Counted from the stretch's first letter, positions 1 to 49,188 are shown. The stretch: DNA of 49,188 nucleotides from Gemmatimonadota bacterium (GCA_035687725.1 DASRVB010000148.1:1-49188), one strand, 5' to 3'. Numbers and translations are program-made. The notes: generated by a model not told the origin, from the sequence alone.

Positions 1-12
1 CTAGCTAACGCG

Positions 13-279
13 ATGCATCGGAAGAACTTCTGGGTCTACACCTTCGTGTTGACGGGTGGATTGCTCATCGGTAGCTTGATCGGGCAATTGCTCGCCCGGT
101 TTCTGCCGGCGGGAGTGGCACGGGACTTCTTCACGACGTCAGTGGTCGGTCACCTGGGACCGGTTTCGCTCGACCTCGTCGCCGTGGGATTGACGCTCGG
201 GCCGCTCACCCTGTACGTGAATATCATCAGCCTGGTGGGGATCGCGCTCGCGGCGTACCTCTACCGGGCGTTTTTCTAG
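13..279 (+). CDS. small integral membrane protein, DUF4321-like
   Basis: 88-aa ORF with two hydrophobic helices (FVLTGGLLIGSLIGQLL; VNIISLVGIALAAYLY) flanking a G/L-rich core (LDLVAVGLTLGP). The pattern matches my recollection of DUF4321. It sits directly upstream of tatA. Confidence 0.55.
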   Translation: MHRKNFWVYTFVLTGGLLIGSLIGQLLARFLPAGVARDFFTTSVVGHLGPVSLDLVAVGLTLGPLTLYVNIISLVGIALAAYLYRAFF

Positions 280-288
280 GAGGTTCCG

Positions 289-471
289 ATGTTCGGGCAG
301 ATAGGCATGCAGGAGATCCTCCTGATCCTCTTCATCCTGCTTCTGCTGTTCGGAGCGAAGCGGCTGCCCGAGCTGGGTCAGTCTCTGGGGAAGGGTATCC
401 GCGAGTTCAAGCGCGGGGTGAGCGAAATAAAGGAAGATCTCGAGGAAGATGGCAAGAAGAAGCCGCAGTAA
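289..471 (+). CDS. tatA: twin-arginine translocase subunit TatA/E
   Basis: 60 aa with an N-terminal TM helix, then the FG hinge and amphipathic helix ([25 protein letters not shown]) and an acidic/basic tail. This is the classic TatA signature. Confidence 0.9.
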
Positions 472-486
472 CGATCGCCGCCGAGG

Positions 487-2292
487 TCAGACCCCCAGCA
501 GCTGAGCGCGACGGTCCTCGATCTCGGCTGCGGCACGCCGCGAGTCGAACCATGCATTGAAGCGCTCCCGCATCTTCTCCCGCCTCAGCTCCTGCCGCAA
601 CATCTCCTTCTCGCGCTGGAACGCCTCTTCGTCCGCGGGTTGGCGATCGATCAGCCGGATGAAATACAGCCCTCTAGTGGTTTCGATGGGCCCGGCCGTC
701 TGGCCCTGGGCCAGTCCGAAGGCGGCGCCGGCCACCGGCGTGCCGCTGCCGATTCCCGGGATGTTGTTGAGACGCGTGAACCAGTCGGTGTCCTGCACCT
801 GCAGGCCGTAGCGGGCGGCCGCGCCTTCGAGGCCCTGGCCCCGGATCGCGTCCGCGATCTCCGGCGCGATAGCGCGCGCTGCCTCCAACTCTTTCTGAGC
901 CGCCAGCTCGGCGCGGATATCGTCGGCCACCAGTTCCATCGCCACGTACCCCTCGGGATACCTCTGATCCACGTGAACGACGTAGAACGCGTCTTCGCGC
1001 GCGAGTGCGCCGCTCACTGCGCCCCCCTCGTTGGCGAAGATGAAATCGGAGATCTCGGGGGCCGAGCCAAGACCGGGGATGACGAGGCCCTTCTCGAACA
1101 CCGGCGGCTCCTCCACCCTGAGCCCCCTGCGCGCCGACGCATCCTCGAAGGCGTTCGGGGTCGCCGAGGCATCCCGCGCGAACTCCTGCGCGGCCTGCCG
1201 AGCGGTGTTCCGAGACTCGGCGCTCGGTTCTACCGCGATCACGATCTGCCGCAGGTGGACCTGGTCTTCGCCCCGCGTTTCGAGCTTCACGATGTGCCAG
1301 CCGAACGGGGTGAGAATGGGATCGGAGATCTCCCCGACCGACATATCCGTCACCACCTCCCGGATCGCTGGATCGAGCGCTTCCTGGCGCATGAAGCCGA
1401 TGTCGCCGCCGTTGGCGGACGAGACCGGATCGTCGGAGTGCCGGCGCGCCATCGCTTCGAAGTCTCCGCCGGGAGTCCGGGCAGCGGCGGCCAGCGAGTC
1501 GGCGGTCTTTTGTGCGGCTGCCGAATCGGCGGCCGTGATCGGCGGCTCGAACTCGACGTATCGGACCTTGGCGCTCTCGCCGCGGCGATAGTTTTCCTTG
1601 TGCTCTTCGTAATACCGGGCGATCTCCTCGGACTCGATCTCGGTGCCGACATCGCGAGCGACGACCGCGGGATCGACGTACAGGTACGAGATTCGTGCGC
1701 GCTCGTTGCGGTCGCGATAGAGGGACCGCGCCTCGGCCTCGGTGACGAACGTCCCCGCGATGATCTGCTCCTGCAGTTTCTGAATCGGCAGGGTCGCTCG
1801 CAGCTGGCGCTCGTACTCGATCCAGGTCTGTTCCAGGGACGGGTCTGCGAGCGCGGCCTGGTATTTGGCCAAGTCGAACTGTCCATTCGTCTGGAAGGCA
1901 GGCATGGAAACCAGGTCGGGGGGCGGATTGTATTTGATGTACTCGACGAGCTCGCTGTCGGTGATCCGGATGCCGCGCTCCTCGGCTTCCTGGCGCAGCA
2001 GCGTCAGGTTCACGACGTCCTCCCACGCCTGCTGCTCGATCTGATCGAGCCGCTCGCGCGAGAGTCCCTCAGGCGCCTCCGACTGAGCCTGCTCGTAGAG
2101 GATCTGGTACTGGCGCTGATACTCGTCGACCGTGATTTCGGCGCCGTTCACCGAGCCGAGCGACGTCCCCGTCCCCTGCTGCGACGAGCGACCGGAGAGA
2201 TCCATGCCCCACTCGAAGACCATCAGGCCCACGAACGCGATGGCGACGATGACCATGATCACCTTCGTGGATTCACGCAACTGCCGCATCAT
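487..2292 (-). CDS. ppiD: periplasmic chaperone / peptidyl-prolyl isomerase, PpiD-like
   Basis: N-terminal membrane anchor (VIMVIVAIAFVGLMVFEW), a SurA_N-like chaperone region and a parvulin PPIC block (GGDIGFMRQEAL...FGWHIVKLE). I moved the start to the ATGATG at 2292 (MMRQLRESTK...). The 67 extra codons of the longest ORF (GTG at 2493) run into the divergent promoter region. Confidence 0.8.
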   Translation of the reverse strand: MMRQLRESTKVIMVIVAIAFVGLMVFEWGMDLSGRSSQQGTGTSLGSVNGAEITVDEYQRQYQILYEQAQSEAPEGLSRERLDQIEQQAWEDVVNLTLLRQEAEERGIRITDSELVEYIKYNPPPDLVSMPAFQTNGQFDLAKYQAALADPSLEQTWIEYERQLRATLPIQKLQEQIIAGTFVTEAEARSLYRDRNERARISYLYVDPAVVARDVGTEIESEEIARYYEEHKENYRRGESAKVRYVEFEPPITAADSAAAQKTADSLAAAARTPGGDFEAMARRHSDDPVSSANGGDIGFMRQEALDPAIREVVTDMSVGEISDPILTPFGWHIVKLETRGEDQVHLRQIVIAVEPSAESRNTARQAAQEFARDASATPNAFEDASARRGLRVEEPPVFEKGLVIPGLGSAPEISDFIFANEGGAVSGALAREDAFYVVHVDQRYPEGYVAMELVADDIRAELAAQKELEAARAIAPEIADAIRGQGLEGAAARYGLQVQDTDWFTRLNNIPGIGSGTPVAGAAFGLAQGQTAGPIETTRGLYFIRLIDRQPADEEAFQREKEMLRQELRREKMRERFNAWFDSRRAAAEIEDRRAQLLGV

Positions 2293-2399
2293 GGCTATGC
2301 CGCCCGGAGCTGAGGGATCGATCGGATATGCAGGAGGCGGAATTCTGTCGGGGTCTCGCGTGAAAAAACTAACGCGGCATGGACCCGCTGTCGAGTCGT

Positions 2400-2429
2400 T
2401 TGACCCACGCGAGGCACTCTGAATATACT
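2400..2429 (+). promoter_or_regulatory. sigma70-like promoter candidate (TTGACC-N18-TATACT)
   Basis: The -35 TTGACC is at 2400-2405 and the -10 TATACT at 2424-2429. The ATG of the next ORF (2438) lies only 8 nt after the -10, which implies a leaderless or near-leaderless mRNA. This is hexamer matching only. Confidence 0.25.
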
Positions 2430-2437
2430 CCGGCTCC

Positions 2438-2878
2438 ATGCCGGAAAGTTCCTCCAAGCACACCGCCGGGAACGACAGCGGGGAGATCGCCACCTCTACG
2501 CTGGCGGAGATCTACGCGCAGCAGGGTCTGCTGGGGCGGGCGCTTTCGATTTACCGCAGGATGCTCGCGCGCGCTCCCGAGGATACCGGGATCGCCGATC
2601 GCATCCGCAGTCTGGAGGTGCGGATGGCGGAGGCCGGGCCGGACCCGCGGCCCGAGGCGGCCACCGGCCCTCCCGCCGGTCGCGAGCGCCTCCCCTGGGA
2701 TCCTCCCGAGATCCAAGTCCCCGTTCCCGTTGCGGAGGCCGATGCCGTTGTAGAGGCCCCTCCCGAGGAACCGGCCACGGCTCCCGGCACGAGGCCGGAG
2801 TCCGCGCAGGCGGAGTCACCGCGGCGCGTGGGACGGATGGACGCCGAGGCCTTCCGCGCATGGCTGGACGGACGCTGA
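2438..2878 (+). CDS. hypothetical protein with one TPR-like helix pair and a Pro/Ala/Glu-rich tail
   Basis: 146-aa ORF. LAEIYAQQGLLGRALSIYRRMLARAPED resembles a single TPR motif; the rest is low complexity. The frame shows GC3-rich codon usage. I do not recognise a family. Confidence 0.5.
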   Translation: MPESSSKHTAGNDSGEIATSTLAEIYAQQGLLGRALSIYRRMLARAPEDTGIADRIRSLEVRMAEAGPDPRPEAATGPPAGRERLPWDPPEIQVPVPVAEADAVVEAPPEEPATAPGTRPESAQAESPRRVGRMDAEAFRAWLDGR

Positions 2879-3990
2879 CGCCGCCCGCGGGGTTGGTCCA
2901 TCGCGCACCCTTGACTCTCGGGGAACGGCGAGCCGCGGTGCGCGAGCGGATCGGCGCCGCCGACCTCCACGCCCTGATCGTCCTCGATCTCGCCGACATC
3001 CGGTATCTCAGCGGGTTCACCGGTTCTACCGGCGTGCTGGTCCTGCTCGCGGATGGAACGGATGCGTTCTTCACCGACTTCCGGTATCAGACGCAGGTCG
3101 CCGAGGAGCTGGATGCGGCGATCGACGTCAGGATCGAGAACGAGGGTCTTCTCAAGATGAGCCGCGAATTCCTCGCCGGGCGCGGGATCTCGAGGGTGGG
3201 ATTCGAGCGCGAGCAGTTGACGTACCGGGCGTGGGCGGAGTGGTCGGAGCGCCAGGCCCCCGCCCTCGTTCCCGTCGAGGAATGGATCGAAGAGCTGCGG
3301 ATGAGGAAGACCGCCCCGGAGATCGCCGCCATTCGCGAGGCGTGCCGAATCGCCGACGAAACCTTCGAGCGGATACTCGAAGAGGTGCGCCCGGGGATCA
3401 CAGAGCGCGAGCTCGCCGCCAGGCTGGATCTCGAGCTCGCCGCACGTGGCGCCGGGGGCCCGTCGTTCGAGACGATCGTGGCGTTCGGGGAGCGCGCGGC
3501 GCTCCCCCATGCGCGACCCGGACAGCGGGAGCTCCGCCGCGGAGACGTCGTGCTGTTCGACTTCGGCGCCGTGGCCGAGGGGTACGTCAGCGACATCAGC
3601 CGGACGATCGCGTTCGGCGAGCCGGCGGCCGAGATGCGCGCGGTCTACGCCCTAGTTCTGGAAGCGCAGGCGGCGGCCATCGGCGGGATCCGGGCGGGAA
3701 TGAAGGGTCCGGAAGCCGACCGGCTGGCCCGCGAGGTTATCGAGGCCGCCGGACACGGTCCCGACTTCGGTCATTCGCTGGGTCACGGAATCGGGCTCGA
3801 GGTGCACGAGGCGCCCCGGCTGGGTAGGAAGAGTGAAGACACGCTCGATACCGGCATGACGGTCACGATCGAGCCCGGGGTCTATCTCGAGGGAACCGGC
3901 GGCGTGCGCATCGAAGACGACGCCCTCGTCACCGACGCCGGCGTCGAGCTCCTCACTTCCGCCCCCAAAGACCAGCTCATCGTCCTGTAA
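2860..3990 (+). CDS. pepP: Xaa-Pro aminopeptidase / M24B metallopeptidase
   Basis: Creatinase-like N-domain (IRYLSGFTGS) and M24 metal-ligand blocks (DFGA..GY.SDISRT; HSLGHGIGLEVHEAP; TIEPGVY; GVRIEDD). Confidence 0.85.
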   Translation: MAGRTLTPPAGLVHRAPLTLGERRAAVRERIGAADLHALIVLDLADIRYLSGFTGSTGVLVLLADGTDAFFTDFRYQTQVAEELDAAIDVRIENEGLLKMSREFLAGRGISRVGFEREQLTYRAWAEWSERQAPALVPVEEWIEELRMRKTAPEIAAIREACRIADETFERILEEVRPGITERELAARLDLELAARGAGGPSFETIVAFGERAALPHARPGQRELRRGDVVLFDFGAVAEGYVSDISRTIAFGEPAAEMRAVYALVLEAQAAAIGGIRAGMKGPEADRLAREVIEAAGHGPDFGHSLGHGIGLEVHEAPRLGRKSEDTLDTGMTVTIEPGVYLEGTGGVRIEDDALVTDAGVELLTSAPKDQLIVL

Positions 3991-4083
3991 GAACCGCAAC
4001 GAGAAAAAGGCGTGATCTAGAGGACTGCCAGGAGTGCGTGGCTCGCTGGAGCGGAACGAAGCAGATCAGTCATTTTCAGCAGC

Positions 4084-6546
4084 CTACTCTTCCTCGCGTT
4101 TGGTGTATTCGTAGGTGTACGCATAGTACCCCTGCGAACCGTAGCGCCGATCGTTCATGCCCAGGTCGTTCAGGATCGTTCCCTTGACCCTCGCGTTGAC
4201 GTTCCGCAGCTGGAGCATCGCGAACTCGAGCGCACCGATCTCGGTCTGGCTGGCGCGTGCGACTACCAGCACGCCGTCGACATGGGGGGCGATGACGGCC
4301 GCGTCGGTCACCACCGTCAGCGGCGGCGAATCGATCAGCACGACATCGTAGAGCTCGGCCAGCGAATCCATGGCGGCTCGAAGGCGCGTCGAGCCAAGGA
4401 GCTCGGCGGGGTTCGGCGGGTACGTGCCCGAGGTCATCACGTCGAGGTGGACGTCGCGATCGATCGAGGTCCGGTGGATGACCGCTTCGAGCGGCAGGTT
4501 CTCCACCAGGACGTTGGACAGGCCCGGACGCTTGGGCAGCTTGAACACCTTGTGGAGCACCCCGCGCCTCAGGTCGGAGTCCACGAGCAGGACCTTCAGG
4601 CCCTGGTGGGCGAAGGCCGCCGCTAGATTGACGACGCTCGTCGTCTTCCCGTCTCCCTCGCGCGAGCTCGTCACGACGATCGTCCGCGGCACCTGATCGG
4701 GGGTGGCGAACGTGATGTTCGTTCGCAGGCTGCGAAATGCCTCGGCGACAGCGTTCTGCGTGTCGCGGCTGACGATGAGCCGGGAGGGGAAGTCCTGGTT
4801 GGCGTCGCGACCGGCCGGCAGTCCACTTCGCGCCCTGCCCGGCAGGAGCCTTCGCTTGCCGTTGGTGAGCTGGTGGTTCCGCATGTGGGGAATCATCCCG
4901 AGGACGGGCACACCGGTCAGCGTCTCGACCTCGTCCACCGTGTGGATGGTGTTGTCCAGGTGCTCGCGGGCGAATGCCGCGCCGATCCCCACCACCAGCC
5001 CGAGCCCGATGGCCAGCAGCAGGTTCCGGATCTTGTGCGGCCGCACCGGCCGGGTGGGCACGATCGCCGCGTCGATGACGGTGGCGTACGGGGTCTCGAC
5101 CGCTTGCGCGATCTGCGCCTCCTTCAGATCCGCCTGCAGCAGCCCGAAGATCCCCTCGAGCAGAGTGGTCTGCCGCAGGAGACGCTGGTGCTCCGTCTCC
5201 CTGCCGGGGAAGTCCGCCATCTGCGTCGCTCCCTCCTGCAGCTGTGACTCGATCGTCGCGAGCTGGGAGTCGAGCGTTTTCAGATACGTGCCGGTGAGGT
5301 GCCGGAGCTCCCGCTCAATGCCGTGGATGCGGCCGGTCAGCACCTCCACGTCCGAATCGTCGGGCTGGCGGCGTTCGAGGAGGGCGGCTCGCTCGTTCTC
5401 GAGCTCGATCAGGGTCGACAGCATCTGCGAGGCCCCCACGTTGCCGGCCAGCCCCGGGTAACCCATCACCCGTCGAGCGGGGGAGGGCATCAGTGGATCG
5501 CGCTGCTCCTCGCCCGCCTGATCGAGCTCGACCAGGAGTTCGGCGAGTCCGTCCCGCTCCGAGCGGAGGAGATCGCGCTGGGTCTCGAGCGCGGCGAAGC
5601 GCTCGATCGAGGACGCGCCTTCCTCCGTGAGGCTCACGATCTGCTCGCGCTCGCGGAAGTCGCGCAGCGCGTCCTCTGACACGCGTAGCTGCGAGCTGAG
5701 CGTGTCGATCTGACGAGTGAGGAACTCGATCATGCTGCTGGCCTCGGTCTGCTGGACGGATCGACGGTAGACACGGAACCTGTACACCAGCGCGTTCGCG
5801 ATCCGGGACACATAGACTGGATCCGGACCTTCGAACCGGATCTCGATGATGCTCTGGTCGCGGCTCGGCCGCTGCACCGTCAGCCCGCTGCGGATCTCGT
5901 CCATCACGTCGTCCAGACTGCGGGTCACGAACCGGATCCGCTCGAAGGGCCGGGCCTTCGGCGTCAGCGTGAAACTCAGCTCGCTCAGACGCGTGGGCGT
6001 TCCCGGGGTCGCAACGGCGATCTCTCGTCCTTCCTCGTCGAGGACGTCGAACCTCGAGCCCTCGCGGCGGAGCGAGTATGCGCGGGACGGCGCGCCGTAG
6101 GGCAGCTGCACGTCGCGGAACAACTCCGCGAGCGTCGCCCGGCGCGGCTCCACCAGGCGGAAGCGCATATCGAGCGACTCGGCCACCGATTGCGCCATCA
6201 TGCGGCTCTCCAGGACCGCCATCTCGGTCTCGATCGCGCTGTTGTTCTGGAACAGGGTCAGGTTGAGCTCCCCCGTCGCGCCGCTGGAGCGTCCGTCGTC
6301 GTTGATGCGCAGAGTGGTGGTGGCCTGGTAGTAGGGCGTGGCCCGCATGTTGTATAGCCAGGCCAGGGCGGCCGCCGTCAGGATGCAGGCCAGGATCAGC
6401 AGCTTGTTCCGCTGGACGAGGCCCCATATCGAGCGCAGGTCGACGTCCAGCTCCTCCTCTTCGAACCCGCCTGACTGCAGGTTGGCGGGATCGTAGGGGT
6501 CTTCGTAGGGTCGCAGTCCGCGGCCCGGCGGAAGGATGCGATTCAT
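4084..6546 (-). CDS. wzc: polysaccharide co-polymerase / tyrosine autokinase (Wzc/GumC-like BY-kinase)
   Basis: Wzz-type N-terminus with a TM helix (LLILACILTAAALAWLY), a long coiled-coil periplasmic region and a second TM (LLLAIGLGLVVGIGAAFA). The cytoplasmic CpsD/CapB P-loop ATPase shows SSREGDGKTTSVVNLA, LLVDSDLRR and VLIDSPP. The tail is Tyr-rich (YGSQGYYAYTYEYT). I set the start to ATG 6546 (MNRILPP) because the longest ORF (to 6786) would overlap the efp start. Confidence 0.9.
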   Translation of the reverse strand: MNRILPPGRGLRPYEDPYDPANLQSGGFEEEELDVDLRSIWGLVQRNKLLILACILTAAALAWLYNMRATPYYQATTTLRINDDGRSSGATGELNLTLFQNNSAIETEMAVLESRMMAQSVAESLDMRFRLVEPRRATLAELFRDVQLPYGAPSRAYSLRREGSRFDVLDEEGREIAVATPGTPTRLSELSFTLTPKARPFERIRFVTRSLDDVMDEIRSGLTVQRPSRDQSIIEIRFEGPDPVYVSRIANALVYRFRVYRRSVQQTEASSMIEFLTRQIDTLSSQLRVSEDALRDFREREQIVSLTEEGASSIERFAALETQRDLLRSERDGLAELLVELDQAGEEQRDPLMPSPARRVMGYPGLAGNVGASQMLSTLIELENERAALLERRQPDDSDVEVLTGRIHGIERELRHLTGTYLKTLDSQLATIESQLQEGATQMADFPGRETEHQRLLRQTTLLEGIFGLLQADLKEAQIAQAVETPYATVIDAAIVPTRPVRPHKIRNLLLAIGLGLVVGIGAAFAREHLDNTIHTVDEVETLTGVPVLGMIPHMRNHQLTNGKRRLLPGRARSGLPAGRDANQDFPSRLIVSRDTQNAVAEAFRSLRTNITFATPDQVPRTIVVTSSREGDGKTTSVVNLAAAFAHQGLKVLLVDSDLRRGVLHKVFKLPKRPGLSNVLVENLPLEAVIHRTSIDRDVHLDVMTSGTYPPNPAELLGSTRLRAAMDSLAELYDVVLIDSPPLTVVTDAAVIAPHVDGVLVVARASQTEIGALEFAMLQLRNVNARVKGTILNDLGMNDRRYGSQGYYAYTYEYTKREEE

Positions 6547-6651
6547 GGGAGGAGCCTCGAGGTCGGAATGCCTGGCATACGGAGTGCGTCCGAACGCACG
6601 ACGACAAGAGAATCTGACAGAATCGACTCTGCCGGACAAGGCGCCGTTCGG

Positions 6652-6680
6652 TTGTTCGAGAGGGAACCGGCTCCTATATT
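6652..6680 (+). promoter_or_regulatory. sigma70-like promoter candidate for efp (TTGTTC-N17-TATATT)
   Basis: The -35 is at 6652-6657 and the -10 at 6675-6680, 65 nt upstream of the efp ATG in the 200-bp divergent wzc/efp intergenic region. This is hexamer matching only. Confidence 0.3.
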
Positions 6681-6745
6681 GGCTCGTCTTTCGCCGACCG
6701 TAATCGTCCGCAAACGCTCTTCCATGGTCCACCACTCGGGTCCGT

Positions 6746-7306
6746 ATGGCTATTACCGCGGATTTTCGCAACGGCATGGTGATCAAGCTGGATGGAGACC
6801 TCTGGCAGATGGTCTACTTCCAGCATGTGAAACCGGGCAAGGGAGGGGCATTCGTCCGCACCAAGCTCAAACGCGTGGACACCGGTCAGGTAGTCGAGCG
6901 CACCTTCCGGGCAGGCGAACGCGTGGAGGACGTACGGCTCGAGCGGCGTCCGATGCAGTACCTCTACTCGAGCGATCACTTCGCGCACTTCATGGATACC
7001 CAGAGCTACGAGCAGCACCCTGTGAACGAGAACCTCCTCGAAGAGCAACGATCGTACCTGAAGGAGAACGTCGTCTGCGACGTACTGGTGCATGACGGCA
7101 GGATCATCGGTGTGGAGCTGCCGAAGTTCATCGAGGCGCAGGTGGTGGAGACGGATCCGGGAGTGCGCGGGGACACCGCCTCGGGAGGAACCAAGCCCGC
7201 GAAGATAGAGACCGGCGCGGTGGTTCAGGTCCCGCTGTTCATCGAGCGGGGCGAGATTATTCGCGTGGACACGCGCACCAACGCGTATCTGGAGCGCGTT
7301 TCGTGA
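6746..7306 (+). CDS. efp: translation elongation factor P
   Basis: 186 aa. FRNGMVIKLDGDLWQMVYFQHVKPGKGGAFVRTKLKRV contains the canonical KPGKG loop. Three OB-like domains are recognisable throughout. Confidence 0.95.
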   Translation: MAITADFRNGMVIKLDGDLWQMVYFQHVKPGKGGAFVRTKLKRVDTGQVVERTFRAGERVEDVRLERRPMQYLYSSDHFAHFMDTQSYEQHPVNENLLEEQRSYLKENVVCDVLVHDGRIIGVELPKFIEAQVVETDPGVRGDTASGGTKPAKIETGAVVQVPLFIERGEIIRVDTRTNAYLERVS

Positions 7307-7770
7307 ACCGCGAGGAGCTCCAGGCGCTGATTCGACTCGTGGAGGAAAGCGACATCGACGAGCTCGAGATCGGACGCTGGGGACGAACCGTCCGGATCGT
7401 CAAGCGCCGGCAGGATCCGGGGTCCGCGCCGACCGCCGGTCCAACCCATGGCCCCGTTCCTGCATCCGAAGTCCATGCCGCCACGCCCGGTGGTCCCGGG
7501 GGCGACGCCGCGCAGGATCGGGGAACGGAGCATCACGTAGTGGAATCCCCCATGGTGGGGACGTTCTACCGCGCTCCCGCGCCCGAAGCGCCGCCCTTCG
7601 TGGATGTCGGGGACACTGTCCGCGTCGGCCAGACGCTTTGCATTTTGGAGGCCATGAAGCTGATGAACGAGCTCCAGTCCGAGGTCAACGGGACGGTGCG
7701 AAAGGTCCTGGCGGAAAACGGGGCTCCCGTCGAGTACGGACAGCCGCTCTTCGAGATAGAGATACGCTGA
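7303..7770 (+). CDS. accB: acetyl-CoA carboxylase biotin carboxyl carrier protein
   Basis: C-terminal biotinyl domain with the EAMKLMNE biotinylation motif and a Pro/Ala linker. The GTG start overlaps the efp stop (GTGA at 7303-7306). Confidence 0.9.
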   Translation: MNREELQALIRLVEESDIDELEIGRWGRTVRIVKRRQDPGSAPTAGPTHGPVPASEVHAATPGGPGGDAAQDRGTEHHVVESPMVGTFYRAPAPEAPPFVDVGDTVRVGQTLCILEAMKLMNELQSEVNGTVRKVLAENGAPVEYGQPLFEIEIR

Positions 7771-7774
7771 GGTC

Positions 7775-8872
7775 ATGGATCTCAGGGAAGTCCTGCGTTC
7801 GATGCTCCAGCACGAGGCTTCCGACCTGCACTTGAAGGTCGGCGCGCCGCCCGTGGTCCGCCTGCTCGGGCAGCTGATTCCCATGGATCACCCCACGCTC
7901 AGTCGCGAGGACATGGCCGATGTCATCGCGGAGCTGACCAGCGACCATCAGCGCGTCGAGTTCGAGCGTGCGCGGGAACTGGATTTTGCCGTGGGAGTCC
8001 CCCAGCTGGGCCGCTTCCGTGTCAACCTGGGCATGCAGCGCGGCACCCCGACCGCGACGCTGCGCAGCATCCCCGTGTCGGTGAAGTCGCTGACGGCCCT
8101 CCACCTTCCACCGGTGGTGGGCGCGATCTCCCTGCGTCCGCGGGGGATCATCCTGCTGACCGGGATAACGGGGAGCGGCAAGTCCACGACGCTCGCCGCC
8201 ATGGTCGAGCATATCAATTCCAACCGGCGGCTCAAGATCGTCACGATCGAGGACCCGATCGAGTTCCTGATCCGCGACAACAAGTCGTTCGTCACCCAGC
8301 GCGAGGTCGGCGTCGACACTGCGGACTTCGCCACCGGCCTGCGGCACGTTCTCCGCCAGGACCCGGACGTCCTGATGGTGGGCGAGATCCGGGACGCGGA
8401 GACGATGGATATCGCCCTGGCTGCCGCCAACACCGGGCATCTGGTGTTCGCGACTCTGCACACCACGGACGCCGTGCAGACGATTCAGCGGATCATGACC
8501 TTCTTCCCACCCGAGCGCAGTCAGGAGATCCGCTCGCTGTTGGCGGAGAACCTGCAGGGCGTGGTCTCGTTGCGCCTGATTCGCACGGCCGACGGCAAGG
8601 GACGAGTCCCGGCCTGCGAGGTGATGGTGCTCACCGAGGCGATCCGCGACTTCCTCCACAGCGGGGACCGGCCCTCCAAGATCGCCGAGCTGATCGCCGA
8701 GGGCGGAGTCCAGTACGGGATGCAGACGTTCGACCAGAGCCTCATGCAGCTCTACCAGGACGGCAAGATCGACGAGGAAGAGGCGCTCGCCAATGCCACC
8801 AACCGGTCGGAGTTCGCCCTCAAGCTGAGAGGCATCGAGGGGACCAGCGGCCGCGTATGGGGCGAGGCCTGA
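7775..8872 (+). CDS. pilT: type IV pilus retraction ATPase, PilT family
   Basis: N-terminal ASDLHLKVGAPP, Walker A GITGSGKSTTLAAM, Asp box/Walker B (LMVGEIRD), His box (TGHLVFATLHT). 365 aa, typical of PilT/PilU. Confidence 0.85.
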   Translation: MDLREVLRSMLQHEASDLHLKVGAPPVVRLLGQLIPMDHPTLSREDMADVIAELTSDHQRVEFERARELDFAVGVPQLGRFRVNLGMQRGTPTATLRSIPVSVKSLTALHLPPVVGAISLRPRGIILLTGITGSGKSTTLAAMVEHINSNRRLKIVTIEDPIEFLIRDNKSFVTQREVGVDTADFATGLRHVLRQDPDVLMVGEIRDAETMDIALAAANTGHLVFATLHTTDAVQTIQRIMTFFPPERSQEIRSLLAENLQGVVSLRLIRTADGKGRVPACEVMVLTEAIRDFLHSGDRPSKIAELIAEGGVQYGMQTFDQSLMQLYQDGKIDEEEALANATNRSEFALKLRGIEGTSGRVWGEA

Positions 8873-9762
8873 CCTCCGAGCGTCCCATCGACCCAGTCCA
8901 GCGCATCCAGGAGCTGCTGTCGAAGACGGCGGGGCCGGCAGGAGCCGATCTCGCCGTGGCGGCGAGCGCCGCCCTGGCCGGCGGTCTGGCGGCGCTCGAG
9001 CTGTACGAGCGCGACGACCTGGCGGTGGAGGACCCCACGGGCGGGGGACCGGTGACCGCCGCGGACCAGGCCAGCCAGGAGGCGATCCTCGAGGTACTGG
9101 GCCGCCAGCGGCGAGACGAGCCGATCCTGAGCGAGGAGGCGCCCGCGCCGGCCGGGCTGGCCGAGGCGCGGCTGTGGGTCGTGGACCCCCTCGACGGAAC
9201 GCGGGAGTTCATCGACCGGATCGGAGAGTTCAGCGTCATGGTGGGCCTGGCGGTCGAAGGAGCGGCCGAGCTGGGCGCCGTCTACCAGCCCGCCACCGAC
9301 CGCCTGTTCGCGGGGGCCGCGGGTGTCGGGGCCTGGCGGATCGAGGACGCGAGCGCCCGCCCGCGGACGGAGCGGCTGGCGACCAGGCCCGTCCACGAGC
9401 CGCTGCGGTTCGTCCGCTCCCGCTCCCATCCCGACGACCGGATCCGGCGCCTGGAGGCGGCGCTGGGGGAGGTGGAGGTTATCTTGTCGGGATCCGCGGG
9501 CAGCAAGTGCGCCCTGGTGGCCTCGGGAGAGGCCGACCTGTACGTCCATCCCGTTCCATATCTGAAGGAATGGGACACCTGCGCACCCGAGGCGATGCTC
9601 CGCGCCGCGGGCGGCAGGGTCACCGATTGTCGCGGAGAGCCCCTCCGCTATGGCAAGGATCACCCCGCCCAGCCGGGCGGGATCTTCGCCGCCCATCCGG
9701 CGGCATGGGAATCGGCGCTCCCCATCGTGCGGGAGATCGCGAACGACAACCGGGTCGAATAG
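8857..9762 (+). CDS. cysQ: 3'(2'),5'-bisphosphate nucleotidase (inositol monophosphatase superfamily, CysQ-like)
   Basis: LSEE metal site, WVVDPLDGTREF motif, and GSAGSKCALVASGEADLY...EWDTCA C-terminal motif that parallels E. coli CysQ. It overlaps the pilT end by 16 nt. Confidence 0.75.
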   Translation: MGRGLTSERPIDPVQRIQELLSKTAGPAGADLAVAASAALAGGLAALELYERDDLAVEDPTGGGPVTAADQASQEAILEVLGRQRRDEPILSEEAPAPAGLAEARLWVVDPLDGTREFIDRIGEFSVMVGLAVEGAAELGAVYQPATDRLFAGAAGVGAWRIEDASARPRTERLATRPVHEPLRFVRSRSHPDDRIRRLEAALGEVEVILSGSAGSKCALVASGEADLYVHPVPYLKEWDTCAPEAMLRAAGGRVTDCRGEPLRYGKDHPAQPGGIFAAHPAAWESALPIVREIANDNRVE

Positions 9763-9774
9763 AAAGGGATTCGT

Positions 9775-11517
9775 ATGACTGTCACACGCACTGCCGGACT
9801 TCTGATCGAGCCTTGCGGCGGGCACCTCGTGGACCTCCTGGAGCCCGCGGAAGGCCAGGCCGAGCTCAAGCGGCTAGCCGGCGAGCTGCCTTCGATCCAG
9901 GTCTCGGAGCGGGTCGTCTGCGATCTCGAGCTCCTGGCCACGGGCGCCTTCAGCCCGCTCGATCGGTTCATGGGAAGTGAGGACCTCGACAGTGTGCTGG
10001 ACGAGATGCGGCTGGCCAACGGGCAGCTCTCCCCGATCCCGATAACGCTCCCGATAGCGGACGACGCTCCGGTCGCGGAGGGCAGAGAGCTCGCGCTGCG
10101 GAACGCCAAGAACGAGCTGCTCGCCGTGGTCGACATCGACGAGATCTATTCCTGGGACAAGAAGCGCGTGGCCTCGCGGGCGTTCGGTACGCTCGATCCG
10201 CGTCACCCGATGGTCGCCGAGATGGAGCGCTGGGGATCCCGGTTCGTATCCGGCCCCATGCGGGTGCTCCAGCTGCCCAAGCATCACGACTTCCAGGAGC
10301 TGCGGCTGACGCCGGCGGAGACGCGCCGCCGTCTCGAATCCTACGGGCACGGCAACGTGATCGCCTTCCAGACCCGCAACCCGCTCCACCGGGTCCACGA
10401 GGAGCTCACCAAGCGCGCCATCCAGGCCGTCGACGGAGTCCTGCTGCTCCACCCCTCGGTGGGGATGACCAAGCCCGGCGACGTGGATCACTATACGCGC
10501 GTCCGGACCTACATCGCTCTGGCCAGGAACTACTACGAACCCGATCGCATCCTGCTCTCCCTGCTTCCGCTCGCCATGCGCATGGCGGGTCCGCGCGAGG
10601 CGCTCTGGCACGCGCTCATCCGGCGCAACCACGGAGCCAATCACCTGATCGTCGGGCGGGATCACGCCAGCCCGGGTGTCGACAGCGACGGCAAGCCCTT
10701 CTACGGCCCGTACGACGCCCAGGAGCTGGTGGAGGAGCACGTCGAAGAGCTGGGGGTCACCCCGGTACCGTTCCACGAGCTCGTATACCTGGAGGACGAG
10801 GAGCGGTACGAGGAGCGGTCGCGCATCCCCGAGGGCGCCCGCATCGCCTCGATCTCGGGCACCCAGGTGCGCGAGGAGTACCTGCGGAACGGCCGCAAGC
10901 TGCCGGAGTGGTTCACGCGCCCGGAGGTGGCCGACATCCTGGCCGAGAGCCATCCGCCCCGCCATCGCCAGGGGGCCTGCATCTGGTTCACGGGGCTCTC
11001 CGGAGCCGGCAAGTCGACGACCGCCGACGTGTTGACGACCCTGCTCCTGGAGCATGGACGGCAGGTGACCGTGCTCGACGGCGACGTCGTGCGCACGCAC
11101 CTCTCGCACGGCCTCGGGTTCAGCAAGGAGGACCGCGACATCAACATCCGCCGCATCGGGTTCGTGGCGGCGGAGCTCGTCCGCCATGGCGGCCTCGTCC
11201 TCTGCGCCGCCGTCAGCCCCTACCGCTCGACCCGCAACGACGTGCGGTCGATGGTCGGATCGGGGCAGTTCATCGAGGTCTTCGTCGACACCCCCCTGGA
11301 TGTCTGCGAGGAGCGCGACGTCAAGGGGATGTACGCCAAGGCCCGGCGCGGCGAGATCAAGAACTTCACCGGCATCGACGATCCCTACGAGCGCCCGGAG
11401 CACCCCGAGATCACGCTCGACACCACCGCGCACTCGCCCGAGGACAACGCGCGCAGAGTGATCGAGTACATGATCGAGCAGGGGTACGTGCGAGCTCTGG
11501 AAGGCTACAACCGCTGA
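9775..11517 (+). CDS. sat: bifunctional sulfate adenylyltransferase / adenylylsulfate kinase (PAPS synthase-like fusion)
   Basis: ATP-sulfurylase blocks (FQTRNPLHRVHEEL; GANHLIVGRDHASPG) are followed by an APS-kinase domain (WFTGLSGAGKSTTA; LDGDVVRTHL; PYERPE). Confidence 0.9.
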   Translation: MTVTRTAGLLIEPCGGHLVDLLEPAEGQAELKRLAGELPSIQVSERVVCDLELLATGAFSPLDRFMGSEDLDSVLDEMRLANGQLSPIPITLPIADDAPVAEGRELALRNAKNELLAVVDIDEIYSWDKKRVASRAFGTLDPRHPMVAEMERWGSRFVSGPMRVLQLPKHHDFQELRLTPAETRRRLESYGHGNVIAFQTRNPLHRVHEELTKRAIQAVDGVLLLHPSVGMTKPGDVDHYTRVRTYIALARNYYEPDRILLSLLPLAMRMAGPREALWHALIRRNHGANHLIVGRDHASPGVDSDGKPFYGPYDAQELVEEHVEELGVTPVPFHELVYLEDEERYEERSRIPEGARIASISGTQVREEYLRNGRKLPEWFTRPEVADILAESHPPRHRQGACIWFTGLSGAGKSTTADVLTTLLLEHGRQVTVLDGDVVRTHLSHGLGFSKEDRDINIRRIGFVAAELVRHGGLVLCAAVSPYRSTRNDVRSMVGSGQFIEVFVDTPLDVCEERDVKGMYAKARRGEIKNFTGIDDPYERPEHPEITLDTTAHSPEDNARRVIEYMIEQGYVRALEGYNR

Positions 11518-11547
11518 GCGCGCGCGCTTTCCCCCGGAGGCGCTGAA

Positions 11548-12915
11548 TTGTTCCGGAAGGTCCTGATCGCCAATCGCGGGGAGATCGCCCTGCGCGTGAT
11601 CCGGGCCTGCCGGATGCTCGGCCTGAAGACCGTTGCGGTCCATTCCAAAGCCGATGCGGAGGCCCTGCACGTCCGCTTCGCCGACGAGGCGGTGTGCGTG
11701 GGCCCCGCTCCATCCGCCGAGTCGTATCTGAACATCCCGCGCCTCATCGCCGCGGCGGAGGTCACGGGGGCGGACGCCGTCCACCCGGGCTACGGCTTCC
11801 TGGCGGAGAACGCGGAGTTCGCCCAGATCTGCGCGGAGTCGAACCTCGTGTTCATCGGTCCCACCCCCGAGCAGATCCGCCAGATGGGCGACAAGTCCGA
11901 GGCCCGGCGGCTCATGCAGGAGGCCGGCGTACCGGTGGTCCCGGGTTCTCCCGGTGCAATCGACGAGGAACGGAAGGCGCGGCTGGCGGCGGAGGAGATC
12001 GGCTACCCCGTTCTGGTCAAGGCCGCCGCGGGGGGCGGCGGGAAGGGAATGCGGATCGCGCGCGACGCCGAGGAGTTCGCGGCGGCGTTCCCGCAGGCCC
12101 GGCGCGAGGCCGAGGCCGCTTTCGGGGACGGCCGCGTGTACATCGAGAGGTTCCTCGAGCGTCCGCGGCACATCGAGATCCAGGTTCTCGGAGATCGTCA
12201 GGGAAACGTCATCCACCTCGGCGAGCGCGACTGTTCCTGCCAGCGCCGGCATCAGAAGCTGCTCGAGGAGGCGCCGTCGCCCGGGATCACCGAAGACCTC
12301 CGGAAGCGCATGGGAGACGCGGCGGTCCGGGGGGCGGCCCGGATCGGGTATCTCGGAGCCGGAACGATGGAGTTCCTGGTCACCGAGAGTGGGGACTTCT
12401 TCTTCATGGAGATGAACACCCGCATCCAGGTAGAGCATCCGGTGACCGAGATGGTCACCGGTCAGGACCTCGTACTGCGCCAGCTGACGATCGCCGCCGG
12501 AGAGCCGCTGGACCTGCGGCAGGACCAGGTACGGTTCCGCGGGCACGCGATCGAGTGCCGGATCAACGCCGAGGATCCCGACCGGAAGTTCATGCCCACC
12601 CCCGGCCGGATCGTCACCTTCCACCAGCCCGGCGGACCGGGCGTGCGGGTGGACACGGCGGCGTACCAATCCTATGTGATCCCGCCCTACTACGACTCGC
12701 TGGTCGCGAAGGTGCTGGCGCACGGCACCGACCGCGCGCAGGCGATCGCCCGAATGCGGGTGGCGCTGGACGAGTTCGTGGTAGAGGGGATCGCCACCAC
12801 GATCCCGCTCCATCGCAAGCTGATCCAGGAGCCCCGCTTCCTGGCGGGCAAGGTCCACACGCGCTTCGTCGAGGAGTGGCTCCACGAGGACATCCCCGCG
12901 CCCGCGACCGTGTGA
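11548..12915 (+). CDS. accC: acetyl-CoA carboxylase biotin carboxylase subunit
   Basis: [21 protein letters not shown], an ATP-grasp (GGGGKGMRI) and [14 protein letters not shown]. The start is TTG at 11548, preceded by GGAGG at 11536-11540. Confidence 0.95.
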
Positions 12916-12978
12916 TCGGCAAGCAGGTCGCAACGCGAGCCTCGTATAGTGGTTCAACGACCTGTTAAGTTTCCTTCC

Positions 12979-15225
12979 ATGCCCCGAAAGAAGAAAAAAG
13001 ACTCGACGCGGCTGAAGCGCGAGATCCTCGGAATCCTGATGGCCGCCACCGGGGGCTTCGTGCTGGTCGCCCTGTGGCCATGGGACCCGGGGGTCGACCG
13101 CGGGCCCGAAACCCTCAACCGCGTGGGGATCCTGGGCGCGTACAGCGCATTCTATCTCTACCGGGCGCTGGGATTCGGTGCGCTGGCGCTGGGCGCCGGG
13201 CTGGCGGCGTTCGGGATCCTGCTCCTGTTCGACCGCGTGACGCGGAAGGCGCTGACGCTCGGCCTCGGCGCGCTGGCGGCCGTGTGGCTGCTCCTGTCGG
13301 TCTTCGGAGTGACCGCCGCATGGATCGCCGGACCGTCGCCGTGGGGTACGCGTGCGGGGGCGGCGGGGATGGCGACCGCATCGGGTCTGATCCAGGGCGT
13401 GGGTCTGGCGGGCGCGCTGATCTTCTGCGTCGTCGCCGCGATCGTCCTCGCGGCCGCGACCTTCCGGATCTCGCTCGCCGCCACGGTGGAGGCCGGAGTC
13501 GAAGCCGGTCGCGCGGGCGGGCGCCACGCGCGCGAGCGGTTCGACCGGATCGGCGGCCGGCTGTCCGGCTGGAGCGAGGAGCGCAGGGCCCGCGGCGGGG
13601 AAGAGGAAGACGAACCAGAGGAGCCCGTAGGGGAGCCGGCGCCGGTCACCGTGGCCGTTCCGGCGCCTGCGGCTCCGGGCCACCAGGCCCCCCGCTCGCG
13701 CCCCGCCAGGGGGTCCACGCCCCGGCGGTCCCGCCCCGAATCCGAGGGAGGGGCCGGCTGGCTGCCGCCACTGTCGCTCCTCGAGGCGCAGGCCGATACC
13801 GACACCGGCCAGACGACCGACGACCTCGACCGGCTCGGCCGGGTGCTGATCGAGAAGCTGCGCTCCTTCAACGTCGAAGGGGAGATCGCGGCGATCCATT
13901 CCGGACCGGTACTCACCCAGTTCGAGGTCTCGCCGGCGCCCGGCGTCAAGGTGAACCAGATCGCCAACCTCGCCGACGACCTCGCGCTGGCCATGCGCGC
14001 GCAGCGGATCCGGATCGTCGCCCCGATCCCGGGCAAGGGGGCGGTCGGCATCGAGATCCCGAACCCGCGGCCGCGCGTGGTGCGGATGCGGGAGATGCTG
14101 GAGAGCCCTCTATGGAGCGGGTTCGGGGGCAAGGTCCCGCTGGCATTGGGACACGAGATCGCGGGGGCGCCGATCGTCGCCGACCTGACCCGCATGCCGC
14201 ACCTCCTCATCGCGGGCGCCACCGGCTCGGGAAAATCGGTGTGCATCAACGCGATCGTGACGAGCCTGCTGTATCGCTACGGCCCCGACGCCGTCCGCTT
14301 CATCATGATCGACCCGAAGATGCTGGAACTCGTCGTCTACAACGGCATTCCGCATCTACTCCACCCGGTCGTGGTCGAGCACAAAGAGTCCGCCAAGGCC
14401 CTCAAGTGGACAGTGTCCGAGATGGAGCGCCGGTACCGCCTGCTGGCGGCCAACGGGATCCGCAGCCTGGCGGACTACAACGCCCGGGTCAAAGCGGGCG
14501 ACCTGGTCGACCCCGCGGGTGGAGACGACGACCGGCGTCCGTTGCCATACATCGTCGTGCTGATCGACGAGCTGGCCGATCTGATGCTCACCGTCCAGCA
14601 GGAGATCGAGGAGCCCTTGGCGCGCCTGGCCCAGATGGCGCGCGCCGTAGGGATTCACCTCGTGCTGGCGACGCAACGGCCGTCGGTCAACGTGATCACC
14701 GGCGTCATCAAGGCGAACTTCCCCTCGCGGATCAGCTTTCAGGTCTCGTCCAAGATCGACAGCCGCACGGTGCTGGACATGAACGGCGCGGAGCAGCTGC
14801 TGGGGAACGGCGACATGCTGTTCCTGCCTGCCGATCGCGCCGAGCCGGTCCGGATCCAGGGCGCTTTCATCTCGAGCGAGGAGACGGGCCGTGTCGTGGA
14901 CTGGCTGCGCGAGGCGGGGCGCCGCCTGAACGCCGAGGAGATCGCCCCCCCCGTGGACATCATCGCCGAGGCCTCCGAGCTGGAGATCGCGGCGCTCGAC
15001 GAGCGCGACGAGCTGTTCTTCGCCGCCGCCCGGGTCGTCGTCGACCACGATCAGGGGTCGACGAGCCTCCTCCAGCGGCGCCTGCGGGTGGGATATTCGC
15101 GCGCCGCGCGGATCCTCGATCAGCTGGAGCGCGCGAACATCGTGGGTCCCCCCGACGGCACCAAGCCGCGGGACGTGCTGATCACCGTCGATGACCTCGA
15201 GACGCTCGAGGCGAGCTCGCTGTGA
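12979..15225 (+). CDS. ftsK: DNA translocase FtsK
   Basis: N-terminal TM helices, a Pro/Arg/Glu linker, a motor domain (Walker A GATGSGKSVCIN; LIDELADLM), and a gamma winged-helix (GYSRAARILDQLERANIVGP). I chose ATG 12979 (MPRKKKKDS...); an in-frame GTG at 12949 is an alternative. Confidence 0.9.
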   Translation: MPRKKKKDSTRLKREILGILMAATGGFVLVALWPWDPGVDRGPETLNRVGILGAYSAFYLYRALGFGALALGAGLAAFGILLLFDRVTRKALTLGLGALAAVWLLLSVFGVTAAWIAGPSPWGTRAGAAGMATASGLIQGVGLAGALIFCVVAAIVLAAATFRISLAATVEAGVEAGRAGGRHARERFDRIGGRLSGWSEERRARGGEEEDEPEEPVGEPAPVTVAVPAPAAPGHQAPRSRPARGSTPRRSRPESEGGAGWLPPLSLLEAQADTDTGQTTDDLDRLGRVLIEKLRSFNVEGEIAAIHSGPVLTQFEVSPAPGVKVNQIANLADDLALAMRAQRIRIVAPIPGKGAVGIEIPNPRPRVVRMREMLESPLWSGFGGKVPLALGHEIAGAPIVADLTRMPHLLIAGATGSGKSVCINAIVTSLLYRYGPDAVRFIMIDPKMLELVVYNGIPHLLHPVVVEHKESAKALKWTVSEMERRYRLLAANGIRSLADYNARVKAGDLVDPAGGDDDRRPLPYIVVLIDELADLMLTVQQEIEEPLARLAQMARAVGIHLVLATQRPSVNVITGVIKANFPSRISFQVSSKIDSRTVLDMNGAEQLLGNGDMLFLPADRAEPVRIQGAFISSEETGRVVDWLREAGRRLNAEEIAPPVDIIAEASELEIAALDERDELFFAAARVVVDHDQGSTSLLQRRLRVGYSRAARILDQLERANIVGPPDGTKPRDVLITVDDLETLEASSL

Positions 15226-15241
15226 CGCGCGCGGGCTGCCG

Positions 15242-16222
15242 GTGAAGCGCATCCTGGTGACAGGCGCCGCCGGGTTCATCGGGTCCTGGCTGACCGAGCG
15301 ACTCCTCGAGCGTGGGAACCGGGTCGTAGGGCTCGACAACTTCGATCCGTTCTACGACCGGGGGATCAAGGAGCAGAACCTCGATGGCGTGCGCGGGAAC
15401 GCCGCGTTCCGACTGGTCGAAGGCGACCTCAGGGACCGCGCGGAGGTCTTGGCGCTGTTCGCCGACGGGGCATTCGAGGTGGTGGTGCATCTGGCTGCCA
15501 AGGCCGGCGTCCGTCCGTCGCTCGCCGATCCGGCCGGCTACTACGAGACGAACCTGATCGGAACGTCGAACCTGCTCGAGGCGATGCGTCAGGCCGGCTG
15601 CCGGCGGCTCGTATTCGCCTCGTCGAGCTCGGTGTACGGCAACAACCGCAAGGTGCCGTTCCACGAGGACGACCGGGTCGATGCCCCGATCTCGCCCTAT
15701 GCGGCGACCAAGAAGGCGGGCGAGGAGCTGTGTCACGTCTATCATGCCGTGCACGGCTTCTCGATCCTCGCTCTGCGCTTCTTCACCACGTACGGTCCGC
15801 GTCAGCGCCCGGAGATGGCGATCCACGCCTTCACCCGCCGGCTCTTCGCGGGCGAGCCCATTCCGGTCTTCGGCGACGGCTCGATGGAGCGCGACTTCAC
15901 GTACATCGACGACATCGTGGACGGGGTCGTGTCCGCCGTGGATCACGTGATCGGAACCGATACGTTCGAGATCCTCAACCTCGGGCAATCCGAGCCGGTT
16001 CGGCTCTCCCGGCTGGTCGCCGCGCTGGAACAGGCCACCGGGTGCGAGGCCACGATCGACCGGCGCCCGGTTCCTCCGGGCGACGTCGATCGCACCTTCG
16101 CCGACGTCTCGCGCGCTCGCCGGCTGCTGGGGTACGAGCCCAGCATCGGAATCGACGAGGGGTTGCAGAGGTTCGTGGACTGGTATCGAGGAGCGATGCT
16201 GGAGCAATCCCACAGGGCGTGA
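15242..16222 (+). CDS. NAD-dependent nucleotide-sugar epimerase, UDP-glucuronate 4-epimerase-like
   Basis: Extended SDR features: VTGAAGFIGSWL, catalytic YAATKKAGE and FFTTYGPRQRPEMAIHAF. The last block is typical of the Cap1J/UDP-GlcA 4-epimerase clade as I recall it. I set the start to GTG 15242, after the ftsK stop at 15225. Confidence 0.7.
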   Translation: MKRILVTGAAGFIGSWLTERLLERGNRVVGLDNFDPFYDRGIKEQNLDGVRGNAAFRLVEGDLRDRAEVLALFADGAFEVVVHLAAKAGVRPSLADPAGYYETNLIGTSNLLEAMRQAGCRRLVFASSSSVYGNNRKVPFHEDDRVDAPISPYAATKKAGEELCHVYHAVHGFSILALRFFTTYGPRQRPEMAIHAFTRRLFAGEPIPVFGDGSMERDFTYIDDIVDGVVSAVDHVIGTDTFEILNLGQSEPVRLSRLVAALEQATGCEATIDRRPVPPGDVDRTFADVSRARRLLGYEPSIGIDEGLQRFVDWYRGAMLEQSHRA

Positions 16223-16226
16223 GCCG

Positions 16227-17576
16227 ATGAACGAGAGGAAGGCGATGGTCGAGAACGCAGAGCGATTGAATCGGGCGATCGAGTCGAAGGAGGCGCGGAT
16301 CGGCGTCATCGGCCTGGGGTACGTGGGCCTGCCGCTGGCGCTCGCCTTCACAGGTCGCGGCTTCCGGGTGCTGGGCTTCGACGTGGACGCGCGCAAGGTC
16401 GAGAAGCTCAATCGAGGGATCTCCTACATCCCCCACATGGACGCGCAGCGGATCCGCGAGGGAGTCGAAACCGGCCGGCTGGCCGCGACCGAGGACTTCG
16501 ATCGCCTATCGGAGGTGGACGCGATCGTGATCTGCGTTCCCACGCCCCTCGACGTGCACAACGAGCCCGACATGACCTATATCGAGGCCACCACCGAGGA
16601 GATAGCTCGGTGCCTCAGGGCCGGTCAGCTGGTCGTTCTCGAGTCGACCACCTACCCGGGCACCACCGACGAGCTGATGCGCGAGCGCCTCGAGGCTGGT
16701 GGGATGGTCCTGGGCGAGGACTTCTTCCTGGCCTTCTCCCCCGAGCGCGAGGATCCCGGGAATCCGAAGTTCTCGACGACCACGATCCCCAAGGTGGTCG
16801 GTGGGGTGGACGAGGTCTCCGGGGACCTGGCCGAGGCGCTGTACCGGCAGGCGATCGGCGAAGTCGTTCGCGTTTCCTCGGCGCGCGCCGCCGAAGCGAC
16901 GAAGCTGACCGAGAACATCTTCCGGGCCGTCAACATCGCGCTCGTCAACGAGCTCAAGGTGATCTACGAGCGGATGGACATCGACGTCTGGGAGGTGCTC
17001 GACGCGGCCGAGACCAAGCCGTTCGGGTTCATGCGCTTCAACCCCGGGCCCGGCTGGGGTGGCCACTGCATCCCCATCGACCCATTCTACCTGACCTGGA
17101 AGGCGCGCGAGTTCGGCGCCTACACCCGGTTCATCGAGCTGGCCGGCGAGATCAACACCCGGATGCCCGAGCACGTGGTGGATCGCGTGGCGGCCGCGCT
17201 CAACGACGTCGGGAAGCCGCTCAAGGGGAGCCGCGTCCTCATCCTCGGCTTGTCCTACAAGCCCGACATCTCCGACGATCGCGAATCGCCCAGTTATCGG
17301 CTGATGGATCTGCTGGACGAACGCGGCGCGGAGGTGGCCTACCACGATCCGCACGTCCCGGTCATCCAGCCGAGTCGGGAGCACGGGCACTGGGCGGGTC
17401 TCGAATCGGTGGCCTGGGAGCGGCAGACGATAGAATCCCACGACGCAATCGTGATCTCGACCGATCACTCGGCCATCGATTACGCCCGGCTCGCGGAATG
17501 GGGACGCCTCATCGTCGACACGCGCAACGCCATGGCCGGGATCGACGCGCCGGCGGGCAAGGTGTGGAAGGCTTGA
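16227..17576 (+). CDS. UDP-N-acetyl-D-hexosamine 6-dehydrogenase (TviB/WbpA/WecC-type nucleotide-sugar dehydrogenase)
   Basis: Rossmann motif IGVIGLGYVGLPLALAF, a UDPG/MGDP dehydrogenase central domain with the catalytic Cys (GWGGHCIPIDP) and a C-terminal UDP-binding domain. It is paired with a TviC-like epimerase downstream. Confidence 0.75.
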   Translation: MNERKAMVENAERLNRAIESKEARIGVIGLGYVGLPLALAFTGRGFRVLGFDVDARKVEKLNRGISYIPHMDAQRIREGVETGRLAATEDFDRLSEVDAIVICVPTPLDVHNEPDMTYIEATTEEIARCLRAGQLVVLESTTYPGTTDELMRERLEAGGMVLGEDFFLAFSPEREDPGNPKFSTTTIPKVVGGVDEVSGDLAEALYRQAIGEVVRVSSARAAEATKLTENIFRAVNIALVNELKVIYERMDIDVWEVLDAAETKPFGFMRFNPGPGWGGHCIPIDPFYLTWKAREFGAYTRFIELAGEINTRMPEHVVDRVAAALNDVGKPLKGSRVLILGLSYKPDISDDRESPSYRLMDLLDERGAEVAYHDPHVPVIQPSREHGHWAGLESVAWERQTIESHDAIVISTDHSAIDYARLAEWGRLIVDTRNAMAGIDAPAGKVWKA

Positions 17577-18607
17577 GCCGCACCGCCTACGAGTCGACAC
17601 TGGACGGTTTGCGGGAGAGGCCCCGCCGCTGGCTCGTGACCGGCGCGGCCGGGTTCATCGGGTCGGGGCTCGTGCTGGAGCTCCTCAAGAGCGGACAAAC
17701 GGTGACGGGGCTCGACAACTTCTCCACGGGAAAGCGCGCCAACCTCGAAGATGTCCGCGCGCGCGTCGGGGAAGAGGACTGGAGGCGGTTCGCCGTGCAC
17801 GAGGGCGACATCCGCAGCCTCGACGTGTGCCGGCGCGCATGTGCCGATGCGGAACTCGTGCTCCACCAGGCCGCGCTGGGGTCCGTGCCGCGGTCGATCG
17901 CCGACCCGGTCACGAGTCACGAGAGCAACGTCAACGGGACGTTGAACATGCTGCTGGCGGCACGGGATGCTGGAGTCCAGCGATTCGTCTTCGCCTCGAG
18001 CAGCTCCGTATATGGCGACGAGCCGAACCTCCCCAAGGTCGAATCGCGAACAGGACGACCACTGTCTCCTTACGCGGTGACGAAAGCCGCCGGCGAGCGG
18101 TACGTGGAGGTCTTCGGGCACGTCTACGGACTTCCCGTGACGGCCCTGCGGTACTTCAACGTGTTCGGGCCGCGGCAGGACCCGGATGGCCCCTATGCCG
18201 CGGTGATCCCGCGATGGGTCGCGGCGCTCCTGCAGGGGCGGACGGTGCAGATCTTCGGGGACGGAGAGACCAGCCGCGACTTCTGCTACCTGGCCAACGC
18301 TATCCAGGCCAATGTGCTGGCGGCCGTGACGGAAGAGTCCGACGCCCTCGGCGAGACGTTCAATGTAGCGGTTGGCGAGCGGGCCACGTTGAACGAGCTG
18401 TTCGCTCTAGTGCGCGAGCGGCTCGCCCGGCATTCCCCTGCCATCGGGAGCGCGCAGCCGGAATACTGTGACTTTCGTCCCGGTGACGTGCGCCATTCGC
18501 TGGCGGACATCTCGAAGGCGGAGCGACTGCTGGGCTACCGACCGACCCACACCTTGAGCGCGGGCCTGGATGAAGCGATGGAGTGGTACATCGATTCGGC
18601 CCTTTGA
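17573..18607 (+). CDS. UDP-GlcNAc(A) C4-epimerase, TviC/WbpP-like extended SDR
   Basis: [26 protein letters not shown], catalytic YAVTKAAGE, YFNVFGPRQDP. The start is TTG at 17573, overlapping the upstream stop (TTGA). The 665-aa track ORF (16610-18607) is a read-through artefact. Confidence 0.75.
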   Translation: MSRTAYESTLDGLRERPRRWLVTGAAGFIGSGLVLELLKSGQTVTGLDNFSTGKRANLEDVRARVGEEDWRRFAVHEGDIRSLDVCRRACADAELVLHQAALGSVPRSIADPVTSHESNVNGTLNMLLAARDAGVQRFVFASSSSVYGDEPNLPKVESRTGRPLSPYAVTKAAGERYVEVFGHVYGLPVTALRYFNVFGPRQDPDGPYAAVIPRWVAALLQGRTVQIFGDGETSRDFCYLANAIQANVLAAVTEESDALGETFNVAVGERATLNELFALVRERLARHSPAIGSAQPEYCDFRPGDVRHSLADISKAERLLGYRPTHTLSAGLDEAMEWYIDSAL

Positions 18608-18683
18608 CTTGACCGTCGCAGGTCTCTAGACTGTTCGCGGCAGATCGAGCGCCACGACCTATCAACCCCCGGGGGCGTCTGAT

Positions 18684-19934
18684 ATGTCAACTCCGATTCC
18701 GCTCGAGTCCCTGCTTCGCCCGAACCCCGCCGCCCCGCCAGCCCCACCCTCCAACGGCCAGCCCTACACCAACGGCAATGGCAAACGGCCCGGCCATACC
18801 AACGGCAACGGCCATGGCATGCCGGAGATCGAGCTCCCGATCGGCCCACCCCTTCGCTTCGAGGAGCCCCTCGAGGAGCTCGACCTGTCCATCCGGCGCC
18901 ACACCTGGGGCAAGAAGGCGCGCCTGCTGAAGGCGTTCCTGCTCGGCCGTCCGGTGTGGGTCACCTGGCAGGTGACCTACAACTGCAACTACGGGTGTTC
19001 GTTCTGCACGTACTGGAAGAACGACTTCAAGCCCCATGAGGAGAACTCGCTCGAGGATTTCGCGGTCGGGGCCCGGAAGCTGTCGGAGCTCGGCTCGCTC
19101 ATCGTCTCGCTGGCGGGAGGGGAGCCGATGCTGCGCCGCGACATCCATCACATCGTGGACATCGTAGCGCGGGATCACTTCCCCTACCTGACCACCTCGG
19201 GCTCGGGCATGACGACGAAGCGGGCGCGCCAGCTCTGGGAGGCGGGCTTATGGGGCTGCTCCGTATCCATCGACTATGCCGATCCGGAGAAGCACGCCGA
19301 GCACAGGGGGGTGAAGTTCGCGTTCGAGCGGGCGATCAAGGCGATCGAGCAGCTCATGGAGGCGCGCACCGACCTGTCATATCAGCGCGTGCAGATCATC
19401 TCCGTGCTGACCGACGACAACCTCGACGAGATGCCGAAGCTCTGCGAGCTGGCCCGCAAGCTGGGTGTGTACTGGCAGGTCCAGCCGTACTCCGTGATGA
19501 AGACCGGAAACGAGGGGCAGCGTCACCTGCGCGGCGCGACCGAGGTCCTGATGGACCTCAAGCGGCGATACCCGGATACCTTCCATACGAATCGGCTGTA
19601 CCTGGAGCGCTTCGACGAGGCGGTGAACGACGGCATCTCGGGGTGCATAGCGGGACGCGCGATGTTCAACATAGACAACCAGATGGTGGTCTCGAAATGC
19701 GTCGAGTTCAACCTCACCGAGCCCTGCGGGAATTTGCGCAGCGAGGACATGCGAACGGTGCTGGGGCGCCTGCACGAGGCCCACGAGCGGAACACGTGCA
19801 CGGCCTGCTGGTACTCGTGCCGGGGAGAGGTGGAGGTGCTCTACGAGCCGCGCGGATTCCTGAACAGCATGCACAGCTTCCTCTGGCAAAGCCGGCGCCA
19901 ACCAGCGGTCAATGGCGTTTCGAAGGGGGATTGA
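18684..19934 (+). CDS. radical SAM enzyme with C-terminal Cys-rich (SPASM/twitch-like) region; substrate unknown
   Basis: CNYGCSFC (CX3CX2C) at nt 18984-19007, a GGEPML SAM-binding block and a TIM-barrel-like body. The C-terminal cysteines are GCIAGR...SKC...PCGN...CTACWYSC. The first ~90 aa are a Pro/Asn/Gly-rich low-complexity extension. Confidence 0.8.
   Translation: MSTPIPLESLLRPNPAAPPAPPSNGQPYTNGNGKRPGHTNGNGHGMPEIELPIGPPLRFEEPLEELDLSIRRHTWGKKARLLKAFLLGRPVWVTWQVTYNCNYGCSFCTYWKNDFKPHEENSLEDFAVGARKLSELGSLIVSLAGGEPMLRRDIHHIVDIVARDHFPYLTTSGSGMTTKRARQLWEAGLWGCSVSIDYADPEKHAEHRGVKFAFERAIKAIEQLMEARTDLSYQRVQIISVLTDDNLDEMPKLCELARKLGVYWQVQPYSVMKTGNEGQRHLRGATEVLMDLKRRYPDTFHTNRLYLERFDEAVNDGISGCIAGRAMFNIDNQMVVSKCVEFNLTEPCGNLRSEDMRTVLGRLHEAHERNTCTACWYSCRGEVEVLYEPRGFLNSMHSFLWQSRRQPAVNGVSKGD
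18768..18812 (+). repeat. in-frame 15-nt imperfect direct repeat ACCAACGGCAAYGGC (x2, 30-nt period) encoding TNGNG
   Basis: Copies lie at 18768-18782 (accaacggcaatggc) and 18798-18812 (accaacggcaacggc), one mismatch apart. They encode TNGNGKRPGH-TNGNGHGMPE in the N-terminal extension of the first radical SAM protein. Confidence 0.9.
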
Positions 19935-19993
19935 CCACATCCATACTGCGTGGGTAGGATTCGGCTGACTCGATCCGTGGGGAGGGGGTTCTC

Positions 19994-22159
19994 ATGATCA
20001 AGATCAACAGCCAGGTGGTGGACCCGGCATCACGATCGTCACTCGCGAACGGCAACGGTCACGCCACGGCACCCGCGGGGGCCTTCGACACCTCTTCGTT
20101 CGCGGTTCCCGACGGGCGTCTCAATCCCAACGGCGATGCCCGTGTCCGGATCGGCACGCGGGCGCTCAAGGCCCTTGACTGGATCCTCACCAAGGTCGCC
20201 AAGGCCACATTCGACGGCATTCAGCTCGTCAACAGGTATCGCCCGAATCCGTCCTTCACGCCGAAGTGGAGCGAGAAACCGCTCCTCAAGTCGTGGGAAA
20301 AGTCCAAGCCCCGGCTCGGCTGGCCGCGCGAAACCGACTCGCTGTGCCCCAAGTGCGTCATCGAGGCGCGCAAGCGGATCATCGAGGGGGAGGAGGACTA
20401 CAAGGTCCTGATCCACGAAAAGGTGGGCGAGATAAAGGCCCAGATCGTGGAGCGCGACGGTCAGGTGTGGATGGTCAAGGAGTGCCCGCAGCACGGTCGC
20501 TTCGAGGACCTGATGGCGATCGACTCACGGTTCCTGGAATGGATCGAGTCGAACTTCCCGGGCCGCGACCTGCGCGCGCACAACGACGGCGGCTTGCACG
20601 ACCATGGCTCGTCCACGATCAAGCACGGCCGCGGGTCGGTGCTCACCGTGGACCTGACGAACCGCTGCAACATGATGTGCGATCCCTGCTTCATGGACGC
20701 CAACCAGGTCGGCTTCGTCCACGAACTGGAGTGGGAGGAGATCCAGGAGATCCTCGATAACGCGCTGAAGATCAAGCCCCGGCGCCAGATGTCGGTCCAG
20801 TTCTCGGGCGGCGAGCCGACCCTGTCACCGCACTTCCTCCGCGCGGTGAGGTACGCGCGCGACATCGGATACAACTCCGTCCAGGCCGCGACCAACGGCA
20901 TCGAGTTCGCCAAGAGCGCGGAGTTCGCCAAGCAGGCGGCCGAGGCGGGTCTGAGGTTCGTATACCTGCAGTTCGACGGCATCGGCAACGACGCAAACAG
21001 TCACCGCAAGGTGGGCAATCTGTTCGACGTCAAGCTCAAGGCGATCGACAACCTGTACAACGCCGGCGTCCAGATCGTGCTCGTCACGACGCTCGTGAAC
21101 ACGGTGAACAACGACCAGGTCGGGCCGATCGTCAGGTTCGCGCTCGACAATCCGAAGAAGATCGCGTTCATCGCCTTCCAGCCGGTGTCGTTCACCGGCC
21201 GCGACGACGAGATCACGGACGAGCGCCGGATGCGGCAGCGGTACACGCTCTCCCATATGGCGCGGGACGTGAAGCATCAGCTTGGCGTGACCGAGCCGTT
21301 GCGCGACTGGTTCCCGATCTCCCTGATGGGCCCGTTCGCGGACTTCGCGGACATGGTTCACGGCCCGACGGCCGAATGGGGCCAGACCAGCTGCGGCTGC
21401 CATCCGAACTGCGGGGTCGGAACCGCGCTCATGATCAACAAGAACACCAAGGAGTTCCGCCCGGTGCCGGAGTTCCTCGACATTCCGGGGCTCATCGCGG
21501 ACGTCCAGAAGATCACCGACGCCAACCGTGGCAAGTGGATGTCGAACGCCATGATGGGATTGGCCCTGCTGAAGAACTACGCGCCCTACAAGGCGCCGCC
21601 GAGCCTGACGCTGATCGACATCTTCAAGAAGTTCGACAAGTCGTTCGGCTTGACCGGCAAGGACTATGGCTCGCTGGGTCCCGACGGCGCGTGGGAGCGG
21701 CGCAAGGATCCATGGAACTTCCTCTTCGTGGCCGGGATGTGGTTCCAGGACCTGTTCAATTACGACTTCCGCCGAACGGAGATGTGCATCATCCCTTACG
21801 CCACGCAGGAAGGGGAGATCTCGTTCTGCGCCTACAACACCGGACACGGGTGGCGGAACATCATCGAGAACATGCACAAGAACGCCACCGTGGCCGAGTG
21901 GTACAAGGAGAAGGGGCGCCATGAGATCTTCGCCGGCGGCAAGGAAGTTCCGCTGGGAAACTACGACCACGCGCTGAAGGTCGACGCGGCGGACGCGGCG
22001 CGCGTGCGCGACCGCGGCGAAGGTCCGCAGAACGCGCACGAGGAGCGCCTGGCGGCGAAGAAGGCTGCGCGCGAGGCGCAGATGGTGCGCGAGTACTACG
22101 AGAAGATGGTGCTCAAGAAGAAAGGGGAGGAGCAACAGCTCGTACAGATCGACCTGTAG
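19994..22159 (+). CDS. radical SAM enzyme of the MJ0619 / tetraether lipid synthase (Tes, GDGT-MAS) family, with extra N- and C-terminal extensions
   Basis: 721 aa. Zinc-ribbon/rubredoxin-like CPKC...CPQH (res 118-167), CNMMCDPC triad (nt 20666-20689), then QFSGGEPT, YLQFDGIG and FQPVSFTGRDDE. A second Cys cluster SCGCHPNC lies at res 467-473, and the C-terminus has MCIIPYATQEGEISFCAYNTGHGWR. The order and wording of these blocks match my recollection of MJ0619-family proteins. Not verified by search. Confidence 0.75.
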   Translation: MIKINSQVVDPASRSSLANGNGHATAPAGAFDTSSFAVPDGRLNPNGDARVRIGTRALKALDWILTKVAKATFDGIQLVNRYRPNPSFTPKWSEKPLLKSWEKSKPRLGWPRETDSLCPKCVIEARKRIIEGEEDYKVLIHEKVGEIKAQIVERDGQVWMVKECPQHGRFEDLMAIDSRFLEWIESNFPGRDLRAHNDGGLHDHGSSTIKHGRGSVLTVDLTNRCNMMCDPCFMDANQVGFVHELEWEEIQEILDNALKIKPRRQMSVQFSGGEPTLSPHFLRAVRYARDIGYNSVQAATNGIEFAKSAEFAKQAAEAGLRFVYLQFDGIGNDANSHRKVGNLFDVKLKAIDNLYNAGVQIVLVTTLVNTVNNDQVGPIVRFALDNPKKIAFIAFQPVSFTGRDDEITDERRMRQRYTLSHMARDVKHQLGVTEPLRDWFPISLMGPFADFADMVHGPTAEWGQTSCGCHPNCGVGTALMINKNTKEFRPVPEFLDIPGLIADVQKITDANRGKWMSNAMMGLALLKNYAPYKAPPSLTLIDIFKKFDKSFGLTGKDYGSLGPDGAWERRKDPWNFLFVAGMWFQDLFNYDFRRTEMCIIPYATQEGEISFCAYNTGHGWRNIIENMHKNATVAEWYKEKGRHEIFAGGKEVPLGNYDHALKVDAADAARVRDRGEGPQNAHEERLAAKKAAREAQMVREYYEKMVLKKKGEEQQLVQIDL

Positions 22160-22179
22160 GTGCCGTCTTCATCGATCTG

Positions 22180-22776
22180 TTATCTATAGAAGGGGTTGGC
22201 GCCGGCGGCGTGGTCGGTCGTGTCGACTACCTGCTCGATTTCGGGCAGGAGCTCCTTCAGGCGCGTCTCGATCCCCTGCTTGAGGGTGACGTCGACGAGG
22301 CCGCAGCCGTGGCACCCTCCGCCGAAGCTCAGGTACACCACTCCGTCCTCCACTCCCGCCAGCTCGACCCGACCGCCGTGGGCCGCGACCGCGGGATTGA
22401 TCTCGGTGTCGAGCAGACGCCGGATCTTCTCGGCGGTGGTTCCCGTCAGGTCCGCGCGGGCCCCGGAAGGGATCGTCGGCGATGGTAGGGGATTGGGGTT
22501 CTCGAACCGGAAGCCGCTCTCCAGCAGGGTCTCCCGGTAGTCCAGGCGCGCTCCCCGCAGCCAGCCGGCGCTTTCGGGGTCCAGCACGATCCGGAAGCCG
22601 ACCTCCTCCAGGACGAAGTCGTCGTCCCGCACCTCGTCGGCCGCCATCGCGGCCAGCCTGTACTGGAAGCCCTGCCCGCCAGGACGCGCCTCGATCCGGA
22701 GGTGGTCCCGCGGCGGAGCGGCGCGTTCGAGCGACGCCTGGATCTTCTCTCGGGCAACGGGGGTGAGCTCGAGCAC
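22180..22776 (-). CDS. nfuA: Fe-S cluster carrier NfuA (degenerate A-type N-domain + Nfu domain)
   Basis: 198 aa. The IscA/HesB-like N-terminal half lacks the Cys ligands. The C-terminal half (INPAVAAHGGRVELAGVEDGVVYLSFGGGCHGCGLVDVTLKQGIE) parallels E. coli NfuA, including the CxxC. Confidence 0.85.
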   Translation of the reverse strand: MLELTPVAREKIQASLERAAPPRDHLRIEARPGGQGFQYRLAAMAADEVRDDDFVLEEVGFRIVLDPESAGWLRGARLDYRETLLESGFRFENPNPLPSPTIPSGARADLTGTTAEKIRRLLDTEINPAVAAHGGRVELAGVEDGVVYLSFGGGCHGCGLVDVTLKQGIETRLKELLPEIEQVVDTTDHAAGANPFYR

Positions 22777-22858
22777 GGCGACCTCCTCGGGGGGCGATTG
22801 TAGCGGCGCGGGATTGGCGCCGCAAATCGATCGCCCGCCGAAACAGCCTGCGCCGACC

Positions 22859-22887
22859 TTGATGAAGTCGGTGAGCGCAAATAACTT
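22859..22887 (+). promoter_or_regulatory. weak sigma70-like promoter candidate for hldE (TTGATG-N17-TAACTT)
   Basis: The hexamers are at 22859-22864 and 22882-22887, and the hldE ATG is at 22897. The match is poor to moderate, and a start this close would imply a very short leader. Confidence 0.2.
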
Positions 22888-22896
22888 ACCCTACTT

Positions 22897-24351
22897 ATGC
22901 CCGATCCGGGTCCAGGCTCCGCGCTCGGCGACGCGCTTCGCCGCTTCCGGCCGAGCCGCGTCCTGGTCTACGGCGACACGATCCTGGACGAATACCTGTT
23001 CGGGCACGCGGATCGGTTGTCTCCGGAGAAGCCGGTCCCGGTGGTCATGTACGAGCACCGGGATCTCTACCTGGGGGGCGCTGGCAACGTCGTTCGAAAC
23101 CTCCGGGCGCTCGGTTGCGAGCCGATCCTGGTGACGGTGGTGGGGGAGGGGGATGCGGGCAACGAGTGCAGGGCGCAGCTGGCGGCGGCGGGCCTTGCGC
23201 TGGACGGTCTGGTCGAAGCGGACGGATGGTCGACCCCGCGCAAGCTCCGCGTCCACGCCGGGCAGCACGCGCTGGTGCGGATCGACTTCGAGAGGCCGCG
23301 CCCGCCCGACCGGCGGGTCGATGCCGCGCTCGAGGATGCCATCGCCCGGCTCTCGCCGGGATGCCAGGGAGCGATCGTGAGCGACTACCGGAAGGGAGCC
23401 GTCACGGCGTCGGGGGTCGATCGGCTGAAGCGGGCGCTCGGCGACGCTCCCGTGATCGTGGATCCGAAGGGCATTCACGCGGATGTCTATCGCGCGGCCG
23501 ACTTCCTGCTGCCCAACGAGCGCGAGCTGGCCGATCTGCTGGGTGGAGAGTGGGACGACCCGGGAGCCGAGCGACTGCTCGAGCATCTCAACCTCGCGGC
23601 GATCGTGTTGACGCGCTCGGAGCGCGGGGTTCGGCTGTATGGGCGCGGCGCGCCGACCGACATCCCGGCCCGCGCCCGGCAGGTGTACGACGTCACGGGG
23701 GCCGGGGACACGTTCGCGGCCGCGTTCGCCGCGTTCCTGCTCTCAGGGGAGGACGTCGTGATGGCCGCGAGGCTGGCCAACACGGCGGCCGGGATCAAGG
23801 TGCGCAAGGTGGGCACCGCGACCATCTCCAGAGAGGAGCTGCTGGAGGAGGTGGAACGTGGATCGGCGGCGCAGGGCAAGCGCGTGGACGCGGAGACGGC
23901 CGCGGCCGCCGCGGCCGAGCGCCGGCAGCGCGGAGAGACGGTCGTCTTCACCAACGGGTGCTTCGACCTGCTCCACGCCGGTCACATCAAATACCTGGAG
24001 GCCTCGCGGGCCCTGGGCGATTGCCTGATCGTGGGACTGAACACCGATGCTTCGATCGCGCGCCTCAAGGGGCCGGATCGGCCGATCCTCGACGAGGCGG
24101 AGCGCTCCGAGATCCTCTCGGCACTCGGCTGCGTCGACTACGTCGTGCTGTTCGACGAAGACACCCCTCTCTCCCTCATCGAGGCGATCCGGCCGGACGT
24201 GCTCACGAAAGGTGCGGACTACGCGCGGGAGGAGGTCGTCGGGGGCGATCTGGTGGAATCGTACGGAGGGACGGTGGCGCGGATAGATCTCGTGGCCGGC
24301 AAATCGACTACCGGCATCATCGAGCGGATAACCGAAGGCAGAGAGGATTGA
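22897..24351 (+). CDS. hldE: bifunctional D-beta-D-heptose 7-phosphate kinase / D-beta-D-heptose 1-phosphate adenylyltransferase
   Basis: N-terminal PfkB-type sugar kinase (DVTGAGDTF), an Ala-rich linker and a C-terminal cytidylyltransferase-fold domain (VFTNGCFDLLHAGHIKYLE...GLNTD). Confidence 0.9.
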   Translation: MPDPGPGSALGDALRRFRPSRVLVYGDTILDEYLFGHADRLSPEKPVPVVMYEHRDLYLGGAGNVVRNLRALGCEPILVTVVGEGDAGNECRAQLAAAGLALDGLVEADGWSTPRKLRVHAGQHALVRIDFERPRPPDRRVDAALEDAIARLSPGCQGAIVSDYRKGAVTASGVDRLKRALGDAPVIVDPKGIHADVYRAADFLLPNERELADLLGGEWDDPGAERLLEHLNLAAIVLTRSERGVRLYGRGAPTDIPARARQVYDVTGAGDTFAAAFAAFLLSGEDVVMAARLANTAAGIKVRKVGTATISREELLEEVERGSAAQGKRVDAETAAAAAAERRQRGETVVFTNGCFDLLHAGHIKYLEASRALGDCLIVGLNTDASIARLKGPDRPILDEAERSEILSALGCVDYVVLFDEDTPLSLIEAIRPDVLTKGADYAREEVVGGDLVESYGGTVARIDLVAGKSTTGIIERITEGRED

Positions 24352-24355
24352 TTCC

Positions 24356-25723
24356 ATGCGCGTGGGAGTATTCGGCGCCGGCTACGTGGGCTTGGTTACG
24401 GGAACCTGTTTCGCGGAGATGGGGAACGACGTCGTGATCCGCGACGTGGACGAAGATAGGATCGCCGGGCTCCGGCGCGGGAAGATTCCGATCTACGAGC
24501 CGGGGCTGGAGGAGATGCTCCAGCACAACCTGGAGAGGGGACGCATGCGGTTCACCACGGACGGCCAGGAGGCCGTGCGCTCTTCCGAGGTCGTCTTCGT
24601 CGCGGTGGGAACGCCGGCGGGGGAGGACGGGTCGGCCGACCTGTCACACGTCCTGGCCGTCGCGCGCGATGTCGCGGAGCACGCGGACGGCCCGCGGATC
24701 GTCGTGAACAAGAGCACCGTGCCGGTGGGAACCGGCCGCAAGGTCCGCGAAATGCTGGCCGCGTTCTCACCGCACGAGTTCCTGGTGGTGTCCAATCCGG
24801 AGTTCCTCAAGGAGGGCTCGGCGCTAGAGGATTTTATGAAGCCCGATCGCGTGGTCATCGGAACCGACAACGACCGCGCTCGGGATGTCATGCGCCGGCT
24901 CTATGCCCCGTTCATTCGTACCGGGAACCCGATCTGCTTCATGGATATCGAATCGGCCGAGATGACGAAGTACGCAGCCAATGCGATGCTCGCTACGCGT
25001 ATCACGTTCATGAACGAGATCGCCAACCTCTGCGAGCGCGTGGGAGCCAACGTCGACGAGGTGCGGATCGGGATCGGCTCGGACAGGCGGATCGGGCCGG
25101 CGTTTCTGTTTCCGGGTGCCGGCTTCGGCGGATCCTGCTTCCCCAAGGACGTGCGGGCGCTGGAGCGGCTGGGCGACGAAGTCGGCTACGAGTTCCCGAT
25201 CATGCGCGCGGTCCATGCCGTCAACGAGGCCCAGAAGCGGGTGCTGGGCGAGAAGGTGCGCGCACGCTTCGGCGACGATCTGACCGGGCGCCGGTTCGCG
25301 GTCTGGGGAGTGGCCTTCAAAGCACGGACAGACGACATCCGCGAGGCACCCGCCCTGGTGGTCGTGGAAGACCTGTTGAGCGCCGGCGGCGAAGTAGTCG
25401 TGTTCGATCCCGAAGCCCTGGACAACGCCAGAGGCGTCCTCGGCGACCGGGTGATCTACGCGGACAGCGCGCACGAGGCATTGAACGGCGCCGACGCGCT
25501 CGTGGTGGTCACGGAGTGGAACGAGTTCCGGTTCCCGGACTTCGAGCGCATGCGGAACGAGCTCAAGTCGCCGGTCGTGTTCGATGGGCGCAACCTGTAC
25601 GACCCACGGACCATGTCCGAGCTGGGCTTCGAGTACTTCTCGATCGGCCGTCCGGGCTGGCGGGCGGGCGCGGCGCGACCAACCCCGACGGTCGCGGCCG
25701 AGCTGGCCGGAGAGCAGGGCTGA
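24356..25723 (+). CDS. ugd: UDP-glucose 6-dehydrogenase
   Basis: [36 protein letters not shown], catalytic [10 protein letters not shown], and a C-terminal UDP-binding domain. Confidence 0.9.
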
Positions 25724-26718
25724 TGCGGGTCCTGGTCACGGGCGCCGCGGGCTTCCTGGGGTCCCATCTCTGCCGTCGACTGCTTGCCGAAGGGCACGAG
25801 GTGATCGGCATGGACAACTTCGTCACCGGCCGACCGGGGAACGTAGCCCCGCTGTTCGAGACGCGGGATTTCCACTTCATCCACCACGACGTCACGAACT
25901 TCGTCTACGTGGACGGTCCGCTCGACGCGGTCATGCACTTCGCCTCTCCCGCGAGCCCGATCGATTATCTGGAGCTTCCGATCCAGACGCTGAAGGTGGG
26001 GTCGCTGGGGACCCACAAGAGCCTGGGTCTCGCCAAGGCCAAGGGGGCCAGGTATTTCCTCGCATCGACGTCGGAGGTCTACGGCGACCCCCTGGTCAAT
26101 CCCCAGCCGGAGTCGTACTGGGGCAACGTCAACCCGGTGGGGCCGCGCGGGGTCTACGACGAGGCGAAGCGATTCGCGGAGGCGCTGACGATGGCCTACC
26201 ATCGATATCACGGCCTCGACGTGCGCATCGTACGGATCTTCAACACCTATGGACCCGCAATGCGTCCCCACGACGGGCGCGTGGTCTCCAACTTCATCCG
26301 CCAGGCGCTCTCGGGTGAGCCGCTGACCGTATACGGAGACGGCTCGCAGACGCGCTCGTTCTGCTACGTGGACGACGAGGTCGACGGGATCTATCGGCTG
26401 CTGACGTCGGACTTCGTGGGCCCCATGAACATCGGCAACCCGGACGAGATGACCGTCATGCAGCTCGCCCGGCTCGTGCTCGAGCTGACGGGGACGGCGA
26501 GCGGCATCGAGACCCGCCCCCTTCCCCAGGACGACCCGCGGGTCCGGCGCCCGATGATCGACCGGGCCCGCGAGGTGCTGGGCTGGGAGCCGCGGACCTC
26601 GCTCGCCGACGGTCTGGCGAGAACGATCGAGTACTTCCGTCAGCTCCCGGAAAGCGAGCTCGCCGGGCGCGCGGCGACGCCTGCCGGGGCGCAGGCGGGC
26701 AGGACCGCCGGCCGGTGA
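25723..26718 (+). CDS. uxs: UDP-glucuronate decarboxylase (UDP-xylose synthase)
   Basis: [27 protein letters not shown], catalytic YDEAKRFAE and RIFNTYGP; this is the UXS clade of extended SDRs. The ATG at 25723 shares one base with the ugd stop (TGATG). The longer track ORF (25516) is an artefact. Confidence 0.85.
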
Positions 26719-27338
26719 CGCGCCTGGTTCTAGGCATCGCGGGCGGGACCGGCTCCGGCAAGACGACCGTGGCGAACAACATCGTGAAGCGGCTTGCGCT
26801 CGACTCGATCACCGTCATCACGATGGATTCCTACTACCGCGACCTGGCGGATCTTCCGCCGACCCGCAGAGACGAAGTGAACTTCGATCACCCGGACTCC
26901 ATCGAGCACGAGCTGTTCGTGCGGCACCTGACGGAACTCAAAGCCGGCCGGCAGATCGAGCAGCCGGTCTACGACTTCACGCGGCACGAGCGGACGGGAG
27001 AGACGGTCACGATCGAGCCGCGTGACGTGATCATCGCCGAAGGCATTCTCCTTTTTCACGTGCCGGAGATACGCGCGGTGCTGGACATCCGGATCTTCGT
27101 GGACACCCCGGCAGACGTGCGGCTCCTCAGGCGCATCACGCGGGATATCCGCGAGCGCGGGCGGACGCTCGAAAGCGTCGCCGAGCAGTACGTGCGTACC
27201 GTCCGCCCCATGCACGAAGAGTTCGTGGAGCCGTCGAAGCGATACGCGGACGTGATCATCCCGGAGGGTGGATACAACGACATCGCCATCGACATGGTCA
27301 CCAGCCGTATCCGCCTGATGCAGGAGGTCTACGGTTGA
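26715..27338 (+). CDS. udk: uridine kinase
   Basis: P-loop [24 protein letters not shown], and [12 protein letters not shown] lid. The GTG start overlaps the uxs stop (GTGA). Confidence 0.9.
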
Positions 27339-28309
27339 AGCGCGCGCTGATCACGGGGATCACCGGCCAGGACGGCTCCTACCTCGCCGAGCTGCTGCTG
27401 ACCAAGGGCTACGAGGTGCACGGCATCGTCCGGCGGGCTTCCACCGAGAAGTTCGACCGCATCTCGCATATCAAGTCCGAGTTGCATTTGCATCAGGCCG
27501 ACCTCCTGGATCAGCGGTCGCTGGTCCTCGCGATCGAGGCCTCCCGGCCCGCCGAGGTCTACAACCTCGCCGCCCAGTCGTTCGTTCCGACCTCCTGGGC
27601 ACAGCCCATCCTGACCGGGGAGTTCACGGGTCTCGGCGTCACGCGCGTCCTGGAGTCGATCCGCCAGGTGGATCCCTCCATCCGGTTCTATCAGGCGTCG
27701 TCGAGCGAGATGTTCGGCAAGGTCAGGACGTCGCCCCAGGACGAGTCCACCCCGTTCCACCCGCGGAGCCCCTACGGCGTGGCCAAGGTCTACGGTCATT
27801 TCATCACCGTGAACTACCGGGAGTCCTACGACATGTTCGCGGTCAGCGGGATCCTCTTCAACCACGAGTCGCCGCGCCGCGGGCTGGAGTTCGTGACCCG
27901 GCACGTGTCGGACGGGGCGGCGCGGATCGCGCTCGGGCTGGCGGACAAGCTGCCGATCGGAAACCTCGACGCGGAACGGGACTGGGGCTTCGCGGGCGAC
28001 TACGTGGACGCGATGTGGCGGATGCTGCAACGCGACGAACCGCGCGACTACGTGATCGGGACCGGCGTCCCGCACTCCGTGCGCGACGTGTGCCGCATCG
28101 CCTTCGGGCACGTGGGCCTGGACTGGGAAAGCCATGTCGAGGTCGATCCCGGGCGATTCCGGCCGGCGGAAGTCGACCATCTGACAGCGGACTACTCGCG
28201 CGCGCGCCAGGAGCTCCGGTGGGAGCCCGTCGTCGAGTTCGAGGAGCTCGTGCGGATGATGGTCGATGCGGACGTCCGTCGCCTGAAGGGAGAGGTGGTC
28301 ACGGCGTGA
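27335..28309 (+). CDS. gmd: GDP-mannose 4,6-dehydratase
   Basis: [28 protein letters not shown], catalytic [20 protein letters not shown]. The TTG start overlaps the udk stop (TTGA). Confidence 0.95.
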
Positions 28310-29190
28310 GCGCTGCGGCCGTTGCTCCTCCCGGGATTCTACCGGAAACCCTGCAGCGCGCGGAAGAGGTGCTGGCCGGTGAAGCCGTGCCCTCCGGGCT
28401 CGTCGACTTCCACAGCCACCTCGTTCCGGGAGTGGATGACGGCGCGCGCGATCTCGGCGAAGCGGTGCGCGGCGTGGACACCCTGGCCGCGGAGGGCATC
28501 CGCCACGTCCTCACGACGCCGCACATCGACGCCAGCACGATCGCCAGGCCCGAGCTCTTCGAGCCGCAGCAGCGCGAGGTCGAAGAGGCGTGGTTTCGGG
28601 TCGTGGACGCCTGCGTCGACCGGGAGCCTCGCATGAGCTTCCACCTGGGGCGCGAGATCCTCCTCGACACCGCGACCCCTGCGCTGTCCGACCCGCGGGT
28701 GCGACTCAACGGCGGACCCTACGTCCTGGTGGAGTTTCCCCGGCTGAACCTGCCCGCCGGCTCGGAGGACGCGCTCGGGCACATCACAGGGCTGGGATAC
28801 CGGCCGGTGGTGGCCCATGTCGAGCGATATCTGTACCAGGGCGATCCCGTGCCCTTGTGGGACGAGTGGCGGCACGCCGGCGCCGCGCTCCAGGTGAACG
28901 CCGCCTCGTACGTGGGCCGCTACGGCGCAAACGCCCGCGAGCTGGCCTGGCGTGCGCTCGAGCTGGGCTGGGTCGACCTCGCGGCGAGCGACTACCACGC
29001 CCGTGGACGACCCTGGATCACGCAGGCGCGAGACGAGCTTCGGGCCGCGGGGGGCGATGGGCAGGACGCGATGCTGTTCGAGCGCAATCCGCGGCATGTG
29101 CTGCGCGGCGAGCCGCTGGAGGCCGTGGATCCGCTCGTGCAACATCGCAGCGCCTGGAGCCGGATGCGGAAGTACTTCCGCATCCGGTGA
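28306..29190 (+). CDS. PHP-family protein-tyrosine phosphatase, CpsB/YwqE-like
   Basis: [13 protein letters not shown] (metal-binding HxH...DDG), [13 protein letters not shown] and ASDYH, which parallels S. pneumoniae CpsB block by block. The GTG start at 28306 overlaps the gmd stop (GTGA). The track ORF from 28015 is an artefact. Confidence 0.8.
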
Positions 29191-29214
29191 GAATCGCCAC
29201 CGGAGCGGGGCGGG

Positions 29215-29829
29215 TCAGCCGCGCGTCAGCAGGATGACCAGGCTGACCGTACTGCTGATCATGCCGACCAGGAGCCTCCAGTTCTGCGCCCACCCGCTGG
29301 CGGAGGGGACGAGGAGCTGGTCGCCGGATCGGAGCGCGAGGCTCCGGACCGCTGGCGGATCGTCGAGGTCGATCTCGATCTCGCTCTCCCCGCGGATGAG
29401 GATGACTCGATCGTCCTTGGCGGCAGGCGTCGGACCGCCGGCCAGCGCCAGCGCCTCCACCAGGGACATGGTCGGGTCGACGGGGTACACCCCTTCGTGG
29501 GCCACCTCACCGCTGATCAGGATCCGTCGCAGGACGACGACCTCGATCGAAGGATTTCGAAGGGTCTTGGAGTATTCCTCGATCAGGTGGGTCCTGAGCT
29601 CCGAGGGGGTGTACCCGGTGACGTGGACCGGTCCGATCTTGGGCAGGACGGCGTTGCCGTCCTCCTGGACCAGGAACTCCCCAGTCAGATCCGGCTCACG
29701 CCAGATGTTCAGCCGGATGACGTCGCCGGGCACGAGCTTCGACTCGGGCCGGTCGGCTGCATCCTGGCCTCGCACCGTCAAAGGGATAGCGATGGCCGCC
29801 AGTAGCAGCGCGCTGAGCGTTCGATGCAT
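29215..29829 (-). CDS. polysaccharide export protein, Wza/Poly_export + SLBB-like
   Basis: Signal peptide (MHRTLSALLLAAIAIPLTVRGQ), a Poly_export block (LVPGDVIRLNIW...DGNAVLPKIGPVHVTGYTPSEL) and an SLBB-like block (ISGEVAHEGVYPV...SLVEALALAGG). A C-terminal hydrophobic helix follows. I set the start to ATG 29829. Confidence 0.75.
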   Translation of the reverse strand: MHRTLSALLLAAIAIPLTVRGQDAADRPESKLVPGDVIRLNIWREPDLTGEFLVQEDGNAVLPKIGPVHVTGYTPSELRTHLIEEYSKTLRNPSIEVVVLRRILISGEVAHEGVYPVDPTMSLVEALALAGGPTPAAKDDRVILIRGESEIEIDLDDPPAVRSLALRSGDQLLVPSASGWAQNWRLLVGMISSTVSLVILLTRG

Positions 29830-30021
29830 GTCCGCTTCTTCCGTCGAGGTAGGAAATCGCTGTCGAATATACGAAGCAGGTCGGTGGAGCACTATACGAG
29901 GCTCGCGCGCAGGGGGCTTGCCGGGCAGGTATGAGGGCGGCTCGCCGCGTACCCGGGTCTGCGTGTAGCTTACCGTTCCGTCTCACCGCGGCCCCGAAGC
30001 CGGTTTCCACTTCCAGACGAC

Positions 30022-31737
30022 ATGACAAGGGACAGTCCGATGCTCACCGGGGTATGTCGCAGGGTCCTGCCGCTCGCCTGGACCGCCGTGGTCATGGCGG
30101 CACCACAGGCGGGGGCTTCTCAGAGTCTGAGAGCGGTGCCGCTCGACCACTGGGCGTACGACGTGGCGGAAGAGCTGCTCCTGCGGCATCCCGCGCTCGG
30201 CGTGGGCCTCTGGCTCGGCAACCGGCCCTGGCGCGAGGCGGATTTCCACACGTTGCTCGCGCGCGCCGATAGCGCGGGACTCGGCGATACCGACCGGCGC
30301 GCATCTGCGTCGATCGAGCTCATGGGTCGGGCCTTCCCCGAGCGGGCGCCTGCCGTGGCCGAGGTGGCGATCCACAACGAGGCTTCCCTGTGGCTGACCG
30401 CGCATGCCAGCCGGAACGAAGCCGCGTTCGATCCCTCGTTCCTGGGGGTGCGCTTCGAGGAATCCGACGGGGACCCGCCGATACCGGCCCTCCGCGGCGT
30501 CCTCCAGCACGATTTCGCGGTACAGTACAGGGACCGCTTCGCGCTCGGCTGGCGCTACGCCATCGACTCGGACGTGACCGGCGATCCCACCCGCTTCCGG
30601 CAGCTCGAGGCGCGCGAGGACACCGACTATGGGTTCGCGCTCCTCGACGCGTATGCGGTATACGGCTACGGCCCCCTTCGCGTCACCGCCGGACGCAACG
30701 AACTGTGGCTGGGGCAGGCGGGCCGATCGAGCAGCGTGTTCGTGAGCGACTCGATACCGCCGATCGATCAGGTGCGGATCGATCTGGTCACCCGAACGCT
30801 GCGCTTCACGGGCCTGATCGGCCGGCTGAGCGGCGACGAGCAGAACCGCTCGCTCGACGAGCATGGGGAGACGATTCCGGGATCCATGCCGCCGCCCGCG
30901 GGCGAGCGCCGGGACGTGGACCGGATCTTCTATCTCCACCGGGTGGACTGGCAGCCGGCCGACTACATCCAGGTGGCGATCTCGGAGGCGGCCTTCGTGA
31001 CCGGCATCGACCGCGGGCTGGACGCGCGCTACGCGAACCTCCTGATCCCGTTCTTCGTCACTCAGGAGGACGAGGACGAATCGGGAGGCGTAGACGTCAA
31101 CGTCATGGTCGACGTCGAGGGCGTCCTGCTCGTTCCTCGGGGAGCGCGCATCTGGGCGAACGTATTCGTGCAGGAGTTCTTCATCGACGCGGACAAGCGG
31201 GAGAACATCGGAAACCAGCTGGCGTACAAGGCAGGCGCGGAGATGGCGGGTGATGCGCTGGGCCTCCCGGCCATCACCGCCGGGGTGGAGTACACTCGCG
31301 TGGACGTCTTCTCGTACCTGCACCGGGGCCTGAACACGAATCACACCCAGTTCGGGGTTCCCATCGGCAGCTCGCTGGGGCCCGACGCGGACATGGCCCA
31401 GGGATGGATCAGCTGGCGGCCGTGGCCGAATCTGCGCCTGACCGTCGATGCGATGATGCGGCGCGACGGGGAGCGAGGGGTGGAGACGCTCGAGAGTGTG
31501 ATCGACGCCGGTCACCCCGACTTCCCGAGCGGCGTCGTGCAACGCGAGCGCCGGTTGGGTGTAGAAGGGTGGGGATTGCTGCCCGGCCACGGCGTGGAAG
31601 GATTGCTGCGGGTCAGCGCCCATGACCTGACCGACATCGAGCACGACCCTGGGAGAGAGGGAACGTTCTGGACGGCCGAGGTGGGTCTTCGGGTGCGACA
31701 TCTGTTCGCGAGCAGCGGGCCGAGGGTGGCGCAATGA
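30022..31737 (+). CDS. outer-membrane capsule-assembly protein, Wzi-like
   Basis: A signal peptide, then LDHWAYDVAEELLLRHP (compare E. coli Wzi LRNDLAWLSDRGVI). GRNELWLGQAGRSSSVFVSDSIPPIDQV parallels QWWGPGYEGSLIRGDAMRP, FFVTQEDEDESGG parallels GQMIGEDESG, and GNQLAYKAG parallels GNQLAGFD. The body has alternating beta-strand character. An alternative start is ATG 30040. Confidence 0.65.
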   Translation: MTRDSPMLTGVCRRVLPLAWTAVVMAAPQAGASQSLRAVPLDHWAYDVAEELLLRHPALGVGLWLGNRPWREADFHTLLARADSAGLGDTDRRASASIELMGRAFPERAPAVAEVAIHNEASLWLTAHASRNEAAFDPSFLGVRFEESDGDPPIPALRGVLQHDFAVQYRDRFALGWRYAIDSDVTGDPTRFRQLEAREDTDYGFALLDAYAVYGYGPLRVTAGRNELWLGQAGRSSSVFVSDSIPPIDQVRIDLVTRTLRFTGLIGRLSGDEQNRSLDEHGETIPGSMPPPAGERRDVDRIFYLHRVDWQPADYIQVAISEAAFVTGIDRGLDARYANLLIPFFVTQEDEDESGGVDVNVMVDVEGVLLVPRGARIWANVFVQEFFIDADKRENIGNQLAYKAGAEMAGDALGLPAITAGVEYTRVDVFSYLHRGLNTNHTQFGVPIGSSLGPDADMAQGWISWRPWPNLRLTVDAMMRRDGERGVETLESVIDAGHPDFPSGVVQRERRLGVEGWGLLPGHGVEGLLRVSAHDLTDIEHDPGREGTFWTAEVGLRVRHLFASSGPRVAQ

Positions 31738-32432
31738 GGGTGGAAACCGAGCGGAACGCGGCCCCCGGGCGGGGGCACAGCCTCCTTTCCGTCGCGGACC
31801 TCGTCCAGTGGCAGGATGCCGCCGTCCTCGCATGGCATCGCGATCCGGCGGGCACGGAGACGCGGCTCGAGGACCAGGGATGGTCGTCCGGCCCCGCCAG
31901 GTCCGGCCTCGGGGCCGCGATCGGCCGCGAGCATCTCACGAACGTGCGGCTATGGCACGAGGAGGACGAGGCGCGGCGGCCGGATGTCGACGACGCGGTG
32001 ATCGCCGGTGTCAAGCGCCGCATAGACCGGCTCAACCAGCGCCGGAACGATCTCATAGAGGCGATCGACGAGGGCCTGTCGTCCGCCCTCGAGGCGGCAG
32101 GAGCAGACCCGCGTCCCGGTGGCAGACTCCATTCGGAGACACCGGGCGCAATCGTCGATCGCCTGTCCATCCTCGCGTTGAAGATCTACCACATGCGGGA
32201 GGAGTCGGAGCGGCTCGATGCGGATGCGGGCCATCGAGCGGTCTGCGCGGAGCGGCTGGTCATCCTCGAGCGCCAGCGGGACGACCTGGCGGGCTGCCTC
32301 CGGGCGCTGCTCGACGAGCTCCTGACCGGCCTGGCAACGTTCCGTACGTACCGCCAGTTCAAGATGTACAACGATCCCGCGACGAACCCTGCCGTGCGCC
32401 GGGCTCGACGGGAGTCCGAGGCCTCGCCGTGA
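31734..32432 (+). CDS. DUF4254 domain-containing protein (function unknown)
   Basis: LWHEEDEARRP...KRRIDRLNQRRNDLIEAID...SETPGAIVDRLSILALKIYHMREE...LERQRDDL...YRQFKMYNDPATNP matches the DUF4254 consensus as I recall it from Bacteroidota proteins. The ATG overlaps the upstream stop (ATGA). Confidence 0.8.
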   Translation: MRVETERNAAPGRGHSLLSVADLVQWQDAAVLAWHRDPAGTETRLEDQGWSSGPARSGLGAAIGREHLTNVRLWHEEDEARRPDVDDAVIAGVKRRIDRLNQRRNDLIEAIDEGLSSALEAAGADPRPGGRLHSETPGAIVDRLSILALKIYHMREESERLDADAGHRAVCAERLVILERQRDDLAGCLRALLDELLTGLATFRTYRQFKMYNDPATNPAVRRARRESEASP

Positions 32433-33415
32433 GCGCGCGGCTGCTCGTCCAGGCGGGCGTGATCGCCGGCGTCGCTCTCGTCGCCCCGTGCCTGACGGCC
32501 TGCAATCCGCGGATCGGAGAGTTCGAGGAGCGTGGAGACCGCTACAGCGCGCAGGGGGCGTATGCGGACGCGCTCGTCGAATACGAGCTGGCGCTCGAGG
32601 AGGCCGAGGGAGGGGGTCCGGGAGACCTGCACATGAAGGCCGGGGCCCTGGCGCTCCGCTCGAAGAGCTTCAGCGACGCCAGCCGGCACTTCACCGAGCT
32701 GCTGGAGCGCGAGCCCTCCTGGCGGGACCGGGTGGCCGCGCTCTACAACCTGCACGCCCAGCGCTGGCGTGCGGCGGGCGACACCTTCGCGGCCGTCCGG
32801 GCGGTCCAGTGGTTGGTGGAGAGCGATTCCAGCGTGAACCTGGGGCCGCTCTACTTTCTCCTCGGCGACGCGGCCTACGCGCGACCGGACTACGACGCGG
32901 CGATTCAGGCCTACCTGCTCGGGCTGGCGCGCGCGGGCGATCAGGCCTCGCCCGAGGTGTACGCGCGGCTCGGCGAGGCCTTCGAGCGAAAGCGGCAGTG
33001 CGCCACCGCTATCGAGTATTACAAACGGTACCTCCAGGCGGATTCCACCGCCGCGGCAGGGAATGCGCGATATCGGTACGGCACGTGCGCCTTCCGCATG
33101 GCGGAGCGGGCGTTCAAGGGCGAGGACTACGAGGCGGCGCGGGAGTACATCGATATCGTGATCCGCAACGGGGAGCCGGTGAGCCAGCTCGATGACGCGG
33201 AGCTCATGATGGCGCAGATCCACGAATGGGACGGGAATCGCGAAGCGGCGATGGACGCGTACAGGCGTATCGCCTCGCGTACGCAGGGTGGCCGGTCGCG
33301 GGCGGGCCTGGAGGCCTACCGCCGGTACAAGCAGCTGGAGTTCGGGCTCCCCCTGCGGTCCGCCGAACGCGCGCGGGCCGCGGAAGAACGGGCCGCTGGC
33401 CAGGCCGACCGGTGA
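32429..33415 (+). CDS. TPR-repeat lipoprotein
   Basis: The GTG start overlaps the upstream stop (GTGA). A signal peptide with lipobox LTAC precedes multiple TPR-like A/Y/L-rich helix pairs (GAYADALVEYELAL; YDAAIQAYLLGL; CATAIEYYKRYL; YEAAREYIDIV). Confidence 0.65.
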   Translation: MSARLLVQAGVIAGVALVAPCLTACNPRIGEFEERGDRYSAQGAYADALVEYELALEEAEGGGPGDLHMKAGALALRSKSFSDASRHFTELLEREPSWRDRVAALYNLHAQRWRAAGDTFAAVRAVQWLVESDSSVNLGPLYFLLGDAAYARPDYDAAIQAYLLGLARAGDQASPEVYARLGEAFERKRQCATAIEYYKRYLQADSTAAAGNARYRYGTCAFRMAERAFKGEDYEAAREYIDIVIRNGEPVSQLDDAELMMAQIHEWDGNREAAMDAYRRIASRTQGGRSRAGLEAYRRYKQLEFGLPLRSAERARAAEERAAGQADR

Positions 33416-34209
33416 GGAGGCGGGGCATCCTGCCGGCGCTGGCGCTGGCCCTCTGGTCGGCGGGCTGCGCGTCCAGTCAGGAGACGGCCATCCTGCCTCC
33501 CGATGAGCAGTTCGAGCGTGCGCAGCAGGAGTTCGCCGAGGGAGACATACGCGAGGCGATTGCGCACTTCCAGACCTTTGCGTTCAACTATCCACAGGAC
33601 CCGCGCGTGCCAGAAGCGCGCTGGATGTCCGCCCAGGGATACTACCGCGTCGAGGACTGGGCCACGGCCGCACAGGAATATCTCAACTACCAGCGGGACT
33701 ACTCGCGGGACGAGCGCGCTGCGGAAGCGCTGTTCCAGGCCGGCCGCGCGTACCAGCAGATGTCCCTGCGGCCTGAGCTCGACCAGCGCGAGACGGAGCG
33801 CGCGGTGAACGCGTACGACCGCGTGATCGTCGAGTATCCACGCAGCGAGTTCGTGGAAGAGGCGCGGACGAGGAAGGTACAGCTCCGTGACAAGCTGGCC
33901 GAGAAGGTATTCCTGAACGCGGAGTTCTATTTCGACAACGAGAACTACTCCGCCACCGAGATCTACCTCACCGACCTGATCGCGATGTATACGGACACAT
34001 CCTGGATCCCGGCCGCGTATGCCTTGCTGGCACGTACGAAGTGCCAACAGGGGCTGGGGGACCGGGCCTCCGAGGTGTACGCCAGATTGCGGGAGAACTA
34101 TCCCGACTCGCAGGCGGCCCGCGCAGTTGCCGGCGAGCTGCCCGAGCGGTGCAGGGCGACGCAGGCGGCGTCGGATGGCGACGCTCCGGCGCCGACGAGT
34201 GGGCGCTGA
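33412..34209 (+). CDS. bamD: outer membrane protein assembly factor BamD
   Basis: The GTG start overlaps the upstream stop (GTGA). A lipoprotein signal (LALWSAGC) precedes BamD/YfiO TPR blocks: FERAQQEFAEGDIREAIAHFQ, YPQDPRVPEA, YDRVIVEYPRSEFVEEA, and AEKVFLNAEFYFDNENYSA. Confidence 0.85.
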   Translation: MRRRGILPALALALWSAGCASSQETAILPPDEQFERAQQEFAEGDIREAIAHFQTFAFNYPQDPRVPEARWMSAQGYYRVEDWATAAQEYLNYQRDYSRDERAAEALFQAGRAYQQMSLRPELDQRETERAVNAYDRVIVEYPRSEFVEEARTRKVQLRDKLAEKVFLNAEFYFDNENYSATEIYLTDLIAMYTDTSWIPAAYALLARTKCQQGLGDRASEVYARLRENYPDSQAARAVAGELPERCRATQAASDGDAPAPTSGR

Positions 34210-34226
34210 GCCATGGTGAGGCCGGG

Positions 34227-34844
34227 GTGAGGAAGGGGATCCTCGGCGGGACGTTCAACCCACCGCACATCGCCCATCTGATCGTGGCCCAGGAAGTGCG
34301 AGAGACGTTGGACCTCGATCATGTCGTCCTCGTGCCGACGAGCCTCCACGCATTCAAGGGGCCGGCGTCCGCGGACCCGCGGCATCGGGCCGCCATGACC
34401 GAGCTGGCGGTGGCGGGAGATCCCGGCCTCGCCGTAGACCGCATCGAGATCCAGCGCGGAGGGATCTCGTACACCGTGGACACGCTGCGCGCACTGCGCG
34501 AGCGGGAGCCGGAAACCGACTGGACGCTGATCCTCGGAGGGGACAACCTGGAGGAGCTGGCGGAATGGCGTGAGGCCCACGAACTGCCCGAACTGGCCAG
34601 CGTGGTGGTCACGACCCGCGCCGGCCTCCCGGCGCCCGAGCGCCTTCCCTTCGGGGGGCGGTGCACGCTCGTCGACGTGCCGTCCCTGGAGGTGTCCTCG
34701 ACCGCAATCCGCGAGCGTGTCGCCCGCGGCCGGTCGATCCGCTACTGGGTGCCGCCGGGGGTGGAAGCGTACATCCGGGGACACGACCTGTACCGGCAGG
34801 TAGCGCCCGCGGGGTCCATTGATACGGCGGCGCCCAGGGGTTAG
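34227..34844 (+). CDS. nadD: nicotinate-nucleotide adenylyltransferase
   Basis: GILGGTFNPPHIAHL (the HxGH-type motif), ISYTVDTL, and SSTAIRERV. The start is GTG at 34227, giving 205 aa. The longer track ORF (34041) overlaps bamD. Confidence 0.85.
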   Translation: MRKGILGGTFNPPHIAHLIVAQEVRETLDLDHVVLVPTSLHAFKGPASADPRHRAAMTELAVAGDPGLAVDRIEIQRGGISYTVDTLRALREREPETDWTLILGGDNLEELAEWREAHELPELASVVVTTRAGLPAPERLPFGGRCTLVDVPSLEVSSTAIRERVARGRSIRYWVPPGVEAYIRGHDLYRQVAPAGSIDTAAPRG

Positions 34845-34913
34845 ATTGTTTTCCCTCTGCCGGTTGACGCCCCCCCGAGCCATGCACTGGACATTCGCTA
34901 GCGGATCGGCACC

Positions 34914-34941
34914 TCGTCGGCGACGACGCCCGACGATTTTT
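34914..34941 (+). terminator. terminator-like hairpin + U-tract immediately upstream of the secA ribosome-binding site
   Basis: A 7-bp stem, TCGTCGG (34914-34920) pairing with CCGACGA (34930-34936), a 9-nt loop, then TTTTT (34937-41). It lies 70 nt after the nadD stop and 18 nt before the secA GTG, so it could be the nadD terminator or a secA leader attenuator. Confidence 0.35.
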
Positions 34942-34958
34942 CTCGGAGAACGATAATC

Positions 34959-37900
34959 GTGGTCCTGCAATCCATCCTGAAGCTCTTCGTGGGCGACAAG
35001 CACGGCCGGGAGCGCAAGCGACTGTGGCCGATCGTCGAGGAGATCAATGCCCTGGCCGCCGAGCTGGAGGCCCTCTCCGACGACGAGATCAAGGCCAAAA
35101 CCCAGGAGTTTCGCCAGCGGCTCCGCGAGGGCGAAACCCTGGACGACCTCCTGCCCGAGGCCTACGCGGTCGTCAAGGAAGCCTGTCGTCGCAACCTGGG
35201 GCGGACATGGAAGGTCACGGACCAGGACTTCATCTGGGATATGGTGCCCTTCGACGTCCAGCTGTTCGGCGGCATCGTCCTGCACGAAGGCAAGATCGCC
35301 GAGATGGCGACCGGCGAGGGCAAGACGCTGGTGGCGGTCCTGCCACTGTACCTCAATGCCCTGGAGGGCAAGGGTGTACATCTCGTCACCGTCAACGACT
35401 ACCTGGCGAGACGCGACTCGGAATGGGTCGGCGAGATCCTGCGCTGGCTCGGCCTGACGGTCGGCTGCATTCAGAACCAGATGAGCTCGGAGCAGCGGCG
35501 TGAGGCATATGCCTGCGACGTGACCTACGGCACGAACAACGAATTCGGGTTCGACTATCTGCGCGACAACATGGCGGTGGCGCGCGAGCAGCGCGTGCAG
35601 CGCGGTCACAACTTCGCGATCATCGACGAGGTCGATTCGGTCCTCATCGACGAGGCCCGCACGCCGCTCATCATCTCCGGGCCCACACACCACGACACGT
35701 CCTCCAAGTTCGGGGAGCTCAAGCCGCTGGTCGAGCGGCTCGTCCGCGAACAGACGCGCATCGTGAACCAGCTGGTTTCCGAAGCCGAGAAGGCGCTCGC
35801 GGACGACGCCGAGGAGGGACTGGACTACGACGCCGGGATCAAGCTCTTCCAGGCCCGGCGCGGAATGCCCAAGCACAACCGGCTCATGAAGGTTCTCAAC
35901 GAGTCGGGGGTGAAGAAGCTCGTGCAGAAGGTGGAAGCCGATTTCATGCGCGAGAAGCGGGCCCACGAGCTCGACGAGGCGCTGCTGTTCGCGATGGACG
36001 AAAAGGGGCACGACGCCCATCTCACCGATCTCGGCCGCGAGAAGATCACCCCGAACCAGCCCGATCTGTTCGAGGTTCCCGACCTGTCCCAGCTCATTCA
36101 CGAGATCGACCTCGACCCGGAGCTCTCGGAGCAGGAGAAGAGCGCAAAGCGGCTGGAAGCGGAGCGGCAATACGCCGAGAAGAGCGAGACGATCCACAAC
36201 ATCAGCCAGCTGATCAAGGCGTACGCGCTGTACGAGAAGGACGTCGAGTACGTCGTGCAGGACGGCAAGGTCCTGATCGTCGATCAGTTCACGGGCCGGC
36301 TCATGCCCGGCCGGCGCTACTCGGAGGGGATGCATCAGGCGATCGAGGCCAAGGAAGGCGTCCAGATCGAAGGCGAGACCCAGACGCTGGCCACGATCAC
36401 GATCCAGAACTATTACCGCATGTACGACAAGCTGGCGGGGATGACGGGCACCGCCGAGACGGAAGAGGGAGAGTTCTGGCAGATCTACAAGATGGACGTC
36501 GTCGTCATTCCCACGAACCGCGAGATCCGGCGGCAGGAGTACGACGACATGGTGTACAAGACCCGCCGGGAGAAGTACAACGCGATCATCGACGAGATCG
36601 AGCGTGAGCACGGTCGCGGCCGGCCGGTGCTGGTTGGAACCGTTTCGGTCGAGGTTTCGGAAACGCTCTCGCGGCTGCTGAAGCGCCGCAATCTGCCCCA
36701 CAACGTGCTGAACGCGAAGCACCACCAGCGCGAGGCCGAGATCGTGGCCCGGGCGGGGCAGTCCGGTGCGATCACGATCGCCACCAACATGGCGGGGCGG
36801 GGTACGGACATAAAGCTCGGTCCCGGCGTCGTGCCGCGGAACTGGCCCGAAGTGGCGGAGAACGAGCTCCCCCCGGGCGAAACGCGGGACGAGCTGGAGC
36901 GGGTGATCAAGGAGGACATGCCGTGGGGCCTGCACATCGTGGGGACCGAACGGCACGAATCTCGCAGGATAGACCGGCAGCTGCGCGGACGCTCCGGGCG
37001 CCAGGGAGACCCGGGATCCTCGCGCTTCTTCCTGTCCCTGGAAGACGATCTCATGCGCCTGTTCAGCTCGGATCGGATCGCCAGCGTGATGGACCGGCTG
37101 GGGGCCGAAGAGGGCGAAGTGATCACCCATCCCCTGGTTACGCGGTCCATCGAGCGGGCGCAGAAGAAGGTCGAGCTCAACAACTTCGAGATCCGGAAGC
37201 GGCTCCTCGAGTACGACGACGTGATGAACAAGCAGCGCGAGGTGATCTACGCCATGCGCCTGCGCGCCCTCGAGGGCGAGATGGAGGAGGTGTTCGGGGA
37301 GGCCAAGGAGATCATCCGCGACGCGGCGGAAGAGAAAATCGCGCTGTTCATGGCGCCCGACTCGTATGCCCACGACTGGGACCTGACGGGGCTGCGAGAG
37401 GATCTCATGCGCACGTACCTGCTCCCCTTCGATTGGCTGGACCGGCTTGCGCGGGATGGCGGCGAGACGGTCTCCCCGGATGCCGAGTTGCCGACGACGT
37501 CGGACGGCATCGCCGACCGCGTGATCTCGGATCTGGAAGACGCGTTCGATCGGCGTGTGGAGGAGTGGGAGCCCGAGCGTGCCCAGCTGGTCATCCGCCA
37601 GGTGCTCCTTCGCGTGATCGACGAGAAGTGGCGCGATCACCTGTACGAGCTCGATCAGCTCAAGGGGGGCATCCAGTATCGCGCCTGGGGCCAGAAGGAT
37701 CCGTTGCTCGAGTACAAGACGGAGGCCTTTCAGATGTTCGTCGAGATGATGGACGATCTGCGGTCTAGCGCCTCCCAGCTCCTGTTCCGGGTCCAGATCG
37801 TCGACCCGCGGGCGATGTCGGCGGAGGACCGTCGCCGTCGCGAGAAGATCCAGCGCCAGCAGGTGGCGTTGCATCGCGTGGCCCCGGCCATGGCGGGCGC

Positions 37901-38093
37901 GATCCCGGGCGGCACGTCCACCTCGACGTCGGGGCTGCCCGGCGGTCCTGATCGGCAGGCCGCTCCGGAGGCATCCCGCAGCGGCGCCGTGGCCGCTGCC
38001 GACACGTTCGTCAGGGAGGGTGAGAAAGTAGGACGCAACGACCCCTGCCCGTGCGGCAGCGGCAAGAAGTACAAGAAGTGTCACGGCGCTTGA
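34959..38093 (+). CDS. secA: preprotein translocase ATPase SecA
   Basis: 1044 aa. Walker [72 protein letters not shown], and C-terminal zinc motif [17 protein letters not shown] start, with GGAGAA 8 nt upstream. Confidence 0.97.
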
Positions 38094-38158
38094 CGGACGT
38101 TCGTCCGCGGCGCCTCGAGCCCTAACAGCATGAACTTCTCGATCGGAGGAGATCGAAC

Positions 38159-39301
38159 ATGATCGGAGTGCTCGACCGCTTGTCGGGCGGCGCCGGTATC
38201 CTGCGGCGCAAGGAGAACGCATATCTGCCGGGGGACGACGACGTATACGTCCCCGCACGGCTGATCGACCAGTACGGTTTGAGGAAGGGTGACGCGATCG
38301 AAGGCGAGATCGGCGCGCCCCCGGGCCGTGGAAAGCTGCCGCCCCTCAAGTCCGTGTCCGCCGTCAACGGCGAGCCCCCGGAGAACGCCCGTGCGCGACC
38401 CAAGTTCGATCAATTGCGGGCGACTCACCCGGACGAGCAGCTGACGCTCGAGATCATCGACGAAAAGGACGCCCGTGGAGTCAACGGGGCGGGGCTCACC
38501 AACCGCATCCTCGATCTCGTGGTGCCCTTGGGGAAGGGGCAGCGGGCCCTGATCGTGGCGCCGGCCAAGGCCGGCAAGACGATGCTGCTCCAGGCCGTGA
38601 TGACGGGCGTGGCGGTGAACTACCCGGGTGCCGAGCTCATCGTGCTGCTCGTCGACGAGCGGCCGGAGGAAGTCACGGAGATGCAGCGCATGATCGAGAA
38701 GATCGGCCGGGGCGAGACGGTCGCCTCGTCGTTCGATTTTCCGCCTGATCGGCACGTGCAGGTCGCCGAGATGGCGCTCGAGCGCGCCCGCCGGCTGGTC
38801 GAGAGCGGCAAGGACGTGGTCCTGGTGCTCGACTCGATCACCCGCCTCGCACGCGCATACAACTCCATCGAGCGCTCGAGCGGCCGCACGCTGTCGGGCG
38901 GTATCGAGGCCGGCGCACTGGAGGCGCCCAAGCGCTTCTTCGGCTCGGCGCGCAAGGTGGTCGGCGACCGCGGTGGCAGCCTGACGATCATCGCCACCGC
39001 GCTGATCGACACCGGAAGCCGCGCCGACGAGGTCATCTTCGAAGAGTTCAAGGGAACGGGGAACGCCGAGATCGTGCTGGCGCGGGAGCTCGCCGATCAG
39101 CGCATATGGCCGGCCATCGACGTCACGGCCAGCGGGACCAGGAAAGAGGAACTGCTGTATCCGGAGGAATACCTCCACAGGCTGCAGCTGCTGCGCCGGT
39201 TCCTGTCCGACATGCGAACGACCGACGCGGCGGAATTCCTGATCGACAAAGTCAAGCACACCCGCTCGAACCAGGAGCTTCTCGACAGCATGAGCAAGTA
39301 G
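38159..39301 (+). CDS. rho: transcription termination factor Rho (short form lacking the N-terminal helical subdomain)
   Basis: 380 aa. An OB-fold RNA-binding part (GILRRKENAYLPGDDDVYVPARLIDQYGLRKGDAIEG) is followed by RecA-type motor blocks: P-loop APAKAGKTMLLQ, LLVDERPEEVTEM, LVLDSITRLARAYN, SLTIIATALIDTGS and EEFKGTGNAE. The ATG follows GGAGGA with 8-nt spacing, and an in-frame TAA lies at 38123-38125. Confidence 0.93.
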   Translation: MIGVLDRLSGGAGILRRKENAYLPGDDDVYVPARLIDQYGLRKGDAIEGEIGAPPGRGKLPPLKSVSAVNGEPPENARARPKFDQLRATHPDEQLTLEIIDEKDARGVNGAGLTNRILDLVVPLGKGQRALIVAPAKAGKTMLLQAVMTGVAVNYPGAELIVLLVDERPEEVTEMQRMIEKIGRGETVASSFDFPPDRHVQVAEMALERARRLVESGKDVVLVLDSITRLARAYNSIERSSGRTLSGGIEAGALEAPKRFFGSARKVVGDRGGSLTIIATALIDTGSRADEVIFEEFKGTGNAEIVLARELADQRIWPAIDVTASGTRKEELLYPEEYLHRLQLLRRFLSDMRTTDAAEFLIDKVKHTRSNQELLDSMSK

Positions 39302-39362
39302 ACCTTCCGCGAGGCGGGCCGAGCGACCGGCCTTCGGCATCCGCCTTGCACCGCGATCCGCC

Positions 39363-40052
39363 GTGCGCGGATCCGTCCTTTCGATCAAGGAATGGCCCAT
39401 CGCGGACAGGCCGCGCGAGAGATTGCTGCGCCTGGGCGCGGGCGCCCTTTCCACCGTCGAGCTTCTGACGATCATCGTCGGTAGCGGAAATCGGGCCTAC
39501 CCGGCGGACGAGATCGCCCGCCGCGTGACCGCATCCTATCCGGGCCTGCGACAGCTGGCCGGAAGGGCGGCCGACGACCTGCTCCTCCTGGAGGGAATAG
39601 GAGAGGCGACGGCGGCGCGACTGGCCGCCGCGCTGGAGCTGGGAAAGAGGCTGCAGAAAGAAAGGCGCGAGCGGCAACCGACCCTTTCCACGCCGCGCGC
39701 GGTCTGGCGGCATCTGGCGCTCGAGCTGCGGGATCGAGAGCGCGAGCGCTTCCTGGCGCTGTGCCTGAACACGCGCAACGAGCTGATCCGAGAGGTCGTT
39801 GTGTCGGTGGGATCGCTCAACGCCTCGATCGTGCATCCGCGCGAAGTCTTCAAACCTGCGCTATCCTGCGCGGCGGCGGGCCTCGTCATCGCCCACAACC
39901 ATCCATCGGGAGATCCTGTGCCCAGCCGCGAGGACCGCGAGGTGACGCGCGCGATCAGTGAAGCCGGTCGCATCCTGGACGTTCCCCTCCACGATCATGT
40001 GATCATCGGTGCCGATTCCTACTTTTCCTTCAAGGATTCGGGTCTGTTGTAA
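39363..40052 (+). CDS. radC: RadC-family JAB/MPN domain protein
   Basis: N-terminal HhH-like region (PRERLLRLGAGALSTVELLTIIVGSG; LLLLEGIGEATAARLAAALELGKR) and a JAMM motif (AHNHPSGDPVPSREDREVT). GTG start. Confidence 0.85.
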   Translation: MRGSVLSIKEWPIADRPRERLLRLGAGALSTVELLTIIVGSGNRAYPADEIARRVTASYPGLRQLAGRAADDLLLLEGIGEATAARLAAALELGKRLQKERRERQPTLSTPRAVWRHLALELRDRERERFLALCLNTRNELIREVVVSVGSLNASIVHPREVFKPALSCAAAGLVIAHNHPSGDPVPSREDREVTRAISEAGRILDVPLHDHVIIGADSYFSFKDSGLL

Positions 40053-40061
40053 GATGTGGAT

Positions 40062-40090
40062 TTGAATATTCTCAACAGGGGTGGTATATG
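40062..40090 (+). promoter_or_regulatory. sigma70-like promoter candidate (TTGAAT-N17-TATATG) for the small low-GC ORF
   Basis: The -35 is at 40062-40067 and the -10 at 40085-40090, inside a stretch of about 44% GC (hand count, 40053-40151) just after the radC stop. Confidence 0.3.
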
Positions 40091-40151
40091 AATTCGTGTC
40101 GACTCCTGAATGGAGATCCAATCCTGGGGTTGTTTTCAAGGGAGGTATTCG

Positions 40152-40505
40152 TTGGCGTTCGAAACCTATGTTCCACAGAGAGGTCGTTCGGCCGGCAAGT
40201 CGACGATCAGAGTGCTCAAGAACGGAAACTTCTCGATAAGCGCCGCCGCCTATCAGAAGTGGTTCGACAAAGCGAATTACGTCGAGCTTCTGTTCGATCC
40301 GCGAGCGCGCAAGGTGGGCCTCAGGCCGCGGGGGAAGCCTACGAGGGCATCCTATAAGCTGCGGGAATCCCCGCAGGGAGGCGACCGACGGTACGTCTCC
40401 GGATCGCAGTTCCTGGAGTCGTATGGGGTGAGGCTCCGGAAGGCGCGGAGCTTCGACGCGAAATGGAACGACAAGCAGAAGCTCGTCGAATTCTCGTTGA
40501 AATAG
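40152..40505 (+). CDS. hypothetical small basic protein (possible tandem AbrB/SpoVT-like half-domains)
   Basis: Open frame 40110-40505. I favour TTG 40152 because AAGGGAGG (40138-40145) lies 6 nt upstream, whereas ATG 40110 has no SD. The result is 117 aa, rich in Arg/Lys. It uses many codons that are rare for a high-GC genome (gtt, cca, aga, ggt, tat, gaa). A strong terminator follows. I do not recognise a family. Confidence 0.5.
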   Translation: MAFETYVPQRGRSAGKSTIRVLKNGNFSISAAAYQKWFDKANYVELLFDPRARKVGLRPRGKPTRASYKLRESPQGGDRRYVSGSQFLESYGVRLRKARSFDAKWNDKQKLVEFSLK

Positions 40506-40531
40506 GCGGAATTCGCCAACGGACCCTGGTC

Positions 40532-40571
40532 GCGCCGGCGCTCCGAGATGGGGCGCCGGCGCTTTTCGTTT
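40532..40571 (+). terminator. Rho-independent terminator
   Basis: A 10-bp GC stem, GCGCCGGCGC (40532-40541) pairing with GCGCCGGCGC (40553-40562), an 11-nt loop, then TTTTCGTTT (40563-40571). It lies 27 nt after the small-ORF stop. Confidence 0.65.
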
Positions 40572-40590
40572 CGGGGTGGGCGGAGGTATT

Positions 40591-40616
40591 CTAGTGTCGT
40601 GTCGGCACAACACTAG
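40591..40616. promoter_or_regulatory. 26-bp imperfect palindrome upstream of rel (possible operator or leader hairpin)
   Basis: CTAGTGTCGTGTCGGCACAACACTAG is self-complementary at 22 of 26 positions by hand alignment, with perfect 7-bp outer arms (CTAGTGT/ACACTAG). It ends 32 nt upstream of the rel ATG. Confidence 0.3.
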
Positions 40617-40648
40617 GCCCTACGACGTTCCGGGCCCGATGGCGAGGC

Positions 40649-42829
40649 ATGGACAAGAAGCGCTTCCTCCGTTCCCTGCAACCCTTCGAGGATCGACTCG
40701 ATATCGAGACGATTGCGAAGGCGTACGCCTTCGGGGAAGTAGCGCATGCTGGCCAGAAGCGCCTGTCGGGAGAGCCGTTCATGGCTCACTCCGCCGAGAT
40801 CGCCCGGATCCTCGTCGACATGAACCTGATCGATACGACGACCATCGTGGCCGCGCTGCTCCACGACGTGGCGGAGGACACGCACGTCAGCGTGGCGCAG
40901 GTCGAGGATGCCTTCGGGCGGGAGGTCGCCGCGCTGGTCGAGGGACTCACGAAGCTCGGTCACCTGCGATTTCGCTCACGCGAAGAGCGTCAGGTCGAGA
41001 ACTACCGGAAGCTCCTGCTATCCATGGCGCGCGACATACGAATCATAATGATCAAGCTCGCCGACCGGCTGCACAACATGCGCACGCTGGAATACCTGCC
41101 GGACGACAAGCGCCAGCGCATCGCGAGCGAGACTCGCGACATCTATGCGCCGCTCGCCCATCGCTTCGGCATGGCGACCATTCGCTGGGAGCTCGAGGAC
41201 CTGTCGTTCAAGTTCCTGGAAGCGGATGCATACCGGGATCTAGCGAAGAAGGTGCAGGCCAAGCGCAGGGAGCGCGAGCGCATGATCGCGGCCATCGGCC
41301 GGCCCTTGGAGGAGGCCCTCGAGGAGGCCGGCGTTCCGGCGGAGATCACGGGCCGTCCCAAGCACCTGTGGTCGATCCACAAGAAGATGCAGGCGCGAAA
41401 CAAGCCCTACGAGGAGATCTACGACCTGCTGGCGATCCGCGTGCTCACCGAGACCGTACGCGACTGCTATCACGGCCTGGGGATCATCCACACGCTGTGG
41501 ACTCCGGTGCACGAGCGGTTCAAGGACTACATCGCGACCCCCAAGTCGAACATGTACCAGTCGCTGCACACCACCGTCTATGGCCCGGGCGGCACGCTCT
41601 ACGAGATCCAGATCCGGACCTGGGACATGCACCGCACCGCGGAGGTGGGGATCGCGGCCCACTGGAAGTACAAGGAAGGCAGTGCGGGCACGGAGATAGA
41701 CGAGCAGCTGGCGTGGTTCCGCCAGATCCTGGAGTGGCAGCAGGACATGACGGACCCCGAGGAGTTCCTGGAATATCTGAAGATCGACCTCTACAAGGAC
41801 GAGATCTTCGTTTTCACCCCGAAGGGCGACCTCGTCCAGCTCCCGGCGGGGTCGACCCCCATAGACTTCGCCTTCCAGGTCCACACGCAGGTGGGAATGC
41901 ACTGCTCGGGCGCGCGCGTGAACGGCCGCATCGTGCCCCTCCACAAGGAACTGCGTTCCGGGGACATGGTCGAGATCCTGACCCAGTCGAATCAGCGGCC
42001 CTCGCGCGACTGGCTGCACTTCGTGAAGACCTCCAAGGCGAGACAGCTGGTCCGGCGTACGATCCGCGAGGAGGAGTATGCCAGCTCGCTGGCCCTGGGC
42101 AAGGAGCTGCTGGAGAAGGAATACCGGCGCAATCGCGTTCGGCGGCCGGACGACGAGCGGCTCGACGAGACGGCGGCCGCATTCCATCTGGGTGGGATGA
42201 AGGACCTCTACGCCGCGCTCGGCCGCGGAGATCTCACCCTGACCCAGGTCTGGAACGTGCTGTTCCCGGAGGAGAAGGCCGTGGAGCGCCGGCCGGCGAC
42301 TGCGTTCGAGCGCCTGGTCGAGAAGATCAAGGGCGGCCCGCAGGGCGTGAAGATCCAGGGCGTGGACAACATGATGGTCCGCTTCAGCCAGTGCTGTCAG
42401 CCGATTCCCGGCGACGACATCATGGGCTACATCACCCGCGGAAGGGGGGTCTCCATCCACCGCACGGACTGCCCCAACATCCTCAACCTGACCGACGAGC
42501 CGGAGCGGAAGATCGAGGTCCGCTGGGATACCTCCGACGCCCAGACGTTCATCGTGCGGCTGGTAGTAACCGGCACGGATCGGCGCGGCCTGTTCGCCGA
42601 CGTCGCCGGTGCCGTCTCGCGGACCTCCACCGACATCAAGAGCGCCGACCTCACGGTCAACGAGACGGGGATCGAGGGGACCTTCGTGATCGAGGTGAAG
42701 GACCTCGACCATCTCAATCGCGTGGTGGGGGCGATGAAGTCGATCGACGGGATCCTGGAGGTGGAGCGGCGCGAGTACTTCGGATCCCACGAGCTGGGGG
42801 TCGAGACCGGACGCGTCGTCGGGGGATAG
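40649..42829 (+). CDS. rel: bifunctional (p)ppGpp synthetase/hydrolase (long RSH, Rel/SpoT)
   Basis: HD hydrolase domain (AHSAEIARIL...LLHDVAEDT...IKLADRLHNMRT), synthetase domain (GRPKHLWSIHKKM...YDLLAIRV...YQSLHTTV...EIQIRTWDMH), TGS (VFTPKGDLVQLPAGSTPIDFAF), and a C-terminal ACT-like domain. Confidence 0.93.
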   Translation: MDKKRFLRSLQPFEDRLDIETIAKAYAFGEVAHAGQKRLSGEPFMAHSAEIARILVDMNLIDTTTIVAALLHDVAEDTHVSVAQVEDAFGREVAALVEGLTKLGHLRFRSREERQVENYRKLLLSMARDIRIIMIKLADRLHNMRTLEYLPDDKRQRIASETRDIYAPLAHRFGMATIRWELEDLSFKFLEADAYRDLAKKVQAKRRERERMIAAIGRPLEEALEEAGVPAEITGRPKHLWSIHKKMQARNKPYEEIYDLLAIRVLTETVRDCYHGLGIIHTLWTPVHERFKDYIATPKSNMYQSLHTTVYGPGGTLYEIQIRTWDMHRTAEVGIAAHWKYKEGSAGTEIDEQLAWFRQILEWQQDMTDPEEFLEYLKIDLYKDEIFVFTPKGDLVQLPAGSTPIDFAFQVHTQVGMHCSGARVNGRIVPLHKELRSGDMVEILTQSNQRPSRDWLHFVKTSKARQLVRRTIREEEYASSLALGKELLEKEYRRNRVRRPDDERLDETAAAFHLGGMKDLYAALGRGDLTLTQVWNVLFPEEKAVERRPATAFERLVEKIKGGPQGVKIQGVDNMMVRFSQCCQPIPGDDIMGYITRGRGVSIHRTDCPNILNLTDEPERKIEVRWDTSDAQTFIVRLVVTGTDRRGLFADVAGAVSRTSTDIKSADLTVNETGIEGTFVIEVKDLDHLNRVVGAMKSIDGILEVERREYFGSHELGVETGRVVGG

Positions 42830-42873
42830 CTCCGGAACATTTCCACCGAGAAGGGGTTTCTCCCTCTACTCCC

Positions 42874-43539
42874 ATGCCTGTGGTCCCCGATCCTCGACGC
42901 CTTTCCATCTTCGCGGCGCTGCTCCTCCTGGCGATGCCGGCGACGGCCGCGCCGGAGCAGGATCCGGGGGCGATCGCCGAGCGCGCAGACCGCGCACTCG
43001 CGTCTCTTCGGACGCTGGAGGCGGGCTTCGTCCAGCGAGTCGTCAATCCGGTGCTCGAGAAGACCGAGATCGGTCACGGGACCCTGTACTACCGCGCGCC
43101 GGGCCGCTACCGCATCGAATACACATACCCGCGAGGGGACATGGTCGTCGACGACGGCACCTGGGTCTGGATCTACCTGCCCTCCAGCCAGCCCGACCAG
43201 GTCATCCGGCAAGCCGCCGACGGCTCCGGTGGCGCGAACCCGCTGACATACCTGCGCGATCTGCGCTCGATGTACGACGTCGGCCTGGCGGCGAGCGAGG
43301 CGATCTCGGGTGAGGCGAGCGACCACCTTACCATGGAGCCGCGCGTCGAAGATGCTCCCTTCACGCAGGTCGACGTGTGGGTCGGTCGCCGGACAGGCCT
43401 CCTGCGGCAGGTGCGCACGGTCACCGCCGACGGAGTCGAGAAGTCCTATACGTTCACGTCGCTCGACCCCGGGGCGGAGGTTCCCGAGTCCCGGTTCCGC
43501 TTCTCGCCGCCCGCGGGTGTCGAAGTCTACGACCAGTAG
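42874..43539 (+). CDS. lolA: outer-membrane lipoprotein carrier protein LolA-like
   Basis: A signal peptide ([19 protein letters not shown]) and LolA-like blocks ([10 protein letters not shown]...[15 protein letters not shown]...[13 protein letters not shown]). It is the C-terminal part of a 987-aa artefactual track ORF. Confidence 0.7.
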
Positions 43540-43591
43540 GCGAGAGCTACGAAGGTTCGACCGGCTTCCGTGTGGTTCGTATCTTCGGTCC

Positions 43592-45640
43592 ATGCCCAGG
43601 TTCGAGCTCGTCACCGACCTTTCCCCGCTGGGGGACCAGCCCGCCGCGATTCGGGAGCTGACCGAGGGGCTTCAGGCAGGGCGCCGTTTCCAGACGCTCC
43701 TCGGCGCGACCGGGACGGGCAAGACGTTCACGATCGGCCACGTCATCCGGAACTACGGCCGCCCCACGCTCGTCATGTCCCACAACAAGACGCTCGCGGC
43801 CCAGCTCTACGGCGAGCTCAAGCAGCTGTTCCCCAACAACGCCGTCGAGTACTTCATCTCGTATTACGACTACTACCAGCCCGAGGCGTACATCCCGGCC
43901 ACGGACACCTACATCGAGAAGGACGCGTCGATCAACGAGGACATCGATCGGCTGCGCCTGCGGACGACCTCCTCCCTGATCGAGCGCGAGGACGTGATCG
44001 TGGTCGCCTCCGTCTCGGCGATCTACGGCCTGGGCAGCCCGCGGGAGTATCGCGAGCTGATGGTCGTGGTAGAGAAGGGCCAGCACGCCCCGCGGGAGCA
44101 GATCCTCGAGGAGCTGGTGCGGATCCAGTACCGGCGCGAGGACATCGGCTTCGAGCCCGGCAAGTTCCGGGTGCGCGGCGACGTGATCGAGGTCTTCCCG
44201 GCCTATGAGGAGCAGGCTGTCCGGATCGAGCTGTGGGGCGACGAGGTGGAGCGGATCGCGAAGTTCGATCCCATGCGCGGCACGACGATCCAGGCGCTCG
44301 AGCGGGCGGCCATCTATCCCGCTAAGCACTTCGTCACGACCCGTCCCACGATCGAGGCCGCGATCAAGGACATCAGGTCCGAGCTCGAGGAGCGTCTGGC
44401 GATCCTGCGCGCCGAGGGGCGCATGCTCGAAGCGCACAAGCTGGAGACCCGCACCCGGTTCGACATCGAGATGATGCAGGAGATGGGATACTGCGCGGGG
44501 ATCGAGAACTACTCCCGTCATCTGGCCGGGCGCGCACCCGGCGAGCGGCCGGCGTGCCTGCTCGACTATTTCCCCGACGACTTCCTGCTGGTGATCGACG
44601 AGTCGCACGTGTCGATCCCGCAGATCGGTGGGATGTACGCCGGCGACCGATCGCGGAAGGAGACGCTGGTCGAGCACGGGTACCGGCTGCCATCGGCGCT
44701 GGACAACCGGCCTCTGCACTTCGAGGAGTTCGAACGCTTCATGCGGCGCGCGATCTTCGTCTCGGCCACGCCCGCCGACTACGAGCTCGAGCGCTCCGGG
44801 GGCGTGGTGGTGGAGCAGATCATCCGCCCGACGGGCTTGCTCGACCCCGAGGTATTCGTACGGCCCGTCCGCGGACAGGTCGACGATCTGCTGGAGGAGA
44901 TCCGCGCACGCGAGGCGGTGGGAGAGAAGGTGCTCGTCACGACGCTAACCAAGCGCATGGCCGAGGACCTGTCCGACTATCTGAACGACGTCGGCGTCCG
45001 CGTCCGGTACATGCACTCCGACATCGACTCGATCGAGCGCATGGAGATCCTGCGCGGTCTCCGCACCGACGAGTTCGACGTGCTCGTCGGGATCAACCTG
45101 CTGCGGGAGGGACTGGACCTGCCCGAGGTGTCGCTCGTCGCAGTGCTGGACGCCGACAAGGAAGGGTTCCTCCGCTCGGAGACCTCGCTCATCCAGACCG
45201 CCGGTCGCGCCGCCCGAAACGTCAACGGGCGCGTCATCCTGTACGCGGATCGGGTGACCGACTCCATGCGCCGCATGATGGACGAGACCGATCGCAGACG
45301 CGCGATCCAGCGGGCGCACAACGAGGCGCACGGCATCGTGCCGCAGACGGTGTTCAAGACACGCGAGCAGATCCTCATGAGCACCGCGGTGGCGGACTCC
45401 CGAGGGGGCGGATCGACCAGGGTGCGAGCCGTGAGGGAGCGCGTGAGGGGGCTGACCGGGGAGATCGAGCGCGAGGAGCTGGCGCGTTCGCTGGAGGCCG
45501 AGATGAAGGCCGCCGCCGAGCGGTTGGACTTCCACGCGGCCGCGCTGCTGCGGGATCAGCTGTTCGAGTTGCGCGGCGACGACTCCCGGCGCCGTACCGC
45601 CACGACACTGAGGCAGCGCATCGGGCTCGACGAGGCGTGA
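43592..45640 (+). CDS. uvrB: excinuclease ABC subunit B
   Basis: [14 protein letters not shown], Walker [21 protein letters not shown] beta-hairpin region, DESHVSIPQ, helicase motifs ([17 protein letters not shown]; QTAGRAARN), and a C-terminal UVR domain ([17 protein letters not shown]). Confidence 0.97.
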
Positions 45641-46140
45641 GTCGGGCGCCGGCGATCGTCCGCTGGAGCGCGCGGTCGCGCGACGCTCGCGAGACTGCGG
45701 CGATCGGCGAGGCGCTGGGGCGGACGGCCCCCGACGGCGCGTTGATCCTCCTCGAGGGGGAACTCGGCGCCGGAAAGACGACATTCGCCCAGGGCGTGGG
45801 AGCCGGGTGCGGCGTGTGGGAGCCGGTCACGAGCCCCACCTATAACCTGATCCTACGCTACGCGGGGGAACGCCCCTTCACGCACGTCGATCTGTATCGG
45901 CTCGCCGACGCGTCCGAGCTGGAGACCCTCGATCTCGACGTGGTTCTGGGCGGTAGCGGCGTGACGTGCGTCGAGTGGCCCGAAATCCTCGGCGAGCTGC
46001 ACGACCCGCCCTGGGCGCGGGTCCGCATCGAGCCCGAGTCGGGGCACGCAGGTCCGCGGCGCATCCGATGCGAGTTCAAAGGAGAGGGGTGGGAGACGGC
46101 GATCGCGGCGCTCACCGGATACCGGCAACCGGCGGGTTGA
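45637..46140 (+). CDS. tsaE: tRNA t6A37 biosynthesis ATPase TsaE
   Basis: [16 protein letters not shown]-loop, SPTYNL and HVDLYRL motifs. The GTG start overlaps the uvrB stop (GTGA). Confidence 0.85.
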
Positions 46141-46778
46141 AGGCGCCGAGTTCCGAGGGAGCGGGCCTGTGCGTCGTGCTCGCGATCGACACCGCCACGG
46201 TGCCCGGTGCGGTGGCTCTCCGCGTAGGTGAGAAGACCCGCAGCACGACGCTCGACCGCCGGGCGGCCTTCCGCGAGACGGCTCCCGCGATCGAGGGGCT
46301 GCGCGCGGACGCGGGCCTTGCCTGGTTCGACCTCGGCGCCATCGCGGTACCCGCGGGCCCCGGCTCGTTCACCGGGCTTCGGGTGGGGGCGGCGATGGCG
46401 ATCGCGCTGTCGCGGGTCGCGCGCGTCCCGCTGTGCGGGGTTCCCACCCTGGCCGCTGTCGCCGAAGCCTTCGCGCCGCCCGGGGCGCAGCGTGTCTGTG
46501 CGACACTGGACGCGCGGCGCGGTCGCCGGTACGCGGCGCTCTACGAGCGCGCGGGCGCCGGGCGCTGGAAGCTCCTCGGCGGTCCGCTGGACGCGGATCC
46601 GGAGGCGGTGGATGCGCTGGCCGGCGGAGCCCTGGTGGTGACGCCGGATCCCGCGGCCGCGGCCGGCGTGGTGGTCGCGATCTGCGCGCTGGTTCGGGTG
46701 GACCCCCATGCGTACGCACTGGCCTCGCCCGAAGACCTGGAGCTCGCCTATGCGCGACCCGCGGTCGATGCGCGCTGA
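46137..46778 (+). CDS. tsaB: tRNA t6A37 biosynthesis protein TsaB
   Basis: VLAIDTATVPGAVAL and GPGSFTGLRVGAAMAIAL blocks. I chose TTG 46137, which overlaps the tsaE stop (TTGA). GTG 46176 is a shorter alternative that would better match the usual MxILAIDT N-terminus. Confidence 0.75.
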   Translation: MKAPSSEGAGLCVVLAIDTATVPGAVALRVGEKTRSTTLDRRAAFRETAPAIEGLRADAGLAWFDLGAIAVPAGPGSFTGLRVGAAMAIALSRVARVPLCGVPTLAAVAEAFAPPGAQRVCATLDARRGRRYAALYERAGAGRWKLLGGPLDADPEAVDALAGGALVVTPDPAAAAGVVVAICALVRVDPHAYALASPEDLELAYARPAVDAR

Positions 46779-47250
46779 CGCGCAGATGCCGAAGCCGGTG
46801 GAGTTCCGACCGTGGCGGGAGGATGATCTGGAAGCGGTATGCGAGATCGAGCGCCGAACGTTCCCTCTGCCCTGGACCCGGGAGCAGTTCCGCGACCTGT
46901 TTGCTCATCCCGCCGGACTGGGCTGGATCGCCGTGGGCGCCGATGGCCGCGTCGTCGGGTACGCGATCGGCTGGGTGGCGGCCGACGAAGCCGAGCTCGC
47001 GGACCTCGCCGTATCCGACGAGCTCCGGAACCAGGGGATCGGCGCGGTCCTCGTGCGCGCATTCGCGCGCGAGGCGGGCGTGCGCGGAGCGCGCCGGCTC
47101 TATCTCGAGGTGCGCGTCTCGAACCAGGCGGCGCAACGCTTCTATGAGCGCCTCGGGTTCGGCGTCGTCGGCCGGCGCACGGGGTACTATCGCAACCCTC
47201 CCGAGGACGGGCTGGCGATGGCCCTGGACCTCCCGATGAGCGCCGGGTAG
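46768..47250 (+). CDS. rimI: ribosomal-protein-alanine N-acetyltransferase (GNAT)
   Basis: EIERRTFPLPWTREQF, LADLAVSDELRNQGIGAVLV (acetyl-CoA Q/RxxGxG/A motif), and LEVRVSNQAAQRFYERLGF. It follows tsaE-tsaB as in many bacteria. The start could be ATG 46768 or 46786. Confidence 0.8.
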   Translation: MRADAQMPKPVEFRPWREDDLEAVCEIERRTFPLPWTREQFRDLFAHPAGLGWIAVGADGRVVGYAIGWVAADEAELADLAVSDELRNQGIGAVLVRAFAREAGVRGARRLYLEVRVSNQAAQRFYERLGFGVVGRRTGYYRNPPEDGLAMALDLPMSAG

Positions 47251-47261
47251 CCTTACCGCCG

Positions 47262-48125
47262 ATGACCTGGTTCAAGCGTGAGCGCAAGAAGATCGAGACC
47301 ACCGAAAAGAAGGAGATCCCCGGCGACCTGTGGCAGAAATGCCCGTCATGCGGGGACATCCTGTATCGGAAGGAACTGGCCCAGCGAGCCTGGATCTGCT
47401 CGAAGTGCGGCCACCACTTTCGCGTCGCCGCCGACGACTATCTGGAGATCCTCCTCGACGCGGGCTCGTTCGAAGAGTTCGACGCGGAGCTCGAGAGCGT
47501 AGACGCCCTCGAGTTCGTGGATACGCGTCCCTACCGGGAGCGCCTGGAGCAGTACCGCGAGCGCACCGGCCGCAACGACGCGGTGGTCTGCGGGATCGGG
47601 TCCATCGACGGGATAGAGGTCTCGATCGCCGTGATGGACTTCAACTTCATGGGCGGCAGCATGGGCTCGGTGGTAGGAGAGAAGGTCGCGCGCGCGATCG
47701 AGCGGGCGCTCAGCCGCGAAATCCCGCTGGTCGTCGTTTCGGCGAGCGGGGGGGCCCGCATGCAGGAGGGCGTGCTCTCGCTCATGCAGATGGCCAAGAC
47801 GAGCACCCTCCTCGCGGCGCTCGACCGCCAGGGCCTGCCGTTCGTGTCCGTGAACACCGATCCCACGACCGGCGGGGTGACCGCCTCGTATGCCATGCTA
47901 GGCGACGTGATCTACGCGGAGCCCAGGGCTCAGATCGGCTTCGCCGGACCGCGGGTCATCAAGCAGACGATCGGTCAGGATCTTCCCGACGAGTTCCAGA
48001 CCGCGGAGTTCGTCCTCGAGCACGGCTTCGTCGATGCCGTCGTGCCACGCCTGCGCCTGAAGCGGGTAGTCTCGCGCACGTTGCGCTGGATGCTGGGGCG
48101 GGAGGCACTGCCCGAAGAGTCGTGA
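47262..48125 (+). CDS. accD: acetyl-CoA carboxylase carboxyltransferase beta subunit
   Basis: N-terminal zinc ribbon CPSCGDILYRKEL...ICSKCGHHFR, followed by carboxyltransferase blocks (MDFNFMGGSMGSVVGEK; SGGARMQEG). Confidence 0.93.
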   Translation: MTWFKRERKKIETTEKKEIPGDLWQKCPSCGDILYRKELAQRAWICSKCGHHFRVAADDYLEILLDAGSFEEFDAELESVDALEFVDTRPYRERLEQYRERTGRNDAVVCGIGSIDGIEVSIAVMDFNFMGGSMGSVVGEKVARAIERALSREIPLVVVSASGGARMQEGVLSLMQMAKTSTLLAALDRQGLPFVSVNTDPTTGGVTASYAMLGDVIYAEPRAQIGFAGPRVIKQTIGQDLPDEFQTAEFVLEHGFVDAVVPRLRLKRVVSRTLRWMLGREALPEES

Positions 48126-49188
48126 GCGGCTATCGCACCGCGTTGTCGGCACTCCACGCGCTGGAGACGTTCGGCATGCGGCTGGGACTCGAGAACGTGA
48201 CCGACTACTGCGCGGCCGCCGGACATCCCGAGCGCGCGTGGCCCGCCTTTCACGTAGCCGGGACCAACGGCAAGGGCACGACCGCGGCCTGCCTGGCGTC
48301 GCTCGCGCGCCATCACGGACTGCGCGTGGGTCTCTACACGTCGCCTCACCTGGTTGATTTCCGCGAACGGATCCGGATCGACGGAGAGTCGATCTCGAAG
48401 GAAGGCTTCGTGGCGATGTGGGATCGAGTGGGGCCTTTCGCGGAACGGCGCTCGATGACCTTCTTCGAAGCCGGCACGCTGATGGCCATGGAATGGTTTG
48501 CCGAGCGGCAGGTCGACGTCGCCGTGCTGGAGGTGGGGCTCGGCGGCAGGCTCGACGCCACGAACGTCGTGCTGCCGGAGCTGGCGGTCGTGACGAATAT
48601 CGCGCTCGATCACGAACGGCATCTGGGAACCGATCTCGCGGCGATCGCCCGCGAGAAGGCGGGAATCTTCAAGCCCGGCGTGCCGGCGCTGGTCGGCGAA
48701 GCGGAGGCGCCCGCCGTGCGACAGGAGCTCGTAGCCGTCGCGCGCGAGCGCGGTGCGCCGATTGGATGGCTGCGCGAGGAAGCCGCGTGGGGGATCCGGT
48801 CGATGGAAGCGGGGTGGGCGATCTTCGACTACGAGTCCGATCACGGCCGCCTGGAGGGGATCGCGCTGCCGATGGCGGGCGAGCACTTCGTTGCCGATGC
48901 CGCGCTGGCGCTGCGAGCCTGGGAGCGCTGGCGGGGAGCGATCGATCCGGCGGCCGCGCGGGCTGCCGTGGCCGCAGCGGCACCGCCGGGTCGCATGGAG
49001 CTGCGCTCGGAAGGAGACATCCCGTTCCTCTTCGACGTGGCCCACAACCCGGCGGCGATGGACCGGTTGATCGCCGCGCTTCCGGGGACGGTCGACGAGC
49101 GCTGGACGGTCGTCGCCGGCATCCTGGCCGACAAGCGATGGGAGGAGATGCTGGACGCCCTGCGCCGGGTTTCGCCTCGCGGCCGGCT
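48122..49188 (+). CDS. folC: bifunctional folylpolyglutamate synthase / dihydrofolate synthase (3'-truncated by the window end)
   Basis: It is not in the supplied ORF track because it has no stop in the window. My translation from GTG 48122 (GTGA overlap with the accD stop) gives VSGYRTALSALHALETFGMRLGLENV...FHVAGTNGKGTTAACLA...YTSPHLVDFRERI...LEVGLGGRLDATNV...TNIALDHERHLG...IAREKAGIFKPG. These are the Mur-ligase/FolC motifs. accD-folC adjacency is common. Confidence 0.85.
   Translation, partial: MSGYRTALSALHALETFGMRLGLENVTDYCAAAGHPERAWPAFHVAGTNGKGTTAACLASLARHHGLRVGLYTSPHLVDFRERIRIDGESISKEGFVAMWDRVGPFAERRSMTFFEAGTLMAMEWFAERQVDVAVLEVGLGGRLDATNVVLPELAVVTNIALDHERHLGTDLAAIAREKAGIFKPGVPALVGEAEAPAVRQELVAVARERGAPIGWLREEAAWGIRSMEAGWAIFDYESDHGRLEGIALPMAGEHFVADAALALRAWERWRGAIDPAAARAAVAAAAPPGRMELRSEGDIPFLFDVAHNPAAMDRLIAALPGTVDERWTVVAGILADKRWEEMLDALRRVSPRGR

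Follow-up and report, generated by a model that had tools for sequence, protein, structure and literature searches.

A Tes/GDGT-MAS-family radical SAM protein with ligands for three of four metal sites is encoded next to a second radical SAM gene in a soil Gemmatimonadota bacterium

The stretch of DNA analyzed here (the window, 49,188 nucleotides) comes from the MAG of a soil Gemmatimonadota bacterium and includes a gene for a radical SAM protein of the Tes/GDGT-MAS family (the Tes-like protein; Table 1). A 721-residue ORF at 19994–22159 had been singled out in the original prediction, and all of the motifs listed for it were found at the given places in the translation, with the CNMMCDPC triad exactly at nucleotides 20666–20689 and the further blocks QFSGGEPT, YLQFDGIG, and FQPVSFTGRDDE. 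The GC3 of the ORF (0.91) is typical for real genes of the window, and Pfam analysis revealed matches to PF23545 (Zn_ribbon_HMPTM, 55.9 bits with a cut-off of 27) and PF04055 (69.7 bits, E = 4.4e-19). These matches and the GC3 value, along with similarity to the structure 7TOL (described below) and the presence of homologues of 67 to 95% identity in many genomes, establish that the ORF is not a chance occurrence. Markers of a diderm host are encoded in the window (BamD/YfiO, SurA, Wza, Wzc, Wzi, and HldE); of the three proteins on which this cell type had been predicted, BamD and Wza are present, but LolA was not found among the window ORFs scanned. The Tes-like gene is flanked by genes for a second radical SAM protein, designated rSAM2, and an NfuA-like carrier. 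The other neighbors are sugar-nucleotide and envelope polysaccharide genes, and the 49-kb window was found to contain no ether-lipid or dedicated lipid-modification gene.

Table 1. Coordinates of the Tes-like gene, its neighbors, and the features of its product.
Feature	Position (nt)	Strand	Details
rSAM2, partner radical SAM protein	18684..19934	+	416 aa; PF04055; 59 nt upstream of the Tes-like gene
Shine-Dalgarno-like GGGAGGGGG	19980..19988	+	Read from the sequence; 5 nt 5' of the ATG
Tes/GDGT-MAS-family radical SAM protein gene, bacterial three-cofactor clade	19994..22159	+	721 aa; ATG start
Variable low-complexity N-terminus, residues 1-50	19994..20143	+	Mean clade identity 0.24; pLDDT <50 at 1-30
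Clade-specific amphipathic helix, residues 51-82	20144..20239	+	AF2 helix 53-82, pLDDT 80-92
Conserved clade-specific linker PSFTPKWSEKPLLKSWEKSKPRLGW, residues 86-110	20249..20323	+	85% mean clade identity
Rubredoxin-like Fe site C118-x2-C121...C164-x2-H167, residues 111-175 (predicted)	20324..20518	+	Alignment to MJ0619 C9, C12, C33, H36; PF23545
Degenerate [Fe4S4]N loop remnant NDGGLHDHGSSTIKHG, residues 197-212	20582..20629	+	No Cys, His204 kept; alignment
Radical SAM CX3CX2C: C225, C229, C232	20666..20689	+	Aligned to MJ0619 C98, C102, C105; invariant
C467-G-C469-H-P-N-C473	21392..21412	+	C473, C-terminal auxiliary cluster ligand, aligned to MJ0619 C338; invariant
Met582, counterpart of labile [Fe4S4]C ligand Met439	21737..21739	+	Invariant column
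C598...Y602...C612, other [Fe4S4]C ligands and active-site Tyr	21785..21829	+	Aligned to MJ0619 C455, Y459, C470; invariant
Clade-specific C-terminal extension, residues 626-721	21869..22156	+	60-68% clade conservation; absent from archaeal Tes
NfuA-like Fe-S cluster carrier (Fe-S_biosyn and NifU domains)	22180..22776	-	Pfam; convergent, 20 nt past the Tes-like stop codon

The predicted membership in the Tes/MJ0619 family was upheld, with GDGT-MAS being the best solved structure by both sequence and fold and Tes the best NCBIfam model. Residues 146–625 of the Tes-like protein matched 7TOL in a phmmer search of the PDB (E = 7e-68), and the AF2 model (pLDDT 78, pTM 0.83) retrieved 7TOM by Foldseek (E = 7e-34, TM 0.85 normalized to the whole target), with MoaA as the runner-up (8e-7). 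The suggested comparison with the MJ0619 structure gave a matching fold, and the model retains all four domains of GDGT-MAS, including the C-terminal helical lipid-binding domain. The score on the Tes model NF045702 was 326.5 bits, which does not reach the NCBI equivalog cut-off of 450 bits; other members of the same clade scored 299 to 324 bits, whereas representatives possessing the N-cluster motif scored 474 to 593 bits. The protein is 31 to 35% identical to 27 archaeal Tes sequences. The family tree places it on a long stem in a distinct bacterial half, within a tight clade whose members are 67 to 95% identical across Gemmatimonadota and Acidobacteriota. At least 596 species genomes were found to contain relatives, the closest of which belong to Pyrinomonadaceae, Blastocatellia, and Solibacteraceae. 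The identification as Tes thus holds at the family level and for the catalytic residues, but it does not extend to canonical Tes, as judged from the score, the tree position, and the missing [Fe4S4]N ligands; the product is a clear GDGT-MAS/Tes homologue and not a canonical Tes. Zeng et al. 2022 defined a bacterial Tes homologue by a BLASTP E < 1e-50, an identity of >20–30% to archaeal Tes, and a length of >400 aa, and the values for the Tes-like protein (E = 7e-68, 31–35%, and 721 aa) lie within this definition when MJ0619 is used in place of their query, MA_1486.

The structural work of Lloyd et al. 2022 (PMC9433317) provided the ligand set of the rubredoxin-like site, the role of Met439 as a labile ligand of [Fe4S4]C, and a C-S intermediate on that cluster, with Met439 and Tyr459 being conserved across 1000 homologues from archaea. 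The original prediction counted three metal sites in GDGT-MAS; the actual number is four, one of which, [Fe4S4]N, is absent from the Tes-like protein. In an alignment of 17 clade and 27 archaeal sequences, the radical SAM cysteines (C225/C229/C232), the [Fe4S4]C cysteines (C473/C598/C612), M582, and Y602 were invariant, with C598, Y602, and C612 contained in the motif MCIIPYATQEGEISFCAYNTGHGWR near the C-terminal end. The protein also resembles GDGT-MAS/Tes (MJ0619, 7TOL/7TOM; M. acetivorans MA_1486) in its rubredoxin-like CX2C...CX2H pattern and in the QFxGGEPT, YLQFDG, and FQPVSFTGR blocks. Unlike the archaeal proteins, it has a 22-residue helical insert in the rubredoxin-like site (spacing x42 versus x20 in MJ0619) and lacks equivalents of C73, C77, and C80. 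C73 and C77 of MJ0619 fall within a 10-residue deletion, C80 is replaced by L201, and H83 aligns with H204; no Cys occurs between residues 165 and 224, and the remnant at residues 197–212 is disordered in the AF2 model (pLDDT <50). The [Fe4S4]N ligands have been lost in 17 of 17 clade members, and all three Cys are present in 27 of 27 archaeal Tes sequences. All 11 Cys of the Tes-like protein are invariant in the clade, including the clade-specific C467 and C469, of which the former occurs in none and the latter in 8 of the 27 archaeal sequences. Judged from the alignment, three of the four GDGT-MAS metallocofactor sites are predicted to be kept in the clade, i.e., the rubredoxin-like Fe, the radical-SAM cluster, and [Fe4S4]C with its labile Met, and the N-terminal auxiliary cluster at the surface has been lost.

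Additional sequence is found at both ends. C118 aligns with C9 of MJ0619 (506 aa) and C612 with C470, corresponding to ∼109 extra N-terminal and ∼73 extra C-terminal residues; the extensions predicted for this copy (∼115 and ∼70 residues) are thus present, but they are features of the whole clade rather than peculiarities of a single protein. Compared with GDGT-MAS/Tes, the conserved additions comprise ∼60 N-terminal residues, made up of a helix and a linker, and ∼95 C-terminal residues. Residues 1–50 are missing from Acidobacteriota homologues. The helix at residues 51–82 has the top hydrophobic moment of the protein (muH 0.64), and no TM segment was identified in the Tes-like protein (best KD19 window 1.25); the modeled helix may possibly act as an in-plane membrane anchor. 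The linker is preceded by RPN at 83–85 and followed by P111, which opens the rubredoxin-like part, and it does not occur in archaeal Tes, whose sequence begins with the rubredoxin knuckle. The C-terminal extension includes a charged helix at 681–705 according to the AF2 model.

The gene for rSAM2 immediately precedes the Tes-like gene in all 19 Gemmatimonadota-type loci (7/7 from genomes and 12/12 from metagenomes), and the 75 loci that do not belong to this rSAM2-carrying set include none in which a close homologue of rSAM2 adjoins the Tes-like gene. The two genes are probably co-transcribed in Gemmatimonadota. The cysteines of rSAM2 comprise a CX3CX2C motif (C101, C105, and C108), C321, C339, and a twitch/SPASM-like motif (C372-x2-C375-x3-C379), and the predicted fold is nearest to those of SkfB, BlsE, and CteB. 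As a SPASM/twitch radical SAM protein encoded beside bacterial tes-family genes, rSAM2 is comparable to Gms, the GMGT synthase, which is AhbD-like with a ∼100-aa COG4001 N-terminal domain. However, its match to the AhbD model (90 bits) is restricted to the radical SAM core at positions 2–167 of 339, and its residues 1–62 are low-complexity (pLDDT <50) with no extra structured N-terminal domain, in both respects unlike Gms. The enzyme could further modify the lipid tails, or it could be a redox or assembly partner that makes up for the lost cluster. The NfuA-like gene is also adjacent in four of the seven rSAM2-carrying Gemmatimonadota-type genome loci (L003, L004, L006, and L007) and in Acidobacteriota loci L001, L014, and L016; the carrier plausibly supplies or repairs clusters of the Tes-like protein. 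No neighboring gene is universally conserved across the 73 non-Gemmatimonadota loci.

Genes with apparent roles in lipid synthesis adjoin other members of the family. In L085, whose Tes-like protein is 63% identical and belongs to the clade, the order is Tes-like gene, rSAM2, a 594-aa hypothetical protein, and a 1218-aa protein with two BcrAD_BadFG domains and DUF2229; Sahonero-Canavesi et al. 2022 described a BcrAD_BadFG/DUF2229 "BBD" core for the ether-forming Ger/PlsA. A 543-aa AhbD-like protein is encoded ∼0.9 kb downstream of the Tes-like gene in L045 (Terriglobia, 72% identical), and this protein (L045:4956-6587), in contrast to rSAM2, matches AhbD over its full length (229.7 bits, positions 1–338) with a 130-aa N-terminal extension, which is the Gms architecture. 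In Acidobacteria, gms clusters with tes (Garcia 2024). Two further loci, L117 and L147, combine a canonical-type Tes, an rSAM2-like gene, and a CDP-alcohol phosphatidyltransferase. By these domain matches, clade members in related loci are neighbored by an ether-lipid reductase resembling Ger/PlsA in one locus and by a lipid cross-linker resembling Gms in one other.

With somewhat better than even confidence, and by analogy to GDGT-MAS, we propose that the Tes-like protein joins two iso-branched lipid chains tail to tail to generate membrane-spanning lipids. The enzyme would work at the cytoplasmic face of the inner membrane on two iso-branched alkyl chains of glycerolipids, probably iso-C15, whose terminal carbons would be joined to give an iso-diabolic-acid-type tetraester or mixed ether/ester membrane-spanning lipid, a precursor of brGDGT. 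Following the GDGT-MAS mechanism, reductive cleavage of SAM at the radical-SAM cluster would create a 5'-dA radical that takes hydrogen from a terminal methyl group; Met582 would then leave [Fe4S4]C, allowing the alkyl radical to be held as a C-S bond on the exposed sulfide, and a second SAM would give rise to a radical on the second tail, which would attack the S-bound carbon and form the C(sp3)-C(sp3) bond. Tail coupling is favored by the homology and fold shared with GDGT-MAS, the retention of the catalytic residues, the selection reflected in the 11 invariant Cys and the high identity across phyla, the lipid genes in related loci, the amphipathic helix, and the lipids of the taxa concerned. 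Iso-diabolic acid and ethers comprise >40% of the lipids of Pyrinomonas K22, cultured Gemmatimonadota (Gaopeijia) contain 31 to 43% iso-C15:0, and Solibacter usitatus, which has two Tes homologues and was picked by Chen et al. 2022 (bioRxiv 10.1101/2022.04.07.487437) on the basis of such genes, yielded brGDGTs as 66% of its lipids. The functional inference is reasonable and is reinforced by the context of the related loci. Points against it include the score below the equivalog cut-off, the missing [Fe4S4]N, the lack of lipid genes in the window, the restriction of the Ger-like and Gms-like neighbors to single loci, the absence of a universally conserved neighbor outside Gemmatimonadota, and the silence of the searched texts on tetraether synthase in Gemmatimonadota. 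The poor agreement of Tes homologues with iso-diabolic acid production and the Tes-family members that gave no GDGT or membrane-spanning lipid, both described below, also count against it. The host differs from those of GDGT-MAS/Tes in being a bacterium with ester or ether fatty-acid lipids, and the literature searched (PMC11868695; PMC13459092) reports no product for any bacterial Tes homologue.

A possible, though rather less probable, explanation is that the clade has been neofunctionalized, such that a Tes-fold enzyme acts on another hydrophobic substrate or with another outcome and makes no brGDGT-type membrane-spanning lipids; examples would be intramolecular macrocyclization, cross-linking or modification of acyl, hopanoid, or lipid A chains, and non-lipid C-C coupling. 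The long stem leading to a separate half of the tree, the subthreshold Tes score, the loss of [Fe4S4]N, the gain of C467, C469, and the terminal extensions, and the obligatory pairing with an uncharacterized radical SAM protein in Gemmatimonadota are all consistent with this possibility, as are the window neighbors, which are envelope-sugar genes and HldE. In addition, Tes homologues correlate poorly with iso-diabolic acid, being present in only 3 of 14 Acidobacteria strains that produce it, and some Tes paralogues lack GDGT activity: MA_1114 and haloarchaeal homologues gave no GDGT, and a distant T. ethanolicus Tes homologue expressed in E. coli gave no membrane-spanning lipid. Weighing against a new function, all of the residues that define the tail-coupling chemistry are retained, the lipid-binding domain is kept in the model (TM 0.85), lipid genes of the Ger/PlsA-like and Gms-like types are linked to the clade in related loci, and the taxonomy of the clade matches that of known makers of membrane-spanning lipids.

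The remaining explanations fare poorly. It is very improbable that the gene is a horizontally acquired true orthologue of archaeal Tes that produces isoprenoid GDGTs or macrocyclic archaeol from archaeal-type diethers. The fold and catalytic residues are the same, and GDGT-MAS accepts ester phospholipids of bacteria in addition to archaeal lipids as bound ligands, which shows that binding in this family tolerates ester or ether linkages; however, the protein scores below the equivalog cut-off exceeded by the N-cluster-containing representatives, its identity to archaeal Tes is low compared with that within its purely bacterial clade, the window yielded no gene for archaeal lipids, and isoprenoid GDGT is known from no bacterium in the literature. 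Similarly, we see little prospect that the protein, instead of being a lipid enzyme, is a RiPP/SPASM peptide maturase or a radical SAM (seleno)protein of the TrsS type. NCBIfam provided weak matches to many SPASM maturases, with TrsS (NF045646) as the second-best model, but those SPASM matches are limited to the radical SAM core, the TrsS match (224.8 bits, cut-off 490) spans residues 146–430 only, the fold search falls by 27 orders of magnitude after GDGT-MAS, and related loci outside Gemmatimonadota share no conserved neighboring gene. Least credible is the function given in the old MJ0619 annotation, a pterin C-methyltransferase (7,8-dihydro-6-hydroxymethylpterin dimethyltransferase, HMPTM) of a methanopterin-like or folate-related pathway: several JGI records so name clade members, the Pfam domain name still includes HMPTM, and acidobacterial L001 carries a gene for pterin-4a-carbinolamine dehydratase shortly downstream, but this is the only locus in which a pterin gene adjoins the Tes-like gene, and Lloyd 2022 (PMC9433317) could not corroborate the activity, finding instead a long hydrophobic pocket with bound lipids as the active site of MJ0619.

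The novelty assigned to a bacterial Tes candidate in the original prediction was overstated, since such homologues already appear in the studies of Zeng, Chen, and Lloyd from 2022. Zeng et al. 2022 (PMC8941075) counted 456 Tes homologues in bacteria and proposed that they act in brGDGT synthesis, and the existence of homologues in bacteria was likewise pointed out by Lloyd et al. 2022 (PMC9433317). The Tes-like protein belongs with the proposed brGDGT synthases of Zeng, Chen, Halamka et al. 2022 by definition and by hypothesized function; it differs from them in its host phylum and in the fixed pairing with rSAM2, which is specific to Gemmatimonadota. The missing [Fe4S4]N and the constant presence of a second radical enzyme nearby are apparently undescribed details. 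In the texts searched, Gemmatimonadota was found neither together with tetraether synthase nor as a source of brGDGTs, and of the four publications combining Gemmatimonadota with iso-diabolic acid, none appears from its title to deal with Gemmatimonadota lipids. The sole experimentally confirmed bacterial synthase of membrane-spanning lipids is Mss of Thermotoga/Thermoanaerobacter (Sahonero-Canavesi et al. 2022), likewise a radical SAM enzyme, which couples bacterial fatty acyl chains tail to tail and for which an analogous mechanism has been proposed; it is described as only remotely related to Tes, present in anaerobes, and absent from Acidobacteria.

The brGDGTs are among the most used terrestrial proxies for palaeotemperature and pH. 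For aerobic soil bacteria, neither the producers nor the enzyme of C-C coupling have been established, the bacterial Tes homologues being the leading candidates, and the locus adds a candidate from Gemmatimonadota, a phylum that is not discussed as a source in the searched literature. Extending the proposal of tail coupling, we tentatively suggest, as a rather speculative model, that this phylum, abundant in soil and rich in iso-C15:0, makes brGDGT-type lipids by a two-gene radical SAM module consisting of a three-cofactor Tes-like synthase and a twitch/SPASM partner, which would substitute in electron transfer or carry out a second tail modification. If true, the module would bring another phylum into the sources of the brGDGT palaeoclimate proxies and supply the pathway with a new enzyme; the brGDGT picture is unchanged until a product is shown. 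The occurrence of a whole Acidobacteriota/Gemmatimonadota clade without [Fe4S4]N also bears on the role of that cluster in archaeal Tes, which Lloyd et al. 2022 (PMC9433317) stated to be unknown. More generally, a second radical SAM family repeatedly accompanies Tes-family genes: members of the rSAM2 family are encoded beside them in other phyla too, where the gene orders are different.

The Tes-like gene of the window encodes a radical SAM protein that has the fold of Tes (GDGT-MAS), the archaeal tetraether synthase, and in which the catalytic C-terminal cluster, Met, and Tyr are intact and the N-terminal auxiliary cluster, [Fe4S4]N, is absent. The ORF is real: its GC3 of 0.91 resembles that of other genuine genes in this window of 65–70% GC. 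A scan for promoters and terminators returned counts at the background level, which carry no information. Pfam identified HMPTM (MJ0619) zinc-ribbon and radical SAM domains in the protein, and translation placed every motif listed in the original prediction where it had been reported, with CNMMCDPC (nt 20666–20689) providing C225, C229, and C232. Assignment to the Tes/MJ0619 family was upheld by profile and PDB searches in that the best matches were the NCBIfam model "tetraether lipid synthase Tes" and PDB entry 7TOL, but the Tes-model score of 326.5 bits did not reach the curated cut-off of 450. The second NCBIfam model, TrsS, was ruled out on score (224.8 bits versus a cut-off of 490), and annotation as a pterin methyltransferase was rejected on the evidence of Lloyd et al. 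2022 (PMC9433317). Among all PDB sequences, GDGT-MAS (7TOL) was the sole strong match (E = 7e-68, residues 146–625), followed by MoaA and SkfB at ∼1e-6. An AlphaFold2 model obtained from a 44-sequence alignment (pLDDT 78.2, pTM 0.83) matched 7TOM/7TOL with a target-normalised TM of 0.85 (E = 7e-34), and the next fold match was at 8e-7.

GDGT-MAS contains four metallocofactors: a rubredoxin-like Fe site (C9-x2-C12-x20-C33-x2-H36), [Fe4S4]N (C73, C77, C80, and a His), the radical SAM cluster, and the C-terminal [Fe4S4]C with the labile ligand Met439 (Lloyd et al. 2022, PMC9433317). The same authors report that Tyr459 and Met439 are kept across 1000 homologues from archaea and that [Fe4S4]C stores the substrate radical through a C–S bond; what the other cofactors do is, in their account, not known. 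We aligned the window protein with 16 members of its clade and 27 archaeal Tes sequences, including full-length MJ0619. The rubredoxin site (C118, C121, C164, and H167, with a 22-residue insert in the window protein) and the radical SAM cysteines aligned, as did C473, C598, and C612 with the [Fe4S4]C ligands C338, C455, and C470 of MJ0619, M582 with M439, and Y602 with Y459. The window protein no longer has the [Fe4S4]N motif: C73 and C77 fall within a 10-residue deletion, Leu stands in place of C80, and only the His (H204) is kept; the cysteines are lost in 17/17 clade sequences and all three are present in 27/27 archaeal sequences. The equivalent loop (residues 197–212) is the lowest-confidence internal stretch of the AlphaFold2 model. 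Its remnant includes a clade-invariant H202-x-H204 pair and, as residue 211, a His, Tyr, or Trp, and might bind another metal or none. The window protein has exactly 11 cysteines, each invariant in 17/17 clade members: the nine cluster and rubredoxin-site ligands, plus C467 and C469, clade-typical extra residues beside a C-cluster ligand that occur in 0/27 and 8/27 archaeal sequences, respectively.

The additional N- and C-terminal residues noted earlier are present, but they are features of the whole clade rather than a peculiarity of one copy. No transmembrane segment was found in the window protein, and its membrane association would be peripheral and in-plane.

Positions of features in the window, in the window protein, and in related loci.
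Feature	Position	Strand	Remarks
Envelope-polysaccharide neighbourhood	4084–6786	−	
Envelope-polysaccharide neighbourhood	8857–11517	+	
Epimerase (sugar-nucleotide gene)	15191–16222		upstream of Tes-like gene
UDP-sugar dehydrogenase	16227–17576		upstream of Tes-like gene
Epimerase (sugar-nucleotide gene)	end at 18607		upstream of Tes-like gene
rSAM2	18684–19934	+	416 aa; 59 nt before Tes-like start
Shine-Dalgarno-like run GGGAGGGGG	5 nt upstream of Tes-like ATG	+	sequence reading
Tes-like gene	19994–22159	+	721 aa, ATG start
[Fe4S4]N loop remnant	20597–20626		residues 202–211
NfuA-like Fe-S carrier	22180–22776	−	Fe-S_biosyn and NifU domains; convergent, end 20 nt from Tes-like gene
Envelope-polysaccharide neighbourhood	24356–32432		
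N-terminal segment	residues 1–50		variable
Helix	residues 51–82		confident prediction; top hydrophobic moment of protein (muH 0.64)
N-terminal segment	residues 86–110		85% conserved
C-terminal segment	residues 626–721		60–68% conserved; charged helix at 681–705
L085 four-gene cluster	L085:4806–13688		GCA_030550175.1, JAUQPW010000024.1
L085 and L086	rSAM2-like at L085:7001–7996		rSAM2 follows Tes-like gene (63% identity to window protein, N-cluster lacking)
L117	rSAM2-like at 4974–5993		canonical-type Tes, then rSAM2-like
L147	rSAM2-like at 3526–4527		canonical-type Tes and rSAM2-like, divergent transcription
L045 Tes-like and Gms-like genes	L045:1944–6587		Terriglobia MAG JAIQGB010000238.1

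Homologues in Gemmatimonadota metagenome-assembled genomes (MAGs) are 80–95% identical to the window protein, and those of Acidobacteriota (including Pyrinomonadaceae, Blastocatellia, Terriglobia, Solibacteraceae, and Acidiferrales) are 67–77% identical; one Eisenbacteria MAG also carries a clade gene. Cluster look-ups for cultured organisms in the clade gave nothing but MAG and unnamed records. The window comes from a Gemmatimonadota bacterium whose habitat is probably soil, its nearest genomes being "SMAG" soil MAGs. Relatives were detected in at least 596 genomes by a pattern scan that took a single genome for each GTDB species, and 581 representatives matched at E ≤ 1e-30 in a library of 1.84 billion representative proteins. 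Full-length representatives with CPxxCGxCxxH scored 474–593 bits on the Tes model, and those lacking this motif scored 204–414 bits, the window clade among them at 299–326 bits. In a midpoint-rooted neighbour-joining tree of 69 sequences over 478 columns, calculated without bootstrap, the window clade had a long stem and very short internal branches; the N-cluster motif was absent from all members of its half of the tree and present in all but a few of the other half. A divergent member of the motif-lacking half is a 41%-identical paralogue (P0130, WP_014786616.1) from Terriglobus roseus DSM 18391, a subdivision-1 acidobacterium, in which the C-terminal cluster cysteines are missing as well as the N-cluster motif. 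If functional, this paralogue would necessarily use a different chemistry, and it bears on the apparent absence of Tes homologues in iso-diabolic-acid producers.

A second radical SAM protein, rSAM2, is the fixed partner of the Tes-like gene in Gemmatimonadota. It lies directly upstream in 7/7 genome loci and 12/12 metagenome loci of the Gemmatimonadota type, and no close homologue was found within 6 kb in the 75 other loci. Only 171 proteins belong to this small family at E ≤ 1e-10, and all members with ≥69% identity are of the Gemmatimonadota type, save a few MAGs with other labels. Relatives at 43–50% identity are ∼340 aa long, some being labelled Planctomycetota or Sedimentisphaerales; a Tes-family neighbour accompanies 4 of ∼70, in three further arrangements, and most have none. 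By our informal estimate, this rate of adjacency (4 of ∼70) is far above chance for a roughly single-copy gene. The family occurs beside Tes-family genes in four gene arrangements and at least two phyla. A protein of ∼464–479 aa with no Pfam match adjoins Planctomycete-type rSAM2 relatives in 24 loci (L083:5407–6846, L084:97–1536, and 22 among L099–L166).

The cysteines of rSAM2 comprise a CX3CX2C motif and five more invariant residues (C321, C339, C372, C375, and C379). The protein adopts a twitch/SPASM fold, with SkfB, BlsE, and CteB as nearest matches; the fold search returned generic enzymes of this type only and gave no functional clue. The GMGT synthase Gms resembles AhbD (36% identity, E = 7e-79) and bears a COG4001 domain of 100 aa at its N-terminus. 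Identity of rSAM2 with Gms was ruled out, as rSAM2 matched the AhbD model over the radical SAM core alone (90 bits), with a Gms-like protein of locus L045 as positive control. A weak rSAM2-like match beside tes in L034 proved to be MoaA. No description of the rSAM2 family was found in the literature surveyed.

The NfuA-like gene adjoins the Tes-like gene convergently in Gemmatimonadota and divergently in some Acidobacteriota (L001:7117–7716, also L014 and L016), and its product may serve in the supply or repair of the several clusters that the enzyme contains. No neighbour common to the Acidobacteriota loci emerged when ORFs flanking the gene in 82 genome loci were clustered; the biggest clusters (18 loci each) reflect ordinary Pyrinomonadaceae synteny, e.g., SurE-like and Pcm-like proteins, named by eye from sequence.

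No gene for the ester-to-ether lipid reductase Ger/PlsA was found within the 49-kb window. In locus L085, a window-clade Tes-like gene and an rSAM2-like gene are clustered with genes for a 594-aa protein lacking a Pfam match and a 1218-aa Ger/PlsA-like protein. The two BcrAD_BadFG domains and DUF2229 of the latter correspond to the "BBD" core that is kept in Ger/PlsA (Sahonero-Canavesi et al.). The four-gene cluster is a candidate for a full bacterial cassette for membrane-spanning lipids with ether linkages. In L045, a Tes-like gene 72% identical to that of the window is followed ∼0.9 kb downstream by one for a 543-aa protein with the Gms architecture (whole AhbD model matched at 229.7 bits, 130-aa N-terminal extension); clustering of gms with tes or mss in bacteria is reported by Garcia et al. 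2024. CDP-alcohol phosphatidyltransferase genes adjoin the Tes/rSAM2-like pair in L117 and L147. By tblastn of 166 loci and the window, Ger/PlsA-like and Gms-like genes each occurred near a clade member in one distinct locus only. With one or two loci each, these lipid-gene neighbours are supporting rather than decisive.

By analogy with GDGT-MAS, the window protein would couple iso-branched lipid chains tail to tail by the same mechanism, and its gene is a sound candidate. The idea that bacterial Tes homologues produce brGDGTs is already four years old: Zeng et al. 2022 (PMC8941075) described 456 bacterial homologues and proposed brGDGT synthesis, Chen et al. 2022 (bioRxiv 10.1101/2022.04.07.487437) selected S. 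usitatus for its Tes homologues and found brGDGTs to be 66% of lipids, and a pathway in which Tes condenses diethers was put forward by Halamka et al. 2022. The occurrence of bacterial homologues in organisms not known to make biphytanyl chains was noted by Lloyd et al. 2022 (PMC9433317). Sahonero-Canavesi et al. detected Tes homologues in no more than 3/14 iso-diabolic-acid-producing Acidobacteria and none in Thermotogales/Clostridia, identified Mss, the Thermotoga-type membrane-spanning lipid synthase, instead of Tes, and reported in a preprint that a distant T. ethanolicus Tes homologue yielded no membrane-spanning lipid in E. coli; this distribution and the E. coli result count against the brGDGT proposals. 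Papers from 2025 and 2026 (including PMC11868695 and PMC13459092) still call the activity of bacterial Tes homologues unconfirmed. Pyrinomonas has iso-diabolic acid and ethers at >40% of lipids, and Pyrinomonadaceae is the dominant family among the nearest relatives of the window protein. For cultured Gemmatimonadota (Gaopeijia), iso-C15:0 amounts to 31–43% by MIDI FAME, a method blind to membrane-spanning lipids. "Gemmatimonad" is absent from the main text and examined supplements of Zeng et al. and from the Black Sea texts; our literature search found no paper naming Gemmatimonadota alongside "tetraether synthase", and the four that name it with "iso-diabolic acid" do not seem, judged by title, to concern Gemmatimonadota lipids. 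New here are the host phylum, the missing [Fe4S4]N cluster, and the partner gene rSAM2.

The predicted diderm envelope was corroborated by BamD, SurA, Wza, and HldE in the window; LolA, also named in the original prediction, was not found in any Pfam-scanned ORF. Beyond the NfuA-like gene lie HldE, additional genes for UDP-sugars and GDP-mannose, and those for Wza, Wzi, and BamD. The large envelope-polysaccharide neighbourhood encodes a Wzc-like tyrosine kinase, Wza, Wzi, a CpsB phosphatase, and several UDP-/GDP-sugar enzymes, and a DUF4254 gene comes immediately after Wzi. Within this neighbourhood, a fused ATP-sulfurylase/APS-kinase gene adjoins an inositol-monophosphatase/CysQ-like gene, a pair that hints at a sulfated polymer.
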